A DNA stretch of 64,000 nucleotides from the IMG/VR virus record IMGVR_UViG_3300036800_000031, positions 25,254 to 89,253 of that record. One strand, 5' to 3'. Of this stretch, positions 1 through 64,000 are shown one piece after another. Position numbers and translations under genes: made by a program. This DNA is from a virus. Numbering within the stretch: position 1 is the stretch's first letter; each line of letters starts with the position of its first letter. The notes beneath the pieces are model-generated. The model did not search any database, was not told the origin of the DNA, and saw only the letters and a program-made list of their open reading frames with translations.

Positions 1-278
1 CCGTCAGGCCCCAAAAGCACCATGTCCAGCGTTTCTTTGATGTGCCCGACGTCTGTCTGTACCAAACCCAGCTTCTCTTTCAACTGACGGTGGTCCTTTA
101 GCAGTCCAGGCTCCTCATCAAACCCAGGTTCGGCCGGGCGACCGAGAATCGCCTCGTCCAACCTCAGCCGACGCCGCCGCTTCTTGAAGAAGTTACGCGC
201 CCACTTCGCCGCCAGCACCCCGACCGTGATGACCACGGCGAGACTGGCGGCTCCTGCGGAGATAGCTTCACTACTCAC
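1..278 (-). CDS. membrane protein of lysis cassette (3'-partial)
   Basis: Hand-translated ORF MSSEAISAGAASLAVVITVGVLAAKWARNFFKKRRRR... with one N-terminal TM helix, directly downstream of the endolysin; runs off the window edge. Confidence 0.6.
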   Translation of the reverse strand, partial: MSSEAISAGAASLAVVITVGVLAAKWARNFFKKRRRRLRLDEAILGRPAEPGFDEEPGLLKDHRQLKEKLGLVQTDVGHIKETLDMVLLGPD

Positions 279-318
279 AGCCCACACTGAGTGGCTCTCA
301 TGTCCCTGAAGGACCGAG

Positions 319-1176
319 TCAGACTGCCCCGGCGTAGTTCGGCCGGAGATGTCCCGTGGAAGAAGCATCGTCAATCACCCAGGCCAGGGCGGTGTCGGGG
401 TCGCCGCCCCATCCAGGCTTGCCCCAGGCGGTCTGGTCCTTCGGGAGCTTCCAGAAGTAGTCGAAGAACGGGGGAGCGCCGGGAGGCATCGGATCACTGC
501 GGATCGTTGCCCACCAGAAGCGCATCTGAGCCTGGACGGCTCCGGAGTCGGTACAACCGGTCGGGATCATGAACACACTTCCTTGGATGGTTGGAGCGGG
601 AACAGCGAAGACGGCTTCGAACTGAGCCTCCGAGCCGCAAAAGATGTTCATGTCGAACACCCCTGCTGCGCCAGGGATAACCCCGTCACTCGCGTATTGG
701 TGGATGATGCTGGGGAAAGCAACATTGCCGGGCTGGCCGTTATATTCGGCGAGCCAGAGGCCGATGGACTGGTCGTAGCCTTCGGCCGCTTCCGACTGGT
801 TGAGGTACTGGATTGCCGGGTGTTGGGCGATCAGGCCCTTCAAGTGTTGGATGTAGGCCGCTTCGCTCAGCCCGTCCGGAAGCTCATCGTCATCGAACTG
901 AGGCACCCCGGAGACGACGTTGTTGTAGGTGCCCTCCTCGCCTCCAGGGTCCGCTGTCCCCTCATCCATCAGGTATCCGCCGACAGCGAACCCGGCAGCC
1001 TTAAAGGCCATGATGTCGCTGACTGCGTAGGGGTTCACATAGCCGGTGCCCTGGTTCACCTTGACGATGGCGAAGGGCTGACCTCCGCCCCCCAGCCTCT
1101 CTAGCTCCGCCTTGATCGCGTCGATGTTGAGGGGGTGGGCGTTGTTGCTGGAAACGTCCACGCCGTAGTGACTCAT
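319..1176 (-). CDS. endolysin, GH25 muramidase-like
   Basis: GVDVS N-terminal motif, KVNQGTGYVNP, LWLAEY, HQY and FDMN motifs typical of GH25; position after tail genes. Confidence 0.85.
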   Translation of the reverse strand: MSHYGVDVSSNNAHPLNIDAIKAELERLGGGGQPFAIVKVNQGTGYVNPYAVSDIMAFKAAGFAVGGYLMDEGTADPGGEEGTYNNVVSGVPQFDDDELPDGLSEAAYIQHLKGLIAQHPAIQYLNQSEAAEGYDQSIGLWLAEYNGQPGNVAFPSIIHQYASDGVIPGAAGVFDMNIFCGSEAQFEAVFAVPAPTIQGSVFMIPTGCTDSGAVQAQMRFWWATIRSDPMPPGAPPFFDYFWKLPKDQTAWGKPGWGGDPDTALAWVIDDASSTGHLRPNYAGAV

Positions 1177-1183
1177 GAGCCTG

Positions 1184-1218
1184 AGACTATTCGGCGGAGG
1201 GGTAGAGGCCTTGGGATA
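1184..1218 (-). promoter_or_regulatory. putative late promoter TATCCC-N23-TAGTCT, leaderless start of endolysin
   Basis: Motif with identical 23-nt spacing recurs five times before late genes; ATG 7 nt after the -10. Confidence 0.6.
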
Positions 1219-1224
1219 GGGGAC

Positions 1225-2082
1225 TTACAGCGCCCGGATAATCCACTGAGCGGCCAGGTAGGGGGTCATGTTGTTCATGGCCGTTCCCCTTCCGACCGCC
1301 GAGACTGTCACGCTGTGGACGTGGAGAGCTGTCTCATTGTCGGTAACGGCTTCGGCGACCCGGAAAGTGCTGCTCAGGGCACCAAGAGCGAAGTTGCCCC
1401 CTCCGGTACCGGGAGCGGCCTGGTACACGTCGTCACGGGTGTCGGCGGTGTGAGCGTGGGCCTGGCTCTCCGTCCCCGTCGAAGCGGGGTGGGAGTGGGT
1501 AGGCATTTCCCCGGTGACCATCGTGTGGTTCTGCTCACCGCCTACCGACCCGAGCGGCAAGTTCGGCTGGGTGTTGCTGCCGCCTATGCCGCCGGTTCCA
1601 GCGATCATCCGGCCCCGAGCGTCGGGGAGAGTGGTCCCACCGAGTGAGGCCATCAAGTCGGGATAGGTGGTGCCGCTGAAGGTGCTGCCGTCCATGAGGA
1701 GCCAGTTGGTCGGGACCGTTGACCCGTGGAAGGGGACACTGGCCCCGATAGGCACCAGTCCGAACGTCCCTCCCGCAATCGAAGTCGCCAAGGCTCCGTC
1801 CACCACCATGCGAGTCCCGAACAGGTGGAGCTCAACAACCGAGTCCACCGAAACGACGACGTGAGCCAGGCGGTCACAAGTGACGGCCGTCGTAGCACCG
1901 TTTATTTCCACCTGGAGGGTTCCATCGGCGTTGAGGGCGGTAACTACCCCTCGGGCGAACTGAACGTCTGTAGGGGTCGGTGGGACCGGCGTAGGGGCCG
2001 CTGGGGCACCAGCGATGATCTTCGCCAAGGCACTCGTAGCCGCGCTGGGAGCGTTCGAGGGAGTAACGGGGGGCATGGTCAT
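1225..2082 (-). CDS. tail fiber / tail collar domain protein
   Basis: VPIG...P.NWLLMDGS..S...YPDL...LPDARGR collar motif; HSH/HAH/HVH repeats; NNMTPY...WIIRA C-terminus. Confidence 0.85.
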   Translation of the reverse strand: MTMPPVTPSNAPSAATSALAKIIAGAPAAPTPVPPTPTDVQFARGVVTALNADGTLQVEINGATTAVTCDRLAHVVVSVDSVVELHLFGTRMVVDGALATSIAGGTFGLVPIGASVPFHGSTVPTNWLLMDGSTFSGTTYPDLMASLGGTTLPDARGRMIAGTGGIGGSNTQPNLPLGSVGGEQNHTMVTGEMPTHSHPASTGTESQAHAHTADTRDDVYQAAPGTGGGNFALGALSSTFRVAEAVTDNETALHVHSVTVSAVGRGTAMNNMTPYLAAQWIIRAL

Positions 2083-3380
2083 ACGAAGACCGATCCAGTG
2101 ATCTGCCGACGGGGCTTGCAGGTCACCTGCATAGCGGAACTGACATCCAAGGGGATTGTGTATTTCTGAATGATGTAGGTGCCGCCAATACCCATTCTCT
2201 CTCGGAGGAGTTCGACAATGTCACCTTCCCAAAGGGCCGGGTTCGGGACACACTGAAATGTCGGTGTGTCGAAGGCGGTGAGGATGAGTTGGAGTTGGGC
2301 GTAGGCAGCAGAGTCGATCTTCGCCTGGGCTTGGAGGGCCGTATCCGGCAGGGCCGTCACCCCGGTGCTACTGAAGCCGGGAATGGCCTGAGTCTCGAAG
2401 ATGTAGGGGACCGGGCCGATGGTGCTCAGCGTCGGGTGAGCCGGGTCGTAGTAGCTGGGACTGGTCGGATCGGTATTCCAAACTTCCCCTTGGACGGGTG
2501 GAGCGTTCCCCCCGGCTCCGGTGCCGATGGCGATAACCCCGCTGTAGGTTTGGGTCTCGTCCAGGGTGTTGTCCATTTCTACAACCGTGCAGTTCTGCCC
2601 TTCTTCGTAGGACAGCGGGAAGACGGTCTTTGTGAAGGTCGGATTGCCCAGTTGGTCGGTGGTGGCGAGCGGTTGCATCACCACTTGGCCTTGCGTCCCG
2701 AAGAACAGTTCCATCCCTCCGGCAGCGGCGAGAGTTTGAGCATCGGCCCACGGGTCGTTACTGCTCGAAAGTGCAGCCCCGAAGGTAGTCGTGGGAACCA
2801 CAACTGATTGGCCTGAGTTGATGTATCCGGGGGGAATCGGATTGGTCGGGGTAACGGAGAAGTTGAGAACCTCAGCAGGAAGCCAACGATTCGACAGCAA
2901 GGATTCTACCGCTTGGGCGAGGTCAGTCCCCGAAACAATCTGGTAGGGGGCCGTCCATTTGAGCCGACTAATCTCGGCTGCCCGGTCACTCCCTTTGATG
3001 TCAATGGTGATTTGGTCACCCGTGTCAGTGACCTTCGGCTGAGACATCCTGAACACACCAAGGCTGCACATATCCGAAGACCCGTCGGAGTATTGGAAAC
3101 CCCGGAAGACGTGAAGCTCATTCCCCGACAACGGGTGGAGAAGGTCGGTCGGGTCTTTTGGAATGTAGCTGTCCAACGACCTTCCCCGGCTGACCAGTTG
3201 AAGCGTCAGGGTGGCGCGGGTGGACGCGGTGGAATCCCTCGTGACCGATCCGCTCAGGACGTTGGGAAGCGACTGGAGGAAGGTGGTGCCGTGATATACG
3301 TCCACCCGCACCACTCGGGTCTGGTTGGTGTCAGAGAGGGCAGCAAGGTATCGAGGGGTAAGCCCTAGCGGATCGGGCAT
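2079..3380 (-). CDS. minor tail protein (DUF5047-like)
   Basis: GSVTRD...R.TL.L, G.EL.V.RG..Y, PNPAL..GD motifs; position in tail module. Confidence 0.7.
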   Translation of the reverse strand: MPDPLGLTPRYLAALSDTNQTRVVRVDVYHGTTFLQSLPNVLSGSVTRDSTASTRATLTLQLVSRGRSLDSYIPKDPTDLLHPLSGNELHVFRGFQYSDGSSDMCSLGVFRMSQPKVTDTGDQITIDIKGSDRAAEISRLKWTAPYQIVSGTDLAQAVESLLSNRWLPAEVLNFSVTPTNPIPPGYINSGQSVVVPTTTFGAALSSSNDPWADAQTLAAAGGMELFFGTQGQVVMQPLATTDQLGNPTFTKTVFPLSYEEGQNCTVVEMDNTLDETQTYSGVIAIGTGAGGNAPPVQGEVWNTDPTSPSYYDPAHPTLSTIGPVPYIFETQAIPGFSSTGVTALPDTALQAQAKIDSAAYAQLQLILTAFDTPTFQCVPNPALWEGDIVELLRERMGIGGTYIIQKYTIPLDVSSAMQVTCKPRRQITGSVFV

Positions 3381-3381
3381 C

Positions 3382-6300
3382 TCAGGGCTTGTCCTGCGGG
3401 ATGCACACCACGATCACTTCAGTCATCGACTGAGGGGTGGTCCGGTCAGCCCCGGTGTACATGTCTCGCGGACGGTTCGGCCCGAGGGCGATGTAGTAAA
3501 GCTCTCCCGGCATGTCCGAGCGGAAACACAAAGTGACCCGCCGCTTGCGGAGAGCGTCGAAGGCTTCCCAATCTGCAAGGCTCCCGAACCACAATGCGAG
3601 ATCGAAACTCGGGGAGTAAAGGTCTCCTCTGACCAACACGGTGCTCACCCGGCCGAACGGCTGGAACGAACCTTGTTGTTCGATCTGGTCAATCTCATGG
3701 CTCAACCGGATACCACTTGCCGTAGATCCCACTCGGCTTGACGTCCGATAGAGGGGGATAGCCCCAGGGTTTCCGTCAGCGTCGAGTCCGGGGCTTAGCG
3801 GGTCTACCAACCAAGGCCGGTCGGTCTCCAGAGAGTTTGCCTTCACGATTGACCAGTTGGAAGCGACCGACTGACCGAACTCCTGGCCTATCGTCCGGCA
3901 TCGGTAGTAACGCTGGATGGCGAACGGCCCTTCGTAATCGGTCCCGTAGGTGGTCTGATCCGGCTCATTGATCAATCCAACATCTCGGATGTCGGCCCAC
4001 GTGATGAGGTCGGCGCTGCCCTGCATTTCGACGGTCGTGGCCTGATTGGCGAAGCCGCCTATGGACCACCGTTGAACCTGTGAAGTCTTAGAGTCCTTCG
4101 CTGCCTTGTAGTGGTCGAACACCTGGGTGTCGGTGAGGACCGTCGGGTAGATTGCGATGTTCCCCAGCGTCCCCTTTTGGAAGCCGATATGGCTAACCCC
4201 GATTCGGGCGTTGAACGTAGCCCCGCCCACGGTTCCAGAGAACGTAGCCGCCGCCGCTTGAACCCCGTCGATGTAGAGAATCTGGTGGCCGCTGGTATGG
4301 GTAGCAACGATGTGGTGACGTCCGAGGGTGATGGGCGCAGAGACCTGAGAAGAAGTAGAAATCCCCACCAAGAACAGTATTTCGTCAGCGTTTTGGAGGA
4401 GCCACCAACCGGCTTCGCCAGCACCCCCGGCCGGGTTACCGGTGCTGATGATCGTTTGGAAGTTAGATCCGCTGATGTCTTCGATGTCCACCCAAGCCTC
4501 AAAGGAGATCACCTGTTGGCCCAGCGGCAGTGCGGTCTGGATGAAGCCGCTAGTTCCATCGAACTTCGCTCCGGTTTCGCCGGGGAAGGCTTCGATAAAC
4601 CCCTGCTTCCCGAAAGTGATCCCGCCCATGACCGCACCGGCCCCGGCCGAGCCACAAAGATCGGTCACCGTTGTTGAGAAGGGAACGTCGTCCAGGGGCC
4701 AGTAGTTGGAAGGCCCATCGTTGAGGATCGTCAGGTCGTAGCCCAACGTGCCGGGGAAGATTCCACAGGTGTCAGTGTTGTGGATTTCACCTCCCGAGAC
4801 AGAAACGTCGTCAATCTGGATCAACAAGCGGGCAAAAGCCGCCCCGCCCGGAGCTTCGGCTTCCAAGAAGGGAAATACCCAATCAACCAGCCCGTCGGTG
4901 TACCCGTCCCCGTTGTTGATAGAGAGCAGCGTGAAGGAACTGTCGTACCAGTAGATATTGACGTGGACCACGCGGGCAATGGTCGCCGCCAGCATCGCCG
5001 CCATAGCCGTGTACATCTGCCCGGGGACGACGGCGTACTCACCAGCGATGGCGTAGGCAGCACCGTCAACCCCTCCAATGATCTCCATTGAAGCGGTCCC
5101 ATCGAGAGACACCGTGGTCGAAGGGGCGAGCGTGCAACCGATGTACGGTGCCCAACTCCCCAGCCCCAACTCGAAGGTGGAATCTTCGGCACTCATGATG
5201 TTGTCGATACCGATGGAAGTCAGGGCGGTGATAGGGCACCCGGTCGATGAATCCGTCTCGGCTGCGGTGAGGAGTGAGGGAGTGGCCGGAGAATCGAACT
5301 TCACTGTGAAGATTCGGCTTCCGAACAGCGAAGAAATCCCACCCGTCTCGGTGACCCTCACATAGACGACGTAGGTAATGTCGGTTTGGAGGTTCACTGA
5401 TGAAAGAACCGCAGAGTTGGCCGCAGTGGTCCCGGCGAAGTCGGTGATCAACCCCGCAGATTGTTGAGGGTTGAACCCTGTTTTCAGAGTGGTTGACAGT
5501 TCGTAGACGTACCCGTCGTATCCGATCTGGCTCAGCCCGGCCCCCAAACTCGCCGCCCAAGTCACCGTCGGGTTGCTGGTGCGGACGGGGGAGGGGGGAC
5601 CCGTCACGTTCACGACGGGTCGGGGAACGGCGAAGAAGATGGAGTCGGAGGCGAAGGGGCCTTGAAGGTCGTGGTAGCTCTCCTGGGTGGCTACCGACCA
5701 GTTGTAGGTCACTCCGTCGGCCAGGAGGCCAGCCGGGATCGTGAAGTGGTAGATGCTGCCGAGGTCATCCACCGGCATCGGCCACGTCCCCGGCGGTGAA
5801 CTGACAAAGCTCGTTCCGTTCCAGTAGAGGTAACTGCCACCCGCTTGTTTGATTCGCAACAGGGCACCGTTGAGAAGGCCGGAGTCGGTGCCCTTCTGAG
5901 CAGTGAACTGAAAGCTCATCCCGAGGTTGGAGTCCTCGTAGGTACCGCTGGCCGGTGCGTTGAGAACGGGGGCAAAGGGAGCGTCGGCCGTGACGTAGGT
6001 GATGATGATGTAGGGGGAGATGGCGTTCGATCCGTCGAAGGAACCTTCCAGCGTTACGGAGCCGTGAACGAACGACCATCCACCACCACCGCCACCGGCC
6101 GCGCTTCCCGGGGTTCCACCACCACCACCGCCTCCGCCGCCATACCAACCGCCGCCACCGCCGCCGCCGCCACCGCCGCCGGTCGTGCCCGAAGCTCCGG
6201 CTCCCCCGCCGCCACCGCCACTGACTCCAGCCGCTCCGGCCGTAGCCCCACCGCTGGTTACCCCGCCCGCTCCGTTCGCCGGGTGACCGCCCGCCCCACC

Positions 6301-6792
6301 GCCTCCACCGAAGTTGCTGACGCCTTGGCCGTTGGTTCCCGGCTGACTCCCGATCTGCCCGCCCCCACCGCCGAAGCCCCCCTGATACCCCGGAGACCCG
6401 GCGAACGGCCGCGAGGCCCCACCGCCTCCTCCTCCTCCTCCTCCGGCCGCTTCGATCAGGATGACCGCCGTTGAGCTTATGCAAGCCGCAGAAGCCCCCC
6501 CAATGCCCCCGTATCCCCCGTTAGCCGTCCCGCCGCCGGTTCCGGTGCCAGGGGTGCCTCCCGCCCCCCCGGCCCAGTGGGCGACGTTACAGGTGATGAA
6601 GTCACCGATGGAGAGCGGGATGAACCCGACGAGGGTGCTTCCGTTGCCGGGGGGTGCGGCTGCATCGGCGGTGGTTGGTTGGCCCGGTTGACCCACCCCC
6701 CCGCGCACGCTCGCCAGAACCCCTCCGTCGATCATGTTGGCGGGGGCAGTGAAGGTGCCGTCGGCGATGAAGGTTCGGTTGTTGGTGGTCAT
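3382..6792 (-). CDS. minor tail protein with glycine-rich, FN3/Ig-like, CBM-like and LamG/ConA-like domains
   Basis: Gly-rich N-terminus; STFELGLGSW CBM-like segment; YWPLDD...FEAWV...HHIVAT...LYIDG LamG signature; follows tape measure. Confidence 0.75.
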   Translation of the reverse strand: MTTNNRTFIADGTFTAPANMIDGGVLASVRGGVGQPGQPTTADAAAPPGNGSTLVGFIPLSIGDFITCNVAHWAGGAGGTPGTGTGGGTANGGYGGIGGASAACISSTAVILIEAAGGGGGGGGGASRPFAGSPGYQGGFGGGGGQIGSQPGTNGQGVSNFGGGGGAGGHPANGAGGVTSGGATAGAAGVSGGGGGGAGASGTTGGGGGGGGGGGWYGGGGGGGGGTPGSAAGGGGGGWSFVHGSVTLEGSFDGSNAISPYIIITYVTADAPFAPVLNAPASGTYEDSNLGMSFQFTAQKGTDSGLLNGALLRIKQAGGSYLYWNGTSFVSSPPGTWPMPVDDLGSIYHFTIPAGLLADGVTYNWSVATQESYHDLQGPFASDSIFFAVPRPVVNVTGPPSPVRTSNPTVTWAASLGAGLSQIGYDGYVYELSTTLKTGFNPQQSAGLITDFAGTTAANSAVLSSVNLQTDITYVVYVRVTETGGISSLFGSRIFTVKFDSPATPSLLTAAETDSSTGCPITALTSIGIDNIMSAEDSTFELGLGSWAPYIGCTLAPSTTVSLDGTASMEIIGGVDGAAYAIAGEYAVVPGQMYTAMAAMLAATIARVVHVNIYWYDSSFTLLSINNGDGYTDGLVDWVFPFLEAEAPGGAAFARLLIQIDDVSVSGGEIHNTDTCGIFPGTLGYDLTILNDGPSNYWPLDDVPFSTTVTDLCGSAGAGAVMGGITFGKQGFIEAFPGETGAKFDGTSGFIQTALPLGQQVISFEAWVDIEDISGSNFQTIISTGNPAGGAGEAGWWLLQNADEILFLVGISTSSQVSAPITLGRHHIVATHTSGHQILYIDGVQAAAATFSGTVGGATFNARIGVSHIGFQKGTLGNIAIYPTVLTDTQVFDHYKAAKDSKTSQVQRWSIGGFANQATTVEMQGSADLITWADIRDVGLINEPDQTTYGTDYEGPFAIQRYYRCRTIGQEFGQSVASNWSIVKANSLETDRPWLVDPLSPGLDADGNPGAIPLYRTSSRVGSTASGIRLSHEIDQIEQQGSFQPFGRVSTVLVRGDLYSPSFDLALWFGSLADWEAFDALRKRRVTLCFRSDMPGELYYIALGPNRPRDMYTGADRTTPQSMTEVIVVCIPQDKP

Positions 6793-9755
6793 CAGCTGTT
6801 ACCTGTCGAGTGTTGCCCTACGAGTTGGAGAAGCGTTGCGTCGTGCTGGGAAACTGCCGTGTTCAGGGCAGCGGTCAACTCGGCCTGGTTCAGGCCCGAG
6901 CCGTTGATCGTGAATGAGTAGACCGGCTGGTAGTTGAACCCGCTGCTGCCGACTCCCGTAACCGGCGTCCCGAGCACTCCGTCTCCCAAGCGGGGAAGGG
7001 CCGAGTTGGGGATGATCGTCCCGGCGTTCGGGCTAAGGAACAGTTCCGGCCCGTTCTCCCCGACGATGTAGGGCGTGTTCGCATCGACCGGGCCACCGCC
7101 AGCGCGGTGCGGGGCCGGGGCGTCCGGAGCGTTGTTTTGTGCGGGTCCAGGGCCACCGATGGTGGGGATGTCGCTGATGTGCTCGGCGAAGGGAATCTTG
7201 TCGTAGGCGTTGATCAGGGTGTTGATCACTCCGATTACATCGTTGATCAGACTCTTAATGACGTCGATGGCCCCGGAGATCAGAGTCCCGGCGACCGATA
7301 CCGCCGTAGCCATAGCCGACCAAATCTGGTTCCACACGTCCCCGACGTCCTTGATTGCCGCCTTGATTATGTCGAGGCCAAGCGTCTTGATAAATCCAAA
7401 AATGGGACCCATGATCCCCCACGCGATATTGAGGGCTCCGGAGATCACCGGCCACACGGCATTCCAGACATCGCGCAGGAACCCGATCTCGTCCTTGATG
7501 ATGTCGATGCCCAAGGTCTTGATAAACCCGAACACCGGGGCCATGATCGCCCAGGTCGCCGACAGGATCGTGCTGATTACCGACCAGGCCACGTTCCACA
7601 AGTCACGGAAAATCCCGAGAGCCTCTTTCACTACGTCGAAGCCCAAGGTGACGAAGAAGTTGAAAATGGGCTTCATGAATGACCAGGCGGCATTCAACAC
7701 CGAACTGATCACCGGCCATATTGCCGACCACACTGCCTGGAAGGCGATAATCGCCAACTCCACCGGGAGCAACGCGATGATCCGGATGGCATCGAAGATC
7801 ACCTTGATGATGTCCCAGGCGATAGTCAGGGTTGTGGTTATCACCGGCCAGATAGCACTCCAGACCGACTTGAAGACATCGAGCACCGGAGGGATCACGG
7901 CCGAGAAAAACCGCTCCAACGGGTGAAATACGTCGTTGTCGATGGCGTGCCAGACGTCATTGGTAATCGAGCGGATTGCCGACCACGCTGCCTGCCAGTG
8001 GACCGCCAGGAGAGCTATCCAGCCGATAGGACCCAACAGCATGAGGACGATTGACCCGAAGCCCGAACGCAGGAACGTGACCGCCTCATCGAACACCTGC
8101 TTGATTTCCGACCACACCTGACGCCAGTGAGTAACCAACTCGGTGATGCCGACCACGAGCAAAGCGATGGCCGTGATAATCAACCCGACCGGGTTGGAAT
8201 CCATAAGACCAACCAGGACGATAGCCAATGCCCCCAACCCAGCCGTCAGGCCACCCAAGAGAGCCGGTGAACCCGCCAGAAAGGCCATGAGCCGACCGAG
8301 TACCCCTATGAAGTTGAGCAACACCATCCCGACCGGGGCGAGAGCGACGGCCAGCTTGCCCACCCCGTCGATCAGCGATACCACGTCCTTCACGATGGTC
8401 GGGCCGTTGGCGATGAACCAGTTGACAAACTTCTGGAATCCGCCGTCGTCAACCCAGTTAAGGAAGATGGCAGTGAGACCTTCAAACCCCTTCTCGAACA
8501 TGGCAATAAGCGGGCCTGACTTCTGCAACATATCCGCGAAGCCCTGACCAAACTGCTCCACCGCCGCCAGGATGGTGTTGATTGCAGGACCGGCTTGGGC
8601 AGCCAGGAAGGAGATGAAGCTCTTGAAGTCCGGCTGTTGAGCGATCAAACCGATCTGCTCGAAAATGTCATGGAACTCCGCCGCCCCGGCTTTGACCAGG
8701 GGGGTGATGTCGTTGAGCAGCGGCATCATGTCGGAGATGGCCGCAGAGAACACCGAGATGATTTCGGGCTGGAACTGCTGGTCCCACTGCATGAAGGCGC
8801 TCTTGGCCTGCATGATCAATCCCACTAGTGAGGCGATTCCGGGGCTGAGGTTCTGAACGTCGCTGGCGAGTTGGGTGATGGCGGTGTTCTTGGCGGTGGT
8901 AGTCGTGGCTCTGGTGATGGCTTGTTGGTCGGCGGTGATCTGCTGCATGGCGGTAGACACCTGAGTGAACACCGGCAACGCCGCCAACCCGAACGCGCCG
9001 ATACCGGCCCCGGCGGCAGTAGCCATTCCTGCGAATCCGATACCGATACCGGCCACGGCCCCGGCCAGCGGAACCAGGGCGGTAGCGAGCAACCCGACCA
9101 GCGGGATCATGGGACTTATCGACCCCGCGCTTTCCTCCAGTGAGGAGGACAATCCACCTGCTCCGCTAGAGGCTCCGTCGAGGGACGAGGTGAGCTTCCC
9201 CAACTCGGAAGATGCGGCTTCAGCGTCCATGACCACGGAGCCGATGTTGGAGTGCTTCTTCAGGTTGTCGAGTCGGGAGGCGAGGTCGTCAACCGTCCTA
9301 CGAGCGTCGGACTCGGTGATGTCTACGTTGATTACCTGGTGGCTCAGCGCCTCCATCTCAGCCTTGATCTCGGCGAGCTTTACCTCATCCTCGGTGGTGT
9401 CCATCCCCACCTTGATGTCAGGAAGGTCTTTGAGTGCAGCGTCCAGGTGGAGCTTGAAGGCGTCGGCGAACTTGCCCCCGGTGGAGCTTCCCTTTTCGGC
9501 GGTAGTGGTGTCGTCCGGGCCTACGGTGGTGTTCTTGGTGGACTCAGCCACCGCCGTCTTGAAGGGGTCAGCGAACTTCTTTCCAGCCTCATCCCCGGTC
9601 GCGGCGACTTGGGTGTCGTCAACGGTGGTGCCGACTTGGACGTTTTCCTCGCCGGTCTGCTCAATGGCCTGGCCCAGCTTTGCCTTCAAGTCCTCCTCGA
9701 AGTAGGACATATCCGGCGTGATGGTGATTGACGCTGATCCAACTTCATCAGCCAT
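6792..9755 (-). CDS. tape measure protein
   Basis: 987 aa, Ala/Gly-rich helical, TM segments, W-spaced repeats, C-terminal RAGGGPV...YIVGENGPELF motif. Confidence 0.93.
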   Translation of the reverse strand: MADEVGSASITITPDMSYFEEDLKAKLGQAIEQTGEENVQVGTTVDDTQVAATGDEAGKKFADPFKTAVAESTKNTTVGPDDTTTAEKGSSTGGKFADAFKLHLDAALKDLPDIKVGMDTTEDEVKLAEIKAEMEALSHQVINVDITESDARRTVDDLASRLDNLKKHSNIGSVVMDAEAASSELGKLTSSLDGASSGAGGLSSSLEESAGSISPMIPLVGLLATALVPLAGAVAGIGIGFAGMATAAGAGIGAFGLAALPVFTQVSTAMQQITADQQAITRATTTTAKNTAITQLASDVQNLSPGIASLVGLIMQAKSAFMQWDQQFQPEIISVFSAAISDMMPLLNDITPLVKAGAAEFHDIFEQIGLIAQQPDFKSFISFLAAQAGPAINTILAAVEQFGQGFADMLQKSGPLIAMFEKGFEGLTAIFLNWVDDGGFQKFVNWFIANGPTIVKDVVSLIDGVGKLAVALAPVGMVLLNFIGVLGRLMAFLAGSPALLGGLTAGLGALAIVLVGLMDSNPVGLIITAIALLVVGITELVTHWRQVWSEIKQVFDEAVTFLRSGFGSIVLMLLGPIGWIALLAVHWQAAWSAIRSITNDVWHAIDNDVFHPLERFFSAVIPPVLDVFKSVWSAIWPVITTTLTIAWDIIKVIFDAIRIIALLPVELAIIAFQAVWSAIWPVISSVLNAAWSFMKPIFNFFVTLGFDVVKEALGIFRDLWNVAWSVISTILSATWAIMAPVFGFIKTLGIDIIKDEIGFLRDVWNAVWPVISGALNIAWGIMGPIFGFIKTLGLDIIKAAIKDVGDVWNQIWSAMATAVSVAGTLISGAIDVIKSLINDVIGVINTLINAYDKIPFAEHISDIPTIGGPGPAQNNAPDAPAPHRAGGGPVDANTPYIVGENGPELFLSPNAGTIIPNSALPRLGDGVLGTPVTGVGSSGFNYQPVYSFTINGSGLNQAELTAALNTAVSQHDATLLQLVGQHSTGNS

Positions 9756-10120
9756 TACTCACCACCTCCCATTTTGCTGTTGACGTTGGCGACGAAGGCC
9801 GCTATGTCCGTGACGGTGGCGAGGTCGCCTTCTTCCAGTTCGCCTTCGTCCTCGTCCGGCTGGCCCTGGTGCATGTCCAGGGCGTCGTAGAAGTCATCCA
9901 GGAAGTGAGGCTGGGGAACACCCTCCCCCCGGTTCTCCATGAGGAGAACGTCGGCCCGCTCAGCCCGGTCGGCCAAGAGCGCATAGGCGGCGGACAAGAC
10001 CGCCTCCGCGCTTAGCTTGCTCGGCGGGAGCGTTTGGCCTGAGAGGACGAGCCGCCCCCGGAAGTACGTGCGCTCGGTCGCCGCCCAGTGGGTGAGATAC
10101 CAGGCGGCTCGGTAGGGACC
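9755..10120 (-). CDS. tail assembly chaperone, -1 frameshifted C-terminal part (gpT-like)
   Basis: The -1 frame is open from near GGGGTCCCTAC to 9755 (PYRAAWYLTHWAATERTYFRGRL...), abutting the tape measure start. Confidence 0.7.
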   Translation of the reverse strand, partial: GPYRAAWYLTHWAATERTYFRGRLVLSGQTLPPSKLSAEAVLSAAYALLADRAERADVLLMENRGEGVPQPHFLDDFYDALDMHQGQPDEDEGELEEGDLATVTDIAAFVANVNSKMGGGE

Positions 10121-10443
10121 CCGAACACTTCCTCAGCGACCGTTTTCGCCAACTCCGAGAACCGCTTGTAGGTCATGGGGCCTTGCTTGTCCTGCTTCAT
10201 CGCCATGAAGTCTTCGACTTCATCGGGGAACAGGACCGCCTCGAACAAGGTGTCCACGTTCATCACGACGGCGGAAACGTCACCGCTTCCTTGGGCCTTG
10301 AAGAACTCCTCGATGATCGGCCAGGGGATTTCGTCACTGCCCTTGCAGTGCCAAGTTCGGCCCCCGATGTTGAAGGTCATGGAAGGCTCGTCCGAAGCCT
10401 CAATGGCGTCAAGGTCGAGATGGGGAATCGAGTTCACGCTCAT
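10012..10443 (-). CDS. tail assembly chaperone (gpG-like)
   Basis: ATGA overlap with major tail stop; between major tail and tape measure; low-complexity tail after the putative shift site. Confidence 0.75.
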   Translation of the reverse strand: MSVNSIPHLDLDAIEASDEPSMTFNIGGRTWHCKGSDEIPWPIIEEFFKAQGSGDVSAVVMNVDTLFEAVLFPDEVEDFMAMKQDKQGPMTYKRFSELAKTVAEEVFGVPTEPPGISPTGRRPSARTSGGGSSSQAKRSRRAS

Positions 10444-11036
10444 GCTGCCAGGTTGGGTTCGAGGATGAACCGGAAGGGCTGTGCGCCGTAGGGCTTCTCC
10501 AGCTTGAAGCTGGCCGCGTACATGCTCTTGTTCGCGCCCTTCTTGGCGGTGCGCTTCACCGTGCCGGTCTGAAGCGTCTGGCGGACGATCAACCGGCTGT
10601 TCGGGTCGGCAGCGGTGGTGGCTGCGAGGGGGATCGAGTCCCACCCGAGCATGACCCGGACCTCAGACCCGGCGGAGGGCGTCTCCTGCCAGAGCGAGCC
10701 GTCCCCGTTGGTGCCCTGGGACGAGGCGATGGTCGAAGCGCCGATTCCGGCGTTCAGCACCAGGGCCAGGTTCTGACGGGTGACTTCGGCGAGGACGAAC
10801 GTCATGGTGCCCGTGTAGCCGGTGATGGCCTGACGGATTTCCCACAGTTCTTCCTCGACGCTGATCGGAGAAGTGGTAGGGCCGAAGTCGAACTCCGAAC
10901 CGGCGTCGGTGTACCCGAGGGCTGTCCAGCCAGCAGGCCACGCTCCGGTAACGGAAACGGGTTCAGCGGTGCCGAGCGGGGCCGCATAGAGCGTGCCGGG
11001 GCCGACCTTGATGTTGTTCGGGTTGTAAGTACCCAT
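10440..11036 (-). CDS. major tail (tube) protein
   Basis: VGPGTLYAAP...W..LGYT..G motif; size and position. Confidence 0.85.
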   Translation of the reverse strand: MGTYNPNNIKVGPGTLYAAPLGTAEPVSVTGAWPAGWTALGYTDAGSEFDFGPTTSPISVEEELWEIRQAITGYTGTMTFVLAEVTRQNLALVLNAGIGASTIASSQGTNGDGSLWQETPSAGSEVRVMLGWDSIPLAATTAADPNSRLIVRQTLQTGTVKRTAKKGANKSMYAASFKLEKPYGAQPFRFILEPNLAA

Positions 11037-11099
11037 TGGTGCTCCTTGTCTGCCGGAGTGGCGGGTGAACTCCGCCTTGGCTTACAAGGCGACAAGGTG

Positions 11100-11134
11100 A
11101 TCGAACCACACAGACCCCCGGAGGTTCGGGGATA
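11100..11134 (-). promoter_or_regulatory. putative late promoter TATCCC-N23-TTCGAT
   Basis: Same motif and spacing, upstream of major tail gene; weakest -10 of the set. Confidence 0.45.
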
Positions 11135-11135
11135 C

Positions 11136-11570
11136 TCAGAGCGCCACAGTGAAAATAATGTCCATCATCATCCGCGGCCAACCGGTGTCCGGGTCCGGAG
11201 AATCGAAGGAAGTGGTCACGTTGACGTTGAGGCCACGGGTGCCCCCGTCGCCCAGGATCGTGCCGGGCTGGAGGACGAGAGCGGCCTGCTCGATGGCCAG
11301 TACCGCCGCCCGAACTTTGTCGTAGTCCTTCCCCGCCATCCCCCAAACTTCCACGGCAACTCGGATGTCGGAGACCGGGGCTTCGCTGTTGCTCTGGACC
11401 CCTCCGCCTGACCGGGAGACCCGGATGAAGGGCACCTTGTTGGGATTGGGATTCACCGGGAGTCGGAAGAAGGCCCGCCCGGCGATGTGGGGAGTGATCC
11501 ACTCGTTGGTACGGAACCAGTTGCGGATGTCCGGCATGGCGTCCGGGATGACCAGCGGGGGCAGGCTCAC
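11136..11570 (-). CDS. tail terminator-like protein
   Basis: PFIRVSRSGG and PDPDTGWPR motifs; position before major tail. Confidence 0.7.
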   Translation of the reverse strand: MSLPPLVIPDAMPDIRNWFRTNEWITPHIAGRAFFRLPVNPNPNKVPFIRVSRSGGGVQSNSEAPVSDIRVAVEVWGMAGKDYDKVRAAVLAIEQAALVLQPGTILGDGGTRGLNVNVTTSFDSPDPDTGWPRMMMDIIFTVAL

Positions 11571-11992
11571 GAGTTCACCACCGCATCCATAGCGGGCTTC
11601 AAAAACGGCCGGGGCTTCATCAGAGACGTTCCGACTTCCAGGTAGTGGGCGTACTTGGTGTTCGCCGTGACCCTGGCGATCACCACCTCACCGCCGAGTT
11701 CCACCCGGTGGCCGATCTGATTGAGCAAGAAGCCGGTGTTCGACGCCGGGGGCTGACCGGGGGCCGAAGCGCGGTGGGCCGGGCCGGTCTGGACCCAGTG
11801 GTAGAGCTTCCCGTTGTGCTTCATGAAGTACGAACCCGGTTCGTACAACCGGCCGGAGCCGGGGATGGTCAAGAATGTCTTGGCGAGGGTCTCGATCTGG
11901 AACGCCTTTTGCAAGAGAATCTTGGCGACCGGCCCTTCCAAGTCGGCGAACAGGGCGTGGATTCCCTCGGTGTCGGTGTCGTAGGTGGACAT
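11567..11992 (-). CDS. HK97 gp10-like neck protein
   Basis: SAPGQPPASNTG.L and YAHYLEVGTSLMKPRPFLKPA motifs. Confidence 0.85.
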   Translation of the reverse strand: MSTYDTDTEGIHALFADLEGPVAKILLQKAFQIETLAKTFLTIPGSGRLYEPGSYFMKHNGKLYHWVQTGPAHRASAPGQPPASNTGFLLNQIGHRVELGGEVVIARVTANTKYAHYLEVGTSLMKPRPFLKPAMDAVVNS

Positions 11993-12330
11993 CAGCTGGC
12001 CCCCGTCACTTCACGGAGCGAAGCCACCGTGTGATCGAGTCCTAGCCCGATTGACTGTCGTGCCCAAAGGCAAACCCAGGTGGTCCCTTCGATGTCGTCG
12101 GTCACGAGATCGTTGGCTTGAAGGTCCACCGGGTCACAGGTCAGCCGGGTGTTGTAGACGATGCGGTCACCGCCGACCAGTACCGGCGCTCCGCCGGGGA
12201 GGCTAACGACGGCCGGGACGCCTTCCTTGACCAAAGCCGGACCAGCCGGGTTGGGGTCGTAGCCGTCGGTGTCAGCCGGAACGGATGACCGGGTGATGGT
12301 GACTGTGGTGGTGGCGAGGGGGATCGACAC
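11992..12330 (-). CDS. head-to-tail stopper/closure protein
   Basis: Size, beta-rich composition and synteny. Confidence 0.6.
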   Translation of the reverse strand: MSIPLATTTVTITRSSVPADTDGYDPNPAGPALVKEGVPAVVSLPGGAPVLVGGDRIVYNTRLTCDPVDLQANDLVTDDIEGTTWVCLWARQSIGLGLDHTVASLREVTGAS

Positions 12331-12990
12331 TTAGGTCTCCCAAGCGTGAGCCTGCGCCCGGCGGAAGCGGAGGATGTCCCGCTTCAACTGCGGGTCGGCC
12401 AGCATGAAGGAGGACAAGTCTCCCGAGATCGATACTCCGCCGATGGAGATGGACTTCTGCCCCATCGCCTGGACGACGGCCGGGTGCTGGGAGTAGTAGG
12501 CGATCCGGGCGATCACCCGAGCCAGCTTCGGAGGGAGTCCGGGGGTGGTCCCGTCCTTGACGCCGTAGGGGTGATAGCCGCCCATGTAGGTCACGTTCGT
12601 CTGCGGGGGGATGACCCCCTGCCAAACCGGCATCCACGGCAAGGGAGTGAACCAGCCCACCCATACCCCGAACCCCTGAATGATCGAGCCGGGGGCGTTG
12701 TCGGTGGCCGGGTTGTAAAGCGCCTCCCCGGAACTGATCGGCTTGGTCGGGTCGATGGGGACGGCCGAGGGATAGACCTTCCCGTCAGCGTAGAGATACA
12801 GGTTCTCGGTGTATTGGCCGTACCCGAGAGTTCGGACGCACTCCACCTCGACCATCGTCACCGCTTCGTCCAGGGCGCGGGCGACGTCATCGGGATCGTT
12901 CGCCCGGTCGTTGGTGATCCAGCCGTAGTCATCCACCGACACCAACGGCTGCGTAAGGCCCGTACCACTGGCGGGGGTACTAGGTATCAC
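12331..12990 (-). CDS. head-to-tail adaptor
   Basis: NVTYMGGY...LP..L and SISIGGVSIS motifs; synteny after capsid. Confidence 0.7.
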   Translation of the reverse strand: MIPSTPASGTGLTQPLVSVDDYGWITNDRANDPDDVARALDEAVTMVEVECVRTLGYGQYTENLYLYADGKVYPSAVPIDPTKPISSGEALYNPATDNAPGSIIQGFGVWVGWFTPLPWMPVWQGVIPPQTNVTYMGGYHPYGVKDGTTPGLPPKLARVIARIAYYSQHPAVVQAMGQKSISIGGVSISGDLSSFMLADPQLKRDILRFRRAQAHAWET

Positions 12991-13262
12991 TTCTGACCTT
13001 TCCGGGGCTTAGACGGCCGTAGAGAGGCTGGGGTGTGGTCCCTGGAGAGCCATTCAGCCTCGGTAGTCAGCAACGGGCCAGCTTCCGCCGGGTACTCCTT
13101 GCCGACCGCCGCCGCCAAGCTCCCGTCCCGCTTCCAGAGCATCCGTTCGGTGGCGACCACCATCGGCCGCTCGTCCTTCGGCTTCGGGTACGGGTACGAC
13201 TTCAAATCCCAGTCAGCCGAATCCAGCGCCGATACTTCTCTCTCGCAGAACATCTTTGCCAC
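12987..13262 (-). CDS. hypothetical protein
   Basis: ORF between capsid and adaptor, overlapping the adaptor start. Confidence 0.6.
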   Translation of the reverse strand: MAKMFCEREVSALDSADWDLKSYPYPKPKDERPMVVATERMLWKRDGSLAAAVGKEYPAEAGPLLTTEAEWLSRDHTPASLRPSKPRKGQK

Positions 13263-13268
13263 GGGCTG

Positions 13269-13303
13269 ATCCTAACTGTGGGTGTACACGAAACCTCGGG
13301 ATA
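13269..13303 (-). promoter_or_regulatory. putative late promoter TATCCC-N23-TAGGAT
   Basis: Motif and spacing; GTG start 6 nt after the -10. Confidence 0.6.
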
Positions 13304-13308
13304 GACGC

Positions 13309-13340
13309 GGAGCGACCCCGGCCGAAGCCGGGGCCACTCC
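13309..13340 (-). terminator. hairpin after major capsid gene
   Basis: GGAGTGGCCCCGGC-TTCG-GCCGGGGTCGCTCC stem with cUUCGg tetraloop; no clear U tract. Confidence 0.55.
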
Positions 13341-13369
13341 ACCCGTAGCTCAATACGAACTGCTGCTGG

Positions 13370-14608
13370 TCAGACCGTGGTGACGTTGCAGAACAGGTCG
13401 GGACGGAAGATCATCAGTCCGACCCGCTCTTCGCAGACCATGAGGATCTGGTTCAGCTCGGCGTACCGCTCCTTGTAGGTCTCCACGTTGACCTGCTCGC
13501 GGTCGGCGATCATGCCGCCCAGCTGGAAGTCGCCGACCAGCGAGGTGTTCAGCGCCATCGCACGGGTCCGGTAGGTCGGAACACCCCAAACCGTCAGCGG
13601 AAGGTCGCTGAAGGGGGTTCCGGCGTCGAACGTGCCCGAGCCGCCCGCTGCCCGCTTGGTGAACATGTTCCAAGCGTTGGTCGGGTTGAGGACAACCGCC
13701 GTCGGGGTGCCGTCGTGGTTCTCCACCTGAGCGAACGCAGCCCCGAAGGTCTGAGCGTTGTCGGTGTTGACCGCACCCTGCGTCAGCACGCCGTTGGCTC
13801 CCAGGACGCCCTGGAGGTCAGGCCAGGTGCCCGAACCGTTCAGGAACTCCCAGTCCTCCTTGAAACGGACCAGGTACGGCAGCCGCTGGTTGATGTATTG
13901 GATCACGGCCTGGGCGTCCTCGAACAGCTGCTTCGAGATCACCAACGTGGCGGCGATGACGGTCGGGTCGGCCTTGGCAGCCTGGAAGCTCAGCGTGGCG
14001 TTGGGCTTCACTCCACCCTCGGGGACGGCGGATGCCGACTCGTAGTTGGTGGGGTTGAGTTCCTGGACGTAGGGAATCTGCGCCAGGGTGGTCGTCATCT
14101 TCGGGAACAGGTCCCGGAGGAACAACCGTGCCTGCCTCGGCACCGGGGCGATGGGCTGACCGACCGGGAGCAGGTAGCCCGCTCCAGAGGGGTCAACGCC
14201 GGGGGGGCCGGACGAACCAAAGTCCTGCACCGCACGGGTGAGCATCTGGTCCAGCGTGCCCTTGCCTTCGTAGGCTTCCTCGAAGGGGGCGTTGCGGGTG
14301 CCCGAGAGCGCCCACTTCACCATGTCCTCGGAGATGAACATTTCCCCGAGCGACCGGCGCTCGATGTCATCTTCGGTGCTGCGTGCCCCGCCACCAGCCG
14401 TTGCGGCCAGCTTTGCGTTGGCCCGGCGCTCCTCCAACTCGCCCAGCGTGATCTGAGCGTCAAGCTCATTCACCTTGGCGAACATGGACTGGAGGCGAGC
14501 GGAATCCTCATCGGAGCGCACGCCTTCGGGCAGGTCGGCGAACTCACGACGGAGGTTTGCGCACTCCTCGTAAAGCTCGTCCAGGTTCAGGGTTGCTGCT
14601 TCAGCCAT
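13370..14608 (-). CDS. major capsid protein, HK97 fold
   Basis: Coiled-coil delta domain, GYLLP, VPEG..KP, ISKQLFED, NGSG, VVLNP, WGVP, GDF, EERVG motifs. Confidence 0.96.
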   Translation of the reverse strand: MAEAATLNLDELYEECANLRREFADLPEGVRSDEDSARLQSMFAKVNELDAQITLGELEERRANAKLAATAGGGARSTEDDIERRSLGEMFISEDMVKWALSGTRNAPFEEAYEGKGTLDQMLTRAVQDFGSSGPPGVDPSGAGYLLPVGQPIAPVPRQARLFLRDLFPKMTTTLAQIPYVQELNPTNYESASAVPEGGVKPNATLSFQAAKADPTVIAATLVISKQLFEDAQAVIQYINQRLPYLVRFKEDWEFLNGSGTWPDLQGVLGANGVLTQGAVNTDNAQTFGAAFAQVENHDGTPTAVVLNPTNAWNMFTKRAAGGSGTFDAGTPFSDLPLTVWGVPTYRTRAMALNTSLVGDFQLGGMIADREQVNVETYKERYAELNQILMVCEERVGLMIFRPDLFCNVTTV

Positions 14609-14707
14609 GACAGACCTCTTTCGATTGAATCAGGGAACGGACGCCCGGATAGGCGATCCAACGCTCTCCCGACGGTCAATCGGACCTGTCGTGGGGTGCT
14701 GAGGAGA

Positions 14708-14742
14708 AAGGTAGCGCAAGGAAGGGAGGAGGGTATGGGATA
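14708..14742 (-). promoter_or_regulatory. putative late promoter TATCCC-N23-TACCTT for capsid gene
   Basis: Motif and spacing, about 100 nt upstream of the capsid ATG. Confidence 0.6.
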
Positions 14743-14806
14743 CCCCCGAACGCGAAACGACCGGAGCCTTTTGGACCCCGGCCGAATCGCCTTCACAGTA
14801 CCTACG

Positions 14807-14878
14807 TGGCGGAGGGGAGACTCGAACTCCCGACTTCCTGGTTATGAGCCAGACGGGCTGCCGCTGCCCTACTCCGCT
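14807..14878 (-). tRNA. tRNA-Met(CAT), A1:C72 mismatch (initiator-like end)
   Basis: Cloverleaf by eye; loop CT-CAT-AA; T-loop TTCGAGT. Confidence 0.85.
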
Positions 14879-15408
14879 GTGCTCATAGAAGCTACCAGGG
14901 TGGGCCTACCGATAGCAAGGTATGGCTCCCAAGCGGGGTCTGGCCGGATTTTCAGGAGGTGGGCAGCGACGCCCTTGGGCCGGAAAGGGGTGTTGTGAAG
15001 TTCCCATCCCAGCGAGTCCAGGGTCTGGTGGCCCTTCTTCTGATTGCATCTCCGGCAACAAGCGGTGACGTTCTCCCAGGTGTGCTTTCCACCGAGCGCC
15101 CTGGGGACGATGTGGTCGATGGTGCCGTCCTGGCGGACGTCCTTCTGGCAGTAGCCACACCGGTACCCATCTCGGGCACAGACGTTGGAAGTGATGAGCA
15201 TGATGCTCCGGTGCTTCTCGGGCATCACGACGTACTTCCGAAGGACGAGGACCGAGGGGACCATGACCTGAGTAGACGGAGAGCGGAAGACTTCACCGCT
15301 GTATTCGATGGGGTCGGCAAGCTCCTCCAGGTAAAGCTCGACAGCATCCCGGTCGCGAATGATCGCGAGGGGTTCTCTGCTGGCGTTCAGGAGGAGCGCC
15401 CTGTTCAT
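14869..15408 (-). CDS. HNH endonuclease (McrA-like)
   Basis: RALLLNAS.EPL, RDGYRCGYC, TIDHIVP...GG..TWEN..ACC..CN..K. Confidence 0.92.
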   Translation of the reverse strand: MNRALLLNASREPLAIIRDRDAVELYLEELADPIEYSGEVFRSPSTQVMVPSVLVLRKYVVMPEKHRSIMLITSNVCARDGYRCGYCQKDVRQDGTIDHIVPRALGGKHTWENVTACCRRCNQKKGHQTLDSLGWELHNTPFRPKGVAAHLLKIRPDPAWEPYLAIGRPTLVASMSTAE

Positions 15409-15454
15409 CTGATTCTCGGTCTCTTTGTCATCGTCACTGCTTTCTGGTTGATTC

Positions 15455-15541
15455 TGGTCTCAGCGGCGGGAGTCGAACCCGCATGGCCGTTCAGGCCAGC
15501 CCGTTTTGAGCGGGGTGCGTATTCCGTTCCGCCACGCTGAG
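15455..15541 (-). tRNA. tRNA-Leu(CAA)
   Basis: Loop CT-CAA-AA, long variable arm, encoded CCA. Confidence 0.88.
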
Positions 15542-15559
15542 GTGATCTGAATAGTCCAA

Positions 15560-15646
15560 TGGTGCGAACGGGGAGAGTCGAACTCCCACTGGGCCGAGCC
15601 CACCACAGTCTCAGTGTGGCCTGTCTACCGATTCCAGCACGCTCGC
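15560..15646 (-). tRNA. tRNA-Leu(GAG)
   Basis: Loop CT-GAG-AC, long variable arm, CCA. Confidence 0.88.
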
Positions 15647-15647
15647 A

Positions 15648-15719
15648 TGGTGCCCCCGCCCGGAATCGAACCGGGATCGGCCTGATTAGAAGTCAGAGGA
15701 CGGATTCCATCCCGAGGGC
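15648..15719 (-). tRNA. tRNA-Arg(TCT), reduced D arm
   Basis: Loop CT-TCT-AA, canonical T arm, CCA. Confidence 0.8.
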
Positions 15720-15720
15720 T

Positions 15721-15790
15721 TGGTACCGGAGCCGAGAATCGAACTCGGTCGCCACGATTATGAGCCGTGGGCCTGCCCAGCAAATCCGGC
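15721..15790 (-). tRNA. tRNA-Met or Ile2(CAT), reduced D arm
   Basis: Loop CT-CAT-AA, canonical T arm, CCA. Confidence 0.72.
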
Positions 15791-15946
15791 AAGATCAGAT
15801 CGAATCTCCCGTGTGGCCTCTCGCTTCTCCTGGGCACGGGTAATGCGCTCGGGGCGTAGCCAGGAGTTGACCTCGCACATCCGATGCCCGTGGACAGGGC
15901 AGTGTGCGTTGATACCGATGTGCCCACGCATTTTCGCCATGAGCAC
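15758..15946 (-). CDS. small hypothetical protein reading into the CAT tRNA
   Basis: Fills the gap between His and CAT tRNAs; CxxH motif; stop TAA lies in the anticodon loop. Confidence 0.4.
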   Translation of the reverse strand: MLMAKMRGHIGINAHCPVHGHRMCEVNSWLRPERITRAQEKREATREIRSDLAGFAGQAHGS

Positions 15947-15954
15947 ATCGTAGG

Positions 15955-16030
15955 TGGGGTGGATGAGGGGAATCGAACCCCCTAACAGACACGGTCACAG
16001 CGTGCTCCCTCGCCATTTGGGTTCATCCAC
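15955..16030 (-). tRNA. tRNA-His(GTG)
   Basis: Loop CT-GTG-AC, C73 discriminator, CCA. Confidence 0.85.
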
Positions 16031-16032
16031 AG

Positions 16033-16104
16033 TCCACCAGGTAGGGATCGAACCTACGACCTTCACTTTGTAAGAGTGCTGCGCTCCCGCTGCGCCACTG
16101 GTGG
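16033..16104 (-). tRNA. tRNA-Val(TAC)
   Basis: Loop CT-TAC-AA; perfect 7-bp acceptor stem. Confidence 0.88.
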
Positions 16105-16161
16105 TTGATGCTGGGGCCGGAGGATCGTAGGCAGGCCCTTACCTCCCCTCCGGCCTTAGCG

Positions 16162-16234
16162 TGCCCCCGGCAGGAATCGAACCCGCTCATCCTCCGATTA
16201 AAAGTCGGCTGACCTCCCACTGGCCTACAAGGGC
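16162..16234 (-). tRNA. tRNA-Lys(TTT)
   Basis: Loop CT-TTT-AA. Confidence 0.85.
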
Positions 16235-16235
16235 A

Positions 16236-16311
16236 TGGTCCCCACCCTGGGTGTCGAACCCAGTGTCTTCCGAGTATCAGTCGGACGCCTTCACCGTCTG
16301 GCCCGATGGGG
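16236..16311 (-). tRNA. tRNA-Ile(GAT)
   Basis: Loop CT-GAT-AC, CCA. Confidence 0.85.
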
Positions 16312-16355
16312 ATAAGTCAGGGCGGGATGGCAGCGAACCACCATCACCGCCCCGG

Positions 16356-16428
16356 TGCCCGCAGAGGGTCTCGATCCCCCGGCCTTCGGCGTGTCGTGCC
16401 GACGCTCTCCCAACTGAGCTATGCGAGC
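16356..16428 (-). tRNA. tRNA-Val(GAC), atypical (C33, A54)
   Basis: Loop AC-GAC-AC; T-loop ATCGAGA; canonical D arm. Confidence 0.75.
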
Positions 16429-16429
16429 T

Positions 16430-16577
16430 TGGTGGAAACTCTCTCCCGGTCACGTCTGGCGACCGAACGGCACCGAGAGGGATGAACTCCGATGCTTCAC
16501 GGTCGGCGGCTTCAGCCACGTTCATCAGCGCGTGACGCCACCCAGCGACGTTCCTGAGAAGGAGGAGACAGGCTCCC
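16430..16577 (-). ncRNA. unknown structured RNA with G3:U70 acceptor-like stem and ACCA end
   Basis: GGGAGC/GTTTCC-ACCA terminal stem; internal GATGAAC/GTTCATC helix. Confidence 0.5.
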
Positions 16578-16584
16578 CCTTCGG

Positions 16585-16657
16585 TGGTTCCCGCCGGGAT
16601 CGAACCGACGCCTTCCGGGCTTCAACCGGACGCTGCTGCCAACTAAGCTAGAGAACC
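16585..16657 (-). tRNA. tRNA-Phe(GAA)
   Basis: Loop TT-GAA-GC. Confidence 0.85.
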
Positions 16658-17115
16658 TTGTTTTTTCTCCCCCGCCAGGTCGGCGTAAGGGCATGGCAGT
16701 TGGGGCATAGGATCGCCAGGTTCTCGATCCGGTGATCGTCCTTCACCCCGTTCATATGGTCAACCTCCAGTGGTATTGGCTGACCCATCCACTGGACCCG
16801 CTTGCACTCTTTACATTGACGCTTCCGCCCCTGCGCCAAGAGAATGGGCAGGAGGTGATAGGTCGGGTAGGTCGAGTTCTCGCAAAAGATTTCCTCCAGC
16901 GTGCGCCGACGAAGGGGCGCTCCACGGGTACCAACCCAGGACTGCCCGGTGAAGTGGCTGACATCGGCCCCAAGCCGCTTTGCATGTCTCTGGACCGAGC
17001 CGTAGTTGCCTCCGGCGAGATTAAGGCCGACTCCCCTGACTACCTGCGCCCAACTGGTCGAGGCGACGATGGCCTCCAGTAGCTCGGAATCGGTCCATGA
17101 CCTCGGCTTGCCCAT
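16648..17115 (-). CDS. HNH endonuclease
   Basis: RSWTD.EL..GGNY N-terminus; CKEC...LEVDHMNG..DDHRIENL.ILCPNCH; start moved to the ATG after the TAGACT box. Confidence 0.92.
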   Translation of the reverse strand: MGKPRSWTDSELLEAIVASTSWAQVVRGVGLNLAGGNYGSVQRHAKRLGADVSHFTGQSWVGTRGAPLRRRTLEEIFCENSTYPTYHLLPILLAQGRKRQCKECKRVQWMGQPIPLEVDHMNGVKDDHRIENLAILCPNCHALTPTWRGRKNKVL

Positions 17116-17132
17116 GCCGTAGTCTACCGTTA

Positions 17133-17163
17133 CGGACGCTCTCCCTGACTGAGCTAGGGAACC
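17133..17163 (-). pseudogene. 5' half remnant of tRNA-Phe
   Basis: GGTTCCC-TA-GCTC-AGTCAGGGA-GAGC-G-TCCG truncated in the anticodon stem; pairs perfectly with the 3' acceptor strand of the downstream tRNA-Phe. Confidence 0.8.
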
Positions 17164-17164
17164 T

Positions 17165-17239
17165 TGGTGCGGCCCGGAGGAATCGAACCCCATCCGAGAG
17201 GGCATAAGCCTCTCTGCGGCCACCAGCCGCACGAGCCGC
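17165..17239 (-). tRNA. tRNA-Ile(TAT)
   Basis: Loop CT-TAT-GC, A73, CCA. Confidence 0.78.
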
Positions 17240-17240
17240 A

Positions 17241-17313
17241 TGGAGCCGTCGCTGGGGGTCAAACCCAGCCGGGCGTCGTTACAAAGGACACCTCCGCATC
17301 GGGCGGCGACGGC
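17241..17313 (-). tRNA. tRNA-Thr(TGT), atypical
   Basis: Loop TT-TGT-AA with C:C at the closing pair; T-loop TTTGACC; CCA. Confidence 0.65.
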
Positions 17314-17314
17314 A

Positions 17315-17393
17315 TGGCTGGGGAGGAGGGCCTCGAACCCCCAAGGAATCCTGTTTCAAAGACAGGCGACTTTGCCACTTTGTCTACTCCCCA
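17315..17393 (-). tRNA. tRNA-Gln(TTG)
   Basis: Loop CT-TTG-AA, U1-A72, G73, CCA. Confidence 0.85.
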
Positions 17394-17394
17394 A

Positions 17395-17468
17395 TGGAAC
17401 GGACGAAGGGAATCGAACCCTCATAGTCAGATTGGAAGTCTGACGTTCTACCGTTGAACTACGTCCGC
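17395..17468 (-). tRNA. tRNA-Gly(TCC)
   Basis: Loop CT-TCC-AA, U73, CCA. Confidence 0.9.
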
Positions 17469-17469
17469 A

Positions 17470-17571
17470 TGGTGGACAGAGAGAAGATGCTCTCGACGTA
17501 TTACCGCCGTAAGTGTGACCCTCCCCTTTCCCAAGACCGTGGCATTGCCAGCTTGGGTTAGGCGTCTGCCC
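17470..17571 (-). ncRNA. unknown structured RNA with 7-bp G3:U70 acceptor stem and ACCA end
   Basis: GGGCAGA/TCTGTCC-ACCA; arms CCCAAG/CTTGGG and GGGGAG/CTTCTC; no T-loop or anticodon loop. Confidence 0.6.
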
Positions 17572-17582
17572 AGCGCCATCGG

Positions 17583-17654
17583 AGCGAATGACGGGGGTCG
17601 AACCCGCGACCTTCTCGTTGGCAACGAGACGCTCTACCACTGAGCCACATTCGC
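17583..17654 (-). tRNA. tRNA-Gly(GCC)
   Basis: Loop TT-GCC-AA; canonical. Confidence 0.92.
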
Positions 17655-17656
17655 AT

Positions 17657-17730
17657 TGGAGGCTGGACCCGGAATCGAACCGGGCTGACGCGGGTTGCAA
17701 CCGCGCACCTCACCACTCGGCCATCCAGCC
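17657..17730 (-). tRNA. tRNA-Cys(GCA)
   Basis: Loop TT-GCA-AC, U73, CCA. Confidence 0.9.
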
Positions 17731-17734
17731 AAAG

Positions 17735-17805
17735 CCCCCTCGCTAGGTAACGATCCCAGTTCTTCCGATTAACAGTCGGACGTGTGGCCTTCACACCGCA
17801 AGGGG
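17735..17805 (-). tRNA. tRNA-Asn(GTT), A54 T-loop
   Basis: Loop CT-GTT-AA; T-loop ATCGTTA; G73. Confidence 0.78.
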
Positions 17806-17809
17806 AAAA

Positions 17810-18226
17810 TCAAGCCACCACCTGCCGGTTGGCGCACCCACCCATTCGGTAGATCCGTTTGGCCTCCCTGCATCGGGAACACCGGCAGCCGTTTGGCATG
17901 TTGTACCGAGCACCTGTTCCGTGAGGTGGTACCGGCAACTTGTTGTGTCCACCACCAGAAGCCATATCTCCGGCTTCTTTCCCTTTCTCTATGTGGAGGG
18001 CATGGCAAAGAAGTTGACATTTCTCCAACTCGACCAAGAGGTTCTCCATCGAGTGAGAGAGCATGTTCGCTATCCCCTCGACCTTTGTAGTCCGGTCGAT
18101 GTGGTCTATTTCTAGGCGGTCTGTCGTACCGCAACGGACGCATTCACCTCCGAGGAAGTCGATAACGAACTCTCGTCGCTTCTTCCGACGTTCGACCATG
18201 TAGGTGTTCATATCTGCCATCGGCAT
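17810..18226 (-). CDS. HNH endonuclease
   Basis: LGGECVRCG...LEIDHID...KCQLLC..H; C-terminal HGT...Y..GCRC..C zinc motif. Confidence 0.88.
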   Translation of the reverse strand: MPMADMNTYMVERRKKRREFVIDFLGGECVRCGTTDRLEIDHIDRTTKVEGIANMLSHSMENLLVELEKCQLLCHALHIEKGKEAGDMASGGGHNKLPVPPHGTGARYNMPNGCRCSRCREAKRIYRMGGCANRQVVA

Positions 18227-18286
18227 AGGGGTTAACCGTACTACCGACGCCGACTGAGCACCCCCGCCAAGAGGGTCCGGTCAGGA

Positions 18287-18337
18287 TGGTGCCAGGCTTT
18301 CCGCCCCACTCGATCCCCGAAGGGTTACGAACCTGGC
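18287..18337 (-). ncRNA. mini tRNA-like RNA (7-bp stem plus ACCA)
   Basis: GCCAGGT/GCCTGGC-ACCA enclosing a CCC-TTCG-GGG hairpin. Confidence 0.4.
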
Positions 18338-18349
18338 TGGTGGTCTTCG

Positions 18350-18421
18350 TAGCGCGTGCGGGTGTTGATCCCGCGGCCTCCTGACTGAGAATCAGGCGTT
18401 CTCCCGTTGAACTAACGCGCC
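18350..18421 (-). tRNA. tRNA-Glu(CTC), A54 T-loop
   Basis: Loop TT-CTC-AG; T-loop ATCAACA. Confidence 0.8.
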
Positions 18422-18422
18422 T

Positions 18423-18497
18423 TGGTACAGCGACGGAGAATCGAACTCCGATTACCAGGGTGAAAACCTGGCCTCTTCGCCGTTAGAGGATCGCTGC
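18423..18497 (-). tRNA. tRNA-Glu(TTC)
   Basis: Loop TT-TTC-AC, CCA. Confidence 0.85.
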
Positions 18498-18563
18498 ATG
18501 AAGCTGAGTAGCCGCCACCCCAGGTACCCAGGTGACCAGTGAAGCCCCGGCGGACTGCCCCGG

Positions 18564-18647
18564 CGGAGAGTACAGGTGTCGATCCCGCGGACTTTCATCC
18601 GTATCCCTGCTTTCAAGGCAGGTTCCCAGGCCGCTGGGATACTCTCC
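18564..18647 (-). tRNA. tRNA-Ser(TGA), A54 T-loop
   Basis: GGAGAGT acceptor, loop CT-TGA-AA, long variable arm, G73. Confidence 0.82.
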
Positions 18648-19048
18648 CTGCTCGGGCTCGAACGGTGTTCTTGCCCTTGTAGGTTTCCGTCTGAGCGTGA
18701 CAGTTCGCGCAGAGCAGACGGAGATTCTCGATGCGGTGGTCATCGTTGATCCATCTCCAACGGAGCTGGCTCGCCGTTCCATTCGGTCAGGCCACACCGA
18801 TCACACTTCGGCTGCTTGATCCCCTCTCGGAGAAGCCGCCGTTTCACGTTGCCGGTGCTGTAGGTGGAGTGCTCCACTAGCACCGACTCCAGGGACCTCT
18901 GGTTGCCCCGTGGGGTCGCCCACGGCCTCGTGTGGGAGGTCGAGCAACTGATGGAGCAGTAGGCCCGCTGGGTCTGAGACAGGAAGTTGTGACAGGAGCC
19001 ATTCCCGCAAACATGCTGGCTGCGACCAGCGATCGGGAGCCAACTCAT
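18613..19048 (-). pseudogene. frameshifted HNH endonuclease
   Basis: Frame 1 ends PLEMDQR*; another frame resumes DDHRIENLRLLCANCHAQTETYKGKN; the DHxNG segment seen in the 16648 paralog is missing. Confidence 0.82.
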
Positions 19049-19093
19049 GACGACAGCTTACTATCCTGTTCGGGCGACCGAATGGCCGTCCAG

Positions 19094-19176
19094 CGGAAGT
19101 GGTCGGGGTCGAACCGACAGGGGCTTTCACCCGTAGACGCTTAGCGGGCGTCCTGCTCACCATTCGCATCACTTCC
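19094..19176 (-). tRNA. tRNA-Ser(GCT), C33
   Basis: Loop CC-GCT-AA, long variable arm, G73. Confidence 0.82.
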
Positions 19177-19180
19177 AAAG

Positions 19181-19248
19181 AACCCCCGCTGGGAATCGAA
19201 CCCAGCCAGCCGGTTTAGGAAACCAGCGCCCCTTCCACGGGCGAGGGC
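19181..19248 (-). tRNA. tRNA-Arg(CCT), reduced D arm
   Basis: Loop TT-CCT-AA; canonical T arm. Confidence 0.75.
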
Positions 19249-19249
19249 A

Positions 19250-19325
19250 TGGAGCCGACAGCCGGGATCGAACCGGCCACCTACGCGTTACGAGTGCGTC
19301 GCTCTCCCTACTGAGCTATGTCGGC
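19250..19325 (-). tRNA. tRNA-Thr(CGT)
   Basis: Loop CT-CGT-AA, CCA. Confidence 0.9.
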
Positions 19326-19326
19326 A

Positions 19327-19403
19327 TGGAGCCACGACGGGGGATCGAACCCCGGACCTCCTACTTACCAAGCAGGCGCTCTCCCTGACTGAGCTATCGC
19401 GGC
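19327..19403 (-). tRNA. tRNA-Thr(GGT)
   Basis: Loop TT-GGT-AA, CCA. Confidence 0.9.
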
Positions 19404-19477
19404 CGGACCGGCTAGACCATCAGCGCCCTTCCGGGTTGATTACGTCAGGGACGTTGTACACCGTCCTTTTCGCCGAG

Positions 19478-19546
19478 TGGCCAAGGTGGGACTCGAACCC
19501 ACAGGGCGTTCCTTCGGAGGGATCGCTGCATTCCATCGCCTTGGCC
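19478..19546 (-). tRNA. tRNA-Arg(CCG), atypical extended anticodon stem
   Basis: Perfect acceptor and T arms; GCGATCC-[CT-CCG-AA]-GGAACGC; minimal D arm. Confidence 0.6.
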
Positions 19547-19547
19547 C

Positions 19548-19623
19548 TGGTACCCCCATCCAGGGTCGAACTGAAATCTTCGGTTCCGTAGACCGACGCT
19601 CTGATCCATTGAGCTATGAGGGC
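19548..19623 (-). tRNA. tRNA-Arg(ACG)
   Basis: Loop CT-ACG-GA, CCA. Confidence 0.88.
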
Positions 19624-19630
19624 AAGAAAA

Positions 19631-19739
19631 AAGCGGACCTCCCACTCGCAGGCCGGTATGCCTTCCGACCCCGTACACTCGGCTCGGGCACCACCCCTTC
19701 GCCACGTCGCAATCATGCTGGTGGTAAGACGGTCCGCTT
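19631..19739 (-). ncRNA. unknown structured RNA closed by a 9-bp stem
   Basis: AAGCGGACC/GGTCCGCTT followed by a T run; inner ACCACC/GGTGGT. Confidence 0.4.
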
Positions 19740-19795
19740 TCGGGACAGCCGCCCTGTGGCGGCTTTTCATCGCAGGATTGCCTGCGCATCCCGAG

Positions 19796-19868
19796 CGGTC
19801 GTGACCGGTTTTGATCCGGCTACCTCCACCTTGACAGGGTGGCGCTCTCCCGAGTGAGCTACACGACC
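19796..19868 (-). tRNA. tRNA-Asp(GTC), A54 T-loop
   Basis: Loop CT-GTC-AA; T-loop ATCAAAA; G73. Confidence 0.85.
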
Positions 19869-19869
19869 T

Positions 19870-19946
19870 TGGTCCGCTAGACAGGATTTGAACCTGCGAC
19901 CTCATCGTCCCGAACGATGCGCGCTCCCTAGCTGCGCTACTAGCGG
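19870..19946 (-). tRNA. tRNA-Pro(CGG)
   Basis: Loop TT-CGG-GA, CCA. Confidence 0.9.
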
Positions 19947-19947
19947 T

Positions 19948-20021
19948 TGGCTCCCCAGCCAAGGGTCGAACTTGGATACCGAGATTCAGAATCTCGTGTG
20001 CTGCCATTACACCACCGGGGA
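19948..20021 (-). tRNA. tRNA-Gln(CTG)
   Basis: Loop TT-CTG-AA, U1-A72, CCA. Confidence 0.9.
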
Positions 20022-20094
20022 AGGCTGCGGACTCTGCCGCGGGTCACGCCTAGTTAGGGTCGGCGTTCACCCATGCCCGGTGATCAGTCGGGAG

Positions 20095-20166
20095 TCGGAT
20101 ACCGGAGAGTCGAACTCCGCTGGGCCTGGCCCCAAACCAGGTGCCTAACCGATCGGCATGTATCCG
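20095..20166 (-). tRNA. tRNA-Pro(TGG)
   Basis: Loop TT-TGG-GG; CGG start. Confidence 0.82.
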
Positions 20167-20240
20167 GTGTCGCTGTCTCTCCAGCAGCAACGTCTGGTAT
20201 CCCCAGGTCTAAGTAGGGGTTCGGGACGACGTTCTCCCGG

Positions 20241-20312
20241 TCGGACTGGAGGGGATCGAACCCTCGACTTCTCGGCCCCCAGCCGAGCGCTCTACCTCTG
20301 AGCCACAGTCCG
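20241..20312 (-). tRNA. tRNA-Pro(GGG)
   Basis: Loop CT-GGG-GG. Confidence 0.88.
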
Positions 20313-20320
20313 GTGAAACC

Positions 20321-20413
20321 TGACCCGCTGCCAGTAGACAGTTGCCCCGGAGGGCTTCACATGCGTGTGCACCTCGCATGAACGACGGAATGGATTATCA
20401 CCGTCCCGAGTCA
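20321..20413 (-). ncRNA. tRNA-shaped five-helix RNA without tRNA consensus loops
   Basis: TGACTCG/CGGGTCA closing four hairpins. Confidence 0.4.
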
Positions 20414-20416
20414 TTG

Positions 20417-20489
20417 TGCGCCCGGTGGGGTTTGAACCCACGACCTTGGGATTAAGAATCCCCTGCTCTCCCGGCTGAGCTACAAGCGC
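20417..20489 (-). tRNA. tRNA-Lys(CTT)
   Basis: Loop TT-CTT-AA. Confidence 0.88.
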
Positions 20490-20490
20490 C

Positions 20491-20575
20491 TGGTGCGTGT
20501 GGAGGGAGTCGAACCCTCAGCCCCGAAGGGCACCGCTTCTGGGGCGGCTGCGTATACCAGTTCCGCCACGAACGC
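20491..20575 (-). tRNA. tRNA-Leu(CAG), C33
   Basis: Loop CC-CAG-AA, long variable arm, CCA. Confidence 0.82.
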
Positions 20576-20610
20576 AGGATGGGCAGTTTTCAGACTTGGC
20601 CCAGGTCGCG

Positions 20611-20683
20611 TGGAGCCTACGAGGATCGAACTCGTTACCTCCTGTTTGCAAAACAGGCGCTCTCCCGGATGAGCTAAGGCCCC
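20611..20683 (-). tRNA. tRNA-Ala(TGC)
   Basis: Loop TT-TGC-AA, G3:U70. Confidence 0.92.
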
Positions 20684-20689
20684 AAAGCT

Positions 20690-20791
20690 AGGATGCGGGC
20701 TGCCATTACACCACCGCAGCCCCCGAGGGGGTGAAAGTTCCCTTGCGGTTGCTCTCTTACGCGACGTGGAATCGAACCACGACCTCATCCT
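20690..20791 (-). ncRNA. circularly permuted tRNA-like RNA (YrlA/Y-RNA-like topology)
   Basis: 5'-AGGATG-AGGT-CGTGG-TTCGATT-CCACG-TCGCG...TGCGG-TG-GTGTAATGGCAGCCC-G-CATCCT-3': T arm precedes D arm and the ends pair as the anticodon stem. Confidence 0.65.
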
Positions 20792-20793
20792 CG

Positions 20794-20872
20794 TCCGCCG
20801 CCTCAGAATCGAACTGAGCGTGCTTGCGCGGCTGGTTTACAGCCAGCCTGGCCCCCTTGGCGCGTGCGACGG
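20794..20872 (-). tRNA. tRNA-Tyr(GTA), C1-G72
   Basis: Loop CT-GTA-AA, small variable hairpin, A73. Confidence 0.78.
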
Positions 20873-21012
20873 ATGCGGGACGGTCGGTACCCGGGCAACT
20901 GCCCGGCCCGTCCCATTTGGACTATTCAGCGTGACGGGTTTTGTTCGGTACCGTCACTATCGCCTGCTACCTCCCTCACTCGCCATGACGGACGAGGTAC
21001 TGAGGTTTGAAG

Positions 21013-21046
21013 CATGGGTGGAGGGAGTCGAACCCCCCTTCACCTC
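21013..21046 (-). pseudogene. 3' half remnant of resident tRNA-Trp
   Basis: GGGGG-TTCGACT-CCCTC-CACCCAT-G; acceptor strand complements ATGGGTG at 21503-21509. Confidence 0.82.
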
Positions 21047-21047
21047 G

Positions 21048-21118
21048 CATGGGCGTCAGGAATCGAACCTGATCGGCGAGAGTTTTGGAGACTCTCCGGC
21101 TACCTCAGCCTCGCCCAT
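21048..21118 (-). tRNA. tRNA-Trp(CCA), reduced D arm, lying mostly within the HNH ORF
   Basis: ATGGGCG/CGCCCAT-G, loop CT-CCA-AA, canonical T arm. Confidence 0.82.
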
Positions 21119-21454
21119 ATGCGCTCGGAAGTAGGTGCGATCCCCGTGGCACAGGGCACACACCACTTCACACTTGGCTATCTCGGCCAGCAGCCGGGCA
21201 ACCGAAGCCGGAGAATGAGCCATCCGGTTGATACATCGGTCTTTCTCCTCGTCCCCGAGGTGGTCGAAGTGCATGTTCCAGAACCCGTACTGGATTCCAC
21301 AATCTGCACAGGGCCGGTTTTTGTGCTCTCGGACTATCGACCGATTGCGCTCCCGGTACTCGACTACTCGCTGCCGATACTGAGCCTTGTTGTTTCGATA
21401 ATGCTTCCTCTTGCTCTCCTTCAGTCGTGGATCTTCTAGGTCGAGATAGGCCAT
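21056..21454 (-). CDS. HNH endonuclease
   Basis: PCADCG...MHFDHL...EIAKCEVVCALCH..RT. Confidence 0.9.
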   Translation of the reverse strand: MAYLDLEDPRLKESKRKHYRNNKAQYRQRVVEYRERNRSIVREHKNRPCADCGIQYGFWNMHFDHLGDEEKDRCINRMAHSPASVARLLAEIAKCEVVCALCHGDRTYFRAHMGEAEVAGESPKLSPIRFDS

Positions 21455-21473
21455 GCCCTCAGCGTAGGTCCAG

Positions 21474-21509
21474 TGGAAGCCGCTGCTCTGCCCACTGAGC
21501 TACACCCAT
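21474..21509 (-). pseudogene. 5' half remnant of resident tRNA-Trp
   Basis: ATGGGTG-TA-GCTC-AGTGGGCA-GAGC-A-GCGGC-TT-CCA, ending right after the anticodon. Confidence 0.85.
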
Positions 21510-21510
21510 A

Positions 21511-21541
21511 AGAAAAGGCCACCCCTATTGGGATGGCCTCT
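21511..21541 (-). terminator. intrinsic terminator (attenuator) ahead of the tRNA array
   Basis: GAGGCCATCCC-AATA-GGGGTGGCC followed by TTTTCTT. Confidence 0.8.
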
Positions 21542-21569
21542 GGATTCTCCGCTTCTACTTCAGATGCGG

Positions 21570-21695
21570 TTACGAGAGGCTCACCCCTGGCTTGGCTTCG
21601 GTGGATGTATTCCACTGATAGCCGGGCACGAGGATCGACAGGCACGGCAACGCCGTCCCTCGATCTTCATAGCTCGGAAACAGTTGGAACCTCAT
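21570..21695 (-). CDS. putative leader peptide (41 aa) of tRNA-array attenuator
   Basis: MRFQLFPSYEDRGTALPCLSILVPGYQWNTSTEAKPGVSLS*; ATG 7 nt after the -10; last codons form the antiterminator strand. Confidence 0.7.
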   Translation of the reverse strand: MRFQLFPSYEDRGTALPCLSILVPGYQWNTSTEAKPGVSLS

Positions 21696-21702
21696 GACGT
21701 TC

Positions 21703-21730
21703 ATAGTACCCCGATTTCGAGGGGGGTCAA
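21703..21730 (-). promoter_or_regulatory. sigma70/SigA-type promoter of the tRNA array
   Basis: TTGACC-N16-TACTAT. Confidence 0.75.
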
Positions 21731-22368
21731 GTACCCTGTGCTGCCCGGCGGCTTGGAAGGCCCATCGTGTTGCCGATCTGCCCGCCGTTCATCCAGTGGT
21801 GCCAGGTCCAGGTGCGCTCCGGAAGGTGAGCGATTTTGTACCCGGAGCGGGCGAGCTTGATGGCGAAGTGGAACTCCTCCCCAGCCCGATTTCCGTCCTC
21901 ATCCTGACCCGGATCGAGAGGGTCGGTCCCGTCTTCCCAAAGGAACCCGTTGACCGCCAATGCCGCTTCGGTACGCACGAGGACGGTCACGGTGGTCTGG
22001 TGGGGATCGGCCAGATCGAACTCCCGTCCGAAGTTGTCAGGGAAGGGGTCCGAGCCGCCCATGACGTAGAACCAAGGGAACACCATGTCCGCCCCGGTCT
22101 CAATCTGCTTCTCCATCAGCCGTTGGAGGTGGTGCTCCCCGAACTCGTCGTCGTCATCCAGAAAGGCAACCCACTCGGTGTCCACCATTTCCAAGCCACG
22201 GGTGCGGGTGATGGCCGCTCCTACTCCGAAAACGTCGCTGGCGACGATCAGCGTATGGGGGAGAACGGTGCCCTTCTGGACGGAAGTAACCGCCCGGCCT
22301 AGAAGCTGTGCCCGCTCGGGGATGGTGGTGACGACGACGGTGATCCCCGGCCTTAGCTGGCTCGACAC
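21727..22368 (-). CDS. glycosyltransferase family 2
   Basis: ITVVVTT..R...L.RAV.SV, G.A.TR.RGL, WVAFLDDDD. Confidence 0.9.
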   Translation of the reverse strand: MSSQLRPGITVVVTTIPERAQLLGRAVTSVQKGTVLPHTLIVASDVFGVGAAITRTRGLEMVDTEWVAFLDDDDEFGEHHLQRLMEKQIETGADMVFPWFYVMGGSDPFPDNFGREFDLADPHQTTVTVLVRTEAALAVNGFLWEDGTDPLDPGQDEDGNRAGEEFHFAIKLARSGYKIAHLPERTWTWHHWMNGGQIGNTMGLPSRRAAQGT

Positions 22369-22994
22369 AGTGATCCCTCCTTGGTCCGTTGGAAATGACG
22401 ACGGTGCCGCTCGTCAGTTGGGAAAGACCTTCCGCAGGCATCACAATAAAACTCCCCCCTGGCTCTATCAGAGCGTTTTCGGGCTGCGTACTTTCGGCTG
22501 CTGACATTCCTGCACGTTCTACATGTTCGGTTTCCGTTCGCCCGGATAATCGTGTTGCTAAGGGTGAACCTATGACCCCGATTACAACAATCGAGAGCCT
22601 TGCGCCTTACTGCTATAGGCGAATGGGGAGCAGGGATAGGGCCTAGCTCCATGTGTCCAGGGTTCACACAGTGACGCAACCCGCACAAGTGAAGGGGCAT
22701 TTGTTCGTCGGGTATTGGGCCAACTAAAAGTTGGTAGGCATACTTGTCAGCCCTGACTGTCTTTGTCGGCCTCCCCTGTCCGGCTCCGAAGATCCCATAT
22801 CCTGTCCCTGGGTGTACAGCTGCCATCCAGACCCAACAACCGCCTTCCAGCTGTATATCGACTTTCTCCCAAAACCGTTCCACCGCATCCCTTCGTCGGA
22901 TCAGATTCCAACACTGGGGGTTACAAAATCTTTGACCACGACGACCCTGGAACTCATCCCCGCACTGTTCACAGATCAGACTTCGGTCAGTCAT
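22353..22994 (-). CDS. HNH endonuclease
   Basis: RFWEKVD...CWVW...GYG.F, LHLC..RHCVNPGH, C..GH...CRTC. Confidence 0.85.
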   Translation of the reverse strand: MTDRSLICEQCGDEFQGRRGQRFCNPQCWNLIRRRDAVERFWEKVDIQLEGGCWVWMAAVHPGTGYGIFGAGQGRPTKTVRADKYAYQLLVGPIPDEQMPLHLCGLRHCVNPGHMELGPIPAPHSPIAVRRKALDCCNRGHRFTLSNTIIRANGNRTCRTCRNVSSRKYAARKRSDRARGEFYCDACGRSFPTDERHRRHFQRTKEGSLCRAS

Positions 22995-23173
22995 CGTCCG
23001 GCGATCTTCTCGGTGAGCTTGTTGCCCGGCTCACAGTCGCGCCCGTCGTAGTAGTGGGTCATCCCATCGCCAGGCTGGCAGGCGGAGTCGCCCTTCTGCG
23101 GACCGTCCAGTTGGTCTGGAACGAACTGCTCGGTTATGCCGCATTGGCACTTTCTCGGTTTGGCATACCTCAC
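22991..23173 (-). CDS. hypothetical protein
   Basis: Small ORF with 4-nt overlaps on both sides. Confidence 0.5.
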   Translation of the reverse strand: MRYAKPRKCQCGITEQFVPDQLDGPQKGDSACQPGDGMTHYYDGRDCEPGNKLTEKIAGR

Positions 23174-23547
23174 TTACCCAGTTCCTTCCACGCCTCCAGC
23201 GCACCGTCAGCGGCTCGGTCAATCCACTCGTCGTAGTTGACGATTTCACATTCCGGGTTGGTGCAATGAGCCAGGTGCTCCGAGGTGATGAAGCACAACG
23301 GGCATCGGTCACTCCCGTCTTCGTTCTGGAACATCACCGACATCCCGACCGGGCTTTTCATCACGTTTCCGATGATCGCCCAGTGAGCCGACATCAGCGG
23401 ATCGAAGTTGTCGACGTTAGAGCCGTCTTGGGCCTCCGAGACTAGGTTCTTCACCGCTTGTTCCCCTCCCTCTGCTACCAGAGAGGAAAGTCCACGAGCG
23501 TCAATCGCCGCCCGCAATGCTGACCAGTGGTCGGTGCAGAACTTCAT
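23170..23547 (-). CDS. hypothetical protein
   Basis: ORF coupled by ATGA/GTGA overlaps. Confidence 0.7.
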   Translation of the reverse strand: MKFCTDHWSALRAAIDARGLSSLVAEGGEQAVKNLVSEAQDGSNVDNFDPLMSAHWAIIGNVMKSPVGMSVMFQNEDGSDRCPLCFITSEHLAHCTNPECEIVNYDEWIDRAADGALEAWKELGK

Positions 23548-24431
23548 GCTTTCATCGCCCTTCGGATGCCTTCCTCCAGGGTGACCTTCGGCTGGTAGTA
23601 GCGGAACATGAGGTCCGGGTTGGCGCAGCGGTAGAAGGCCCCGGTGGGCTTCTCAGATCGGGTCTGCATCTTCGGCTTGTATCCGAAGGCGGTGGTGACC
23701 ATCTCGGCCAAGGTGAGGAGGGAAGTCGGGACGCCCGTCCCCAAGTTGACCGGGCCTTGGAAGTTGGCCTCCAACATGGCCATCACCGCAGCCACGATGT
23801 CGTCAATGTGGATGAAGTCCCGCACTTGGTCCCCGGTTCCCCATACCGGAAAGGGGTCGGTCTTCTTCATCGCCCGGTCCAGGAAGGCGGTGAAGGGGTA
23901 GTCCACGCTTTGGTCGGTGCCGTAGCCGCTGAACGGCCGGAGGACCAAGATGTCGAGACCTTGGCGCTTCGCCTCACGGGCTTGGACTTCCCCGGTGAGC
24001 TTGGTCAAGCCATACATAGCGTCGGGGCAGGCGAGATTGTCCAGGTCGATTGAGTCCTCCCCGAGCCGCCGGGCCGCTGGGTACCGCTGAATGCTGATCG
24101 GGTAGGCGGCGGAGGAGGAGAAGTAGACGATCTTGGTCGGGGGGTTGCGCAGCGCCCACTGGAAGAACATCGAGTCGATGGCAAAGTCCTGAGCGACCGG
24201 CATGTCGTTGTGCTTCCGCTGGTCGATAGGGGGGATGGTGGCGGCGCAGTGAATGGCGAGGTCGAACTTCACCTCCACCGTCTGGAAGAACTTGATCGCG
24301 TCGATGGGTAGCGGCCCCCGGATGTCGAAACCGTAAGCGTCCCACCCGGTTTTTTCTAGGTAGGACTGGAAATGCCGCCCGACGAATCCGAGGTTCCCGG
24401 TGATCAGCGCCGTCTTCCGCTTCCGCCTCAC
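23544..24431 (-). CDS. NAD-dependent epimerase/dehydratase
   Basis: ITGNLGFVG Rossmann motif, SSSAAY, YGLTK, RPFSGYG, RDFIHIDD. Confidence 0.93.
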   Translation of the reverse strand: MRRKRKTALITGNLGFVGRHFQSYLEKTGWDAYGFDIRGPLPIDAIKFFQTVEVKFDLAIHCAATIPPIDQRKHNDMPVAQDFAIDSMFFQWALRNPPTKIVYFSSSAAYPISIQRYPAARRLGEDSIDLDNLACPDAMYGLTKLTGEVQAREAKRQGLDILVLRPFSGYGTDQSVDYPFTAFLDRAMKKTDPFPVWGTGDQVRDFIHIDDIVAAVMAMLEANFQGPVNLGTGVPTSLLTLAEMVTTAFGYKPKMQTRSEKPTGAFYRCANPDLMFRYYQPKVTLEEGIRRAMKA

Positions 24432-25033
24432 GGTTGGACTCCGACGATGACCTGGAAGCCGTAACCGTCCGGGTCACTGAGGGCGTGGTGGATCACCTGG
24501 AATCCGCCTTGTTCGATCAGCGCCCGGTAGCCGTCCAAATCCCAGGCCCAAGCGTGGCAGGCGTCGTGGCTCTCGTAAGTCTCAAAGGCCGGGCTGCTGG
24601 CGACGATGAACCGGGAGTGGCGACTGATCCGGCGCACGGCGGCGTGCGGGTCGGGCAGGTGCTCCAGGCACTCGGTGATAATGGTGAGCACGCCCCACTG
24701 AATCTCCTCGTGCTCGAAGTCCCGGTGGTGGACGGTGACCCCCCTCGTATTTTGAGCGTAAGCCACGTTGGCCGGGCTGAGGTCGTAACCCCACCTTTCG
24801 ACATCCAAGCCGCTTAGAAGGGACAGCAGGCCCCCGTCACCGGCCCCTAGATCACTAATGGTGGTGATGTCGGGGTAGTGGGCTACCAGGGAGTGAACTT
24901 CGACCGCGACGTCCTTCAAGCGGGTGACGTGCGCCCCTTGCTCCAGATGAGGAGCGTGCTCACGGGTGTCATACCAAGAGGGGATGAAGAAGTCCGGCGG
25001 GTCGGCCGGGTCGTACAGCTGGTGCTCGGTCAT
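24428..25033 (-). CDS. SAM-dependent methyltransferase
   Basis: DLGAGDG motif I, ECLEHLPDP. Confidence 0.88.
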   Translation of the reverse strand: MTEHQLYDPADPPDFFIPSWYDTREHAPHLEQGAHVTRLKDVAVEVHSLVAHYPDITTISDLGAGDGGLLSLLSGLDVERWGYDLSPANVAYAQNTRGVTVHHRDFEHEEIQWGVLTIITECLEHLPDPHAAVRRISRHSRFIVASSPAFETYESHDACHAWAWDLDGYRALIEQGGFQVIHHALSDPDGYGFQVIVGVQP

Positions 25034-25263
25034 GGTCCTGCGATCAGATCGGCGGAGACCATGAGTTCGTTCCCGCTCATGGGGTCGATCCGGTACTTCC
25101 AGGTGCCGTTGTCGGCGACGATGGTAATGACCCCGTTGACGACGCTGACCCCGCTCAGGGCGTCGTGGCTCATCAGCCCGATCAACTCCCGGCTGAAAAG
25201 CTCCCGCGGCCCGGCGTCGTGGACGAGGGTGGCCCCGGTGGGGTCCCGCTCAATGGTGATCAC
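25030..25263 (-). CDS. hypothetical protein
   Basis: GTG start overlapping the upstream TGA; 3' part of the listed 207-aa ORF. Confidence 0.55.
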   Translation of the reverse strand: MITIERDPTGATLVHDAGPRELFSRELIGLMSHDALSGVSVVNGVITIVADNGTWKYRIDPMSGNELMVSADLIAGP

Positions 25264-25952
25264 GACAGTTCTCGCAGCTTCTGGACGTCGAGCACCATCT
25301 GGCCGAGTTGGTACCGGTTCCAGGCTTCCAGGTCGTGGCTGTACATCTCGGGGCTGTTGACTTCTTCGTAGCGAGAATCCCAATCGCTCTTGCCGTTGGC
25401 GTGGGGGTGGAGGTGTTCGATCACCACTTCGGGGAGGTAGCGGAGCCGTTGGGTTTGCTCTCCCCAGGACTTCCAGGCGTTGTCGAGGTAGAGGTGAGTC
25501 TGCTCCGGCGGGCACATATAGCCGAGGGTCTGGATGATCCGGCTGTCCATGAACACTGCCGTCGGCAGGTTGATCCCTTGGAAAAGGTCGTTCCCGTAGA
25601 CGATGCCCGGTCCCTGAATCGACTCCAGCGCATCGCAGATCAGCCGGTCCCAACCTTCGGTACGGGGAAGGTGGTCATCCCCCATGAAACCGACGTAGGG
25701 GAAGCCGCTGGCCCAAACCAGGGCCTCTCGGTTGAGAGTAGGGCCGAGCCGGATGCGGGGGCCACAGCTGAGACCGACGAACCCGCCGCTCCCCATAATG
25801 GCGTCGATGTCATCCTCCAGGAAGGAGTCGTCGTCGTTGTCGAGAACGATCTCCAAACTGGCGGTGGCTCCGGTGGTTCCCCAAGAATCGCAAAGTCTCT
25901 TGACGTTCTCCGGGCGTCCACGGGAGGGGACGATGACGCAGAGGTCGTTCAC
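25260..25952 (-). CDS. glycosyltransferase family 2
   Basis: VIVPSRGRP, FMGDDH, HLY.DN.W, IEHLHP. Confidence 0.85.
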   Translation of the reverse strand: MNDLCVIVPSRGRPENVKRLCDSWGTTGATASLEIVLDNDDDSFLEDDIDAIMGSGGFVGLSCGPRIRLGPTLNREALVWASGFPYVGFMGDDHLPRTEGWDRLICDALESIQGPGIVYGNDLFQGINLPTAVFMDSRIIQTLGYMCPPEQTHLYLDNAWKSWGEQTQRLRYLPEVVIEHLHPHANGKSDWDSRYEEVNSPEMYSHDLEAWNRYQLGQMVLDVQKLRELS

Positions 25953-26200
25953 TGGTCCCTCACGATGCGGGGGTCGCCGTCGGGTTTGAAGATTTCCGGC
26001 CCTTGTTCCCCCACGATGTAGAGCTTGTCCTTCACTACTCCGCCAGTAGCAAGCTCACTGAACCCTTGGAACTCCAAAGCGGTCTTGTGCGCCGGGCAGA
26101 GCCAGACCGGCACCGTGAAGGTCCGACTCACCACCACGGTTCCACCTTCCCCACATCCGTCCACGGCGCAGGGGTTGAGGGGGTTATCTTCGTCCATCAC
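25949..26200 (-). CDS. hypothetical protein with tape-measure-like GEQGPE motif
   Basis: C..C...C..H N-terminus; ATGGVV...YIVGEQGPEIF. Confidence 0.55.
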   Translation of the reverse strand: MMDEDNPLNPCAVDGCGEGGTVVVSRTFTVPVWLCPAHKTALEFQGFSELATGGVVKDKLYIVGEQGPEIFKPDGDPRIVRDQ

Positions 26201-26225
26201 GGCTCTCTGTCTAGTTGATATGCGG

Positions 26226-26303
26226 TAGCGGGGGTGGGATTCGAACCCACGACCTCCGACCCGAAAGTGAGTCGGCGAGCTAACCGGGCTGCTCTACCCC
26301 GCG
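26226..26303 (-). tRNA. initiator-tRNA-like gene with aberrant anticodon arm
   Basis: CGCGGGG-TA-GAGC...GCTC fMet-type body, C1:U72 mismatch, canonical T arm; loop TCACTTTCGG (10 nt) lacks CAT. Confidence 0.65.
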
Positions 26304-27382
26304 CTGGAAGCCATTACGTGGAGCGAAGTTTGACGCCGGGTACCGGTCCACGCCTCCCACCATTCGTCGGCGTGGCGCTCGTAGGTCAACCCGGCCATGA
26401 CTTCTCGACCGCGCCCGGCCACGTCCGCCCGGAAGTCAGGATTCAGGGCCAGCGCCCGGAGCCACTTCTTCCACCGTTGAGGGTTGGACGCTTCCAGACC
26501 GACCCCGAGGGCATGGAGCCGGTGGTTGTCCCAAGTGGGCGAGGCAACGACCGGAACCCCGACAGCGGCCATCTCCCCCATTTTCAGGGCGCTCTTGGCA
26601 GCGTTGAAGGCGGTAGCCGCAAGGGGAACGACCCCGACTTCCATCTTCGCCAGTTCGGCCGGGTACTGGTCAAAAGGCACCCACCCCCGGCTCGTAGAAG
26701 GCTCCTCAGCCAGCCCCAGGGCCTCCCTAACGCCTTCGCCGGTCCCCACGGTATGGAAGCCCCACCCGGTAGCTCGCATGACGTCAGCGACCGTCCCGCC
26801 GGTTACTTGCAAATCGACCGGGTGGGTAGCGACGCTTCCAGCCCAACCGAATGTCTCCGGCCGGTCCCCGGTCACCTGGAGGTAGCTCTCGGGGACGTAG
26901 TTAGGCAGGAGTACCCCGTGACCGAACCCGTAGCGTTTGAGGAGGGCGGGGGTTGTGCAGGTCACAACGTCTGAAATCATGCAGGCTTCGTTGATCCAAT
27001 GGTGGCTACTGAGCGAGTCCCGGCCCGTGGCGTAGGCAGCTTTGGCGATGTTCCCGTCGTCAATCTGATCGAAGCGGTCATCCACGTCACAGACCACCTT
27101 GATCCCCCGTGCTTGGAGATGAGGGATCAAGTCACTCCACCACCGCCGACTCGGCCGTTGGACAACCACGACGTCGGCGTTCGGCCTCCGGGCCAACCCC
27201 ATCACGTTCACCCAGGGAGGAGGTTCTCCCCCGGACCACTTCTGGTCCCACTGAACGGTCGGGCCTATCCGGTCGATCACGACCTCAGCGCCTTGGGCGG
27301 CGAGGATGCGGGCCGGGAGTAGGAGTCGGTATTGGCTGGTGGCGTCGTTGTCGTCGCCAGCAGGCCAGACAAGAACCCTCAC
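26294..27382 (-). CDS. glycosyltransferase, GT-B (family 4-like)
   Basis: YRL..P, VVVQRP, DVDD, LPNYVP, GWAGS..H, GVVPL....FN.AKS.LK..E..A.GVP. Confidence 0.9.
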   Translation of the reverse strand: MRVLVWPAGDDNDATSQYRLLLPARILAAQGAEVVIDRIGPTVQWDQKWSGGEPPPWVNVMGLARRPNADVVVVQRPSRRWWSDLIPHLQARGIKVVCDVDDRFDQIDDGNIAKAAYATGRDSLSSHHWINEACMISDVVTCTTPALLKRYGFGHGVLLPNYVPESYLQVTGDRPETFGWAGSVATHPVDLQVTGGTVADVMRATGWGFHTVGTGEGVREALGLAEEPSTSRGWVPFDQYPAELAKMEVGVVPLAATAFNAAKSALKMGEMAAVGVPVVASPTWDNHRLHALGVGLEASNPQRWKKWLRALALNPDFRADVAGRGREVMAGLTYERHADEWWEAWTGTRRQTSLHVMASSAG

Positions 27383-27389
27383 CGGGTCA

Positions 27390-27617
27390 TCAGGAAGTCA
27401 CGATCAGGCACCAGTGACCCGGCAGCCGAAGGCAGACGCCGGTTCGCCAGGTCAGGTCTTCCCGCTCGACGTTGCACCCGGCCTTCTGGATTCGGCAGGT
27501 GATGTCCGGCTTGCGGATCAGGTTCAGGTGTCGGTACATCCACTTGCGACCGTACTGATTCCACAACTGCCGACACCGCAGCGGCAGGGGAATCTGCGGG
27601 TGCTTGCGGAGAGACAT
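27390..27617 (-). CDS. hypothetical Cys-rich protein
   Basis: ORF overlapping the protease stop by 1 nt. Confidence 0.45.
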   Translation of the reverse strand: MSLRKHPQIPLPLRCRQLWNQYGRKWMYRHLNLIRKPDITCRIQKAGCNVEREDLTWRTGVCLRLPGHWCLIVTS

Positions 27618-29335
27618 CAGGCGGCGGGGGACTGGCGACGGTTCAGCCGGGTGTCCAACTTCGCCAGCGCAGCGTCACGTTCAGCGGCCAGTTCTTCTTC
27701 CCGGTTGCCCGCTCCGGCGACTTTGAGCACATTCGGCGGAACCGGCTTCTTCATCTTGCCGTGGAGGCTCATCAGCTTCTTGGCTGCGGCCGTCTTGGCC
27801 TCGTCCGGAGCGTCCACCTGGTTGATCCGGCTGGAAGCGGCGGCGATGGCGTGGGTGTTGTAGGTGCCGTCAGGCTCCTTCACCGGAAGGTGGTGGGCGT
27901 CCTTGTTGTCGCCTTCACCCTTGATCAGCGCAGCTTCCTTCCACTGCTCCGGGGTGTAGTCGGCCTGGCTGAAGTCGCTCCAGGGCTTGTCGCTGAAGGT
28001 GGTGTCGCCACGGTTGCCGTCTTCGCCTTCATCCGGGTCATCCGGGTCGTCCACGCCCATTGCGTCGAGCAGGGCATCCACGCTGACCGAAGCCGCCTGA
28101 ACCAGCGCCAACGACTGCTGGACATCATCCGGCAGGGCCGCAATGTCCACGTCCCGGAGGTACTCCACCGCCGAGTCGAGGGCGGCGTCGGTAGCGGCGG
28201 CGAGGCTGGCGGCGACTGAGTTGTCGTTCCCGCCGGTATCCGTGCCGGTAGCGACGTGGGGAGCGATGGCGATGGCCGCTTCCCGCAGGATCAGGCCGAG
28301 AGCCGGGTGAGCCTGCTCGATCACCGACCGAACGTAGTCGGCGTCGATGTCGTCGGGGTCGTCCGGAAGCTCGAACTCAAACGGCTCGCTGCGTTGGCCC
28401 TTGCTGTGGACGGCCTTCGCGGCGGCGCTCTTGGCGCTGGCCGGGCTGTCGCTCTCGGTGGTGCCGTTGCCTACCGGCTCACCTTCGTCGTCGGTGACTG
28501 ACCAGGAGTGGCCGGTCACGGTGTCGCCGTCCTTCACGGGCTTCACCCTCATGGCTTCGCCGTTCGGGCCGGTAGCCGTGTGGGTGCCGCTGTCGAGGGC
28601 TGTCCACTCCACCGGGGCAGTGTCATCTTCGTCTGCACCTTCGGGAGCGGCGGCTCCATCGCCTGCGGAAGCGGTACGGACGCCCGGATCGGTGAGCACG
28701 ATCTTCTCCAGCAACTCGGGGTGATGCTCCTCGACCAAAGCCCGGAAGCCGTCGAAGGTGACCAGGCCGCTATCGCGAAGCTGGAGAATCTCTGCCATTT
28801 CCATGATGATGAGTCCTTGCTCTCGTAGCCCGACCGCCTTAGCGCCAGGGATCGAACCGATTGTGACTGGGGAGAACTCTGCCATGAAGGCGGAGGTGAT
28901 GCGTGACACGCCGCGAGTGCCGGTGGGCTGGAACTTGGCATTCTTGAAGCCGAAGCTGAAGTCGGTGATCGTCCCGTCTTGGATTTGGCTGAAGGCCCGC
29001 TTGGCATTCGGGACCGCATCCGGGTCGCTGAACTTGCCCCGGATCTCGTTCACCTTCGGGGTCACCTGGGCGGTGAGTGCCCGGCCGATGGGGTCGCGGA
29101 GGTCGTGCTGCCAGCACATGGTGGGGAGCCGCTGCTCAAAGCTCTCGGCGAAGGCCCGGTCCCCGAACATCGTCTTGTAGGAGTCCACGGTGTCGTGGGG
29201 GAACTCGACCAAGACCTGGTGGGTCTTGTCGTCTACGTCCTTGAAGTGACCCTGGAGCGAGTCGATTGAACGCAGTTCCAGACCGCCGATAACGGGGCCA
29301 CCGAGGTCTCCAGGGTTTGCTTCGCGTGTGTCCAC
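27617..29335 (-). CDS. HK97-family prohead protease with long acidic C-terminal extension
   Basis: DSY, CWQHD..DPIG, FSFGF, EFSPVT.G.IP.A motifs in the first ~175 aa. Confidence 0.9.
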   Translation of the reverse strand: MDTREANPGDLGGPVIGGLELRSIDSLQGHFKDVDDKTHQVLVEFPHDTVDSYKTMFGDRAFAESFEQRLPTMCWQHDLRDPIGRALTAQVTPKVNEIRGKFSDPDAVPNAKRAFSQIQDGTITDFSFGFKNAKFQPTGTRGVSRITSAFMAEFSPVTIGSIPGAKAVGLREQGLIIMEMAEILQLRDSGLVTFDGFRALVEEHHPELLEKIVLTDPGVRTASAGDGAAAPEGADEDDTAPVEWTALDSGTHTATGPNGEAMRVKPVKDGDTVTGHSWSVTDDEGEPVGNGTTESDSPASAKSAAAKAVHSKGQRSEPFEFELPDDPDDIDADYVRSVIEQAHPALGLILREAAIAIAPHVATGTDTGGNDNSVAASLAAATDAALDSAVEYLRDVDIAALPDDVQQSLALVQAASVSVDALLDAMGVDDPDDPDEGEDGNRGDTTFSDKPWSDFSQADYTPEQWKEAALIKGEGDNKDAHHLPVKEPDGTYNTHAIAAASSRINQVDAPDEAKTAAAKKLMSLHGKMKKPVPPNVLKVAGAGNREEELAAERDAALAKLDTRLNRRQSPAA

Positions 29336-29342
29336 GGGTGAC

Positions 29343-29377
29343 AGTTTGGCCCGAAACTCGTCGGAGGCGTGGGGATA
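29343..29377 (-). promoter_or_regulatory. putative late promoter TATCCC-N23-CAAACT
   Basis: Motif and spacing; GTG of protease 7 nt downstream. Confidence 0.55.
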
Positions 29378-29383
29378 CTGCGG

Positions 29384-29602
29384 TTAGAGGACGATGGCTT
29401 TGACCGACGGGTACGCAAACGGAGGTCGGTGGGAGTAGAGAACCAAGCGGAACTTCTCCGTCCAGGTCTCGTTGAGAACTTCGGTCTCGGGGTGCTTCCG
29501 GGTCTCGGTGATGGCCGAGAACTCCTCCGGGGTCATCCGCATGGGGATGTCTTCGGACTGGGCCTTCCAAGCCGCTTCTGCCAGTTCGTCCAGCGTCCTC
29601 AT
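29384..29602 (-). CDS. hypothetical protein
   Basis: Small ORF coupled to upstream gene. Confidence 0.55.
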   Translation of the reverse strand: MRTLDELAEAAWKAQSEDIPMRMTPEEFSAITETRKHPETEVLNETWTEKFRLVLYSHRPPFAYPSVKAIVL

Positions 29603-29805
29603 TGCTGGGGAGGGGAGGTGGAAGGCTTGACGTTCGGCCGGTCCGGAGCGTCTTCGTCCGGCTGGTGGAGGGCTTCTACGAGGTCAGGGTCTGGATGGAA
29701 GTCGTCGTCTGGCCCGAAGATCATCCACGGTGGCTTACCTTGCGCCGCCCGATCTGGCCTCTTGAACTTTGCCATTGCTTCCTCGTAGTCGGATTTATCG
29801 CTCAC
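29599..29805 (-). CDS. hypothetical acidic protein
   Basis: GTGA overlap with the polyprotein stop. Confidence 0.55.
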   Translation of the reverse strand: MSDKSDYEEAMAKFKRPDRAAQGKPPWMIFGPDDDFHPDPDLVEALHQPDEDAPDRPNVKPSTSPPQQ

Positions 29806-32800
29806 TTGGCAAAAGCCTCCAACTGCTTCAAGTATACGTGGGTGATAGCGCCGACCTTCTTGACGCTCTCGACTTGGAACTTACCGGCAGAAATCGTTTC
29901 CACTTCGCTGTCGTAGTTGACGACTCTCCCGACGTCCAACGACACGGTTCCAGCCGGAGCGTGAATCCAAAAATCGCGGGGCGGGTTGCTACCGGACCAG
30001 GCATTCGGGTCAGTAGACCAAGACGTCAACGGGATGTCAACCTTGTTGCCGACCGTCGTGAGGGAAGCGATAACCGAAGCGGGCATTCCACTCTTGTACA
30101 GCTTCCGCTGGAAGGCTTGCTTGTTCGGTTCTCCCTTTTCAATGTACATCTGAGCGATCTGTTTCGCCGCCTTCGCTGCCTGCCCGTTGCCAGGGTCATG
30201 TCCTTGGGCCATCTTGTCGAGCGCAGTGTTCATGGCGGAATGGCTATAGCGGTAGTTGGCCTTCCACATCCCCACCGACCCAAGCTCCGAGGAGGTGAAG
30301 GACAGCTGAGTGTCGCTCTGGTTGTTCTTGTACGGGTTCCCGCTCTGTACCGACGTATAGGCACCGTGACCGCTCTTGTCGGCGAGCACCCCTTGGTGGA
30401 TGATCGACTTAGAGGAGGCATTCGGGTGTTGGTCGGGGTTCTTCTTCAAGTCAACCGCGGCCTTACCGGCTCCCTGAGCCAGACCGGCAAGGTGAGCCTG
30501 GTCGATGATCCCGGATTCGTCACTGGGCTGGCCGAGGGCCGTCGCTTGGTCGAGATACCCCTGGGCGGCTCCGTTGATCTGTTCCGGCGTCTTCCCTTGG
30601 AGATGTGCCGCTATTGCTTGGTCATAACCCTGAGCGATGGCTTGGTTGTAGCCGACTTCGGAGGCTGTGGTGGCGTGAGCGGGCTTCGTCCCGTGGGGGA
30701 TCGTGTCGGGGACGGTCTTCGGGGTCTGTGTGTCCTTTACTTCAAACGGAGTTTTAGACGTGTAGAAGGAGTTGACCTTCTCGATGAACTCCTTCTCCTG
30801 GGCCTTCTTCGCTTCACTCTTGTGGGTCTTCGCCCATTCCTGCTGACTTGCCATCGCCCCGGCGAACTTGCCCTTGGCGATTGCAGCTTCTTCGGTCCCA
30901 GGCTGGGAATCCTTCTGAGCCTTGTCCAACTTTGCCATTTCGGTGTTATCAGGCGGCGCTGTCGTAGATGCAGATGAGTAGGCAGCGTCGTAGGCGTCGT
31001 TGTGGTAGCCGGGGTGCTGGTGGAAGGGTTCCCCGTTGCTGGCCGTGTCCCCGGTGAAGTGGATCGGTTGAGCCTTTGCCTTCAATGAAGAAGGCATCCC
31101 GCTGGTGGAGGGGGAATATCCCGGCCCGGCCGCTGCCTTCGCCGCGCTGGCCTGAGCGGACCCGGTAGAGAACTGGGCGTGCCCCGGCTTGATCTTCGTC
31201 ACCTTGGTGGTCGAAAGGCCAGGCTTGAAATCACTCTCTCCGGCGTTCGGGTTCCCGTTCTCCTTGACGTAGAAGTGAGTGCCCATCGAGTTTGTGGCGG
31301 TGATGGTGTGGCCGACGTTGCCGATCAGGATTTGGTCCCCGGCCTTCAAGTTCTTCGCCATCACCTGGCTCTTGGTCGGCCCCTTCGGCTTCGGAGTAGA
31401 TCGTCCACCGACAACCTTGGAAACCAGTAGGTTCGGATTGGTGCTGATGTGTTGGAACGGGCTTCCAATGGTCTTCCCGGTACTGTTCATCTTTTGGAGA
31501 GTGAAAGCCCCCGACGGGCTGACCGCCATCACCTTGTACTTAGTACCGCCCTTGGTCTTCCAGACGTCGCCGGGCTTCAAGTCCTTCTTCGCTACCTCGA
31601 CGGTGCCCGGTGACAGTGAAACCTGTGGTGATGCCTGTGGCGATGGAGTGCTGACCGACGCCTTCACCCCGCCCTTCTGGTTGGGACCGCCCAGCGGGCC
31701 TCCTGCGGCCTTGTGCTCGGCTGCTGCGGCTTTGATGCCGTGGTTCATGCCGGAAGACTGGGCGAAGCCGCTCATCTCCCCGGCCTTCTTCGACTTCTTC
31801 CCCTTGTTGTAGTGGCTGAACGCTGCCAACTGCATCTCGTGGACGGTGGAACCGTTCGCCGCCATCTGCTTGCCGAGGAGGTACCCCTGGTTGAAGCCTT
31901 CTTGGTAGTGGGGCTTGTTCTCGGCGGGGATTTCGGGAGGCAGAGACTTCGGGAAGGGGACAGCCGGAGCTTCGACCGGCTTCCCACCCGGACCTTCGTT
32001 TTTGACGGTGAAGCCTGGCCCGTAGTTGGAAACGGGCGGAGGGTTGCTGAACGAGTCGCTGACGTGACCCGGCTGGACGGTGGACTTGTAAACCGTCGCG
32101 GCCAAGAGATGAGCTTGGATGTCTGCCTGGCGGGAAGCCAGAGTGTTGAGAACTTCTTCCCGGTGAGCCTTCGGGATTCCGGCGTCCTGCATCTTCTGAT
32201 CGACGTTTTCCAAGTTGAGGTTCGCCGCTACCTGGAGACTGCCCTTCACCTGGAGCGGGTCCGGGTTCGATCCGTAGAGGAACTTCCCCTGGTCACTGGC
32301 GAGCAATGACTTGTCCTCTACTACTTCCTTGCCCCAACTGACCTTCACTGCGCCCATCGCCCGGAACTTGCCCGCTCCGCCGATGTCGATACGGACGACG
32401 TTGCCGTTCGCGTCCTTGAACACGTTGTCATTGGTCAGCCCGGCGACGTCGTGATTGGCCGTGAGGACGTCGATCCCGAACCCCTGGACGCCCTTTACCT
32501 TCTCCGTCGGGAGTCCCTGGAGGGGAGTCAGTCCTTCGATTTTCTTGCTGACCACGGAGAGTGAACCGTCGCCATTCGTCAAAATCGTGGTGTGGGGAAC
32601 CGTGATCCCGGCGGCTTCGTACACCTTGCCCATCGCCACTTCGTTGTAGGCGTGCTCGTTCGAGTTCGCGGGCTTCACGAGGTAGCTCGATCCGTCAGCC
32701 GCCTTGTACCACTGACCCCCGTTGCTCCCCAGCGGACCGCTGATCTTCTGCATAGTGGAGAGGTCGGCGGCGTTCTTCGGGGTGTGATCCATGCCGAGGG

Positions 32801-35800
32801 AAGCGGCGGTGCTCAGGGGCTTCGGAGCCGGACTGGCTGATGCCTTCGGAGTGACGACCGTGGTGTCGGCGGTCTCTCCGGCGGCGGTGACGTGTCCCTG
32901 GTAGCTGTAGCCGTGGGCCTTCCGGGTGTCCATCACCTTGATGTGGGCGGCGACAGCGGCGGCGGTGGATGAATATTCCTTGGAAGCGGTAGAGACATGA
33001 GCGCCGGGCTTCGTACTCCCGTAGGCCGTGTGGTGGGTGGCGGTGCCGTCGGGGTGCTGGATGACGGTGGACTCGTAGAACTTGTCGCTCGTGCCGGAGT
33101 GGTTCTCGACTCGGGTGGAGGTATAGACCTTGCCGGGTTGGATGGTGGTCGGGGCGGAGACACTCGGCTCGATGGGCTTCGGACTGACCAGCGGCTGGCT
33201 CTTGGCGGTAGCGGCGTATTCCTTCAGCCCGGCGCTGAGTCCTTCCAAGCGGGCCTTGTCTATCCCGGCGTGAGAGTTGATTGCGGCCTCATCATGCTGG
33301 CCCGCTTGGGTGAGGGCTTCTTCCTTGGTCATACCGAGCTTCGTCGCTGATTCGATGCCGACCTTGTGCCCGGCCGTGAAGGCGTCGTGCTTCGGGGAAC
33401 CGGGGAGGTACTTGGTAGCGGGACTTTCGGTGTGGAGCTTCTGTTCGGCGACGTATTTGTCGAACTGATCCTTCAGTTGCTTGTCATAGTCCGCAGCCGA
33501 TTGGCCCGGTGCCCGAGGGTGGGCGAGGTACGGGTGCTCCTCGTGCCACTTCTTCCAATCCCGAGTCTCCAGTTCTTCGTCGTCCCGTCCGGCCAGAGCC
33601 GCCTTTGCCGCTTGGTGCTTCTTGTGAGCGATCATCAACTGGGTGGCTTCGTTGCCGATAGCCGGGACCATGACCGCGATCAGCCCGAGCAGGACCGGCA
33701 GAGCCAACCCTCCGGTAGCGGCGGTAAGGGCAATAGCGGCCGCGACTTCCCCGAGCTTGATGATGAAGCTGGTCTTCGCTTCCTTGTGCTTCTCGTCGGC
33801 GATCTTGGTTTCTAGCTCGGTCACCCGGCCGTGGAGATGGGCGGCTTCGGCATCACTGACGATTTGGGCGGCGTGAGCCTTGTCGATGCTGGTGCTGGCT
33901 TCACTGGCGATCTTGTGAACCTGCGCATCGGTGACCTTCGCGGCGTTCGCCGGGCTGATCTGCGGGGTGCGGGATTGCTTGGCGGCTTCGGTATAGGCGT
34001 GAGCCGCGGCCAGGTGGACGGTCTGCGCCTTGCTCTCTCCGATGGACTTGGCGACTCCGGCGGCTCGACGGTGCTTGGCGGCTTCGCTGCGGAGGGCGGC
34101 TTCGTCTCCGGCCTTCGGACCGTGAGTGGCCTCTTGAAAGTGCTTCACGGCGGCGTTGTTGTAGGTGGTGACGCGGGTACCGACGATGCCGTGCTTGGTG
34201 GAGAGCTTCTTGAACTCATCGCTGCTCAGCGGGCCGGTGACCTTGCCGTGCTCGTCCATCCATCCCTGGAAGCCGGACTTCAGCCGGGCGTCGTAGGCCG
34301 CTGCGCTTTCACCCTTCGCCCGAGGGTGGGGAACGTAGGGATGCTCCTCATGCCACTTTTTCCAGTCTCGGGTTTCCAAGTCGCCTATGGATCGGCTACC
34401 TCCGTGGAGGTGATCCTGCCAATCGGCGTGGCCCGCCTTGAATGCCTCGTTGATATCTTCATCCGGTTCGGAGCGGACACCGTAGCTCTGCTGACTGACG
34501 TAGGCGTGGGTGGTGCCAGCGCGGTTCTCCACCCGGTCGATGTGGAACTTGCCGCCGGAGATAACCTCTCGTTCCTCGGCGTACTGATTGCCCGGCAGGG
34601 CGCTGATGTCCAGACCCTTAGCCCCACTGGCGGCGTGGAAAATGACCGACTCCGTGCGAGCGCCCTTCTGCTTGGTGCCGGTGGCCCCGTGAGCGAACCC
34701 GTTAGCCACCGACGCCTTTTTCGACCACGATGCGCTGTCCAAAGCGAAGGTCTTACCGGGTGTCAGGTGCTGGACCTCGGTGGGCGTCATAAACACGCCT
34801 CGGTGCAGTGTCCCCTGCCGAGCGGTCTTGTCTTGGAGCAGCCGGAGGATGTGCTGGGCCTTGGCCCGCTGGACGTCAAAGTGCTCGACGGGCAAATCTC
34901 GAACCTGGCTGCGGTGTAGCTCGTCCTCGAACGGAGTTCGGGCGGCAGCCTGGTGGTGCCGGAAGGAAGTCGTCCAAGCCGCTATCGCCTGACTGTTTCG
35001 ATCTTCTTCGGTGGCACCCTCCCATTTGGCTCGGGCGTTCTTCGTCTGTCGATCATGGGACTCGTTGAACTGGATTCCTGCACTCCCCGATAGGGAGTCC
35101 TGGCTTTTCTGATCCAGACGCAGGATCTTGCGGCTTGTCGGCACGAGGTTTTGCTTGAACCCGGTCCCCGTTCCCGCCTCCGCCGTGGGGTCGGTGGTGT
35201 TGACGATCCAGCGCCCCGGCTGTTTGCCGCCGATGCTCTTGAAGGCGTTGGTCACCCGACGGTGCTGACCGCCGATGAGAATGTGATCGCCCGGCTTCAA
35301 CCGCCCGACGGTGACCTTCACCCCGGTTGGCCTCGCCGCCAGATGCTCGGCGAACGCACTCTTGATCCGCTCGTCATACTGCTCGGCGGTTTCGTTCTTC
35401 GTCCTCGGGTGAACTTCATACGGGTGTTCTTCGTGCCATTTCTTCCAGTCTCGGGTTTCGAGGTCTTCGTGGTCATCGGTCTTCCCGCTGTTCTTCCAGA
35501 AGGCTTCGTCGGCTGCGGCCGTCTTGCTGCCCTTCTTCGTTAGCCACTTCGGCAGTTGGGTTTGCTTCAGCCCCTTCAGCCCCTTCGGCTTGGAGGTGGA
35601 CGGAGAGAGCTCCAACTTCGGCACCTTGGACTTCGGTGAGCTAGGAGCCTTCGGCAGGGAATCCCCCGGTCCCTTGTCGCCGGGGCTGAAACTCGTCTTG
35701 AAGTAGGGCTTCGGCTTCGGCGGCGGGGGAGGGAGGACGATCTTCGGGAAGGAAAGCTCGGGGTGGAGCTTCCCGTAGGCCTCATAGGCAGCTTGAAGGG

Positions 35801-36431
35801 TCTGGAGGTCGCGATAGCGCCCCTGGAGATTGGTGGACTGGCTGATCGAGTTGAGGGCCTCTTGCGGCGTGGCCCACTTCAGGGCGTTCGTCTCGCCGTT
35901 CGCCTCCATCGCCGTCCGGTCCACCTGACCGGCGGTGTCGGTCGCCAGATAGAAGTGGTTGGTCGAGGAGGTCGTCCCGCCCCTGAACGCTCCGGGAACG
36001 TGCCCGACGATTTGGGGAGCATGACCGGTCTCCTCCAGGGTCTCTCTAAGGGCAGTGTCAGCTGGGTGTTCACCGTTGTCCGGTCCCCCCTTGGGAAACG
36101 TCCAGGCGTACCCGTCGAAGTGGTTGGTTGGCTCCCGAAGTAGCACTCGTCCAGCAGAGTCAAATGTAATTGCGCCATAGCGGGGGTTGCCTCCCTTGGG
36201 CCATTCGCCTTCGGCGTGGAGGTCACGGCTCCCGTAACTCCCGGTGAGTGGGTTGTGGCTGACCGGCGGTTCCTTCGGATCCTTCGGGGCGGAGTGGCTC
36301 TCTTTCGGGGTGTGCCCTTCGAGCATGGCGGCGAACTCAGCGGCGTGGTGGCTGCCCTGACCTTCGTGTTCGGCGTCCCACTTCGCCCAGTCGCGCTGGC
36401 TGAGGTCAGACCGTGAAGGAGCAAGCGCCAT
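29802..36431 (-). CDS. 2209-aa multidomain head-module polyprotein (NUDIX, ADP-ribosyltransferase x2, TM, WGR-like, atypical kinase-like)
   Basis: Nudix box GGPDNGEHPADTALRETLEETG; ART R-S-ExE triads (LHRG/SWS/EERE and FQRK/TSWS/SEVE); SDKFYE...AYG; GSNGG...YLVK...NEV...NHDV.G...DN...IDIG. Confidence 0.8.
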   Translation of the reverse strand: MALAPSRSDLSQRDWAKWDAEHEGQGSHHAAEFAAMLEGHTPKESHSAPKDPKEPPVSHNPLTGSYGSRDLHAEGEWPKGGNPRYGAITFDSAGRVLLREPTNHFDGYAWTFPKGGPDNGEHPADTALRETLEETGHAPQIVGHVPGAFRGGTTSSTNHFYLATDTAGQVDRTAMEANGETNALKWATPQEALNSISQSTNLQGRYRDLQTLQAAYEAYGKLHPELSFPKIVLPPPPPKPKPYFKTSFSPGDKGPGDSLPKAPSSPKSKVPKLELSPSTSKPKGLKGLKQTQLPKWLTKKGSKTAAADEAFWKNSGKTDDHEDLETRDWKKWHEEHPYEVHPRTKNETAEQYDERIKSAFAEHLAARPTGVKVTVGRLKPGDHILIGGQHRRVTNAFKSIGGKQPGRWIVNTTDPTAEAGTGTGFKQNLVPTSRKILRLDQKSQDSLSGSAGIQFNESHDRQTKNARAKWEGATEEDRNSQAIAAWTTSFRHHQAAARTPFEDELHRSQVRDLPVEHFDVQRAKAQHILRLLQDKTARQGTLHRGVFMTPTEVQHLTPGKTFALDSASWSKKASVANGFAHGATGTKQKGARTESVIFHAASGAKGLDISALPGNQYAEEREVISGGKFHIDRVENRAGTTHAYVSQQSYGVRSEPDEDINEAFKAGHADWQDHLHGGSRSIGDLETRDWKKWHEEHPYVPHPRAKGESAAAYDARLKSGFQGWMDEHGKVTGPLSSDEFKKLSTKHGIVGTRVTTYNNAAVKHFQEATHGPKAGDEAALRSEAAKHRRAAGVAKSIGESKAQTVHLAAAHAYTEAAKQSRTPQISPANAAKVTDAQVHKIASEASTSIDKAHAAQIVSDAEAAHLHGRVTELETKIADEKHKEAKTSFIIKLGEVAAAIALTAATGGLALPVLLGLIAVMVPAIGNEATQLMIAHKKHQAAKAALAGRDDEELETRDWKKWHEEHPYLAHPRAPGQSAADYDKQLKDQFDKYVAEQKLHTESPATKYLPGSPKHDAFTAGHKVGIESATKLGMTKEEALTQAGQHDEAAINSHAGIDKARLEGLSAGLKEYAATAKSQPLVSPKPIEPSVSAPTTIQPGKVYTSTRVENHSGTSDKFYESTVIQHPDGTATHHTAYGSTKPGAHVSTASKEYSSTAAAVAAHIKVMDTRKAHGYSYQGHVTAAGETADTTVVTPKASASPAPKPLSTAASLGMDHTPKNAADLSTMQKISGPLGSNGGQWYKAADGSSYLVKPANSNEHAYNEVAMGKVYEAAGITVPHTTILTNGDGSLSVVSKKIEGLTPLQGLPTEKVKGVQGFGIDVLTANHDVAGLTNDNVFKDANGNVVRIDIGGAGKFRAMGAVKVSWGKEVVEDKSLLASDQGKFLYGSNPDPLQVKGSLQVAANLNLENVDQKMQDAGIPKAHREEVLNTLASRQADIQAHLLAATVYKSTVQPGHVSDSFSNPPPVSNYGPGFTVKNEGPGGKPVEAPAVPFPKSLPPEIPAENKPHYQEGFNQGYLLGKQMAANGSTVHEMQLAAFSHYNKGKKSKKAGEMSGFAQSSGMNHGIKAAAAEHKAAGGPLGGPNQKGGVKASVSTPSPQASPQVSLSPGTVEVAKKDLKPGDVWKTKGGTKYKVMAVSPSGAFTLQKMNSTGKTIGSPFQHISTNPNLLVSKVVGGRSTPKPKGPTKSQVMAKNLKAGDQILIGNVGHTITATNSMGTHFYVKENGNPNAGESDFKPGLSTTKVTKIKPGHAQFSTGSAQASAAKAAAGPGYSPSTSGMPSSLKAKAQPIHFTGDTASNGEPFHQHPGYHNDAYDAAYSSASTTAPPDNTEMAKLDKAQKDSQPGTEEAAIAKGKFAGAMASQQEWAKTHKSEAKKAQEKEFIEKVNSFYTSKTPFEVKDTQTPKTVPDTIPHGTKPAHATTASEVGYNQAIAQGYDQAIAAHLQGKTPEQINGAAQGYLDQATALGQPSDESGIIDQAHLAGLAQGAGKAAVDLKKNPDQHPNASSKSIIHQGVLADKSGHGAYTSVQSGNPYKNNQSDTQLSFTSSELGSVGMWKANYRYSHSAMNTALDKMAQGHDPGNGQAAKAAKQIAQMYIEKGEPNKQAFQRKLYKSGMPASVIASLTTVGNKVDIPLTSWSTDPNAWSGSNPPRDFWIHAPAGTVSLDVGRVVNYDSEVETISAGKFQVESVKKVGAITHVYLKQLEAFAK
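33527..35463 (-). repeat. three dispersed copies of LETRDWKKWHEEHPY.HPR within the polyprotein
   Basis: Copies near 35420-35463, 34333-34381 and 33527-33573; degenerate fourth copy (LSQRDWAKWDAEH) at the N-terminus. Confidence 0.85.
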
Positions 36432-36473
36432 GAGGTGAGTATCGCCTATCCAACGGGGGAGGGCTGAGTATGG

Positions 36474-39206
36474 CTACTTGCCGTGGGCGGCGTCAGCCGT
36501 CGCCCCGACCAGCGCCTTGCGGTTCGCGGCTTGCTGAGTCTGGATAGCGACCAGGGCTTTAAGGGAAGAAGCCGGGATGAGTCCGGACAGGTTCGTGGCG
36601 CTGAGCACTCCCTGGCCCATACTCATGTCGGGAGGCAGGAACGCCTGAGAACAGCGGCAGTTGATTACCTCATCCGGAGGAGCGGCCGGGTCGCCCGGAA
36701 ATAGCATCGGCCACCCGCCGACGTAGAACGGTCGGCTGACGGGGACGGTCTGGCCGTCGGCAATTGCGTGGGTCGGGCGAACCCGGTCGTCATGGAGGCT
36801 GAGCCAAGCGTGGCTACCGACCGTTCCGTCGGGGAGCTTGGCGGCGTAGGCCTGGGCGGCTTGGTTCAAGCTGCCTACCGTCTCCGTCCGGGCGATCATT
36901 GCGGCCCGTACCGAGTCAGCCGTGTCGAAGATGTCGTTGATGTGCCCGGCGAGTTCGGTCGCTCCCTCACCCTCCACCACACCCTTCTGGATGGCGGCGT
37001 AGATGGCTTGGCGGGTGGTCTCGGTGATACCGGCGGCTTGGCGCTGGGCACGGACGGCCAGAATCTCGGTGACGTGGTGGAGGCTGTCCCCGTCGTCCAG
37101 GCTGACGGGGGCATTTACCTGACTCCTCACCCGGCCTCCGGCGACTTCCGCCGCCAGGGCGTAGTGCTGAGCGAGCGCCTTCTCCAGGGCGTTCTGCCAG
37201 AAGGTGGCGTCGAAAACGGCTCCAGGGTCAACCGCAGCGGCGGTAGCGCCCGCCAATACGTCAGCGTTGGCCGGATTGACCCCTGTAAGGCCACCTACGG
37301 CGCTAACGGAGCCGACCGGGGGAACGGGGCCACCGGCTTGTGCCGCCCGCTTCAGCATCGTTTTACCGCGCTTGCCGGTCAGGCGGCTGATCACGGCTTG
37401 GCGCTGCTTGGCGAAGTGGTCCTTCACCATCGCTTCCATGCCCGGCTCGATTTTCCGCTGATCGGTGGTGGATTGGCTCTTGGCGGCTTGGAGGTGACGG
37501 CGGTAGTTGCCTTTGACGTGCCCGGTGGGGACGTGCTCGTGGCCGAGCGGCCCGGCGTGGCGCTTTCCGGAGGTGGACCGGTGAACGGCGGCGGTGATCG
37601 GCTTTCCACACTGTTCACAGGAGGCCAGGTCGCTCCCGACGAACCGATGCGTCTTCAAGACTCCGGCGATGGCGGCGTCTTCCTTTTTGTCCGGGCCGAC
37701 CGGTAGGAGGGAACCGGCGTTGTCGGGGGTGGACTCGCCGATCATGTCTCGGAGGCGCAGAGCTTCCGCTTCGATTTGCTCCAAGGGGATGAACAGTTCC
37801 TGGTCTTCACGCTTGGTCAGCGTCAACGTGGGGGCACCGAACTGGTCCTTGCCCCAGGTGAACCCGGCCGGAGGCTTCTTGGCGGCGTATTGGGCACGGG
37901 CCGGAGCCGGGAGCTTGTTGATGGCGTTCGCCATTGCCTGGCTGCTCTTGGTCACCGGCATCTGAGCGGCGGCGCTGGCGGCTACCTGAGCGGCGGTAAC
38001 CGTCGGAGACGGAGCGGCCGCAGAAGACGTTGAAGCCGCCGGGGCGGCGGAGGTGGAAGGGGCGGGGGTGGAGGGAGACCCGGAAGAGGATGTTGAGGGT
38101 GAGCTAGACGAGGTTGAAGCTGAGGTTGAAGTGGAGGTTGAGGAAGCCGGAGTGACCAGCGCCAACGACCAGCCCTTCGAACCACCATCGACCCACTGAT
38201 GCCCGGCCGGGGGAGAAGTCGTTGACATAAGTTGCCGCTGGCTGGCCGGGAGGGCATTGATCGTGTTCGCCTTGGCTATCGACGCCTTAGACGCCGGAGT
38301 GGCCGAAGCTACCGCATGGCTGGCGGTGGCCTTTTGGGCGCTGGACATATTTTGAGCGGTCACCTGGGTCAGTGTCGGGGAACCGTCGGCTCCCTTCCCC
38401 CAGGTGTATCCGGCGGGGGCGGCTCCGGTCGAGAGGGCCTGGCGCTGGTCAGCGGGGAGGGCATTGATCTTGATGGCTTTGGCGCTCGATCCGGCCGTGG
38501 CGGCGGAACTGGCGGTGAGAGCGGTCTGTGCTGACTTCTTGCTGGCAGCGGTCGCCTTGTTGGAGGCGGTGGTCTGAGCAGTTTGAGCCTTCTTTGCGGC
38601 GGCAGCAGCGGCCTTTTGAGCGGCGGCGGCTTTCGCAGCATTCGCCTTCACGGCGGCGGCGGCTTTCGCGGCCCCTCCGGCAGCAGCTTTGGCGGCTCCG
38701 GCCCCTAGTGCCGCCTGAACCCCGGCCAGTTGGCTCACGGTGAACTTTCCGGTGACGGTTTGGTTCATTGCCTTCTGGTAGGCGCTCGCCAAGATGAAGG
38801 ACTGGGCATCGGTGGTCCCGAGGGAGTTGTTGACATCTTGCTGATTGGCGGGCTGGTTCCCCGGTCCCCACTGGTTTCCTTCAAAGGGGTGACCGGCCGC
38901 GAACGACCCGGAAGCCCGGAAGCCCAACTTCGTTGGCTCCGCCCGGCCGGTGGAGGCTTTCATCGCTTCCCACTGGGCCAAGGCGTCAGCGGCCTTCGCC
39001 CGAGTCTTCTCGGTGACGTGGCCCCCGCCGCGTGCCCAGTTCTGAACGGCCCCGATAGCGAGTTGGATAGCCCCCGACTCATCGTGGCCGCTGCGGATCA
39101 GCGCATGGGCAATGGCCCGGATGAAGTCCGGCAAGCCTCCCCGTTCGGTCACCCAGTTCTTCTTGGTGCCGAGGGGGCTGACGTCGTAGCGGGTTTCGGT
39201 GGTCAT
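36474..39206 (-). CDS. MuF (SPP1 gp7-like) minor head protein with long N-terminal extension
   Basis: C-terminal RA.MIARTE, W....DDRVRPTH..ADGQ, PGDP.AP..EVINCRC. Confidence 0.88.
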   Translation of the reverse strand: MTTETRYDVSPLGTKKNWVTERGGLPDFIRAIAHALIRSGHDESGAIQLAIGAVQNWARGGGHVTEKTRAKAADALAQWEAMKASTGRAEPTKLGFRASGSFAAGHPFEGNQWGPGNQPANQQDVNNSLGTTDAQSFILASAYQKAMNQTVTGKFTVSQLAGVQAALGAGAAKAAAGGAAKAAAAVKANAAKAAAAQKAAAAAAKKAQTAQTTASNKATAASKKSAQTALTASSAATAGSSAKAIKINALPADQRQALSTGAAPAGYTWGKGADGSPTLTQVTAQNMSSAQKATASHAVASATPASKASIAKANTINALPASQRQLMSTTSPPAGHQWVDGGSKGWSLALVTPASSTSTSTSASTSSSSPSTSSSGSPSTPAPSTSAAPAASTSSAAAPSPTVTAAQVAASAAAQMPVTKSSQAMANAINKLPAPARAQYAAKKPPAGFTWGKDQFGAPTLTLTKREDQELFIPLEQIEAEALRLRDMIGESTPDNAGSLLPVGPDKKEDAAIAGVLKTHRFVGSDLASCEQCGKPITAAVHRSTSGKRHAGPLGHEHVPTGHVKGNYRRHLQAAKSQSTTDQRKIEPGMEAMVKDHFAKQRQAVISRLTGKRGKTMLKRAAQAGGPVPPVGSVSAVGGLTGVNPANADVLAGATAAAVDPGAVFDATFWQNALEKALAQHYALAAEVAGGRVRSQVNAPVSLDDGDSLHHVTEILAVRAQRQAAGITETTRQAIYAAIQKGVVEGEGATELAGHINDIFDTADSVRAAMIARTETVGSLNQAAQAYAAKLPDGTVGSHAWLSLHDDRVRPTHAIADGQTVPVSRPFYVGGWPMLFPGDPAAPPDEVINCRCSQAFLPPDMSMGQGVLSATNLSGLIPASSLKALVAIQTQQAANRKALVGATADAAHGK

Positions 39207-39769
39207 GCTGCCTCATAACAAGATGTCGGTTGTACCCGAAGTCTCCGAGTGCGCCGGACATTGCAATGGCCGCAGGACGGAACCAGATTGGACAGAGCGT
39301 TGTTGTGACGGTCGTGGTCAAGATGATCCACACAGATCAGTTCACAATCCGGTTCGGACCACCAAGCGAGGGGTATCGAGCACCAAAAGCAGGGAACATG
39401 CACCGGACCGATGGCGTCAAACAGCACCTTCCGGTGAGCATAAACCCGACCAGTGCCATTGTGAGCCAGAGGATGACCAACTGATTTGACCAATCGGTAA
39501 CGCTTCGAGTCCAAAACGGTGACAGGGGAATCAGTAGATCCATTGCGCTTCATGCGCTGTCCATGCAGAGAGCAAAGCCCATTCTTTGAGTGAGACCGGA
39601 GGCACCCTCCAACTTCACATCCGAATCGCTTACCGGGAGTCAGCAACGGATCGCCGTGAGTCTTCCACCGCCAGTAGTGCATCTGGCACCACCCACGGGC
39701 ATCTACCGGCTTCTCACAACCGTCTATCGAACATGACCTCACGAACCGACCACTCCTCCATCTACCCAA
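39203..39769 (-). CDS. HNH endonuclease
   Basis: CSIDGC...ARGWCQMHY repeats; Y.HR, VDHLDHDRHNN..SNLVPSC..CN. Confidence 0.88.
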   Translation of the reverse strand: MGRWRSGRFVRSCSIDGCEKPVDARGWCQMHYWRWKTHGDPLLTPGKRFGCEVGGCLRSHSKNGLCSLHGQRMKRNGSTDSPVTVLDSKRYRLVKSVGHPLAHNGTGRVYAHRKVLFDAIGPVHVPCFWCSIPLAWWSEPDCELICVDHLDHDRHNNALSNLVPSCGHCNVRRTRRLRVQPTSCYEAA

Positions 39770-40041
39770 TCAAACTGATCAACCGGGAAATGATCACCAC
39801 AGGCAACGCAAAAAGTAGCCGAGTAAAACGAGGGCTGGCGGGCGTAGGTCTCGCAGAGCTTCTCGCCCATCCGGGTGACTACTCCACAGCTTTTCCCCCG
39901 GCTGTGTATATAGGACCGGCGTACCGGCCTTACGAACCCCTTGGCGAGTTCCTCATCGCTGAGTACGAGGTAGGCCTCCTGCATCCCGCTCGGTTCGATG
40001 TTGCGGAGGCGGGGGTCACTCCGGTCGTCGGTGACTCCCAT
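39739..40041 (-). CDS. hypothetical protein (Cys/His metal-binding)
   Basis: YLVLS.EE.AKGFVRPVR.SY.H..CG..T.M...ETYAR.P.FY.ATFC..C. Confidence 0.7.
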   Translation of the reverse strand: MGVTDDRSDPRLRNIEPSGMQEAYLVLSDEELAKGFVRPVRRSYIHSRGKSCGVVTRMGEKLCETYARQPSFYSATFCVACGDHFPVDQFDWVDGGVVGS

Positions 40042-42383
40042 TAGGTGACGTCCGCCATTGCGTCGCCGAGCTTGTCCAGGTAGCCCGCTTCTCTAACGTC
40101 CAGGGCCTCGAACGCTTCTTCGATGGCTTCGGCGTCGTCCAGGTAGCCGAGGGCGTCTCGTTCTCCCTCGCTGATCGGGATGATGTCGTTGACTTCGTTC
40201 GGCCCGCCGATCTTGTTGATGGCGGTCTGGAGGTGGGCGTCGCAAACGGGGACGTAAGCGGCTCCCTCCGCCCAAAGGATGGAGTTGGAAGCGGGGTGAT
40301 CCCCGAACTTGCACTTCTGCGGCTTGGTGGGGTCGCCACGGGTGTCCAAGAGGTCAGCAGCCCGGTTGAGCTTTGCATCGTGCATGTCGGTAGCCCAGGG
40401 GCCTTCGTTGGAATCGACGGTGCCGATGTAGGCCGGGGTGGTGGTGTCTTGGATGCGCTTCCGGGCCAGGGTGCGGTGGTAGCCGTCGGCCACCTTCAGC
40501 TTGTCGCTGTTAGGGGTCTTGACCAGGACGACCGGGGCGTTAGCGCCGGGAGCGTCGTTAAGCAGCCCCTTGGCGATCCCAGCGACCTTAGCTTGGTCCC
40601 TACCACCGGGTCGGCGTTCCATGTCGATCTGGTCGAGGGGGACTTGCTTCGGGCCTTCCCAGTCGGCGTCGCCTACCCAGTCGAGAACGTGGTCCGGGTA
40701 GCTCTTGCCGAGCGTCTTGTGGACGGTATCGGTGATCCGGTCGGCGATGGCCAGGGCGCGCAGGCCTTCCGCCTGCTGGATGATGCGGGCGGCTTTGTCG
40801 ATACCGGCCCCGGTGGTGCTCAGCTTGCGCTTCGGCGCTTCGGCCGACCGGACGTGGATGATCTCCCGCTTCGGGGTGGTGCGGGTTTGGAGACCGGCCA
40901 GCGTCCAGGTGTTCATCGGGGGCGGGTTAGCCCGGCGCTCGGCGGCACGCTCCTCCATGACACAAGCCCACCGGTAGAGCAGTTCGTCCGTGCTCATGCG
41001 GCCCGCTCCGGCGGCGCTGCTCTCCACGCCGATAGCCACCGTGTCGGTGTCATCGTCGCTGGTGGCGTTCTCCGGCGGGATGTTGAGGACGTTGGCGACC
41101 TGGGCCGCATTGGCGACTCCGGTGGTGATCACGTCGGTGATGCTCGGGGGGGCGAAAACGCTCGGAGGCTGGAGGGCGTTCACCCGTGCCAGGTCGAACC
41201 AGCCGGTCTCCATGCCCAGGCGGGGAGCGAGGGCGTTGTTGATGTGGTCTTGAAGCTCGCTGATAAGGGGGAGGACGGTGATCGTCCAGAAGTTGAGGTA
41301 CTCCGCTGACGAGTTCGCATAGGTGCGCTGGCTGGCGTTACCGATCAGCGACTCCGGGACGCCGAGGGCGATGCAAATGTCGATCTTGGCCTGGAGGGCT
41401 GCCGCGGCCAGGCCCGCTTCAATCGGGGTAGTGGCGAGGCGCTCTACCTGAACGAGCGGCTTACCGGCCGGGTCGCCTTCGTCAGCTTCCACTTCGCCGA
41501 AGATGGTCCCGCCCACCTTGTCTACGCCAGTGAACTCACTGAGGAACGAGTCTTGCCAGGCTCGGCGAGCGCCCGGCTCGTCAAAGGGCGGGGTAATCAC
41601 CATTGTCGTCGCCACCATGTCGTTCTTCAGCAGGTTGGCGATGTACTTGTCAACCGCTTTGGCGATGTAGACGGGGAACTGAGCGGCCTGGAGCGCACTC
41701 TCCGGCAGGCGGAAGTCGAGGATCGACGGCCTCCAGCAGTAGATGACCTTTTCTTCCGGGAGGTCGATGTAGCCGGTGCTCGGCTGGTACTGATAGCCGT
41801 TGAACCACTTGGACCCGCCGACGGTGGGCTTCGGGAACAGGACGCTACTGACCAGCGGGTAGAGACCGATGATGGCCTGGTCCTTCAAGGCACCGGGTCC
41901 GTCGAGTTGGCACTCCCACCCGAACCGGCCGGTGACGAGGTACTGGATGATCGACCACTCCCAAAGGATGCGGGCCGGGGTGGACGGGTTCGGGCCTCCG
42001 GGAGCCTGCGGGGTGCTCGGCCCGAGCAGAGTCGCCAAGGGGGCGTTCTTGTCGTAGTTAGCCGGATCGGTAGGGTCGGCCCCCGCCACCCAAGGCAGGC
42101 CAGCGATGGTACTGGCGATAGTCCGGACGCACCGCATGACGAAAACGTGGCCGAGATAGGCGAGCCGGGCCTGCTCCTCGGCGTTCCAGTCGATGTTGAG
42201 GGGCTGGCCTTCGCTGACGTAGGTGACCGGAGCCGTACCGGCGGCGACCGCGCCCCGCTTGGTGGGGGAGGGCCGGGTGATCAAGTTTCCGAGTCCCGCC
42301 TTCGGAACCTTCAACGGCGGGCGAGCGGGCTGATTGCCGGTGAGGGCGGCTCGGGTCATCATCCGAGCGATACGGTCACCCAC
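40041..42383 (-). CDS. portal protein with C-terminal ParB-like domain
   Basis: VMRCV..IA..IA.LP, I..ALGVP..L.G...TYAN, T.LP motifs; follows terminase; C-terminal PVVL...VADGYHR. Confidence 0.9.
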   Translation of the reverse strand: MGDRIARMMTRAALTGNQPARPPLKVPKAGLGNLITRPSPTKRGAVAAGTAPVTYVSEGQPLNIDWNAEEQARLAYLGHVFVMRCVRTIASTIAGLPWVAGADPTDPANYDKNAPLATLLGPSTPQAPGGPNPSTPARILWEWSIIQYLVTGRFGWECQLDGPGALKDQAIIGLYPLVSSVLFPKPTVGGSKWFNGYQYQPSTGYIDLPEEKVIYCWRPSILDFRLPESALQAAQFPVYIAKAVDKYIANLLKNDMVATTMVITPPFDEPGARRAWQDSFLSEFTGVDKVGGTIFGEVEADEGDPAGKPLVQVERLATTPIEAGLAAAALQAKIDICIALGVPESLIGNASQRTYANSSAEYLNFWTITVLPLISELQDHINNALAPRLGMETGWFDLARVNALQPPSVFAPPSITDVITTGVANAAQVANVLNIPPENATSDDDTDTVAIGVESSAAGAGRMSTDELLYRWACVMEERAAERRANPPPMNTWTLAGLQTRTTPKREIIHVRSAEAPKRKLSTTGAGIDKAARIIQQAEGLRALAIADRITDTVHKTLGKSYPDHVLDWVGDADWEGPKQVPLDQIDMERRPGGRDQAKVAGIAKGLLNDAPGANAPVVLVKTPNSDKLKVADGYHRTLARKRIQDTTTPAYIGTVDSNEGPWATDMHDAKLNRAADLLDTRGDPTKPQKCKFGDHPASNSILWAEGAAYVPVCDAHLQTAINKIGGPNEVNDIIPISEGERDALGYLDDAEAIEEAFEALDVREAGYLDKLGDAMADVT

Positions 42384-42391
42384 GGCTCACC

Positions 42392-42571
42392 TCACAGAGA
42401 ATTGACTTCTCGCAGCTTCGACGCCTTTTCCGCAACACTCGCTAGCTCCCTCGGGTCCATCGTTGCCAATATCCGTGGCAGCAGTTTCTTGGTGCAGTAC
42501 CGCACGCCTTGGGCGAATCCTAGAGTGCCCCCTAGCGCCAGCCCGAGGATGATGGCAATGGTGAGGATCAC
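42392..42571 (-). CDS. small membrane protein
   Basis: N-terminal TM helix; GTGA overlap. Confidence 0.55.
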   Translation of the reverse strand: MILTIAIILGLALGGTLGFAQGVRYCTKKLLPRILATMDPRELASVAEKASKLREVNSL

Positions 42572-42858
42572 GGAGTGTCCTTTGGGAAGTGTTTGTAGCC
42601 CCACTTCACGGCGGCGACGTGGTCTCCTTCGTGGCCCTTCAGCTTCAGACAGGGGCGGCTGACTCGGGTCTGCACCATTCCATCCACCGCTACCCCGTAG
42701 AGCACGACGGGGCACGGTACCGCTTCGAGGGGGGCGTGCTTGCGCTGGTGGAACTCGGCGATGACTTCTTGGAACTCCGAGGTCATCGGGGAGAGGACTT
42801 TGTCGTCACGGATGGCCGCTCGGATCTGGTCACACCGCCAACAGGCCGGAGGTCTCAT
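42568..42858 (-). CDS. hypothetical protein
   Basis: Coupled ORF; C..C and C....GHEGDH motifs. Confidence 0.55.
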   Translation of the reverse strand: MRPPACWRCDQIRAAIRDDKVLSPMTSEFQEVIAEFHQRKHAPLEAVPCPVVLYGVAVDGMVQTRVSRPCLKLKGHEGDHVAAVKWGYKHFPKDTP

Positions 42859-43019
42859 CAGCCCTTCCCCCCCGGAACGTGGCGACGACGATGGAGGTCG
42901 GCCACCAACATGCCGATGGCGTCGGGGTCGGCCCGGCGGACTCGGCTGAGGTCGGGGTCGGCGCTGATGGCCTGCATGAGTTCTTCACAGGCCGGGCAGT
43001 CCTTCGAGAGCATTGGCAC
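42858..43019 (-). CDS. small hypothetical protein
   Basis: Hand-read ORF (V)PMLSKDCPACEE... filling the gap. Confidence 0.45.
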   Translation of the reverse strand: MPMLSKDCPACEELMQAISADPDLSRVRRADPDAIGMLVADLHRRRHVPGGKG

Positions 43020-43319
43020 TTAGCTGATCTTCTCCCCGACGATGCCCATGCTCCCCGAGGTGGTGTGGCGGATCACGATAACGACGTCATCCCCGGTCGG
43101 GGTGGGCTTCTTCTTCTTCACCTTCGGCTTGATGGCCTCCGCCAGGACGAAATCCCTCCTCCGGCCGAGCCACTCCACTTGGACCTTGTATTCGTGGTCG
43201 ATGCGCCAGCGGGCCTCATCCGTGGGAAGGGACCGAAGGTGGTCGATCTCGTCCTCCGTCACCGCCAACGACTGGAGCACCATCCGTCGCTCCGCTTCCG
43301 GCGTCAGGTTCTCGATCAT
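43020..43319 (-). CDS. hypothetical protein
   Basis: Coupled ORF. Confidence 0.6.
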   Translation of the reverse strand: MIENLTPEAERRMVLQSLAVTEDEIDHLRSLPTDEARWRIDHEYKVQVEWLGRRRDFVLAEAIKPKVKKKKPTPTGDDVVIVIRHTTSGSMGIVGEKIS

Positions 43320-43615
43320 CAGTAGGGCCGAGGGTCGAGCCAGCTATGAACGAACGCATCCGCTTCGATAAAGGGCACCTCAGCCTTCCGACGGCGGACG
43401 ATGCGGTCGGCGAGGTCGTTAGCGGCGTCGGTGGCGGCTTCCAGGGTGGGGAAGGCCCGCTGGATGTGTGAGTCCTTATGGGAGTCCTGGTCTATCACCA
43501 GGTAGCGCTCGGGGTGATCGAACACGGGCACAGCGGCCTTGTATTCGATGGTGACGATAGGCCGATTCTCCAACTCGGGGTCGTAGATCGTCCAGGTGGT
43601 AGGGGTGAGTTCCAT
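43319..43615 (-). CDS. hypothetical protein
   Basis: Coupled ORF. Confidence 0.6.
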   Translation of the reverse strand: MELTPTTWTIYDPELENRPIVTIEYKAAVPVFDHPERYLVIDQDSHKDSHIQRAFPTLEAATDAANDLADRIVRRRKAEVPFIEADAFVHSWLDPRPY

Positions 43616-43945
43616 GATCAGGCAGCGATTGTGTCAGAAAACGGCACGTCAGCGGGGGACGGGCACTGGTGAACCCAGTTCGGGACGATCTTCACGGTGA
43701 CTTCGCCGTCTATCACCGGGCCGTCGAGTACGCACTCCAGAGTGATCCGCACACCCCTCCCGCAGAGTGGACATAGAACAGTGAAGGGGCTGGGATTCAT
43801 GCTGGCCCCCGACAGGCGTGATTGGCTACGTCGGCATTGACGACCGACCCGTCCGGGAAGTCCACGGCGACCCGGCGGTGTTCGACCTTCATCCCGCAAT
43901 CCGGGCAGATGTCCTCTTGGACCGGGCCGGTGTACCGGGGATAGG

Positions 43946-45490
43946 TCACTGTTGCGCCCCTGGGTCGGTCTCGCGCCCGGCGAAGGTCATGTGGCGGCGC
44001 TTCCGGGTGCGGGCTTCCCAAAAGGCTTGGACTACGGCGTCGGCGGCGTCGGTACTGCGGCGGAGCCGTTTCTTGATGTCGTCCTTGCTCTCGATCTGGA
44101 TGAGGCTCTTGCTGGTCACCTTCCAGTGTGGGGCGGTGAGGTCACCGGTCAGCGTGTCGTCGTCGGGGAGTTCGACGGTGGAGTCGTTCTTCGGGTCGAG
44201 AAGCTGACGGAGCCTCCACCAGGCTGCGGCTCGCACGTTGAGGAAGCCGAGTTCCCCGCTTTCATCCCTGGTGAGCTTGTCTACCCCGGCCCCGGCGTGG
44301 AAGGCCACCACGGTGTGGCCGTTCTCCCGTACCGAGTCGGTCACTCCGGCTCCGAGTCCGTCGGTGTCCACGATGCCCACCGCACTCGGGTGAGCGGTCA
44401 ATACTCCGCCGACTCGCCCGGCCGTCTCGTTGGTCATCTCGTGGAAGCTATACCTCAACTCGTCAATCCGGTCGCCATAGCGCAGCGCCAGTACCGTTTT
44501 GTCCTCTCCAGAGCGGGCTACGTCCACACCTACGGCGCTGAGAAGGGGAAGGTGGGCCGTTCCCGCCTTCAGGGCTTCGGTGGTGTCTTTCCAGCGTTCA
44601 ATAGCGGCCTCCACCCAGGAGAGCGGGATCACGCCGTCTTCTTCCGAGGAGTGGAACTCCCCGAGCACTCGGTTCGCATACAGGGCGGAGGACTTGCCCC
44701 ATTGGCGCTCTCGCTGAGCTACCCAGTCCGGGTCGGCCCGACCGGCGATGGTGGCTCGCTCCAGGCTGATGTGGATGCTGTGCCAGTCTTCGAAGCCGGG
44801 CCGGTGGCTGCACAGTTCCCAAAACCGGCCGATGGGTTCGCCGGGCGTGGAGGAGGCAAGAGCGAACGCTTCCCCCCCACCGCTGAATGCGCCTTCGGCG
44901 GCGTCGAAGGTGCCGGGGTTGATGGCTTTGCTTTCGTCAAACACATAAAGCACGGCGTCGGCGTGGACGCCTTCAATCAGGGCGGGGACGTCGCTGGCGA
45001 CGGCGAAGGCGGAACCGTATTGGAGGTTCAGGTTCAGGCGGAGCAGTTCCCCCCGGTTGAACGGTGGCCTACCCAGTCGCTCCCAGCGGAGCTTCCGTGC
45101 CCACTTGCGGACTTCGGGCCAGAGGTACTGCTCCAGCTGCCTCCAGGCTCCGGCGGTGGTGGCGCACTTCCAATCGACGGCGGCGGCGTCACGGGTGATG
45201 GCGAACCAGAGGATGGCGAGGGCGTCGGTGGTGGTCTTCCCGGCCCCGTGGAGGGACCGCACGACCACCTTCTTCTTGGCCGGGATGCTACTGAGGACTT
45301 CCTCCTGGTACTCGGTGAGGCGCTCCCCGTCTTCCCAGTGGAAACAATCGTGGGCGAAGGCCACCGGGTCGTGGTAGTAGCGGAAGATGTTGGCTTTGGC
45401 GGCGGCGTCACGGCGGGCTTTGGCCTCCAGGTAGAGCGCCACCTTGTCCGGGGAGGCGTCTAGGTGAGTCTCGGTGACAGTTTTGACCAC
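43946..45490 (-). CDS. terminase large subunit
   Basis: Walker A variant SLHGAGKT, Walker B YVFDE, STPG, RVLGEF, nuclease GVDVAR.G.D and STD.ADA. Confidence 0.95.
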   Translation of the reverse strand: MVKTVTETHLDASPDKVALYLEAKARRDAAAKANIFRYYHDPVAFAHDCFHWEDGERLTEYQEEVLSSIPAKKKVVVRSLHGAGKTTTDALAILWFAITRDAAAVDWKCATTAGAWRQLEQYLWPEVRKWARKLRWERLGRPPFNRGELLRLNLNLQYGSAFAVASDVPALIEGVHADAVLYVFDESKAINPGTFDAAEGAFSGGGEAFALASSTPGEPIGRFWELCSHRPGFEDWHSIHISLERATIAGRADPDWVAQRERQWGKSSALYANRVLGEFHSSEEDGVIPLSWVEAAIERWKDTTEALKAGTAHLPLLSAVGVDVARSGEDKTVLALRYGDRIDELRYSFHEMTNETAGRVGGVLTAHPSAVGIVDTDGLGAGVTDSVRENGHTVVAFHAGAGVDKLTRDESGELGFLNVRAAAWWRLRQLLDPKNDSTVELPDDDTLTGDLTAPHWKVTSKSLIQIESKDDIKKRLRRSTDAADAVVQAFWEARTRKRRHMTFAGRETDPGAQQ

Positions 45491-45491
45491 C

Positions 45492-46091
45492 TCAGTCGGA
45501 TTCGGGTTTGTCCAGCGGATCGACCAGTACGGCGTCTACGACGTCATCATCTTCCACTTCGAGAGCTTGACGGGCGGCTTCCAGGTGCTCCGCTTCCCGG
45601 ATCATGTTCTGGATGGCCCGGTCGAGGTCTTCTTCGCTGATGGTCTCTTGCTTGATGCGGATAGGCGCATCGAGACCGAGGAGGCGTGCTCGGCGCTCCA
45701 TGATGGCGAGGCAGCGGTCTACCGCGAGGTGGTTCCCGGCGAGAGCCTTGCTCCACATGGCCCGCTGGAGCCGGTCGAGCCGTTCCCCTTCCAGCTTGCG
45801 CAGGTTCTCGGCCGGTTCCTGAGTCAGGCGGTTCAGCCCCCGCATGATGATCTTGAAGGCTCCGGAGGCGTCATGGACGCCGATGATCTGAGCGATCCTC
45901 TCCAGGGAGACTCCGGCTTGGCGAAGCTCCAAGGCTTGGGCTTCCCGCTGGCGGGCGGCGATGGATTCCGGGCTGGTGACGCTGTTCGGGTGGATACCGG
46001 GCGTCAGCGACTTGCTGCGGCCCCGGCGAGACTTCGGCTTCTCCGGCTCCTCGTCATCAGCGGGATCGGCCAAGGTGGTAGTGACGGTCAC
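45492..46091 (-). CDS. terminase small subunit
   Basis: ALELRQAG.S..RIA HTH; RLD.L, IMERRARLLGLDAP; directly upstream of TerL. Confidence 0.85.
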   Translation of the reverse strand: MTVTTTLADPADDEEPEKPKSRRGRSKSLTPGIHPNSVTSPESIAARQREAQALELRQAGVSLERIAQIIGVHDASGAFKIIMRGLNRLTQEPAENLRKLEGERLDRLQRAMWSKALAGNHLAVDRCLAIMERRARLLGLDAPIRIKQETISEEDLDRAIQNMIREAEHLEAARQALEVEDDDVVDAVLVDPLDKPESD

Positions 46092-46103
46092 CCGTCGCTC
46101 CAG

Positions 46104-46334
46104 CTACATGCGGGGGCGTGAGGGGGTACGGCGGCGCTGGGCGTTGCCAGAAGCGTTGCCGGAACTGCCAGACCGGCGGGCTGCTGGGCGCTGAAACTTG
46201 GTTCTTCCATTACCTGGTTTTGTGTCAAGGACCGTCACAGTAGTCCTCGCTGGGCTTTGCTGGTTGGATCGGGGGGTATCGACGTAGCGTTTGGCCTTGG
46301 AGTCCCAGGTCTGCTGAGTCAGTTCGGCGATCAT
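46104..46334 (-). CDS. small basic hypothetical protein
   Basis: GGAG SD upstream of ATG. Confidence 0.5.
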   Translation of the reverse strand: MIAELTQQTWDSKAKRYVDTPRSNQQSPARTTVTVLDTKPGNGRTKFQRPAARRSGSSGNASGNAQRRRTPSRPRM

Positions 46335-46430
46335 GGTTGAGTTGTCTCCCGCCTACAGAGATTCCTAACTTGTCCCTGGTCAGAGACTTGTGGCTCCAAA
46401 GGGGATGGGCGGTGTGGTACAACATCGGCT

Positions 46431-46769
46431 ATGGCCTAGATACCTGATCCCGTACCCGCCAAGCTGTACGTCGTCGTTGACGAGTCGCTTCCACCGGGTT
46501 TGCAACTTGCTCAGGCTGCTCATGCGGCGTTCCAGCTTTCGGTCAATCACCCCGAAGCCGTGGACCGGTGGCACGCTGAGTCGAACTTCCTCGTGGTGCT
46601 CTCTCACCCTGATCCGTTGTCGCTGAGTGGTGACTTCGTGGTGGAGGTGGTGACCGAGCCGGACCTTCCCGGTGACCCGGTGACGGCGGTGGCCTTCCTG
46701 CCTCATCCAGGGGTGGGCCGGGCTTTGTCTTCCCTGCCCTTGGCGCTCCGGGAGCCGTCTATGTCCTGA
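46431..46769 (+). CDS. Pth2-like peptidyl-tRNA hydrolase with in-frame TAG at codon 3
   Basis: ATG GCC TAG ATA... in frame with KLYVVVDESLPPGLQLAQAAHAA...LVVL...EPDL....TAVA. Confidence 0.75.
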
Positions 46770-46775
46770 CTCCAT

Positions 46776-46843
46776 GCCAGGATGCGGCGATGGGATAGCT
46801 CCTCGGGGCTAAGTCCGAAGGTTCGACTCCTTCCCTGGCACCA
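46776..46843 (+). tRNA. degenerate tRNA-like gene, anticodon undetermined
   Basis: GCCAGG/CCTGGC-ACCA and canonical T arm GAAGG-TTCGACT-CCTTC; no normal D or anticodon loop. Confidence 0.5.
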
Positions 46844-46844
46844 A

Positions 46845-46913
46845 GCCTCAGATGGGATTGACCAGGGCGTCTAAAGTCCACGGTCCACGGTTCGACTCCG
46901 TGCTGAGGCACCA
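46845..46913 (+). tRNA. amber suppressor tRNA(CTA), reduced D arm
   Basis: GCCTCAG/CTGAGGC-ACCA; GGGC-[GT-CTA-AA]-GTCC; canonical T arm. Confidence 0.68.
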
Positions 46914-46914
46914 A

Positions 46915-46987
46915 GCCTTCCTAGCTCAACTGGTAGAGCAGGGCCTTCTAACGGCTCACGATCCGGGTTCGATTCCTGGGGGAGGCG
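46915..46987 (+). tRNA. amber suppressor tRNA(CTA), canonical cloverleaf
   Basis: GCCTTCC-TA-GCTC-AACTGGTA-GAGC-A-GGGCC-[TT-CTA-AC]-GGCTC...TTCGATT...GGGAGGC-G. Confidence 0.88.
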
Positions 46988-47291
46988 CAACGGTGGTGAG
47001 GTGGACCAGGCCGAACGGGGACTGAACGCTCGGGAACGGCGGCTTGGCGCTGGTGGGTGAGTAAGGGCCGCGGTGGATCAACTCCCGGCTTCCGTCGTAC
47101 CGGGCTGGACCCCACCACCGGAAGCATCCTTCAGACGGGCAGGTCCAGATGGAGATGTCCAGGGGTGGGCGGCAGGTGTGCGCCGGGTTCGGAGGGGGCA
47201 TACCGCTCGGCCGGGCTGGAGGGAGCTTGATGACTTCCCCCTCTTTTCTCGGGATGCGTTTGGTGCTCCGGTCCCGGTGAATCTTCATCAT
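46956..47291 (-). CDS. hypothetical protein
   Basis: Coupled ORF; 3' end overlaps the suppressor tRNA antisense. Confidence 0.45.
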   Translation of the reverse strand: MMKIHRDRSTKRIPRKEGEVIKLPPARPSGMPPPNPAHTCRPPLDISIWTCPSEGCFRWWGPARYDGSRELIHRGPYSPTSAKPPFPSVQSPFGLVHLTTVAPPPGIEPGS

Positions 47292-47644
47292 GCCGGTGGC
47301 GGATCAGTTTCCCGGCGGAAGCGGGCGTCGTGGGCGGCTCGCTCCACCCAGCGGATGAACGGGGCATCGTCGGCGATGCGCTCGATTTGGTCGATGAGGT
47401 CGAAGGGGACTTCAACCGGAATCGTGATCCAAGCCCGACCGGCCCCCGAGTCGCCCCAGCAGTTCACCCGACCTTCTCGGTGGAGGCCTCCAAGCTGGTA
47501 GCGGACCTTCTGGTAGGTCCAGGTACCGGCGTAGTTCCCGACCTGGAGATCGTCCACTAGCTCGCTGACTAGAGAGGGGCCGCGCTGGTGAAGCGTCTCC
47601 CACACCCGTTCCTTGCGACGGGTCATCTCGGCTCGGGTGGTCAT
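47288..47644 (-). CDS. winged-helix DNA-binding protein (putative)
   Basis: VWETLHQRGP..VSELVDDL...VRYQLGGLHREGRV pattern. Confidence 0.5.
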   Translation of the reverse strand: MTTRAEMTRRKERVWETLHQRGPSLVSELVDDLQVGNYAGTWTYQKVRYQLGGLHREGRVNCWGDSGAGRAWITIPVEVPFDLIDQIERIADDAPFIRWVERAAHDARFRRETDPPPA

Positions 47645-47924
47645 ATGATCCCCCTGACCTCGGGGTGGGTCTTCAGCCACCACTTCCGGTGCTTGCTCAT
47701 CCAGTGGAGGGTGAGAATGGCCCGGTAGGAGCAGTTCGGATCGGACTTCATCCGGTCCCCGCACTTGGCACACCTGAGCATGGCTGGATGGCGTTCGATG
47801 GTTGGGGTGGGAGGTTGCAATGTCACCTGAGTAGAAGCCGTGTGTTGTGCGTTCTCTGGCCTCCCACCCCGCTGCACATTCGCCATCGTAGGGTCCGACC
47901 CCCCTCTGCTAAGGGGATGGAGCC

Positions 47925-48215
47925 TCACCGGAACTTGTCGGCGAAGGTGCCCGCTGCCCGGCGAGACCTAACCAGCAGGAAGATTCCTACCGCTGCGGCG
48001 GCGACCAGGACGATGATGAGCAGCACCCACACCCAAGCGAGGCTGGACTGGTGGGCGGCGACGAACTGCCCGTTCTGGACCCCGTAGCCGACCGGGTACT
48101 GGTGCCCGTACCAGGGGTCACCGATCAGCCCATAGTTCGGGTAATAGTACGGATCGTTGAACAAGAGCCAATAGGCCTGGAACGCAACGGTAACTGCAGC
48201 TAGCCACAGCGCCAC
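47925..48215 (-). CDS. membrane protein
   Basis: Two hydrophobic helices. Confidence 0.55.
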   Translation of the reverse strand: MALWLAAVTVAFQAYWLLFNDPYYYPNYGLIGDPWYGHQYPVGYGVQNGQFVAAHQSSLAWVWVLLIIVLVAAAAVGIFLLVRSRRAAGTFADKFR

Positions 48216-48535
48216 TCCCCTCGGTCTAGAGCTGACGATGGGACTAGGATCAGCGATCCCCGATTGCCTATGAAATCGACCTCGGTAATGGCCTTGGCGT
48301 AGGCAATGCCGCCCACGTCGGCCAGGTCATCGAAACACCTCAGGCAGATCGAGAGTTGGGAGAGGTGGGGTGGGACAACTGCGCCCCAAATGGCGTCTGC
48401 CACCCTGAAATCAATGTGATCCTGAATCCCGCAGCAATGACAGGATTGCCTTCGTGGATCGAACAGGTCATGGGCGCATGACGGGACGCGCATCGGCGGC
48501 CTCATCGGGCACCACCGCCCACACAACCTTGCCAA
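48200..48535 (-). CDS. hypothetical Cys-rich protein
   Basis: C.CCG...DF.V.D.IW..VVP...ICL.CFD; start uncertain. Confidence 0.55.
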   Translation of the reverse strand: MARLCGRWCPMRPPMRVPSCAHDLFDPRRQSCHCCGIQDHIDFRVADAIWGAVVPPHLSQLSICLRCFDDLADVGGIAYAKAITEVDFIGNRGSLILVPSSALDRGEWRCG

Positions 48536-48791
48536 GGAAGGCCAGCGTAACCCCTCTGCTTATACAGCGAAGGGATAGTTGCCATGAACTCCCGGTAGGC
48601 GTCCAGGGTGCCCTGACGGTTCTTCCTCGCCTGCTCCCAGCGAACCCCGGTGACAATGAACTGAGCGACGGCGAGGGCTGCGTCCACCGGACGGTGCCAG
48701 CCGTGTCCGATAGCCGACCCGTACAAGAAATACAACCCGATGATTCCTTGGGTGTAGGGAGAGCGCCAAAACCGAGAGGACCAGAAGGAAC

Positions 48792-49043
48792 TCATGATTC
48801 CTCGGTCTCCTGCTCGATCATGGCCCGTGCCCCGGCTCGCTTCAACCAGGCCGGATCTTCCCGGTGGCGAGGAACGATGGCTGAGTCCGCCGTCATGGTG
48901 ATGCCGGTGCGGGTGTAGTGAGCGCACCACTCACAGCGGACGGCGTTGGCATTGAGGCGAACGGTCGGCTCGTTGCCGGGATTGAACGTCTCCCAACAGT
49001 CGCCGCAAATGGGATGGTTGGTGCCGTGGTCTTCGGGCATCAT
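48792..49043 (-). CDS. hypothetical protein
   Basis: CxxC pairs; SD AAGGA. Confidence 0.55.
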   Translation of the reverse strand: MMPEDHGTNHPICGDCWETFNPGNEPTVRLNANAVRCEWCAHYTRTGITMTADSAIVPRHREDPAWLKRAGARAMIEQETEES

Positions 49044-49288
49044 GCTGTCCTTTCGTAGAGTCCGAATGTTTCGTTGGTGGTGGCGTTCGGCCCGAACAGG
49101 AGAACTGCATACTGGTCATAAGCGCGGGCAGCCTCAACCTCAGTGACGAAGATTCCCAGGTGGATCTGGAATCCGTTTTTCTTGATCACCGACCGCCAAA
49201 CCTTCTTGCGACCTTGCTCCACGGCGTGACGGCTGAGGCTCACCCCCTTGTACCGGGAGCTACCGCCCCGGAGGTATCGCTCAGTCAT
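49040..49288 (-). CDS. AP2-domain DNA-binding protein
   Basis: SRYKGVS...WRS.I.....HLG.F.TE.EAARAYD. Confidence 0.82.
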   Translation of the reverse strand: MTERYLRGGSSRYKGVSLSRHAVEQGRKKVWRSVIKKNGFQIHLGIFVTEVEAARAYDQYAVLLFGPNATTNETFGLYERTA

Positions 49289-49550
49289 AGGAGACCGGCT
49301 CATACATGTACTTGAAGGCGACCGGGTTGCAGTTGGTGAAGTTGCCATCCACTTCTTTGATCACCCAGTCTCCCGGCATGACGTATCGAGGGTTGGCACT
49401 TGTGTCGATGATGAACAGCGCGTTTCCGAATCCAGCCCCTTCGAGAGGGAACCGGCCCGAGCACCATTTCATGATCGAACAGTCCTCGTCGTAGTCCTGC
49501 CCGGTCTGGCGGGCCTCGATCACGACGGGCCTCTTGCGGTAGAGGGGCAT
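49281..49550 (-). CDS. conserved phage protein (YRKRPVVIEA family)
   Basis: YRKRPVVIEA...PGDWVIK...F...YE. Confidence 0.75.
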   Translation of the reverse strand: MPLYRKRPVVIEARQTGQDYDEDCSIMKWCSGRFPLEGAGFGNALFIIDTSANPRYVMPGDWVIKEVDGNFTNCNPVAFKYMYEPVSYD

Positions 49551-49839
49551 TCAAGTTCCTTTCTAAGCGTGCTGTACGGCCGCAGGAGCGGTTCCAGCGG
49601 GGTTTGCGGGGTATCGGGCCAGAACGGCCTCAGCGGTCATGCTGCAAGGGCCAACTTCAACTCGGGTACCGGCTGAGGTTCGGGGTACGTCTCCCAGCCG
49701 ACGCAGTTACCCCGGTGGCCCCGGTGGAGGAGGCAGGGGGGTAGCCCTTCGACGGGGAGCCGTTGGAACTGGCGGCTCTCGATCCAGGGGAATCGCCCTT
49801 GGCAGAGCCAGAACCGTCGCCATGCGTAGACCAGCTTCA

Positions 49840-50403
49840 TCATCGTTCCTTGCTTTCGTTGTAGAGGGCTATCGGGTGGCCATCCTCCCAGGTGTAGAGG
49901 CTCGGAGCGTGGACTTCCGGCCCCATGCCGCCGGGTCGAGTTGCCCGGTAACCCAAAGCCACGTTCCGGTTGCCGGTGGTGTTCCTGCTTATTTCCCTCT
50001 GCAACTGCGCCAACTGCATGTGCATTTCTACGAAACGCTCGGAGTCGGTCTTCATCTCCTCCAATGCTTCGTCCTGCCACTGGCTGATCGGCATACCGAG
50101 GACTTCAGCTTCCATGCGAGTCACCCTCACCGGGTCGTACCGGTACCAGTTCCAAGTGAGCAGGCGGACGATCCACTCCCAAATATCCACCGTCGCCTTG
50201 GCGATGACCGGGAGAGCGTGCCACAACGTGAAGACGGCGATGATCCCGAGAAGTATGGCGAACACGATCCAGGCAAAATCGGCGGTGAGGTGGGCTTGGT
50301 GAGCGGCGGCTTGGGCCTTCACCTGCTGGGCATGGACAAGGGATTGAGTTTGCTGTAGCAAGGCCGCATATTTCTGCTGGGCCAGCTGCTCAGTAGGTGT
50401 CAC
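49840..50403 (-). CDS. membrane protein
   Basis: TM helix; start inferred from GTGA overlap and AAGGAGG SD. Confidence 0.55.
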   Translation of the reverse strand: MTPTEQLAQQKYAALLQQTQSLVHAQQVKAQAAAHQAHLTADFAWIVFAILLGIIAVFTLWHALPVIAKATVDIWEWIVRLLTWNWYRYDPVRVTRMEAEVLGMPISQWQDEALEEMKTDSERFVEMHMQLAQLQREISRNTTGNRNVALGYRATRPGGMGPEVHAPSLYTWEDGHPIALYNESKER

Positions 50404-50714
50404 CGGGGCCTCCTTTCGAGTGAACGGATGATGCGGAGTTGGCGCTCGGCTTTCCGGCTCAGGCGCTTGACGTCTTTCAGTGTCGGGTCGAGCAAGGTGA
50501 CGATCTGTTTCGTCTTGCTGTCGTAGGCAACCTCGATGGATTGCTCCTTCATCCAAACCCGGTGGACGGAAATCCGGCGGCTTTGGCGCTTGATGAACTT
50601 GGACTTCCCCGCTTGGATGAGGAGAGGGATCGCGTCCACTTCGGCCATGTCGAGGTCGAAGCGTTCGTGCGCTCTCAGCTTGGCGTGGTGGCGCTCGTTC
50701 TCCAGGTGGTTCAT
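50400..50714 (-). CDS. hypothetical protein
   Basis: HAKLRAHERF...VAYD...IVTLL; start at ATGA overlap. Confidence 0.55.
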   Translation of the reverse strand: MNHLENERHHAKLRAHERFDLDMAEVDAIPLLIQAGKSKFIKRQSRRISVHRVWMKEQSIEVAYDSKTKQIVTLLDPTLKDVKRLSRKAERQLRIIRSLERRPR

Positions 50715-51007
50715 GGAACGTAGTCCTGGATATATTCCTTTGCCCGTTCGATCCAGACTTCCGGGTCGGGAAGATCTACCAAGGTGGTCATGTTCCCCCA
50801 GTGAGGAGAGAACGTCCCGTCCTTCCGACACCGCCTGCCCATAGCGGTTAGGAGGGGTCGCTTCCCACCGATTTCCACCACCACCGTGTCCAGGAGGACG
50901 TAGCAGTTGTGGCCGCGAGCCGGGAGAGCCTTCTGCTCGTCGGTACCGAGTCGGAAGGTGATCCGGTATTCGACAGTGGTGATGGTGCCCATCAGTTCGG
51001 TTGTCAT
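50711..51007 (-). CDS. hypothetical protein
   Basis: Coupled ORF. Confidence 0.5.
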   Translation of the reverse strand: MTTELMGTITTVEYRITFRLGTDEQKALPARGHNCYVLLDTVVVEIGGKRPLLTAMGRRCRKDGTFSPHWGNMTTLVDLPDPEVWIERAKEYIQDYVP

Positions 51008-51381
51008 CCCTTTCCTTTCTTGACCTTCTCCAGCCACTCCAAGGTGGCCGGGCTGAGCAGTTCCTCCAACAACATCCCTTCGCCTTCGTCAATCCCTGTA
51101 TCGTCCAGAGCCTCGCAATAGCCATCCGGAGGTTGGAAGCTGATACGGGGGAAGTCAGCGGCCGTAAGCCTGATCTCTCCCGTCTCTCCCGAAGCGAAGG
51201 TGATCGGGCCGGGTTCGATGGGAGCCATGAACACCCTTCGCCCTTCGTTATCCCGGCCTATCTCCGTCCAGGTGCGAGCGACTCGGGCGTAGCTGCCGCC
51301 ACTGACTTCATGCAGATCACCGCGGGTCGGTTCCTGGGCGTGCAGGGAGAGGTAGTAACGGGCGGCTTCCAGGTGAGTCAT
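51004..51381 (-). CDS. hypothetical protein
   Basis: Coupled ORF with GGAGG SD. Confidence 0.5.
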   Translation of the reverse strand: MTHLEAARYYLSLHAQEPTRGDLHEVSGGSYARVARTWTEIGRDNEGRRVFMAPIEPGPITFASGETGEIRLTAADFPRISFQPPDGYCEALDDTGIDEGEGMLLEELLSPATLEWLEKVKKGKG

Positions 51382-51731
51382 CCTTCCCTCCCGTCCGCCT
51401 CGTTCTGAGCCGCAACTGCGTTCCAGACCAGTTCGGCTTCGTCCTTGGTGATCGGAACGGCCCCGTAGTGCCAAGCGCCGGGGCCACCGCTCCAGGGGGG
51501 TAGGGACTCCGGCGGGGTGACCTTCACGATCTTCCCCAAGAGCGCCTTGTAGGCGTCCACCCGTTGGAGTAGGAGTTGGACGGCGCAAGGTGGAGTGTCT
51601 TCCGGGTTATGAACGCCGAAGCGCCCGGTCCCGCACTCGTCGCAAGCCGGACATCCGTGGCTGCCTGTCCCTGGGTGGTCGAGCCGTATCGCTTCGATGT
51701 CGGCGTCGTTCCTGTAGTCCCTTTCATTCAT
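51378..51731 (-). CDS. hypothetical protein
   Basis: Coupled ORF with AGGAG SD. Confidence 0.55.
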   Translation of the reverse strand: MNERDYRNDADIEAIRLDHPGTGSHGCPACDECGTGRFGVHNPEDTPPCAVQLLLQRVDAYKALLGKIVKVTPPESLPPWSGGPGAWHYGAVPITKDEAELVWNAVAAQNEADGREG

Positions 51732-52057
51732 GACGTTTCTCCTCCAGGAGGGTTACCCCCTTCAGCGTGCCAAGTCTCAAACAGGTCTATTTTGCGATCT
51801 GCCTGAGCTATCACCCGTTCCTCGTCTAACCCGTTGTGTCTCATTACGAACGATGCCGCAGCGATGAGGTCACCCAGTTCACTTTCCAGTCGTTCAGCCA
51901 GGTCCGAACCGTCCCAGTGGGCGGTCCCTCCACGGAGAGCGATGAGCTTCCCGCACACCTGGATTACCTCCCCCGCCTCCTCGACCAGCTTCGATATGCC
52001 GGGCCACACCTTCCCTCCGATGGAGAAATCCCCGCTGCCGGTTACACCGTCACTCAC
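51728..52057 (-). CDS. MazG-like nucleotide pyrophosphohydrolase
   Basis: KLVEEAGEVIQ...K...LESELGDL (EExxE/ExxD). Confidence 0.75.
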   Translation of the reverse strand: MSDGVTGSGDFSIGGKVWPGISKLVEEAGEVIQVCGKLIALRGGTAHWDGSDLAERLESELGDLIAAASFVMRHNGLDEERVIAQADRKIDLFETWHAEGGNPPGGETS

Positions 52058-52350
52058 GAGTCATCTCCGGTGTGGGTCGAGGGCATCGAGGTCTCCGATA
52101 GCGATTTCGAGCTTTTCGGAACTGGTTGACCGGGCCAGAACCTACGACGCCACTCGTCGGCCTCCGGGACACCCTCGACAAACAGACCATGACCGTTGTC
52201 AGCCAGCCATTGAGCGCTGTTGCCGCTACTGTCGCCGTGTTTTAGGGCCATATAGCCCCTGAGTCGCTCGTAGTCACTGATGACTTCCACGAACACTTCG
52301 TTGCGTTGTCGGCGTTGCTCGGCTAGTTGGTCGGGGGTGGGGTCAGTCAT
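52054..52350 (-). CDS. hypothetical protein
   Basis: Coupled ORF with GGAGG SD. Confidence 0.55.
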   Translation of the reverse strand: MTDPTPDQLAEQRRQRNEVFVEVISDYERLRGYMALKHGDSSGNSAQWLADNGHGLFVEGVPEADEWRRRFWPGQPVPKSSKSLSETSMPSTHTGDDS

Positions 52351-52645
52351 AGATGACCTCCCCTAGCTCGGATTCGTGGACAAGGTGACCCAGGTGGTTC
52401 GGTGTGTGCCCGTAGACGACTTCATCGTCACAGGGGAGGTCGATGATCCCGCTCCTCATTCCGTACTTCAACGCTGCCGGGTTGCCCTTCGCCCACATCC
52501 AGGAACCACCGGTCAGCCGGTCCCACCAGTCTTCGATCAGATACTCCTGATCTTCCAACTCAGCCACCACCGGGAACTCACGTTTTTCCGGGTTGATGGT
52601 GAGCTTCACCGTCTTCCCGGCCAGCGGGTGCGGGTCATCATGCAT
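52343..52645 (-). CDS. hypothetical protein
   Basis: HPLAGKTV...IEDWWDR..G.SW...GNPA...Y..R...DDEVVYG...GHLVHESEL. Confidence 0.7.
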   Translation of the reverse strand: MHDDPHPLAGKTVKLTINPEKREFPVVAELEDQEYLIEDWWDRLTGGSWMWAKGNPAALKYGMRSGIIDLPCDDEVVYGHTPNHLGHLVHESELGEVIYD

Positions 52646-52955
52646 CGAGAACCTCCAGGGGAACGGTGTTAGTGGCCTTCGTGACAGCTGGACAGGTGTG
52701 GCATTGAAGGTTGACCCTCGCCGCTGAGATGGACAGTCCGACGATGTACCACTCGTGGACGTGAGGCTTGATGGGGAAGTAGGCATCAACCGCACCGATT
52801 GAAACCGTGTGGAGAATGCCGTCCTCAAAGGCGGCTCGGAGGAAGGCCTCCGGGTCCAACATGAACCCCTTGACGTAATCAGCCGGTACGCAGACCGCGT
52901 CAGGGACTTCGATGTACGAGCGGAGCAGCTTGGTCAGATTCGGGCCTACCTTCAT
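52638..52955 (-). CDS. hypothetical protein (paralog of next gene)
   Basis: DP.AFL.A...DG.L, PHVHEW, C..CP, PLEV. Confidence 0.6.
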   Translation of the reverse strand: MKVGPNLTKLLRSYIEVPDAVCVPADYVKGFMLDPEAFLRAAFEDGILHTVSIGAVDAYFPIKPHVHEWYIVGLSISAARVNLQCHTCPAVTKATNTVPLEVLDA

Positions 52956-53287
52956 TCAGGAACCTCCAGTGGGATTCGGTTGGGGACGTCGATGCCTTCG
53001 GCATATGGGCAGTGGTTGGCAGCACAGCGGACAGAGAGGACTTTCCAGTCACTTCGGATGTTCGTTACCCGCCACTTGTGGACGTGAGGCTGGACTACCG
53101 CATAAACGACCCCGGCAAAACCGAGAGTCCCTCCGGTGGGAGTCCGCTCCAGCATTCCGTCCCTCATCATCGCCTCCAAGAACCTTCCAGGGTCAGCTTG
53201 GATGGCGTTAGGAATGGCCGTACTCGGGGCCTGGCCGGACTCCCTCCATACTTCGCGAAACAGCTGCTGCATGTTCTCGGTGCTCAT
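52952..53287 (-). CDS. hypothetical protein (paralog of previous gene)
   Basis: DPGRFLEA...DG.L, PHVHKW, C....CP, PLEV. Confidence 0.6.
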   Translation of the reverse strand: MSTENMQQLFREVWRESGQAPSTAIPNAIQADPGRFLEAMMRDGMLERTPTGGTLGFAGVVYAVVQPHVHKWRVTNIRSDWKVLSVRCAANHCPYAEGIDVPNRIPLEVPE

Positions 53288-54915
53288 GACAGCGCCCCCG
53301 CAAACGCCTTCAGGCAGGCAGCGATTTGGGCCTGGCTGAGTTGGGCGACCGGCGTCCCGCAGGCCGCATTGGCGTTTTGAGCGGCCGGGCTGGTACCCCC
53401 GAAGTTCTCCAGGCTCACCAGGACCGGCTGTATGGCGTTTGAAGCCGATAGATCGAGCCGGTAGACCACTCGGCCGTTGATCTCGGCGAAGGCCCGCCAG
53501 ACGTCTCCAGAGGTCGGGGTGTAATTCACCAGTTGACCCCCGCTAGAGAAGAACCCCGGCACCTGCTGGCTGAGGTAGTCCTTGGCGGAGGCTTCCAGGC
53601 TGTCGATGTTGATGCGCTGGATGGAGTCCGCCGCCAGAACGTAGATGCTCATGGGGTTCAACTGCCCGGCCGTTACCTGGTCAGCCCGGACCATTGCGTA
53701 GGCAATGAACAGCTGGGACTGGCTGGAAGTCAACGTCAGCGGCGTTACCCAGTAGGTGTGCCCGTCGGTCTTGGATTGAAGCTGGAAGTCCCCGTCACCC
53801 TTATCATCGGTGGCGAACCCGAACAGGCCGTGATCCTTGAACGACCGGCCCGCTGCCCAAGTGTTGGCTTGAAGCTGGTCATCGGCGACGGTCATCGGGT
53901 AGCTGGGGCCGGGGAGGTTGTCCGGCTTGGTCAGGTGGGTGAAGACGGGTGCCCCCGAAGCCGACCCTCGTACTTCCACCACTCCTCCGGCCGTATCCAA
54001 TGTCCGGTTGAGGTACTTGGTTTGCTGGCGCATGAGGAACACGAGGACCGGGTGCCCGGCGTCGCAGTAGCCATAGACGTCGCTCATCGTCCAGTAGAGG
54101 TTCGGGTACTGCTTCGCCATCATGTTGCTCAGGCTGTTGGTGTGCGCCCCGGTGATCGCCTTGGCGAGTTCGTCCTTACCTGAGAAGTAGCACTCGGTGG
54201 GGATGCCGGAGCCGGTCCACTCCACGACGCCTTCGGTGTGGGCGCTGTTGCCCGATCCGTCCCGGATGGCGCTCCAGGCGTTCTTGCCGTGGAGGTAGGT
54301 CAGGGTGTCGGTGAGCAGGTCCACGTTCTGTGTAGAGCCGGAGGTTCGCTGCATCGCCAATACCGCCCCGGCCGCTGATGATGAGCGGGCATCGAACCCG
54401 GCGGTGGGCATGGTGCCGACCTTCACACAGTTGGGCACGTCGGAAGATGCGCTGACGGTGCAGCCACTCGGTTGCTTCACCCCGTCTTTCAGGAGGTATT
54501 GAAGCGCAGCCGGGGGGTTGTCGAGGCTGGGCGTGTAGAAGGTGGTGGCGGAGTTGTAGTAGCGGGCCAGGTTCTTGTCAGATGACCACTGGTAGTTGAT
54601 ACCGGCAACCGTCGAAACGATCAAGAGAGCCAGCGCCAGGACGACAGTGATCACCACCGAACCATTCCCCGAGTCGGAGTCCTCGTCCACCGCGACCATC
54701 CCGATGATGATGAGCGAGCCGATGGCTCCGATAATGAGATACACCCACAAGATGCCGCCGTGGTTGAGGATGTTGTTCTGCCAAAACAGGTTCCACGTTT
54801 CGGTAGCGACGCCGAACCCACCGAACAGGGCGTGAGTGATCAACCACAAGATTCCAAACACCGCCGGTATCCAAAGCCACCAGACGGCCAACCAGAGAGT
54901 GATTCTTTTGAGCAT
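53284..54915 (-). CDS. membrane-anchored protein with large extracytoplasmic domain
   Basis: Three N-terminal TM helices followed by ~430 aa with paired cysteines. Confidence 0.75.
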   Translation of the reverse strand: MLKRITLWLAVWWLWIPAVFGILWLITHALFGGFGVATETWNLFWQNNILNHGGILWVYLIIGAIGSLIIIGMVAVDEDSDSGNGSVVITVVLALALLIVSTVAGINYQWSSDKNLARYYNSATTFYTPSLDNPPAALQYLLKDGVKQPSGCTVSASSDVPNCVKVGTMPTAGFDARSSSAAGAVLAMQRTSGSTQNVDLLTDTLTYLHGKNAWSAIRDGSGNSAHTEGVVEWTGSGIPTECYFSGKDELAKAITGAHTNSLSNMMAKQYPNLYWTMSDVYGYCDAGHPVLVFLMRQQTKYLNRTLDTAGGVVEVRGSASGAPVFTHLTKPDNLPGPSYPMTVADDQLQANTWAAGRSFKDHGLFGFATDDKGDGDFQLQSKTDGHTYWVTPLTLTSSQSQLFIAYAMVRADQVTAGQLNPMSIYVLAADSIQRINIDSLEASAKDYLSQQVPGFFSSGGQLVNYTPTSGDVWRAFAEINGRVVYRLDLSASNAIQPVLVSLENFGGTSPAAQNANAACGTPVAQLSQAQIAACLKAFAGALS

Positions 54916-54968
54916 GACATTCCTTTATTGAGCTAGGGGGTTGAAACGGAAGATCGAAGCGGATAGAG

Positions 54969-55361
54969 CTAGTCGTCACCCCTTCCGGTCAAGCGGGCCA
55001 CCCCGAGGTGGCATCCGGTGAGTAGGAGAACTTGCTCGACGGGGATACCGAAACCTTCGGCGATGGCTTGTCGAACCCGAGTCGCTTCTTCGAGGGTGAA
55101 ATCCGCCCCGGACTCGGCCTCAACGATCACGGTGTCGTTCACGGTGATATGGAGAACCCGAGTTCCCTTGGTCCACGGGGGGATAGGGATTCGGCGCTCC
55201 TCCAACATCACCCTCCGGACAAGGTAGAACGTGAGGCACCAAAAGCCGAATGCCCCCGCAATGTAGAACCACCGGGGCCAGCCGCTTTGGAGGGTGAAGT
55301 CGAACCCGGCTATTGCGAGCACCACCCCGCAGAAAAAGACACCTATGAGGCGACGGATCAT
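54969..55361 (-). CDS. membrane protein
   Basis: Two TM helices. Confidence 0.6.
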   Translation of the reverse strand: MIRRLIGVFFCGVVLAIAGFDFTLQSGWPRWFYIAGAFGFWCLTFYLVRRVMLEERRIPIPPWTKGTRVLHITVNDTVIVEAESGADFTLEEATRVRQAIAEGFGIPVEQVLLLTGCHLGVARLTGRGDD

Positions 55362-55367
55362 CTCGGC

Positions 55368-55982
55368 CTACCAGCTAGCACAGCCGTTTTGATCGGGGAC
55401 AAAGCTGGTGCCCTCGATCCGCTGGGCGACCGCAACCTGCGCCGCCGGAGAAAGGTCGCTGCCGCCCCCGTTGCCATACCAGTTGGTCGCGTTGATCCCG
55501 AGGCTGTCCGGGTACTCCGGCCCGGCGTAGCCGATCCACCCGCCTTCTTCACAACTAGCAACCGCGTCCCAACGGTGGTCGTAGTCACCCGAGCCGCTCG
55601 ATGCCACCGGGGTAGGCGGAGAAGGAGGGACAGTCGAGGGTGTGGATACGGGAGGAGTAACCGCGATTGTGGCTGTAGGTGTTGATGCAGTTGGGGGCGC
55701 AGCGGGAGTGGTCGGGACCGGGATCGTTGTCACTGTTGTCGTCGGTACCGGTGGACCGGGGGGCGTCACCCTTGGGAACATCTCCAGAAGGCCGAGGATA
55801 TTGACGGGCTTCAAGGATGAGGTCAGCGATGGTTTCACGGAGTCCGACGACGTGGGTGTCGGAGACGATGCGGTCTGCAAGGTCTCTAGAGAGAGTGATT
55901 GTGACTGTTGGCTTGTCCATATGGCTCCTATCGTGATAAGGGCAGCAGCGAAAATGACGGAGATGGCGAGAAGGCGCTTCAT
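55368..55982 (-). CDS. Rpf-like transglycosylase, signal/TM anchor plus Pro/Thr linker
   Basis: WDAVASCEEGGW...LGI...W...GG...SPAAQVAVAQRI...W resembles the Rpf core. Confidence 0.75.
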   Translation of the reverse strand: MKRLLAISVIFAAALITIGAIWTSQQSQSLSLETLQTASSPTPTSSDSVKPSLTSSLKPVNILGLLEMFPRVTPPGPPVPTTTVTTIPVPTTPAAPPTASTPTATIAVTPPVSTPSTVPPSPPTPVASSGSGDYDHRWDAVASCEEGGWIGYAGPEYPDSLGINATNWYGNGGGSDLSPAAQVAVAQRIEGTSFVPDQNGCASW

Positions 55983-56136
55983 TGGGATTTCGTCTTTCGT
56001 TCAGTTGGAACTGTCTGTAGGACGGACTCCCGCTTAACGCATTCAGGTCGGCACCGGGTCGTCAGGAAGGACGGGACCGGCTCGCTCTCGCATCCGATGT
56101 GCGCGGGTTTGCATTGTCCGAGGGGGGGCGTGGGCG

Positions 56137-56484
56137 TTAGGCAATCTCCCTTGGAGAGATAAGACGGACAGGTATCCCGGCTCGGGCGGCGCGCTGGGTC
56201 ATATCCAGGGTTCCGTTTCCACCGGGGAAGGCGATCATCCTGTCGGCCCCGAGGTCGGCCATCTTCTGATTGCGGATTGGCCCGGCAGCCCTGCCGTGCT
56301 TCTTCCAGTTGGCGGGGTGGGGTTCAGTGTTGCCCCACATGTTTTCGGCCAATCGGTCAGCCCCCGTGGGGCAGTCGCCGTGGACGACGACCGTATTCGG
56401 CGGTAGCTCTTGGAGGACTTCCGCCATCAACTCCCCATCGTTGAAGTCTCGCCCACCGCAGACGATCACCCGGTTCACAGCCAT
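56137..56484 (-). CDS. SLOG-superfamily (DUF2493/YspA-like) protein
   Basis: VIVCGGRDF, VVHGDCPTGAD, ANW.KHGRAAGPIRNQKM, AFPGG.GT.DM. Confidence 0.85.
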   Translation of the reverse strand: MAVNRVIVCGGRDFNDGELMAEVLQELPPNTVVVHGDCPTGADRLAENMWGNTEPHPANWKKHGRAAGPIRNQKMADLGADRMIAFPGGNGTLDMTQRAARAGIPVRLISPREIA

Positions 56485-56584
56485 CCACCCGTCATCACGG
56501 CTGACATCATTACAGGACCGAAGATGCAGGTGAGGGATAGCGTGATAGCCACCGCCGCTACTAGCCAGTACCAGGCGTCGGCGC

Positions 56585-56902
56585 TCACGACTTCTCCTCC
56601 CAGTGACGTGCAAACCACCGATGGCGGCTTAGGCCGAAGGCCCCGTTTGTGCCGGGAGTATCACAATCGGTACAAGTCCATTCCCCGGTCTGCGGATCTA
56701 TAAGACCGCCGACCTCTCCACCGAGACCCACCTTGAACTCGTAAACCCGGACCTCCCGGATAGCGTCCGCCCATGTTTGGAGGTCTTCCTGGATTTCCCG
56801 TTCACCTTCCCGGCCGGTGATGGTGTCTATGAAATCCATGAACTCGATGAGCAGGACCAGCTTCTCCGGGTCGATCATGGCGACTACTTCTTCGGGGGTC
56901 AT
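56585..56902 (-). CDS. hypothetical protein
   Basis: GGAGG SD; C-terminal C2H2-like motif. Confidence 0.55.
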   Translation of the reverse strand: MTPEEVVAMIDPEKLVLLIEFMDFIDTITGREGEREIQEDLQTWADAIREVRVYEFKVGLGGEVGGLIDPQTGEWTCTDCDTPGTNGAFGLSRHRWFARHWEEKS

Positions 56903-57315
56903 GCCTCCTCCCCGCAAACTTCACACCGGGTGACGTAGGTGTGAACGTGCTGCTGCCGGAAAACCGGATCGTGCGGCCCGGTGCAGGGGTTTTGGACGTG
57001 GACGGTGGGCGTCTTGTGGATCAACTTCTGCCGGTAGCAGTAGACCGCTGACTTGTCCACGACATAGGTGTCAGGACGGCGGTGATCGGAGTGGACGAGT
57101 TCCAAGTGAGCCTTCGGGTTAGCACAAATGTACGTTTCCCCGTCGTGGTGCATAACTACTTGCACGGACCGGAGCTTCCCGCTGTGACTCCGAAACGTGT
57201 TAACGACATGTCCAACCTGGTCTGGGAACGGTTGGAGCGGGCAGAGGGAGTTCACATCGCTTATCACTCTCACTCCCTGGCCGGTTATCAACGTGTTTGC
57301 TTCTCGGTCATTCAT
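56899..57315 (-). CDS. hypothetical protein
   Basis: AAAGGA SD; coupled ORF. Confidence 0.55.
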   Translation of the reverse strand: MNDREANTLITGQGVRVISDVNSLCPLQPFPDQVGHVVNTFRSHSGKLRSVQVVMHHDGETYICANPKAHLELVHSDHRRPDTYVVDKSAVYCYRQKLIHKTPTVHVQNPCTGPHDPVFRQQHVHTYVTRCEVCGEEA

Positions 57316-57333
57316 GGCGATCCTTTCTTAGGG

Positions 57334-57378
57334 TCTGGAGGGCCGCTCGGGCGGAATACCCGCCCGGCGACCTTCCAG
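57334..57378 (-). terminator. long GC-rich hairpin after 57404 ORF
   Basis: CTGGAGGGCCGCTCGGGCGG-AATAC-CCGCCCGGCGACCTTCCAG imperfect inverted repeat. Confidence 0.45.
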
Positions 57379-57403
57379 GGGCTTAAACCGAAGCTGAGCG
57401 GGC

Positions 57404-57847
57404 CTAGAAGGGCGGGCTGTCGTCGGTTGCGTAGGCGTCTGCCCAGGCGTCTTGCCAAAGAGCCTCCTGCTCCTCGCTGGCATCTTCATCGCCAAGGAGA
57501 TCGTCTTGGGCGTGGCCGAGGGCGTGGAGCGTTCCCCATACCCGGCCGTAGATACCGGCTCGCACCGGGCCTTGGAGCCGCTTCACTTCGTCCTTGAAGT
57601 TGTCGTAGTCCAGCGACAGGACGATTCGCCGCATCGCTTCCCCGACGTCTTCATGGGTGGCGAAGGCCCGGAACTGGTAGTCACGAGCCGGTGTCGCCAC
57701 TGTCTCGCTCAGCCCTGGTAGCCACAAGCCGCGAAGAAGGGACAGGTCAACTTCAACCCGGCTGCGGATCATCAGTTCACCTTCGTGCCCGTCTTCCGGC
57801 CCCGGCTCCACGATGGAATAAAACCCTTCCGGCGTAAAAATCCACAC
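57404..57847 (-). CDS. conserved hypothetical protein
   Basis: WIFT..GFYSIV...IRSR...DY.FRA...LDY.NFK; GGAGG SD. Confidence 0.7.
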   Translation of the reverse strand: MWIFTPEGFYSIVEPGPEDGHEGELMIRSRVEVDLSLLRGLWLPGLSETVATPARDYQFRAFATHEDVGEAMRRIVLSLDYDNFKDEVKRLQGPVRAGIYGRVWGTLHALGHAQDDLLGDEDASEEQEALWQDAWADAYATDDSPPF

Positions 57848-57849
57848 GA

Positions 57850-58545
57850 TCAAACCTCCTCCTCTTTCATTGAGCGACGGCGAGCCCAAGATTGGGATAC
57901 CGCCGCAGCAAAGGAAGCCCGACGTTCGGGCGTCCATGATTTCCGGTAATGCTGTTTCTGCTCGGGGGTACGGGTTTTTCCCATCGCAGCCCGTCGTGAC
58001 TTAGCGGCGTGCTCTGGAGATTGACTCCTCCCGTGGAGAGGATTGTCTGGACCGGTAGGTTGTGGTTTCGGCAATGTCAACCTGCCTTCGGCTATCGCTA
58101 TCCTCAACCCCTTTGCAATATTGGCTCGATGTTCAGGAGTCAACGGGGATCGGGGATTAGCAGCAAGGTAGCGTCGGAACGAATCACGGCCCTTCTCTAC
58201 CGACTCAGGAGTTCTCGGACCGAACCGGATAGCTCCCCCCGTCCCCCCTTCCGTCCCATTCGTAAGCCGGTGGCCGACGAATCGGAATCGCCGGATGGCA
58301 TCTCGCTCAGCTTGATCCGCTTCCTCCTTTGTAGCCACCGCTTCCAGAAGAACAACGAGTGGAGGCTCTATCAAGGAGTTCAACCACTTGTCGCAGATCG
58401 TCCGTCGATCCTTGGCCGCCCGAAGCAAGTGTTCACGGCACCGAACCTCGGGATTCTTGCCAGTCTGCCCAACGTATCTAACGTGCTCGGGGTCACGCTG
58501 ATCTACTAACCCGTAGATCAGCCACATACCCGTACCTCCTGACAT
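57850..58545 (-). CDS. GIY-YIG homing endonuclease with NUMOD3-like repeats
   Basis: IYGLVD.R...RYVGQT, E...I, LTN.T.GG.GG, EHRANIAK repeats. Confidence 0.85.
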   Translation of the reverse strand: MSGGTGMWLIYGLVDQRDPEHVRYVGQTGKNPEVRCREHLLRAAKDRRTICDKWLNSLIEPPLVVLLEAVATKEEADQAERDAIRRFRFVGHRLTNGTEGGTGGAIRFGPRTPESVEKGRDSFRRYLAANPRSPLTPEHRANIAKGLRIAIAEGRLTLPKPQPTGPDNPLHGRSQSPEHAAKSRRAAMGKTRTPEQKQHYRKSWTPERRASFAAAVSQSWARRRSMKEEEV

Positions 58546-58877
58546 CCTTCGCACTTCTCGGTGGCTGGCACGAAATGGTGCTGGTGGATGTCGGCGTACA
58601 ACTTGACGTGAGAGCCGGAGCACCAAGAGGTGATGAGGTGAGGATTCTGTGCCTTCTCGCACCAAACCCAACCGTCGAGTTCACGAGTGGGCCGGTTGAC
58701 AACTTCCAGATGGTCCCGGGGATTAGAACAATAGAGGGCCTGGCCCTTGCCGGTGATGACCTTGACAAAGCTGGACCCGGTGCGGTGGACCGTTCCCTCG
58801 CCTCCCCCGTCCATGATGCATTGGTTGGAATGGCCTTCCCTGGCCCGGATTTTGTCTCCTTCCCGGAACTCAATCAT
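58518..58877 (-). CDS. hypothetical protein
   Basis: Coupled ORF. Confidence 0.55.
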   Translation of the reverse strand: MIEFREGDKIRAREGHSNQCIMDGGGEGTVHRTGSSFVKVITGKGQALYCSNPRDHLEVVNRPTRELDGWVWCEKAQNPHLITSWCSGSHVKLYADIHQHHFVPATEKCEGCQEVRVCG

Positions 58878-59370
58878 TGGAGGTGTCCGGGTTCAGCAGG
58901 GAGCCACAGTCCCACTCGGTGACCGGCTCATCGAAGTCGTAGACGACCTGAGTGACGGTACGGACGTTGCGTGCTCCTTCGGGGATGGTTGCCGCCGGGT
59001 CACCCGTGACCGTCCTCGCCTTAACCTCACCCGTTGGAACCTTCTTGCAGGTGTTCTCCTTGGAAGTCTGGACGATGATCTTGTGCGGGCCGAACGTCAC
59101 GGTCCCCCCGGCGAAGTAGCCACTGACGATCTTCTCGCAGGGTCCGAGGCTGCGGAGCAATGCCGCCAAAGCCTCCGCTGAGTCAACCGAGCGGGAGAAA
59201 GTGACGCCTCCGAAGTCGTGGTCGGGGATCAGGTCCGGGTGGGCGTCGAAAAACTCCGCCATCTTGTGAAGCTCCTCGACGTAGGCGTCACGCCGTTCGG
59301 TACGGGTCATCACCTTCGGTTCCGGGGTTTCAATCTCCTCCGGGGTTTCAATGTCATAGGTCTTCGTCAT
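58870..59370 (-). CDS. hypothetical protein
   Basis: AAACAAGGAAGG SD downstream of a TATACT box. Confidence 0.7.
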   Translation of the reverse strand: MTKTYDIETPEEIETPEPKVMTRTERRDAYVEELHKMAEFFDAHPDLIPDHDFGGVTFSRSVDSAEALAALLRSLGPCEKIVSGYFAGGTVTFGPHKIIVQTSKENTCKKVPTGEVKARTVTGDPAATIPEGARNVRTVTQVVYDFDEPVTEWDCGSLLNPDTSND

Positions 59371-59394
59371 GTGATCCTTCCTTGTTTGGTGAAG

Positions 59395-59412
59395 GGGTTA
59401 AGTATACCTACC
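59395..59412 (-). promoter_or_regulatory. putative early promoter (-10 TATACT)
   Basis: TATACTT at 59400-59406; similar boxes at 60516 and 63295. Confidence 0.55.
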
Positions 59413-59484
59413 TAGCCCCGACGGGTCCGGTCTTTCCGGGGACGTCCTCGGGGCACCGAGCCGAAGCCCGGTACCCCTGAGCCG

Positions 59485-60486
59485 TTACCGGCGGTCGGTG
59501 ACCGCGTGAAGGGCGTTGCGGAGGGTGTCGTTCATCTCCCGCTCCCGCTTCAACTCCACCCGAAGCTGATCCACTTCGTCTTGGAGGACGTCGTTGGAAT
59601 GGCGCAACACGCTCTCCGGGGTGGCGTGATCCCGGGGGATGTGATTGGCCTCACTGACGGCCGGCAACGCCGGTTGGGTGGGGGGCCTCAACTGCTCTGA
59701 GGGGATAGCCTCGAATGACTCCACCGGCTTGGGGGGCCACACGATATTCCGGCGTTCACGCTCCTTAGCAACTGGCGTATGAAACTCCGGAGGCATCCGC
59801 ACCAGGGTGACACCGATGATGGTGTTTCCACCTCCGCCTCCGTAGCCACCCGACGACGCCTGCATCTCCTCCAATCTCACCCACCCTTCATTGGCCATAC
59901 CCCGCAGGACATGGTTGAGGGAACTGCGTCCGGCAGCGACTCTCCCGGTACGTAGACCCGAAGCCGCTTTGACGAACGCTCCGTGGATGCCTTTCCGGCT
60001 GGTAATGGTGCCGCCAGCCCTTTCCAGTACCTCGAAAATAAGCACGCGAGGCTGAGTGGCACGGGCCTTCGGTTGGGAAGCTGTCATGTGATTCTCCTTG
60101 CTTGGTTGTTGTGGTTGTTGTGGTTGAACCTTGGGCGGTGGGGGCCAGACGATTCCCCGTCGATCACGTTCGGCGGCGATGGCCCCTCGGGCTTCCGGAG
60201 GTATCTCCACGATCATGATGCTGGTGATCCCCATTCCCCCGGAGTTGATAGCGGCCCGGTCCACCACTACCCATCCGACGTCTTCCATCTGACGGATGGC
60301 CCGGTTGATGGTGGTGGCGGCGTAACCCGCTACCAGTGAAGGGACCAGGTTAAGAATCTGCTTGACGATGCTGCCGGGGTCGCCTCCTTCCTGAGTCAAC
60401 GTACCGCCGGAGCGGTCGATGGCTTCCAAAATCTTCACCCGGTTACTGGTGACGATTGGCTTCTTCTTCTTCTTGTGAGATGTCAT
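59485..60486 (-). CDS. protein with two tandem winged-helix-like repeats
   Basis: Repeat RV.I.E...R.GGT.T...M...GWV...I..+...+PPE....+A.ER.RR.IVWPP occurs twice; start at the SD-preceded ATG 60486. Confidence 0.7.
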   Translation of the reverse strand: MTSHKKKKKPIVTSNRVKILEAIDRSGGTLTQEGGDPGSIVKQILNLVPSLVAGYAATTINRAIRQMEDVGWVVVDRAAINSGGMGITSIMIVEIPPEARGAIAAERDRRGIVWPPPPKVQPQQPQQPSKENHMTASQPKARATQPRVLIFEVLERAGGTITSRKGIHGAFVKAASGLRTGRVAAGRSSLNHVLRGMANEGWVRLEEMQASSGGYGGGGGNTIIGVTLVRMPPEFHTPVAKERERRNIVWPPKPVESFEAIPSEQLRPPTQPALPAVSEANHIPRDHATPESVLRHSNDVLQDEVDQLRVELKREREMNDTLRNALHAVTDRR

Positions 60487-60509
60487 GTTTTCTCCTTGCT
60501 TGGTAAGGT

Positions 60510-60530
60510 CCCCTAAGTATAGGGGGGTAT
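60510..60530 (-). promoter_or_regulatory. putative early promoter (ATACCCCCC-TATACTT)
   Basis: Near-identical to the 63290-63310 motif. Confidence 0.6.
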
Positions 60531-60597
60531 GCCTTCCGAAGTGGGGCACACCATCGGGGCACCCGAGTTTCCGTTCCGGGTGCCCCTGTGCTGTGAC

Positions 60598-60858
60598 TCA
60601 CCTACGGGCGTCGGCGATCAACACCCGCATGGTTTCATCTACCTCCCTTCCGTCGAATGGTTGAACGTCGAATCCCCCAGGGTTGGCTTGATAGCGCCCC
60701 AGGTGCTGATCTGCGGCCTCCTCTGTGGGGAACGGCCCGTAGGCGTCGGCGTACTCTCGCCAGTCCCAAGCGCCGACCGGGCACCCCCCGTTCTGGAGGA
60801 GGTAGTACCACTCACCCGGCGCAACCTCCACGATGAGGCACTCGAACCCGGTGCTCAC
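60598..60858 (-). CDS. hypothetical protein
   Basis: GTGA overlap; WYYLL...AWDWRE.A.AYGPF. Confidence 0.6.
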   Translation of the reverse strand: MSTGFECLIVEVAPGEWYYLLQNGGCPVGAWDWREYADAYGPFPTEEAADQHLGRYQANPGGFDVQPFDGREVDETMRVLIADARR

Positions 60859-62009
60859 GACCGAACCAGCACCTTCGCATTGAGGGACCGGGCCTTCTCC
60901 TCCTGACCCATCTCCACCAGCCGGGCCGTCCACGGGGAGTCGATCTTCGCCAACCCGTCTCCAAACAGACCGGCGGCGATCCCGAGAGCCTTCGCCTTCG
61001 CCGGGTCGGCCTTCAAAATCGACCGGCCCAGGTAGGTGTCACGGCTCCGGTGCGCCCGAACGTGGTCGAGGTACTCCGTGCTGGCTTGCACCAGGCCCCA
61101 CGCCGTACCGGTGACCGCTTCACAGGTCACGCTGTTCAGGTAGACGTGTTTGAAGGCGGCGCGTGCCCCTTCGATGTTCGCCTGAACCCGGTCGCTGATG
61201 GCCTCACCGTTCTCCGCCGGGTTGGGCAGGAACTCACTGAGGTAGCGGTCCAGCGCCTTGTCGTCGGCCTTCAGCTTCAGCATCACTTCGGCGAGTTCGG
61301 CGTAGCCCTTCATGTCGTCGCGGAGTTCGGTCATGGAAGCCTGCGCCTCCTCGATCCGGTTCTCCACGTCCCCGGTGTGGCGGAACACGACCTGCTGGCC
61401 GTTCCGGTCACCTTGGGCCGAAGCCATCTGCCAGGTGTTCCAGCAGACGACCCGGACGCTGGTCTTCACCAACTTGCAAGCGCCTCCGCCGTCATGGTTG
61501 TTGAGAAGCGCCATGAACGGGAGATGCTCGGTGTTGTCGCCGGGGAGGGTGAACGGCTCGTCCAGGTACATCAGCGCCCAAACGTAGGCACCGCTCATGG
61601 AGCTACCGGCCGTCTCAAACTTGGCCCCCTCACCAACGAACGTGTCGATGATCTGCTCCATGCTGGCGAAGCCGTCCGTCCGGCCATGCTTGATGAGGCT
61701 GAACGTATTGCTCACCGAAGGGGTGAGGACGCTGAACCGGTCGTCCCGCAGGATCATCTTGTGGTCGGGGTCGGGGACAAAGGCGTGAAGCCCATCGACG
61801 CCGAGGACGGTGCCCTCCGGGTAGTCCCCGTCGGGGAACTCATCCTGGAAGCGGGTGATGAACGATGGCCGCTCAGTCGGCTCCCACATCAGCCCGGCCT
61901 TCTCTCGGGCGTCGGCCCAGTCGGTCGGGTACTCGCCGATGACGATTCCCTTTCCGTGCCACATTGGCTCTCTCACTGAGAATCCGGTTTCAAAATAACT
62001 AGGACACAT
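60855..62009 (-). CDS. DUF932-family phage/plasmid protein
   Basis: WHG.G, AGL.W, FETAGS..G..VW.L, N.HDG, RVVC.NT, HTG, GTAWGL..A.TEY.DH; AAGGAG SD. Confidence 0.88.
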   Translation of the reverse strand: MCPSYFETGFSVREPMWHGKGIVIGEYPTDWADAREKAGLMWEPTERPSFITRFQDEFPDGDYPEGTVLGVDGLHAFVPDPDHKMILRDDRFSVLTPSVSNTFSLIKHGRTDGFASMEQIIDTFVGEGAKFETAGSSMSGAYVWALMYLDEPFTLPGDNTEHLPFMALLNNHDGGGACKLVKTSVRVVCWNTWQMASAQGDRNGQQVVFRHTGDVENRIEEAQASMTELRDDMKGYAELAEVMLKLKADDKALDRYLSEFLPNPAENGEAISDRVQANIEGARAAFKHVYLNSVTCEAVTGTAWGLVQASTEYLDHVRAHRSRDTYLGRSILKADPAKAKALGIAAGLFGDGLAKIDSPWTARLVEMGQEEKARSLNAKVLVRS

Positions 62010-62091
62010 GTCATGTTCTCCTTGCTTGTGTTCACCTTGCGGCGAGTGCCGAGTGGCACTAACGGACGTCCTCCGAAGGCGTCCGGTGCTG

Positions 62092-62307
62092 CTACTCGCG
62101 GTCGATACGGCTGTCGTGAAGCAGGTCGGGGTCCGGCTCGTCGGGTTCGATGTCGAAGGCGTAGTCACACCCGGCGTTTTGGCATTCGCCCCAGCGTTCC
62201 TTCTCGAACGTGAAGATGACGAACGGCGTCGGCTCCTCACAGTTCGGGCAGTACCTTGTCGTCTCCTCCTCGGAGTCGGGGCCGTCAACCCGGAAGTCCC
62301 GGCTCAT
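62092..62307 (-). CDS. zinc-ribbon protein
   Basis: CPNC...C...C; GGAGG SD. Confidence 0.55.
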   Translation of the reverse strand: MSRDFRVDGPDSEEETTRYCPNCEEPTPFVIFTFEKERWGECQNAGCDYAFDIEPDEPDPDLLHDSRIDRE

Positions 62308-62474
62308 GCGACCTCCCCGTCAGCGCCGACGATGTGGACGGAATACTCGTCCCAGTTCAGGTTGATCCCGGCCCCGTTAGCGATCTTCTCGGCATCACGT
62401 TCGTAGGTGGGCTTGGACTCCCAAACGACTTCTCCATCTGAACGCTTTACGATCTGGACTCGCTTGTCGTTCAT
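62304..62474 (-). CDS. small hypothetical protein
   Basis: Hand-read ORF MNDKRVQIVKRSDG... with ATGA overlaps on both sides. Confidence 0.5.
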   Translation of the reverse strand: MNDKRVQIVKRSDGEVVWESKPTYERDAEKIANGAGINLNWDEYSVHIVGADGEVA

Positions 62475-62836
62475 GCGTCGGACAATCTCGTGACCCGGTG
62501 GACGTCGGCGGTAGCGAACCGGAGGGCCGGGCCGATGTCGTCGGCGACGATCTCCACCTTGTAGCGGGTCTCGCCTTCATCGTTCTCCCAGCTTCGCTGC
62601 TCCAACCGGCCGGTGACGATGACCCGTGCGCCCTTGGTCAAGCTGAGGGCGACGTTCTCGGCCAACTCCCGCCAGCAAACGACATCGAAGAAGGAGGTCT
62701 GCTCCTGCCATTCGTCGTCCTTCTTCCAGCGCCGGTTGACGGCAACCCCAAGGGTGGTGGTGGCTTGACCGTCGCGGGTGTACCGAATCTCGGGGTCGCG
62801 GGTCAGGTTGCCAATAATGGTGATGTTGTTGTCCAT
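62471..62836 (-). CDS. ssb: single-stranded DNA-binding protein
   Basis: ITIIGNLTRDPEIRYT...W..LAENV..SL.KG.RVIVTGRLEQRSWE; AAGGAG SD. Confidence 0.95.
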   Translation of the reverse strand: MDNNITIIGNLTRDPEIRYTRDGQATTTLGVAVNRRWKKDDEWQEQTSFFDVVCWRELAENVALSLTKGARVIVTGRLEQRSWENDEGETRYKVEIVADDIGPALRFATADVHRVTRLSDA

Positions 62837-62913
62837 GTTCTTCTCCTTGTTTGTCCGGGCTATCCGGGACCAGCCTCCCATCAGGGTGTGACAGGAGGCT
62901 CGGCTCGGGCAGT

Positions 62914-63267
62914 TCAGGCGGCGTTGGCTCTCCGGACCGCAGCGTCGCACTCAGCCGGGTCTTGGTAGACCGTGAAGGTCCGGACGTACTTCAGAAAGGC
63001 GTCGTAGACCATCTGCGCCATGTGGTGGAACCCCGGCCCGTCCACGTCGTTCGTCTGGTAGAACCCTTCTTCGATCATCGCTTTGATCGCGGAGGTCTTC
63101 TCGGCGGGGATTTCGGTGTAGGCGACGACCCCTTCGGCCATTCCTTGGAAGTCCACCCCGTAGTCCCAGACATCGGCCGGACCGTAATACTCACGGAGGA
63201 CGTTTTCGATGTCGTCCACGTCCCCTTCCTCTTTGGTAAACGGCTGAGGGTCAGGAATCTGAGTCAT
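62914..63267 (-). CDS. hypothetical protein
   Basis: AAACAAGGAG SD downstream of a TATACT box. Confidence 0.7.
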   Translation of the reverse strand: MTQIPDPQPFTKEEGDVDDIENVLREYYGPADVWDYGVDFQGMAEGVVAYTEIPAEKTSAIKAMIEEGFYQTNDVDGPGFHHMAQMVYDAFLKYVRTFTVYQDPAECDAAVRRANAA

Positions 63268-63289
63268 GTCATGTCTCCTTGTTTGTAGC

Positions 63290-63310
63290 CCCCAAGTATA
63301 GGGGGGTATC
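63290..63310 (-). promoter_or_regulatory. putative early promoter (ATACCCCCCC-TATACTT)
   Basis: Repeat of the 60510-60530 motif. Confidence 0.6.
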
Positions 63311-63373
63311 TATGTCCGGCTGATAACCCGGCTCGGACCACCCGCCGTGAAGCGGGTGATCCTGGTCGGACGG

Positions 63374-63988
63374 TCAGGCGACCTTGGTGCCCTGAACCGA
63401 CGCCTTGGGCCGGGGCGTCACCTGAGTGGTGCCGGTCCTGACCATCGTCGTCGGGGCCTTCTTGCCGCCGGTCGGCGCAGCCGCCTTCTTGACGACCGCC
63501 TTGGTGGCGGGGGGCTTCGGCGGGGTAGCCCGCTTCGCCGCCTTCTTGGCCGGGGGGGTGGCCGTCTTGTCCTTGGCCGCTCCGGTGACCTTCTTGAACA
63601 TCGGGGTCAGCCAGAAGCCGCAAGGGATACCGTCAGCCCGCATCGCCTTGGCGACCTGAGCCGAGGACGTGCAACCGTTGGCGACGTACCCCTCGACCGC
63701 CTTCTGCCGTTCGGCGTCGGTGACCAGGCGGGTGCCTCCGGTGGAAGCCGCCTTGGTGGCCTTCCGCTCCTCGGCGGGGGTCTTGGCGTACCAATCGCTC
63801 ACCGGGGTCGGGGGGACCGGCTTCCCGGCTTTGATCGCCGCCTTCTTGGCGACGTTCTCGGCTTTGACCGCTTGGATGCGCTCCACCTTGCTCATCGCCT
63901 CGATGTCCTTGACGGTGGTGGTGTTGGCGGCTGCCTTCACGGCCGGGGCCTTTTTGGCGGTGGTCTTCTTCGTTGGTGCAACTGTCAT
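63374..63988 (-). CDS. Lys/Ala/Pro-rich histone-like DNA-binding protein (putative)
   Basis: AKKA/PAKK repeats flanking an HTH-like core; AAGGAG SD. Confidence 0.6.
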   Translation of the reverse strand: MTVAPTKKTTAKKAPAVKAAANTTTVKDIEAMSKVERIQAVKAENVAKKAAIKAGKPVPPTPVSDWYAKTPAEERKATKAASTGGTRLVTDAERQKAVEGYVANGCTSSAQVAKAMRADGIPCGFWLTPMFKKVTGAAKDKTATPPAKKAAKRATPPKPPATKAVVKKAAAPTGGKKAPTTMVRTGTTQVTPRPKASVQGTKVA

Positions 63989-64000
63989 GTTGTGCTCCTT

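Follow-up and report, generated by a model that had tools for sequence, protein, structure and literature searches.

The window, by which we mean the whole stretch of 64,000 nucleotides analyzed here, lies within an 89,253-bp virus record that has terminal repeats and is judged complete. The G+C content of the genome is 62.4%. The whole stretch was found in one run, a soil metagenome, and none of the runs recorded as RNA contains it. On the minus strand of the window 34 tRNA genes form an array at 14806-21118, and at 21509-21013 a tRNA-Trp gene in two pieces encloses an HNH endonuclease gene and a second tRNA-Trp. The features of this locus, all on the minus strand, are listed below from 5' to 3'.

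21509-21474, minus strand: 5' piece of the outer (resident) tRNA-Trp, tRNA positions 1-36, ending with the anticodon CCA; collinear with the uninterrupted allele to 21474
21473-21038, minus strand: cassette insert of 436 nt, which replaces 12 nt (tRNA positions 37-48); the stretch skipped in the X2, X4 and X5 contigs
21473-21455, minus strand: cassette leader of 19 nt, with TACGCT at 21466-21461, six bases ahead of the ATG at 21454
21454-21056, minus strand: HNH endonuclease open reading frame (ORF) of 132 amino acids with a start codon and a stop codon of its own; the inner tRNA gene contains the codons for residues 113-132 and the stop codon
21118 to about 21047, minus strand: inner tRNA-Trp(CCA) with a reduced D arm, called by ARAGORN
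21047-21038, minus strand: cassette tail of 10 nt that separates the inner tRNA from the outer T stem; absent from the uninterrupted allele
21037-21013, minus strand: 3' piece of the outer tRNA-Trp, with the T stem-loop, CACCCAT and the discriminator G, tRNA positions 49-73; collinear with the uninterrupted allele

The outer 5' piece consists, in order, of the acceptor strand ATGGGTG, TA, a 4-bp D stem, A, GCGGC, TT and CCA, with GCGGC being the 5' strand of the anticodon stem. CACCCAT in the outer 3' piece pairs with ATGGGTG at all seven positions. GCGGC has no pairing partner in the stretch that separates the inner tRNA from the outer T stem, and the outer tRNA therefore lacks the 3' side of its anticodon arm as well as its variable loop. 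A sequence-only reading of this DNA had placed a 5' part of a tRNA-Trp here that ends at the anticodon CCA, and that part is present at 21509-21474. It had also described an orphan 3' half. The match between CACCCAT and ATGGGTG stands, but the piece is not a half, as positions 37-48 are missing. Directly before the outer 5' piece, at about 21540-21513, are a hairpin and a run of T.

Together the ORF and the inner tRNA occupy nearly the whole insert. The G+C content of the cassette is 57.3% compared to 62.4% for the genome. By its letters, TACGCT is possibly the -10 box of a leaderless transcript, as the sequence-only reading had it. The motif does stand six bases before the ATG, but a consensus promoter scan called no promoter there.

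An uninterrupted tRNA-Trp in relatives

We compared the region 20850-21700 with four public DNA runs. Three of them (X2, X4 and X5, from three studies of soil, permafrost and soil) supplied three contigs in which the flanks are joined without the cassette. The fourth, X1, is maybe from the source sample of the phage and held no spanning piece. In the joined contigs the downstream flank starts at about 20904-20917 and ends at 21037, and the upstream flank starts at 21474 and reaches 21510, 21542 or 21661. All three have an identical run of 12 letters where the window has 21038-21473. The contigs are short (293-629 nt) and were compared through summary tables of aligned pieces, with 3-14 letter differences from the window per aligned piece. 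The flanks differ at several places while no differences are listed within the two tRNA pieces, consistent with a fairly recent insertion.

A script set the 12 letters between the window's own flanks, and the joined form was given to ARAGORN, which called a canonical 74-nt tRNA-Trp(cca). Its acceptor, D and T stems measure 7, 4 and 5 bp and its variable loop 5 nt, and the anticodon stem contains four base pairs plus a C-C mismatch. An intact tRNA-Trp at this locus in relatives lacking the HNH gene was what the sequence-only reading had proposed to look for, and the three contigs carry it. The cassette replaced tRNA positions 37-48 in the present phage. As both alleles are found in nature, the borders of the insertion are known to the base. 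Presence and absence of a cassette at one locus among close relatives, a feature of intronless homing genes, are thus both observed. On reading the letters at the insert borders, we saw no clear microhomology.

Searches with the locus itself returned little. A blastn search of 20780-21720 against phage records gave no match, exact patterns made from the outer pieces were not found in viral contigs, and the neighboring glycosyltransferase had no relative among viral contigs.

HNH genes beside tRNA genes in other genomes

To place the cassette among its relatives, we scanned 166 loci with 192 matches to the HNH protein, drawn from phage records, IMG/VR contigs, metagenome contigs and the window. 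Four of the matches are cut by a contig end, leaving 188 that could be evaluated. In 24 the stop codon lies inside the next tRNA gene and in another 29 a tRNA starts no more than 20 nt past the stop, for a total of 53 out of 188. Nine of these 53 adjoining tRNAs are tRNA-Trp. Among 105 further evaluable matches, from bacterial genomes and metagenome-assembled genomes (MAGs), 23 have a tRNA that starts before the stop or within 20 nt after it. For 111 of the 192 matches there is no tRNA downstream in the locus.

Relatives of the HNH protein with 38-48% identity are encoded directly before a tRNA-Trp at five loci (L008, L017, L090, L088 and L105). At three of them (L008, L017 and L090, with 40-43% identity) the tRNA-Trp has the same odd D arm as the inner tRNA of the window, and the changes in its acceptor and T stems are fully compensated. 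None of the five loci has orphan pieces, and the tRNA-Trp of the cassette is that of the array. The HNH gene and tRNA-Trp recur as a unit at these five loci and at L027.

We also searched for the split layout, defined as an orphan T arm and acceptor strand after the HNH gene that pairs 7/7 with an upstream orphan 5' acceptor strand and D arm. It was found five times among the 192 matches: in the window, L027, L148 (which has the same letters as L027), L010 and L083. Controls with mismatched loci gave four such matches in 20 replicates, about 0.2 per 192 loci. L027 is on an unrelated AT-rich contig of 149 kb and its HNH protein is 32% identical to that of the window. There a tRNA-Trp 5' piece that extends through the anticodon loop is followed by the promoter-like TGTTATAAT, a ribosome-binding site and the HNH gene, and then by an inner tRNA-Trp, after which come an orphan T arm and an acceptor strand that pairs 7/7. 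Like the window, L027 lacks the 3' strand of the anticodon stem. A search with the outer-piece pattern of L027 matched only its own contig. In L010 a tRNA-Thr(UGU) is split with no inner tRNA. Similarly, in L210, from an Acidobacteria MAG, a tRNA(CAU) is split in the variable loop and there is no inner tRNA. L083 is more complex, with several tRNA-Leu genes and orphan tRNA pieces flanking the HNH gene.

A second type of scar is more common. It consists of a complete tRNA and the HNH gene, followed within a few bases of the HNH stop by an orphan copy of the T arm and acceptor strand. We found it at tRNA-Gly(CCC) in L089, L098 and L167, at tRNA-Gln in L117/L121, in L236, and at tRNA-Lys in L197, a complete Rubrivirga chromosome. 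The T stems of the complete and the orphan copies differ by compensated pairs. In nearly all scars of this type the right border is the start of the T stem, as it is in the window. Scars beside HNH relatives were found at five or more other tRNA types. We looked as well for copies of the 5' end of the downstream tRNA upstream of the HNH gene. None reached 20 of 30 positions except at one truncated locus, which matched its own tRNA. Otherwise the best copy had 19 of 30 and lay inside other tRNAs.

A tree was built from 142 distinct HNH proteins, leaving out partial matches (query start >45 or end <103), sequences with internal stops, and identical duplicates. It is poorly resolved, with 74 of its 139 forks open. 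On this tree the HNH proteins adjoining a tRNA-Trp do not form one clade, as the seven rows concerned need four changes. Given the open forks, a single lineage linked to tRNA-Trp neither follows from the tree nor conflicts with it. The nearest relatives of the window's HNH protein in the tree are those of L089 and L098. L167 was fetched after the tree had been built.

We consider it likely that a mobile cassette made of an HNH gene and a tRNA-Trp broke the resident tRNA-Trp and left two dead pieces, with the spare tRNA compensating for the loss and the cassette presumably homing by cutting. The HNH enzyme would cut an uninterrupted tRNA-Trp within the replaced stretch or beside it, close to where the variable loop meets the T arm. 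Repair of the break would then copy the cassette in, the conserved tRNA sequence on either side providing homology. The carried tRNA would pay for the destroyed one, enabling a nuclease gene to occupy an essential, conserved RNA gene without a self-splicing intron. The allele bearing the cassette would be immune because the cut site is gone. The carried tRNA appears to differ throughout the replaced stretch, and its gene is also predicted to be immune to the enzyme. The insertion with its borders, the empty site in relatives and the recurrence of the cassette are direct observations. That the enzyme cuts, as well as its site and specificity, we infer from the architecture of the locus. We predict that its recognition site falls within tRNA positions 37-48 or borders them, adjacent to the T arm.

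Alternatively, the insertion was a one-off illegitimate recombination, with a fragment that held an HNH gene and a tRNA-Trp being joined in by non-homologous repair and the HNH enzyme playing no part in it and having another role or none. The deletion of 12 nt and the lack of clear microhomology at the borders are in keeping with such an event. In addition, there are no close relatives with the cassette to show its spread, and most members of the HNH family are not beside a tRNA. Against it stand the same layout in the unrelated contig L027, scars at five or more other tRNA types when about 0.2 is expected by chance per 192 loci, and the HNH genes that adjoin tRNAs (53 of the 188 evaluable matches first scanned and 23 of the 105 further ones), and we regard it as unlikely. 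Both the loss of 12 nt and a left border that follows position 36 are as compatible with an imprecise, perhaps one-off joining event as with regular homing.

The HNH protein, the inner tRNA-Trp and their overlap

The 132-residue protein matches PHROG families 3106 (E 1.1e-19), 2255 (3.2e-17) and 4234 (5.5e-9), all named HNH endonuclease. By tblastn, annotated HNH endonucleases of Streptomyces, Mycobacterium and Gordonia phages match it at 37-49% identity, and its closest HNH relatives are 46-56% identical. The Pfam HNH models gave no match even at E<=10, thus placing the protein in a branch not covered by Pfam. In an alignment of the protein with six relatives, C49, C52, H65, C99, C102 and H103 are invariant in all seven sequences. 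These residues include two CxxC pairs, which we take to bind zinc, while the histidine of the D-H motif and the last histidine are presumably catalytic or metal-binding as in the HNH family. The conserved part stops about 10 residues past CxxCH, and residues 113-132 have no counterpart in the six relatives.

An AF2 model of the protein has a mean pLDDT of 80.6, with values below 50 at residues 120-124 and 126-130. A Foldseek search with the model found nothing at E<=0.001, and its weak top rows are mostly HNH domains. The best VIA-align row is 4h9d_A, the Gme HNH nicking endonuclease, with a Z of 4.4, which is common by chance, and an rmsd of 4.0 over 73 residues. Rows 2-5 are likewise HNH proteins with weak matches. 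The only sequence matches in the PDB, to protein A, were driven by repeats and taken as spurious.

The cassette carries a replacement tRNA-Trp, as the sequence-only reading had suggested, and this inner tRNA is the only tRNA-Trp of the 89-kb genome. It differs from the resident one in the anticodon stem, the D arm and the acceptor. Its minimum-energy fold is a cloverleaf of -29.1 kcal/mol with a z of -2.29. Rfam has no RF00005 row at the inner tRNA, and its single match there, tRNA-Sec, scores 32.6 bits, below the cut-off of 47. The reduced D arm probably explains this miss. The inner tRNA is homologous to the cassette tRNAs of L008 and L017, with the stem changes compensated. Compensated changes occur in 19 of the 22 pairs among seven HNH-linked tRNA-Trp genes, an alignment that mixes distant tRNAs and speaks to tRNA-likeness, not to the function of the inner copy. 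The cassette tRNA is predicted to serve now as the tRNA-Trp of the phage.

ARAGORN was also run in intron mode. The only calls were chimeric, combining the outer 5' piece with the 3' part of the inner tRNA, and the outer tRNAs of L083, L010 and L027 were not rebuilt. An enumeration of possible junctions gave 756 combinations, 539 of which ARAGORN called a tRNA. This test does not discriminate because the program accepts almost any anticodon arm if the other arms fit.

The ORF ends within a divergent but complete tRNA-Trp with a reduced D arm, in agreement with the sequence-only reading. The overlap is 63 nt long and comprises residues 113-132, encoded by 20 sense codons, followed by the TGA stop at 21058-21056, which falls in the 3' strand of the T stem of the inner tRNA. 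The first base of codon 113 is position 1 of the tRNA. At L008 and L017, with which L090 was grouped, the ORF enters the tRNA in the same frame as in the window and stops on T7-A8-G9. Base 7 of the inner tRNA in the window is a G and the frame consequently stays open until the T stem. The 20-codon overlap looks incidental, a by-product of one base pair.

The overlap could instead be functional dual coding, with the tRNA-encoded tail needed by the enzyme, for example to recognize tRNA genes. The overlap is real, and the tblastn alignments of relatives continue in frame into their tRNAs. That in-frame similarity is, however, explained by the similarity of the tRNAs at the DNA level. The tail is missing from all six aligned relatives, the ORFs of L008 and L017 end at tRNA positions 7-9, and the pLDDT of the tail falls below 50 at 120-124 and 126-130. 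A function for the tail is accordingly very unlikely in our view. The idea of a single sequence serving as protein and tRNA at once is physically correct here, but it probably has no meaning for the protein.

Direction of the change and comparison with homing systems

Presence and absence of the cassette do not by themselves give a direction, and the cassette could have been ancestral and then lost by deletion in the relatives, making the uninterrupted allele secondary. We find this highly improbable. The 12 letters of the empty allele are absent from the cassette allele, and with them the allele has a complete canonical cloverleaf. A deletion could not have created these letters, so insertion is the parsimonious direction. 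The G+C content of the cassette is also below that of the genome. It is barely conceivable that the 436 nt are instead an intron or another spliced or processed insert that leaves production of the outer tRNA-Trp intact: bacterial and phage genes, those for tRNAs included, do harbor group I introns, of which some have endonuclease ORFs (PMC3984707), and the outer pieces of L083 and L210 look nearly complete, but with positions 37-48 missing no joining of the pieces yields an anticodon arm, no Rfam intron family matches at E<=1 over 20500-22000, and the ORF and inner tRNA leave almost no room in the insert. With 12 nt of the target missing, splicing could not restore the resident tRNA. The element is intronless, as first proposed.

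The insertion of the probably mobile cassette can be compared to several known systems. In phages T4 and T6, SegB is a free-standing GIY-YIG homing endonuclease encoded in a tRNA gene cluster. It cuts inside tRNA genes and recognizes a conserved T-arm motif (PMC2330249, PMC13096335). Like the HNH gene of the cassette, the segB gene is outside introns and among phage tRNA genes, and its T-arm recognition resembles the right border of the cassette at the T stem. Unlike the HNH gene, segB lies between tRNA genes and is not described, in the parts of these papers available to us, as splitting one, nor as bringing a replacement tRNA of the same type in a compact insert. The enzymes also belong to different families, GIY-YIG and HNH, and the activity and homing of SegB are experimental while those of the cassette enzyme are deduced from sequence. 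By analogy, the logic of the cassette may be that of intronless homing as in T4 SegB and SegF (PMC2330249).

A still closer parallel in logic may be found in fungal mitochondria. There, mORFs create gene hybrids in atp6 of Allomyces macrogynus and in atp6, atp9, cox2 and nad3 of Glomus (PMC3630166). As with the cassette, an endonuclease ORF that is free of an intron enters a conserved gene and brings a foreign copy of the part it displaces. A native remnant is left downstream, as in the cassette and in L089, L167 and L197. The locus in the window has an architecture of the mORF type, with an endonuclease ORF, a divergent replacement, and native remnants identified by the empty-site allele. The mORFs, with LAGLIDADG or GIY-YIG enzymes, target protein-coding genes of mitochondria, in contrast to the phage tRNA gene and HNH enzyme of the window. 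The mORFs also carry the displaced part of a gene, whereas the replacement in the cassette is a whole gene after the ORF. The principle is thus already known from mitochondrial protein-coding genes (PMC3630166).

Links between endonuclease genes and tRNA arrays, both HNH and GIY-YIG, are already in the literature (PMC2330249, PMC13096335, PMC8421152). HNH genes are linked to the bacterial L-arrays of tRNA genes (PMC8421152), and the HNH genes F-TflI, -II and -IV of T5 lie beside tRNA arrays (PMC2330249). Such genes were proposed to help the arrays spread (PMC8421152, PMC2330249). These reports, in the portions available, describe linkage and make no mention of the split target, the empty site or the carried replacement that are found with the cassette. 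Group I introns with homing endonuclease genes, which are present in bacterial and phage genes including tRNA genes (PMC3984707), are similar to the cassette in being mobile elements in a conserved RNA gene that neutralize their own damage. The introns do so by self-splicing between two complete exons. In the cassette no ribozyme was found, 12 nt are lost, and a second gene would offset the damage. In a limited library, a full-text literature search turned up no paper on a split tRNA gene that houses an HNH gene together with a replacement tRNA.

We are evenly divided on whether the HNH family of this protein (AEIAKCEV...CxxCH) consists more generally of widespread intron-free homing elements specialized on tRNA genes, each with a "patch", that are a main force behind turnover and exchange within phage tRNA arrays. 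To our knowledge, homing endonuclease genes are thought to persist in conserved genes only by way of self-splicing introns or inteins, or else between genes. For an RNA gene the locus would represent a third solution, in which the target is broken and a spare is brought. If the more general proposal is true, the point of entry of the HNH elements is at or close to where the variable loop meets the T arm, and the patch that keeps the invaded function alive can be as small as a new T arm with its acceptor strand or as large as a whole tRNA gene. Chromosomal tRNA genes would be invaded as well, including tRNA-Lys in Rubrivirga and tRNA-Gly(CCC) in Gemmatales MAGs. The elements would offer a possible route for phage tRNA arrays to gain, lose and swap tRNAs. 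For annotators, the locus is a reminder that in phage tRNA arrays some tRNA pieces are dead and some ORFs extend into tRNA genes.

The window codes for a second HNH protein, of another PHROG family, at 17115-16648. Its gene follows an orphan 5' piece of a tRNA-Phe (17163 to about 17133) and precedes a complete tRNA-Phe. The 3' acceptor strand of the complete tRNA-Phe pairs perfectly with the orphan piece and has a G-U wobble with its own 5' strand. TAGACT, which is similar to TACGCT, is found five bases ahead of the ATG of this second HNH gene at 17115.

The cassette at tRNA-Phe and ORF stops within tRNA genes

The window holds a second cassette on the minus strand (16583-17163), made up of the following elements in transcript order.

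17163 to about 17133, minus: orphan 5' piece of a tRNA-Phe (a fragment left outside the complete gene), starting GGTTCCC
After the orphan piece, minus: TAGACT, five bases 5' of the HNH ATG
17115-16648, minus: HNH gene (PHROG 10822), of another family than the HNH of the main tRNA-Trp cassette
16657-16583, minus: complete tRNA-Phe

The orphan 5' piece pairs perfectly with the 3' acceptor strand of the complete tRNA-Phe, and the complete gene's own 5' strand requires a G-U wobble to pair with that same acceptor strand. Three minus-strand ORFs of the window run into the tRNA gene that follows and stop on the TAG at its positions 8-10.

14869-15408, minus: ORF stopping in tRNA-Met
16648-17262, minus: ORF stopping in tRNA-Phe
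26294-27382, minus: ORF stopping in tRNA-Val

The 10-nt overlap of ORF and tRNA, with the identical stop position, was seen again in many HNH-tRNA pairs at the other phage, IMG/VR and metagenome-contig loci that hold matches to the main cassette's HNH.

Surroundings of the tRNA-Trp cassette

Two features lie directly before the split tRNA-Trp, and a further HNH gene is found upstream.

21730-21703: promoter-like TTGACC-16-TACTAT
within 21510-21730: 9-bp hairpin followed by a T run
22353-22994, minus: HNH endonuclease gene matching PHROG 826 (E 2e-32)

The stretch with the promoter-like sequence and hairpin (21510-21730) is retained, with some changes, in the relative from public DNA run X4 whose tRNA-Trp is uninterrupted. 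The inner tRNA region alone (window 21059-21113) is matched at ~85-90% identity by two longer contigs of a second public run, X2 (7.5 and 11 kb), which may carry relatives of this unusual tRNA-Trp in other genomes. The inner tRNA-Trp and the outer T stem are separated by ten bases (21038-21047) that are part of the cassette and have no evident role. Since the GTG at their core is similar to the variable loop in the uninterrupted allele, they might be the remnant of an earlier target. The HNH gene at 22353-22994 overlaps the start of the glycosyltransferase gene that lies immediately upstream of the tRNA array, and the GC3 of this HNH gene is low (0.53 versus about 0.78 in neighbouring genes).

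HNH relatives at bacterial tRNA genes

Relatives of the main cassette's HNH also lie at tRNA genes in bacteria. At 108-595 of locus L210, from an Acidobacteria MAG, an HNH gene with TATAAT and a ribosome-binding site splits a tRNA(CAU) in the variable loop; the insert is without a replacement tRNA, and both outer pieces seem nearly complete. On the complete chromosome of Rubrivirga sp. IMCC45206 (locus L197, 1201-1870), tRNA-Lys(CUU) and its terminator are followed by the HNH relative and, directly after the HNH stop, by an orphan T arm plus acceptor. This copy matches the complete tRNA-Lys at 21/23 positions, and the differences between the two T stems are compensated. The orphan copy is also equipped with its own terminator.

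Adjacent tRNAs with a CTA anticodon

46845-46988, plus: two adjacent tRNA genes, anticodon CTA, labelled tRNA-Pyl by ARAGORN

These tRNAs are amber-suppressor-like and could indicate that TAG is read as sense at some stage.

What the first reader, a model, noticed from the sequence alone, without database searches (positions are those of the whole stretch)
21511..21730. Pan-codon leader-peptide attenuator gating a 37-gene phage tRNA array
Seen: a TTGACC-N16-TACTAT promoter is followed 7 nt later by a leaderless 41-codon ORF (21695-21570). It uses 32 distinct sense codons and 19 of 20 amino acids (no His), including AT-ending codons that look rare in this GC-rich genome (TTT, TAT, AAT, ACA, CGA, CAA). 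Its last codons (GGGGTG-A-GCCTCT, 21587-21575) can pair 12 bp with AGAGGC-CATCCC, the 5' strand of the intrinsic terminator (21541-21511) directly before the first tRNA remnant, so the two helices are mutually exclusive. Established: this is the geometry of trp/his-type ribosome-mediated attenuators, which normally use runs of one codon. Inference: a ribosome reaching the stop covers the antiterminator strand and transcription terminates; a stall at any earlier codon frees it. The array would then switch on when almost any host tRNA is depleted or cleaved. I know of no described example.
Basis: partly seen in the sequence, partly recalled or inferred. Interest (0 to 1): 0.95.

Follow-up and report, generated by a model that had tools for sequence, protein, structure and literature searches.

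The report
All-amino-acid leader gating phage tRNA genes
A soil phage puts a tiny gene that uses nearly every amino acid, wired to a switchable transcription stop, directly in front of its 34 tRNA genes, so it probably makes its own tRNAs only when protein synthesis in the cell slows down.

Summary
The sequence features are real. A 41-codon ORF (21695-21570; 32 codons, 19 of 20 amino acids) ends 2 nt after a strand that pairs either with the terminator's 5' arm or not at all. The terminator (21541-21510) is the strongest on this strand in 17 kb and abuts the first tRNA gene. Three further leaders support the reading. Two homologous small ORFs from other soil assemblies (P0121, P0122; 75% and 58% identical) and a non-alignable 35-codon ORF at the same place in a distant syntenic phage (L082) each contain all 20 amino acids. 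L082 repeats the geometry: stop codon inside the antiterminator strand, terminator, tRNA-Trp 6 nt later. Modelled ribosome footprints give antiterminator for stalls at codons 3-31 and terminator once the ribosome reaches the ORF end. One G-C to A-U double change keeps the antiterminator in a relative. Both ORFs show coding-like GC3. Not supported: rare-codon enrichment, the promoter (chance-level match), and "37-gene array" (34 in the array). No transcription or translation data exist. This scan's earlier notes report the same kind of element in other phage genomes. Five paper searches found no published account. Best reading, confidence about 0.6: a ribosome-mediated attenuator acting as a general aminoacyl-tRNA and translation gauge.

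The parts
21725..21730 (-). -35-like hexamer TTGACC; it overlaps the TGA stop of the upstream glycosyltransferase gene (21727-22368)
   Evidence: Such matches occur at chance frequency (2 found, 2.3 expected in 13 kb).
21703..21708 (-). -10-like hexamer TACTAT, 7 nt before the ATG at 21695; its last bases form the in-frame upstream ATG at 21704
   Evidence: GGTAYTAW occurs 2 times in 64 kb here and once in L082, there also 7 nt before the leader start. The motif was derived after seeing both sequences.
21570..21695 (-). Leader ORF: 41 sense codons plus TAA, 19 amino-acid types (44 codons if started at 21704)
   Evidence: Full-length homologues P0121 and P0122.
21686..21693 (-). Region 1 (codons 1-4), which pairs with region 2 in the full-length minimum-energy fold
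   Evidence: This pairing is not dominant in the nascent transcript.
21575..21587 (-). Region 2: antiterminator 5' strand (codons 37-41), ending 2 nt before the stop codon
21549..21569 (-). Small spacer hairpin between the stop codon and region 3
   Evidence: This is the most diverged part in the relative.
21530..21541 (-). Region 3: shared strand, partner of region 2 (antiterminator) or region 4 (terminator)
21510..21525 (-). Region 4 (terminator 3' arm, 21525-21514) and T-run (21516-21510)
   Evidence: It is the strongest hairpin plus T-run on this strand in 13000-30000.
21474..21509 (-). 5' fragment (36 nt, through the anticodon CCA) of the ancestral first tRNA gene, tRNA-Trp; it starts 1 nt after the T-run
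21038..21473 (-). 436-nt insertion absent from a relative: HNH endonuclease gene (21454-21056) plus a replacement tRNA-Trp (21118-21047)
   Evidence: joint 21037/21474; phrog_3106, E=1.1e-19
21012..21037 (-). 3' fragment of the ancestral tRNA-Trp
14806..21118 (-). Array of 34 tRNA genes covering all 20 amino acids, interrupted by HNH endonuclease genes; the capsid gene (14608-13370) follows

Best explanation
This is a ribosome-mediated transcription attenuator that gates entry of RNA polymerase into the phage's tRNA array. A short ORF carrying single codons for (nearly) every amino acid is transcribed and translated.

If the ribosome runs quickly to the stop codon, it covers region 2. Region 3 then pairs with region 4, the intrinsic terminator forms, and transcription stops 1 nt before tRNA-Trp.

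If the ribosome is absent, late, or stalled anywhere in about the first three quarters of the ORF, region 2 pairs with region 3 first. The terminator cannot form and polymerase reads into the 34 tRNA genes.

The element would therefore gauge overall aminoacyl-tRNA supply and translation speed. It would turn the full tRNA set on when any charged tRNA is short, and off again once supply recovers, which is negative feedback.

Shown: the sequence anatomy, the alternative pairings and their statistics, conservation of ORF length, stop position and amino-acid completeness in relatives, and one compensatory pair.

Inferred: the transcription start, translation (leaderless or from the upstream ATG), kinetic competition, and the physiological signal.
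For: (1) Geometry. The stop codon lies 2 nt after region 2, and 2:3 and 3:4 are mutually exclusive. In nascent transcripts cut before region 4, P(3:2) is 1.00 with no ribosome or with the A site at codons 3-31. It falls to 0.27 at codon 35 and 0.00 at codon 39 and at the stop.

(2) No room for a promoter. The terminator is the strongest hairpin plus T-run on this strand in 17 kb. It ends 1 nt before the ancestral tRNA-Trp, so that tRNA can only be made by read-through.

(3) Independent replicate, L082. It has a syntenic array (Trp, Tyr, Ala, Leu, Lys, Pro ...) and a 35-codon ORF with 20 of 20 amino acids, the only one of 114 ORFs of 30-50 codons to reach 20. P=0.001 against gene segments, and P=0.0002 or 0.005 against composition shuffles. 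Its stop codon lies inside region 2. The duplex is -25.1 kcal/mol, matched by 15 of 2000 shuffles anywhere and 1 of 2000 near the stop. At equilibrium P(3:2) is 0.61-0.94 for stalls at codons 3-27, and P(3:4) is 0.98-0.99 from codon 31 to the stop. Its terminator (-23.0) is the strongest in 11 kb and ends 6 nt before tRNA-Trp.

(4) Homologous leaders. P0121 (44 aa) and P0122 (43 aa) each have all 20 types. Between the window and P0122 only 23 columns are identical, carrying 15 types. D, F, H, I and Y are supplied from different positions. P(all 20 by chance) = 0.010.

(5) Covariation. 21585 G>A is matched by 21532 C>U. The relative's region 2 pairs at -16.3 kcal/mol with its own region 3 against -11.5 with the window's. 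The terminator is unchanged (-21.2 against -21.6).

(6) Coding signs. GC3 is 30 of 41 (P=0.016) and 28 of 35 (P=0.008). The relative has a 3-nt in-frame deletion and keeps the stop codon. No longer protein shares the sequence.

(7) The module travels with the array. The upstream neighbour is a glycosyltransferase here, 2650 nt of other DNA in the P0122 lineage, and two tRNA(CUA) genes in L082.

(8) Roster match. Both arrays encode tRNAs for all 20 amino acids.
Against: There is no evidence of a transcription start. The promoter match is at chance level, and the scan finds none at the L082 leader. Neither start codon has a good Shine-Dalgarno sequence, so translation rests on an assumed leaderless start or on the upstream ATG.

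In the window the full-length equilibrium ensemble is terminator for every ribosome position (P(3:4) 0.75-1.00). Read-through therefore needs kinetic trapping, which was not tested.

The window ORF's diversity is unremarkable given its codon-position composition (P=0.13).

There is no rare-codon enrichment and no excess of codons with exact cognate phage anticodons: 26 of 40, P=0.61, and 20 of 34, P=0.43.

Codons occur singly, not in runs, so sensitivity to mild shortage may be low.

The only Lys codon here (codon 35) and the only Asn codon in L082 (codon 31) lie where a stalled ribosome would already cover much of region 2.

Conserved peptide blocks in P0121 and P0122 could reflect a functional micro-protein.

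The basis is small: four leaders from two independent lineages, and one compensatory pair. One pair (21577/21539) is broken in the relative.
Confidence: 0.6

Rival explanations
1. An ordinary small phage protein gene with its own strong terminator. The tRNA array is expressed by unregulated leak-through or from internal promoters. The competing helix and the amino-acid completeness are coincidental.
For: The peptide is 58-75% identical among three assemblies, with conserved blocks. GC3 is coding-like. The window ORF's diversity is P=0.13 given its composition. The window's equilibrium fold is the terminator.
Against: Substitutions in the aligned 29 codons are mostly non-synonymous (2 synonymous codon changes, 7 replacements, 1 codon deletion), so the peptide sequence itself is poorly constrained. 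L082 has an unrelated peptide with the same geometry and all 20 amino acids. There is no space for a promoter between the terminator and tRNA-Trp. Pfam finds no family for the 44-aa ORF.
Confidence: 0.15
2. A terminator that is read through with the help of a phage or host antitermination factor, or a processive antitermination RNA. The ORF plays no sensing role.
For: A strong terminator sits inside a co-oriented late-gene series, protease ... array ... capsid. Phages are known from the literature (recalled, not checked here) to use factor-dependent antitermination. The leader region folds well: z=-4.84 with the terminator, -3.60 without it.
Against: No Rfam family matches the leader here or in L082. 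This does not explain the stop codon sitting in or next to the competing strand in two unrelated leaders. It does not explain the 20-amino-acid completeness or the coding-like GC3.
Confidence: 0.1
3. A stable non-coding RNA (sRNA or processing signal for the tRNA precursor) with its own terminator. The open frame is incidental.
For: Fold z-scores are -4.84 and -3.60. Other top-diversity ORFs in the genome overlap tRNA genes, so structured RNA with balanced composition can mimic diverse ORFs.
Against: The hairpin inside the ORF body is not maintained in the relative. 21620 U>C breaks a pair, and a 3-nt deletion falls in or next to its 5-nt loop (my hand mapping). The indel is in frame and the stop is kept. 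GC3 periodicity is present in both leaders. Gene-length homologues of 43-44 aa exist. No Rfam match.
Confidence: 0.07

Closest known systems
Leader-peptide transcription attenuators of amino-acid operons (trpL, hisL, pheL, thrL, ilvL; actinobacterial ilvBNC and trp leaders)
   Same: A short translated ORF whose end overlaps an antiterminator strand that competes with an intrinsic terminator. A ribosome reaching the stop favours termination, and a stalled ribosome favours read-through. The mechanism is recalled. I saw only search listings and abstract starts for PMC3082878, PMC11857589 and PMC1262725.
   Different: There are no runs of one or two regulatory codons; instead single codons for 19-20 amino acids. 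The regulated genes are tRNAs, not biosynthetic enzymes. The element is phage-encoded. With no ribosome, the antiterminator is predicted to form in the nascent transcript, so no trp-style 1:2 'superattenuation' is predicted.
Mycobacterial leaderless polycysteine short-ORF attenuators (Canestrari et al., bioRxiv 10.1101/834739; abstract and outline read)
   Same: A short sensory ORF, possibly leaderless and starting with 5' AUG or GUG, on which ribosome pausing sets expression of downstream genes. The setting is a GC-rich, probably actinobacterial one.
   Different: In that system the stalled ribosome unmasks a ribosome-binding site (translational control) and senses cysteine only. Here the output is an intrinsic terminator, the genes are untranslated tRNAs, and all amino acids are represented.
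Anabaena trn operon, a silent long tRNA array induced under translational stress (PMC8421152, passages read; PMC10272220, listing only)
   Same: The same physiological logic: an accessory full tRNA set switched on when translation is impaired.
   Different: Control there is at the promoter, through direct repeats and a repressor. The main text has 0 occurrences of 'attenuat', 'leader peptide' or 'terminator'. That array is cellular, not phage-borne.
T-box riboswitches
   Same: Terminator/antiterminator switches that report tRNA charging (recalled).
   Different: T-boxes bind one uncharged tRNA directly and need no ORF. No Rfam T-box or other family matched the leader at E<=1 or E<=5 in L082.
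Antibiotic-responsive leader-peptide attenuators of resistance genes (e.g. vmlR PMC9226507, msrD PMC10314930; listings and abstract starts only)
   Same: A leader ORF used as a general detector of a slowed ribosome, coupled to transcription attenuation.
   Different: Those respond to a drug-bound ribosome on a specific peptide context and control a protein-coding resistance gene.
Earlier notes of this scan: 'leader-peptide attenuators gating phage tRNA arrays' in at least 8 other genomes
   Same: A tiny ORF written in the amino acids of the downstream tRNA block, plus a switchable terminator. Those agents also found no published account.
   Different: Those are mostly giant phages with several block-specific leaders. 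Here one leader with (nearly) all 20 amino acids heads one full-set array in an 89-kb GC-rich phage, with a possibly leaderless start. The notes are unchecked AI notes, and I could not see their DNA.

Membership tests
Ribosome-mediated (leader-peptide) transcription attenuator | Short ORF immediately upstream of the regulated genes, in the same transcript | tested here: met
   A 41-codon ORF ends 60 nt before the first tRNA gene. L082 has a 35-codon ORF. Homologues are 43-44 aa.
Ribosome-mediated (leader-peptide) transcription attenuator | The ORF is translated | not testable with these tools
   Only indirect signs are available: GC3 excess (P=0.016 and 0.008), an in-frame indel and retained stop, and no good SD.
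Ribosome-mediated (leader-peptide) transcription attenuator | Intrinsic terminator between the ORF and the regulated genes | tested here: met
   -20.4 kcal/mol hairpin plus TTTTCTT. It is the strongest in 17 kb. The same holds in L082 (-23.0).
Ribosome-mediated (leader-peptide) transcription attenuator | Antiterminator mutually exclusive with the terminator, with its 5' strand within a ribosome footprint of the stop codon | tested here: met
   Shuffle controls near the stop: 2 of 2000 and 1 of 2000. One compensatory pair.
Ribosome-mediated (leader-peptide) transcription attenuator | Runs or strong enrichment of codons for the amino acid(s) sensed | tested here: not met
   There are no runs: 19-20 amino-acid types, mostly 1-5 copies each. 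P0122 has 11 single-copy types. This is the feature that makes it a variant.
Ribosome-mediated (leader-peptide) transcription attenuator | Read-through rises when the cognate charged tRNA is scarce | not testable with these tools
   Needs reporter or Term-seq experiments.
Leaderless sensory short ORF (mycobacterial type) | Transcript begins at the A or G of the start codon | tested here: inconclusive
   A -10-like hexamer lies 7 nt upstream in the window and in L082. The promoter match is at chance level and is absent from the scan in L082. An upstream in-frame ATG is kept in all three homologues.
T-box riboswitch | Conserved T-box fold (Rfam model) with specifier loop | tested here: not met
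   No match in 14000-27000 at E<=1, nor in L082 2300-3000 at E<=5.

The most novel reading that the evidence does not exclude
Phages carry a universal 'all-20' translation gauge. It is a leader ORF kept under selection to contain every amino acid at least once, so that loss of any single charged tRNA releases a complete back-up tRNA set. Such loss could come from a host anticodon nuclease, from starvation, or from the phage's own codon demand. The same element would shut the array off again once decoding recovers.
Probability: 0.4. Interest if true: 0.9.

Novelty: new variant of a known kind. Interest (0 to 1): 0.8.

Why it matters
How phages time and dose expression of their tRNA genes is largely unknown. 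So is why they carry near-complete tRNA sets.

A leader that samples all 20 amino acids would be the first attenuator built to report global decoding capacity rather than a single amino acid. It would also be the first to regulate tRNA genes themselves. It would link phage tRNA arrays mechanistically to translational stress and to tRNA-targeting host defences.

The idea is directly testable with a roughly 230-nt cassette in a reporter. It also offers a compact synthetic sensor of translation speed.

The comparative signature is unusual. The peptide sequence drifts, while ORF length, stop position, amino-acid completeness and the competing helix persist. That signature could be used to find more such elements.

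Tried and rejected
Searches for relatives
- DNA searches of the phage collection found nothing: megablast with 21000-22400 and blastn with 21400-22400 both gave no match. The capsid protein gave only matches below 31% identity in the 30 rows listed, and all 615 records are below 60%. So there is no cultured close relative.
- 80 glycosyltransferase relatives from IMG/VR have no tRNA array downstream and no homologue of the element.
- Of 5 capsid relatives, only L082 carries an array.
- These DNA or peptide pattern scans gave nothing new: only L082's own contig; 0; 0; metagenome contigs, 0 relatives; 0; genome contigs, 0.
The DNA around P0002, P0121 and P0122 could therefore not be fetched. For the P0122 lineage I have only the differences listed by read laying. 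Of 29 substitutions in 21474-21656, 24 are listed. The two runs are aligned differently in the spacer.

Other checks
- Sequencing runs: no RNA holder listed, so nothing can be said on expression. Runs X2 and X4 gave only short pieces.
- Other phage arrays looked at once: Gordonia phage GMA2 and the jumbo-phage locus L093. Neither shows this ORF-plus-terminator geometry upstream of its array. This was not a systematic survey.
- Rare-codon and codon-anticodon 'matching' ideas: rejected as not different from ordinary genes.
- Remnant-of-a-longer-gene idea, raised by the alignment break at 21656: rejected. No longer protein shares words (the tool itself calls this weak evidence), and full-length 43-44-aa homologues exist.
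- The window and L082 leaders do not align convincingly, so no covariance model was built.
- P0123-P0125 are repeat proteins with short partial matches and were dropped.

Faults in my own calls
- ended with a script error after printing all 80 loci.
- One search had an indexing bug (all P(3:2)=0) and is superseded.
- One search was a too-early collection.

Limits on the literature check
- Supplementary files of papers were not consulted. Supplementary Figure S9 of PMC8421152 (promoter mapping) may bear on the comparison with Anabaena.
- Not-in-print claim: searches found no paper that describes a leader-peptide attenuator ahead of tRNA genes. Subscription-only papers are not covered.
Full report
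WHERE WE ARE. The window is bases 25254-89253 of an 89,253-bp IMG/VR virus record with direct terminal repeats. It has 62% GC and comes from soil metagenome data. Around the finding everything is on the minus strand. In order: prohead protease (29335-27617), a glycosylation cluster (GT1, methyltransferase, epimerase), an HNH endonuclease gene (22994-22353) and a family-2 glycosyltransferase (22368-21727). The element follows, then 34 tRNA genes (21118-14806), then the major capsid gene (14608-13370). The array encodes tRNAs for all 20 amino acids. The whole genome has 37 tRNA genes, and three of them lie outside the array.

THE OBSERVATION.
- TTGACC-16-TACTAT at 21730-21703;
- an ATG 7 nt later at 21695;
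- 41 sense codons and TAA (to 21570), with 32 distinct codons and 19 amino-acid types, His missing;
- region 2 (21587-21575), which pairs as 12 bp plus one bulge with 21541-21530, the 5' arm of a GC-rich hairpin followed by TTTTCTT;
- a tRNA 5' fragment directly after it.

Corrections. The promoter match is no better than chance: 2 found against 2.3 expected in 13 kb. The array has 34 tRNAs, not 37. Several AT-ending codons are individually rare, but the ORF as a whole uses codons like ordinary phage genes (CAI P=0.12; GC3 0.72 against 0.74). An in-frame ATG at 21704 gives a 44-codon version.

IS THE PAIRING MORE THAN CHANCE?
- The best duplex between the terminator's 5' arm and the 153 nt upstream is -20.6 kcal/mol and ends 2 nt before the stop codon.
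- 8 of 2000 dinucleotide shuffles do as well anywhere. 2 of 2000 do so within the 24 nt around the stop.
- With a home-made hairpin-plus-T-run finder, this terminator (-20.4) is the strongest on the coding strand between 13000 and 30000. The generic scan missed it, probably because the stem can extend into the T-run. That explanation is my inference.

HOW THE SWITCH WOULD BEHAVE. I masked a ribosome footprint (-15 to +14 around the A site) and computed pairing probabilities.
- In the nascent RNA cut just before region 4, region 3 pairs with region 2 with P=1.00 when there is no ribosome or the A site is at codons 3-31. P is 0.27 at codon 35 and 0.00 at codon 39 and at the stop.
- At full-length equilibrium the terminator wins at every position (P 0.75-1.00).
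- The window's element must therefore work kinetically, as is accepted for the trp leader (recalled).
- In isolation, the antiterminator with its inner hairpin is -28.0 kcal/mol and the terminator is -21.6.

AN INDEPENDENT REPLICATE. L082 is the one capsid relative that carries an array (65% identity, 35 tRNAs plus a tmRNA, gene order Trp-Tyr-Ala-Leu-Lys-Pro as here). The 228 nt before its tRNA-Trp hold a -10-like TATTAA and, 7 nt later, a GTG-started 35-codon ORF (2691-2798; MTCDRIFQDEWAKPMGITPSALRVHAYQPSNEGAF with the GTG start read as M). This ORF contains all 20 amino acids. A strong terminator follows (-23.0 kcal/mol, the strongest in 11 kb) and ends 6 nt before tRNA-Trp.
- The ORF is not alignable to the window's.
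- It is the only plus-strand ORF of 30 or more codons lying wholly in that gap.
- It is the only one of 114 ORFs of 30-50 codons in the locus with 20 types.
- P is 0.001 against same-length gene segments and 0.0002 or 0.005 against composition shuffles.
- Its stop codon lies inside a strand that pairs (-25.1 kcal/mol; 15 of 2000 shuffles anywhere, 1 of 2000 near the stop) with a stretch sharing 7 nt with the terminator's 5' arm.
- Here the switch works even at equilibrium. P(3:2) is 0.61-0.94 for stalls at codons 3-27, and P(3:4) is 0.98-0.99 from codon 31 to the stop.
- Upstream of this leader are two tRNA(CUA) genes, not a glycosyltransferase, so the module belongs to the array rather than to the upstream operon.

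HOMOLOGOUS LEADERS.
- A word-based search with the 44-aa ORF found P0121 (44 aa, 75% identical). A full HMMER scan of 1.84 billion representatives with a two-sequence profile found P0122 (43 aa, E=3.5e-13). The other three hits are repeat proteins and were dropped.
- No longer protein shares words with the ORF.
- Both homologues contain all 20 amino acids, counted from either ATG. For comparison, P(20 types) in same-length gene segments is 0.0020 for 41 codons and 0.0017 for 40.
- Between the window and P0122 only 23 columns are identical, and those carry 15 types. D, F, H, I and Y are supplied from the 17-18 variable positions, at different places in the two peptides. The chance that random residues at those positions complete the set is 0.010. 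For reaching 19 or more types in the window it is 0.12.
- The three homologues are related, so these figures are not independent. The pattern is still that of selection on the set of amino acids, not on the peptide sequence.

DNA OF A RELATIVE. Logan contigs of two soil runs (54,612 and 23,029 nt) lie on the window at 20800-21037, 21474-21656 and 21755-22352. Their C-terminal changes match P0122.

(a) The relative lacks 21038-21473. With the 12 letters it has there instead, ARAGORN calls an intact 74-nt tRNA-Trp starting at 21509, 1 nt after the T-run. Ancestrally, therefore, the terminator abuts the first tRNA gene, with no room for a promoter.

(b) 2650 nt of other DNA separate its glycosyltransferase gene from its leader.

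(c) In the shared strand, 21533 U>C and 21532 C>U both keep pairing with region 4 (terminator -21.2 against -21.6 kcal/mol). 21532 C>U is matched by 21585 G>A in region 2. The relative's region 2 pairs at -16.3 with its own region 3, but only at -11.5 with the window's. One pair (21577/21539) becomes C.A.

(d) In the ORF, GGG>GGA and GTG>GTC are synonymous. The other codon changes replace residues. One 3-nt deletion is in frame, and the TAA is kept.

(e) The spacer between the stop codon and region 3 is the most changed part.

OTHER SIGNS OF CODING. GC at codon position 3 is 30 of 41 (hypergeometric P=0.016) here and 28 of 35 (P=0.008) in L082. Positions 1 and 2 are not enriched.

WHAT IT MOST LIKELY IS. 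This is a leader-peptide transcription attenuator whose leader samples all amino acids and whose target is a complete tRNA set. Fast, complete translation leads to termination. A missing, late or stalled ribosome leads to read-through. Without translation the antiterminator is predicted to form in both phages, so the default is ON. That differs from trp. The element would report any failure of decoding and would give negative feedback once tRNA supply is restored.
- Weak points are listed in the Against line. The main ones: no data on transcription start or translation, no good Shine-Dalgarno sequence, single codons rather than runs, and one amino acid in each family whose only codon lies in the 'blind' zone.
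- Rivals: a plain small gene with a leaky terminator, factor-dependent antitermination, and a non-coding RNA. Each explains only some of the features.

COMPARISON WITH WHAT IS KNOWN.
- The mechanism is that of classical attenuators. It fails one defining feature of that family (runs of regulatory codons), and the regulated genes are tRNAs.
- Mycobacterial leaderless polycysteine short ORFs (10.1101/834739, abstract read) share the possible leaderless sensory ORF but act on translation.
- The Anabaena trn array (PMC8421152, passages read) shares the physiology but is promoter-controlled.
- T-boxes are excluded by Rfam.
- Five literature searches found no account of such an element.
- This scan's own earlier notes describe the same kind of element in at least eight other phage genomes. 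They are unchecked leads, and I could not see their DNA.

VERDICT. It is a new variant of a known kind of control, of high interest.

Noticed in passing
window 21012-21509 (minus strand): The first tRNA gene, tRNA-Trp, is split after its anticodon by a 436-nt insertion. The insertion carries an HNH endonuclease gene (phrog_3106, E=1.1e-19) whose 3' end overlaps a complete replacement tRNA-Trp (21118-21047). A relative lacks the insertion and has an intact tRNA-Trp. This looks like a homing cassette that brings its own, presumably cleavage-resistant, tRNA copy.
   Followed up: partly
window 14879-15454, 16658-17164, 17806-18348, 18648-19092 (minus strand): Four more gaps in the tRNA array hold endonuclease-like ORFs. 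14869-15408 matches phrog_16726 (HNH). The others I judged HNH-like by eye only. The gap at 17164 again begins with a tRNA-like 5' fragment. The array appears heavily colonised by homing endonucleases.
   Followed up: partly
window 46461-46988 (plus strand); L082 2035-2645; L089, L092, L094-L096: A small protein with a sub-threshold PTH2 (peptidyl-tRNA hydrolase) match (21.0 and 14.7 bits, cut-off 23; phrog_1866, unknown function) is followed by one or two tRNAs with anticodon CUA (amber suppressors, called 'Pyl' by ARAGORN). The pairing recurs in 5 of the 7 other IMG/VR loci fetched with it.
   Followed up: partly
window 19624-19794 (minus strand): A 171-nt gap inside the array ends with a weak hairpin plus T-run directly before tRNA-Arg(ACG). 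It contains an open frame with 18 amino-acid types (my count from the translation) that runs into the tRNA. The opposite strand has a terminator-like hairpin at 19747-19764. It could be a second, degenerate control point or chance.
   Followed up: no
window 13370-29335: The tRNA array and a glycosylation gene cluster (two glycosyltransferases, epimerase, methyltransferase) sit between the prohead protease and the major capsid gene. This is an unusual place for 8 kb of accessory DNA.
   Followed up: no
L082 3988-4364: The related phage's array contains a tmRNA gene (tag EDNTSIADEATAWLAEQSLIAA), which the window's array lacks.
   Followed up: no
L093 4300-4620: In a 192-kb phage contig the array is preceded by a TTGACA-17-TAGGAT promoter-like site and by a Shine-Dalgarno-led ORF (MFYWYPPQPGRPCVRG...) that reads into the first tRNA gene, with no terminator. 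The arrangement is different and unexplained.
   Followed up: no

Follow-up and report, generated by a model that had tools for sequence, protein, structure and literature searches.

A soil phage with the normal genetic code carries a plus-strand cassette in which the synthesis of a small Pth2-like protein probably depends on amber suppression by a tRNA(CUA) encoded in that same cassette. The cassette lies at 46415-46988 of the 64,000-nucleotide stretch of phage DNA that was analysed (the window) and its elements follow one another on one strand: a promoter-like box, the leader ATG GCC TAG, the Pth2-like ORF, two tRNA-like elements and the tRNA(CUA); this description draws on the sequence and on comparison with relatives. 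An early amber codon with a tRNA(CUA) behind the gene is common to dozens of distant phages, which suggests that the protein probably needs this stop codon to be overridden.

The leader was read directly from the DNA. An extended −10-like box of the form TG-n-TACAAC is found at 46415..46423 on the plus strand (TG at 46415-46416, TACAAC at 46418-46423) and is followed, after a 7-nt spacer, by the plus-strand leader at 46431..46439, consisting of ATG, GCC and TAG (46437-46439); the amber is thus codon 3, in frame with the next ORF, and all of this agrees with what the first-pass annotation had described. Past the TAG the frame runs ATA CCT GAT and stays open until TGA at 46767-46769. The position of the box implies a transcript that would be leaderless or nearly so; with such a layout an internal start would be without a ribosome-binding site. 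A sigma-70 consensus scan of 46100-47400 gave 0 promoters and there is no −35 match upstream of the box in the window. In alignment the box is kept as GGTA(C/G)AAC in two related loci, L031 and L030. Furthermore, in 21/32 of the gated lineages described below the start of the leader is preceded, at 5-9 nt, by the end of a TAnnn(T/C) hexamer, with TTGAC(A/G) 16-19 nt upstream of it in 17 of the 21. The sole terminator-like site in 46100-47400 is at 47221-47238 and is within shuffle expectation. A search for DNA similarity to 46300-47100 among 50,697 phage records gave no match, and in a synteny comparison the proteins flanking the cassette in the window matched nothing at six related loci. Since the flanking genes differ from those of the relatives and the cassette has a promoter-like box of its own, it appears to be self-contained, as had been proposed.

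The Pth2-like ORF (46440..46769, plus strand; 109 codons after the TAG and then TGA) is recognised by its open frame, by profiles, by a structural model and by Foldseek. It opens with ATA, a noncanonical start, and in the window there is no ATG, GTG or TTG between the TAG and the TTG at 46500, which is inside helix 1. The sequence KLYVVV, which had been taken as the first strand of the fold and placed upstream of this TTG, is coded at 46461-46478; in the AlphaFold model (pLDDT 83, pTM 0.78) strand 1 comprises residues 8-14 and the TTG is residue 21, so the placement is correct. The best 12 PDB rows listed by Foldseek are all of the Pth2 family (TM 0.52-0.72 by query length, probability 1.0), with 3erj, 2zv3, 1q7s, 1wn2 and 1xty among them, and by this model the predicted protein has the Pth2 alpha/beta fold. 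The HMM search against PTH2 that the first-pass annotation had suggested gives a weak match of the 109-aa form to PF01981 (E 0.031, 14.9 bits), under the 23-bit gathering cut-off; phrog_1866 matches over residues 5-90 with an E of 5.8e-12. A profile made from 21 family members matches solved Pth2 chains with E from 2e-8 to 8e-4, and more distant homologs (P0015-P0021) have a precomputed PF01981 assignment. The family and Pth2 have in common the fold and the AQ..HA and C-terminal motifs; they differ at the residues that we take, from work on S. solfataricus, to be catalytic in archaeal Pth2, a Lys and an Asp. In the HMMER alignment the Lys before MVAQ of 2zv3 falls on L24 (alignment A1 numbering), a site that varies, and the Asp of RDAG on the invariant E76, a change of Asp to Glu. 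Because the position of the presumed catalytic Lys is variable, "phage Pth" is a name and not a demonstrated activity; the Pth2-like fold of the earlier claim stands.

Three tRNA-like genes follow the ORF and their CTA triplets are where they had been reported, but the two suppressors that had been claimed become one certain and one doubtful. The certain one is the canonical tRNA(CUA) at 46915..46988 on the plus strand, with its anticodon at 46948-46950. ARAGORN calls it as tRNA(cta), Rfam supports a tRNA only here (46915-46987; 54.2 bits, gathering score 29), and it folds as a clean cloverleaf (-31.7 kcal/mol) with G as the discriminator and without an encoded CCA. The tRNA(cta) genes of other loci come closest to it (81% for that of L011, 77% for that of L031), whereas among tRNAs with a sense anticodon no match exceeds 72%, and from its sequence it is a presumed amber suppressor. 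The discriminator base is not constant, with G, A, U and C seen by eye across 34 distinct tRNA(cta) sequences. The doubtful case is element 2 (46845..46913, plus strand), which is also called tRNA(cta) by ARAGORN, with the anticodon placed at position 27, an anticodon-like CUA at 46871-46873. It folds without a D arm, with a long anticodon-like arm that ends in the 7-nt loop GUCUAAA, a T arm and an encoded ACCA. Rfam finds no tRNA in it and returns only a sub-threshold mascRNA-menRNA match (24.7 vs 42.5 bits), and the hairpins that align with it in L030 and L031 are without CUA; elsewhere, in L004, L010, L033 and L043, a tRNA(cta) with a reduced D arm stands alone. On this evidence a role for element 2 as a functional suppressor is doubtful. 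Element 1 (46776..46843, plus strand) has an acceptor stem, a T arm, an irregular central hairpin and an encoded ACCA, is called by neither ARAGORN nor Rfam, and aligns with an element in L030; it is not a decoder, because its CTA sits in a stem. The two tRNA(cta) genes called in the window start 76 and 146 nt past the ORF stop, and in 15/26 lineages the gap that separates the gene from the first tRNA(cta) contains elements with a T-loop and a CCA.

For comparison with relatives, a gate was defined as a TAG that lies at most 13 codons ahead of strand 1 and is preceded in frame by a start codon, with 0-11 further codons in between, and an amber-gated cassette as a gate plus a tRNA(cta) within about 2.5 kb; the window has such a cassette, with a leader of 2 codons and the TAG 7 codons before strand 1. 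The locus set, widened by tblastn against phage records, comprised 59 loci (47 lineages after 90% clustering); a scan of genome contigs gave just 2 loci. A short in-frame leader that ends in TAG just before strand 1 is present in 32/47 lineages, the leader of L022, which contains Ns, being counted as "other". The annotation had named the lack of a conserved early TAG in homologs as a reason to abandon the idea, and it is clear that the TAG is conserved. The gated lineages span a GC content of 23-65% and include two huge uncultured phages as well as the cluster C mycobacteriophages, where the leader is ATG TAG GTG in Bxz1 and GTG TAG GTG in ScoobyDoobyDoo; the layout is that of more than 200 sequenced cluster C phages, the TAG itself having been read in 2 of them. 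Of 558 comparable open frames at these loci, 171 (0.306) are bounded by TAG, and the gates exceed this background with a P of 1.4e-7, a value that is nominal, as are the other P values across gated lineages, because the lineages are related. On the best tree the gate label needs 6 changes, of which well-supported branches force only 2 independent ones. The tree leaves out L051 and L052 (truncated), L057 (internal TAG) and L044, which was taken as a near-copy of L045 although the 90% clustering had kept the two as separate lineages.

The gate goes together with a nearby tRNA that would read it, as the annotation had supposed: a tRNA(CUA) is found in 28/32 gated lineages and in 1/15 of those that are ungated or unclear. 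Where at least 1 kb of downstream sequence is available the figures are 23/25 and 1/10. In the DNA retrieved, 4/32 gated lineages have no tRNA(cta), two of them, L041 and L050, with 2.5 and 1.5 kb of downstream sequence. Among the 59 loci there is no case of a TGA or TAA gate paired with a tRNA of matching anticodon. It does not appear that most of these genes could be started in another way, as 22/32 gated lineages have no ATG, GTG or TTG from the TAG to strand 1; this supports the earlier proposal that the full-length product would need UAG read-through. In the other 10/32, cluster C included, an ATG or GTG occurs at or within 3 codons after the TAG, and synthesis free of read-through is possible there. 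A purine directly follows the TAG in 30/32 gated lineages, against a background of 0.56; this context is reported to favour suppression (Bossi 1983; Miller and Albertini 1983).

The chance that the leader is an artefact or a sign of gene decay, with TAG and ATA as a private mutation or error or with the 89-aa form that starts at the TTG as the real product, seems vanishingly small. It is the case that the public gene call for the contig is this TTG form (P0001), and that the gene calls for close homologs in metagenomes begin with an M where the window has the ATA. However, the "M" of L030, whose leader is ATG, 3 codons and TAG, is a GTG directly behind the TAG, and the TTG form would be without strand 1 and matches 0 families in Pfam. 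Most directly, the 17-nt leader ATG GCC TAG ATA CCT GA is identical, ATA included, in L031, which has 57% protein identity to the window and a pS of 0.68, so near to saturation of synonymous sites; the dN/dS of about 0.2 likewise argues against decay. By this comparison, private mutation and sequencing error are both largely refuted as explanations of the TAG, and that worry of the first-pass annotation is largely answered. A second assembly, the Logan assembly of one soil run, shows no difference over 46300-47100, but the window DNA may have come from this very run; among sequencing runs with the cassette stretch, one DNA run is listed (probably the source sample) and no RNA run. It is also very improbable, if slightly less so, that TAG is recoded throughout the genome ("code 15") and that the Pth2-like gene is merely one recoded gene. 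The phage does have a tRNA with the anticodon CUA (46915-46988), as code 15 phages do, and Lak phages carry relatives of the Pth2-like protein. Against this, table 11 leaves long ORFs open (2209, 1136, 987 and 910 aa), TAG terminates 11/82 composition-selected minus-strand ORFs, it is not followed by more open frame than expected (Mann-Whitney P 0.41), and where 50 or more open codons flank a TAG on each side no convincing case of an interrupted gene was found, starts following within 2-14 codons as they do at ordinary junctions between genes. Genome-wide recoding was therefore rejected; since TAG acts as an ordinary terminator elsewhere in the phage, the cassette is a matter of one gated gene, and a phage that ends 11/82 of its own ORFs with this codon should pay a price for strong suppression. 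Programmed read-through fusions at TAG-terminated genes were also considered and rejected, as there is no excess of them. One pair of ORFs, of 910 aa and 2209 aa, does share a frame across a TAG, but this is a single case.

Two further explanations accept the leader as real. In one, termination at the UAG of a start-stop leader is followed by restart of the same 70S ribosome at the adjacent codon (ATG, GTG, ATH or CTG), so that the TAG tunes expression through RF1 and the tRNA(CUA) is linked for some other reason. The codon after the TAG is NTN in 25/32 gated lineages (ATN in 13, GTN in 10, CTG in 2), with ATG or GTG in 7; it looks like a present or former start codon, as re-initiation would have it. 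Furthermore, 14/32 lineages have a bare start-stop leader, and the cluster C annotators begin the gene at the GTG after the TAG. This explanation is nevertheless unlikely. It leaves the association of tRNA(cta) with the gate unexplained, and cannot account for L057, where a second TAG lies inside the conserved domain and where TAG read as sense does not lengthen the neighbouring ORFs. In 7/32 lineages the codon that follows is ACA, AAC, AAG, GAA or GGC, in 6 more it is GTA or GTT, two positions off AUG, and the ATA of the window is a very poor start codon.

Alternatively, the leader could be a stand-alone two-codon minigene of the bar type that yields peptidyl-tRNA, with the Pth2-like protein, made in some other way, clearing the drop-off products and the shared frame being incidental. 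Very short leaders behind consensus promoters and an adjoining gene with a peptidyl-tRNA hydrolase fold are in keeping with this, but it is less probable again than re-initiation. From the 14/32 leaders that are start-stop only, fMet-tRNA would be released, on which Pth does not act, and in 22/32 gated lineages the ORF has no alternative start. All 32 stops are TAG, by definition of the gate, but no other lineage has a start and a TAA or TGA right before strand 1. Near-exceptions are L055, where a GTG precedes a TGA 12 codons upstream, and L022, because of its Ns. The leader is in frame with the Pth2-like ORF and does not stand alone, although this continuity belongs to the definition of the gate and so is weaker evidence against a minigene than it appears.

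In the reading that we favour, synthesis of the protein gated by the tRNA(CUA), the transcript would begin at or just before the ATG at 46431 and ribosomes would initiate on its 5'-terminal AUG. At codon 3, release by RF1 would give no product, while acceptance of the charged phage tRNA(CUA) would give the full-length Pth2-like protein; with RF1 and the tRNA in competition for this codon, protein output would follow suppressor activity relative to RF1. The inserted amino acid is probably irrelevant, because it falls in the variable N-terminal tail. The annotation's further suggestion, of a switch thrown by RF1 shortage that might counter translation-arrest defences, gains no support from the present comparison. 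More speculatively, the Pth2-like protein, by its fold a peptidyl- or aminoacyl-tRNA hydrolase, might act on the cassette's own tRNA or on read-through products; if so, the gate would couple hydrolase supply to suppressor activity, by feedback or by feed-forward. A closed loop of this kind, in which the predicted hydrolase discharges the cassette's own tRNA(CUA) or clears its peptidyl forms, and in which suppressor activity is kept at a set point because the protein is made only when the tRNA reads UAG at codon 3, is a tentative proposal that we think has no great likelihood of being correct. The set point would permit whatever read-through the phage makes use of, yet leave its own TAG-terminated genes unharmed, and the elements with a T-loop and a CCA could be additional substrates or processing signals.

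Parts of this arrangement resemble known systems. In Lak and crAss-like phages TAG is read as an amino acid with the help of phage-encoded suppressor tRNAs, and read-through in recoded phages has been proposed to control the timing of gene products. There too a phage-borne tRNA(CUA) reads in-frame TAG in phage genes; unlike them, the cassette in the window gates one small gene near its 5' end and has the tRNA within it. The prfB gene for RF2 is autoregulated through an early in-frame UGA, where a +1 frameshift senses its own product. As in prfB, the early in-frame stop, conserved here in 32/47 lineages in a gene of translation-factor type, ties synthesis to stop recognition and the product belongs to the translation machinery, but in the cassette the frame is unchanged and the factor that would be sensed is a tRNA in competition with RF1. 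The lambda bar minigenes, whose effect depends on Pth, are free-standing and become toxic in hosts short of Pth; the cassette likewise has a two-codon ORF and a stop behind a strong promoter, tied to the biology of peptidyl-tRNA hydrolase, whereas its mini-ORF shares a frame with the hydrolase-like gene and always ends in TAG, the codon to which the tRNA(CUA) corresponds. Pth2 in jumbo phages has been noted as a possible ribosome-rescue factor (PMC7824862); in that paper "suppressor" is absent and "amber" occurs once, within the title of a reference. "Orphan" suppressor tRNAs are known from standard-code phages such as Xanthomonas phage XacN1, a phage with CUA tRNAs and a peptidyl-tRNA hydrolase gene, whose authors read through the 18 amber stops at the ends of ORFs, found no target and report no look at 5' leaders (PMC5852040). 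A search of the main texts of openly available papers found no account in which the amber leader of a Pth2 gene is connected with a phage tRNA(CUA).

Suppressor tRNAs occur in many standard-code phages, and their targets have been reported as unknown in the XacN1 paper (PMC5852040). The layout described here offers a concrete and testable one, a small gene of translation-maintenance type locked by the codon that the tRNA reads, and since the cluster C mycobacteriophages grow on M. smegmatis mc2 155 it can be tested at the bench with no new isolates. If the gate works as we propose, a gene would be under the translational control of a tRNA in a new and compact way, a phage gene that has been annotated widely would need its start corrected, and actinobacteria would have a natural, orthogonal-looking pair of tRNA and UAG. 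If, further, the set-point reading were true, it would account for "orphan" suppressor tRNAs in standard-code phages and would be a natural counterpart to engineered amber-gated circuits.

In the window, an extended -10-like box (TG-n-TACAAC, 46415-46423, +), with no -35, lies 7 nt before a leader that reads ATG GCC TAG (46431-46439, +). A Pth2-like ORF follows in frame with the leader TAG; it opens ATA CCT GAT and runs to a TGA stop at 46767-46769 (+). The first ATG, GTG or TTG after the TAG is the TTG at 46500, where the public gene call (P0001, 89 aa) begins. The source assembly is a single contig of 89,253 bp (62% G+C), of which the window is the last 64 kb. A soil-run assembly, which may be from the same source sample, is identical to the window over 46300-47100.

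Protein searches found 208 homologs in phage records (206 of them Mycobacterium phages; around 40% identity, annotated 'peptidyl tRNA hydrolase') and 20 in metagenomes besides the window's own protein. Close homologs seem to start with a methionine at the position of the window's ATA; the mutated start that this might suggest is contradicted by the DNA of the two closest relatives, L031 and L030. L031 (57% identity) reads TTGACA, 17 nt, TACAAC, 6 nt, ATG GCC TAG ATA CCT GA, and a 17-nt leader is identical between it and the window. L030 (63% identity) reads ATG ACT CCT ACC TAG GTG CCT GAC, so that its called methionine is a GTG immediately after the TAG. For the window against L031, pS is 0.68, with synonymous sites near saturation, and dN/dS is around 0.2; the identity of the leader despite this divergence therefore indicates that it is under constraint. 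It is clear that the amber-interrupted gene described in the first-pass annotation is present as read and that its TAG, shared by both relatives, is not a private mutation; the interpretation offered there, joining the gene to suppressor tRNAs, is partly supported.

The 109-residue form of the protein, from just after the TAG, is matched clearly by phrog_1866 of PHROG (E 5.8e-12, residues 5-90), and solved Pth2 chains are matched by the family profile (E 2e-8). An AlphaFold model based on 14 close homologs (pLDDT 83) has its first strand at residues 8-14, with helix 1 beginning at residue 19, and therefore the TTG start would remove that strand (strand 1); for the 89-residue TTG form, the Pfam search matched no family. 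Foldseek neighbours of the model are Pth2 structures from archaea and human (TM 0.52-0.72, normalised to query length). The Pth2 fold anticipated for the read-through protein is thus borne out, but the Pfam PTH2 match of the 109-residue form is sub-threshold (14.9 bits, cut-off 23). In the profile alignment, the lysine before 'MVAQ' of 2zv3 aligns with a variable position in the family of the window protein and the aspartate with an invariant glutamate; these two 2zv3 residues we take to be the catalytic pair of archaeal Pth2. The window protein is predicted to have the Pth2 fold, with a putative hydrolase activity.

The locus set comprised 59 loci (the window, 27 from IMG/VR, 23 from metagenomes and 8 from GenBank phages), which clustered at 90% protein identity to 47 lineages. 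Loci were called gated where an in-frame start and 0-11 further codons precede a TAG that sits 1-13 codons ahead of strand 1. The early TAG is conserved in homologs: 32 of the 47 lineages are gated, starting with ATG (26), GTG (5) or TTG (1), over a G+C range of 23% to about 65%. A lone start codon forms the leader in 14 gated lineages; in 6 the leader is two codons long and in 8 it is four. In 22 of the 32, no canonical start lies between the TAG and strand 1. The share of gated lineages, 32 of 47, is far above the background of 0.306, the fraction of comparable open frames of the same loci that are bounded by TAG (171/558; P 1.4e-7, which is nominal as the lineages are related). Gated members include the cluster C mycobacteriophage Bxz1 (ATG TAG GTG), ScoobyDoobyDoo (GTG TAG GTG) and the huge uncultured phages LR756500 (ATG AAG TAG) and LR756501 (ATG TCG TAG). 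The 100-nt promoter-leader stretch of Bxz1 is found at at least 90% identity in 202 cluster C records, and the TAG was read in both of the two genomes examined. Two genome contigs were read separately, outside the 59-locus table: L059 has TTG TAG and two tRNA(cta) genes, and the 5' end of L060 is cut off. Gated sequence outside the table includes a contig binned with an actinobacterial MAG (TTG TAG). In GenBank, the 'peptidyl tRNA hydrolase' of Bxz1 (gp154; L028, 1983) and of ScoobyDoobyDoo (gp79; L029, 1983) begins with the GTG that follows the TAG directly; the start-stop of two codons before it carries no annotation, and the tRNA is given as 'tRNA-OTHER' or 'tRNA-Pyl(cta)'.

The adjacency of CUA tRNAs likewise holds in homologs. 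A tRNA(cta) occurs within the fetched DNA of 28 of the 32 gated lineages, as a rule 6-700 nt downstream of the gene and on its strand, with two copies in 6 lineages, as against 1 of the 15 others, L022, whose leader has Ns (Fisher's test 1.2e-7, nominal for related lineages). Among lineages with 1 kb or more of downstream sequence the figures are 23/25 and 1/10 (7e-6, nominal for the same reason). Four gated lineages show no tRNA(cta): L046 (255 nt of downstream sequence), L051 (0 nt), L041 (2.5 kb) and L050 (1.5 kb). The ungated relatives found in T4-like Aeromonas and Vibrio phages start normally and lack a neighbouring suppressor tRNA. In a tree of 43 rows, with the T4-like and Lak rows as outgroup, the gate label requires 6 changes within the 39-row ingroup, only 2 of them forced by well-supported branches. 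None of the proteins flanking the cassette in the window is matched in six related loci; the cassette therefore moves as a unit. Some ungated relatives adjoin odd tRNAs, to which ARAGORN gives 2- or 4-base anticodons or Ile(aat/gat) (L007 2845-3010, L008 2843-3010, L047 2327-2495, L052 657-732). The second of these tRNAs carries a 9-nt loop, yCUAAUGAr, in L007 and L008, and its 3' end adjoins or overlaps the Pth2-like ORF; an in-frame ATG falls within the T arm in L007, and no clear start codon for the ORF is seen in L008.

Two CTA-anticodon tRNAs had been proposed in the window, and these are the only plus-strand ARAGORN calls, both with anticodon cta. The one at 46915-46988 (+) is canonical, with anticodon CUA, discriminator G, no encoded CCA, a clean cloverleaf fold and an Rfam score of 54.2 bits; it is 81%, 77% and 76% identical to tRNA(cta) genes of other loci, versus 72% at most to sense-anticodon tRNAs (among 186 others compared). 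The other (46845-46913, +) does not stand as a canonical tRNA: it has an acceptor stem, T arm, ACCA and a long anticodon-like arm with a 7-nt loop GUCUAAA, but it lacks a D arm and is not matched as a tRNA by Rfam, and in L030 and L031 the hairpins aligned with it have no CUA. A further tRNA-like element (46776-46843, +) folds with an acceptor stem, a T arm and an irregular middle hairpin, its CTA lying within a stem. The window also has 35 minus-strand tRNA genes in an array at 14806-26303, which serves all 20 amino acids and has Ile(tat) and two Met(cat) among its members. The cassette lies around 20 kb from this array and on the opposite strand, and therefore its link is to tRNA(CUA) rather than to tRNA arrays generally.

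Such tRNA-like elements occupy the gap between the Pth2-like gene and tRNA(cta) in 15 of 26 lineages (for instance at 46776-46913 in the window and at 2380-2640 in L028). They have a T loop, acceptor stem and encoded CCA without a normal anticodon arm, and could be processing signals, substrates or decoys; the canonical tRNA(cta) is often without encoded CCA. In L004, L010, L011, L033 and L043 the first tRNA after the gene is a 70-74-nt tRNA(cta) whose D arm is reduced and whose anticodon loop, CUCUAAA, is normal; except in L011, no other cta tRNA was found. In L015 (3354-3508) the tRNA(cta) is directly followed by a tRNA with, according to ARAGORN, a four-base anticodon (ctta), and L027 (4975-5351) has a phage tmRNA 1.6 kb behind the cassette.

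Genome-wide recoding of TAG was rejected. The stops of 82 composition-selected minus-strand ORFs are TAG (11), TGA (61) and TAA (10), and there is no excess of open frame behind TAG across the phage's ORFs. At one site, a 910-aa ORF (36474-39206, -) ends in TAG at 36474-36476 and a 2209-aa ORF (29802-36431, -) starts 14 codons later in the same frame; amber read-through would fuse the two, and across all ORFs such continuity is not in excess.

Among the 32 gated lineages, 21 have a TAnnn(T/C) hexamer whose end lies 5-9 nt before the leader start, and in 17 of these TTGAC(A/G) stands 16-19 nt upstream of the hexamer; in five other lineages an SD-like sequence takes its place. Actinobacteria commonly have leaderless mRNAs. 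The cassette message would be leaderless, its 5'-terminal AUG being the only efficient start; at the UAG, charged tRNA(CUA) would compete with RF1, and full-length protein would come from read-through only. From the sequences compared, it is on balance probable that the gate depends on the suppressor tRNA.

Alternatively, translation may terminate at the TAG and re-initiate at the adjacent codon, an explanation we keep alive: the codon after the gate TAG is NTN in 25 of 32 gated lineages (ATN 13, GTN 10, CTG 2; background for T at position 2, 0.27; ATA in the window, 46440-46442), and ATG or GTG stands at, or within 3 codons after, the TAG in ten. The NTN could represent a start codon, present or fossil, a need for a hydrophobic residue, or an effect of context; a purine directly follows the TAG in 30 of 32 lineages (background 0.56), and both counts lie far above their backgrounds. 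Re-initiation is, however, less readily reconciled with LR756501 (L057 3001-3312), whose Pth2-like gene contains two TAGs in frame, one at codon 3 and one within helix 2 of the conserved domain, the latter aligned with a Glu in L056. Its neighbouring ORFs do not look TAG-recoded, since reading TAG as sense lengthens them no more than a TGA control, and a pair of tRNA(cta) genes is located 2.3 kb downstream. The internal TAG favours read-through over re-initiation. Counting against a suppressor-dependent gate, a functional suppressor would be expected to lengthen those proteins of the phage itself that end at TAG. With read-through still preferred, the coupling we favour is one in which suppressor activity would be tied to a hydrolase acting on the suppressor's products; a closed feedback version of this, the boldest of the readings, seems unlikely.

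The cassette would work like the stop-codon switches of recoded phages, but the genome-wide recoding that defines those is not found here; it would also work like prfB, but without a frameshift, and it resembles bar minigenes in leader size only. No description of an amber-gated Pth2 gene was found in the literature searched. In the available text of a jumbo-phage review that takes up phage PTH2 the word 'suppressor' is absent and 'amber' occurs once, in a reference title (PMC7824862); in the available text on XacN1, the authors state that they were unable to find targets for its CUA tRNAs (PMC5852040). Judged from its sequence, the cassette would be a case of suppressor-dependent gene expression in phages, a known kind, in a new form.
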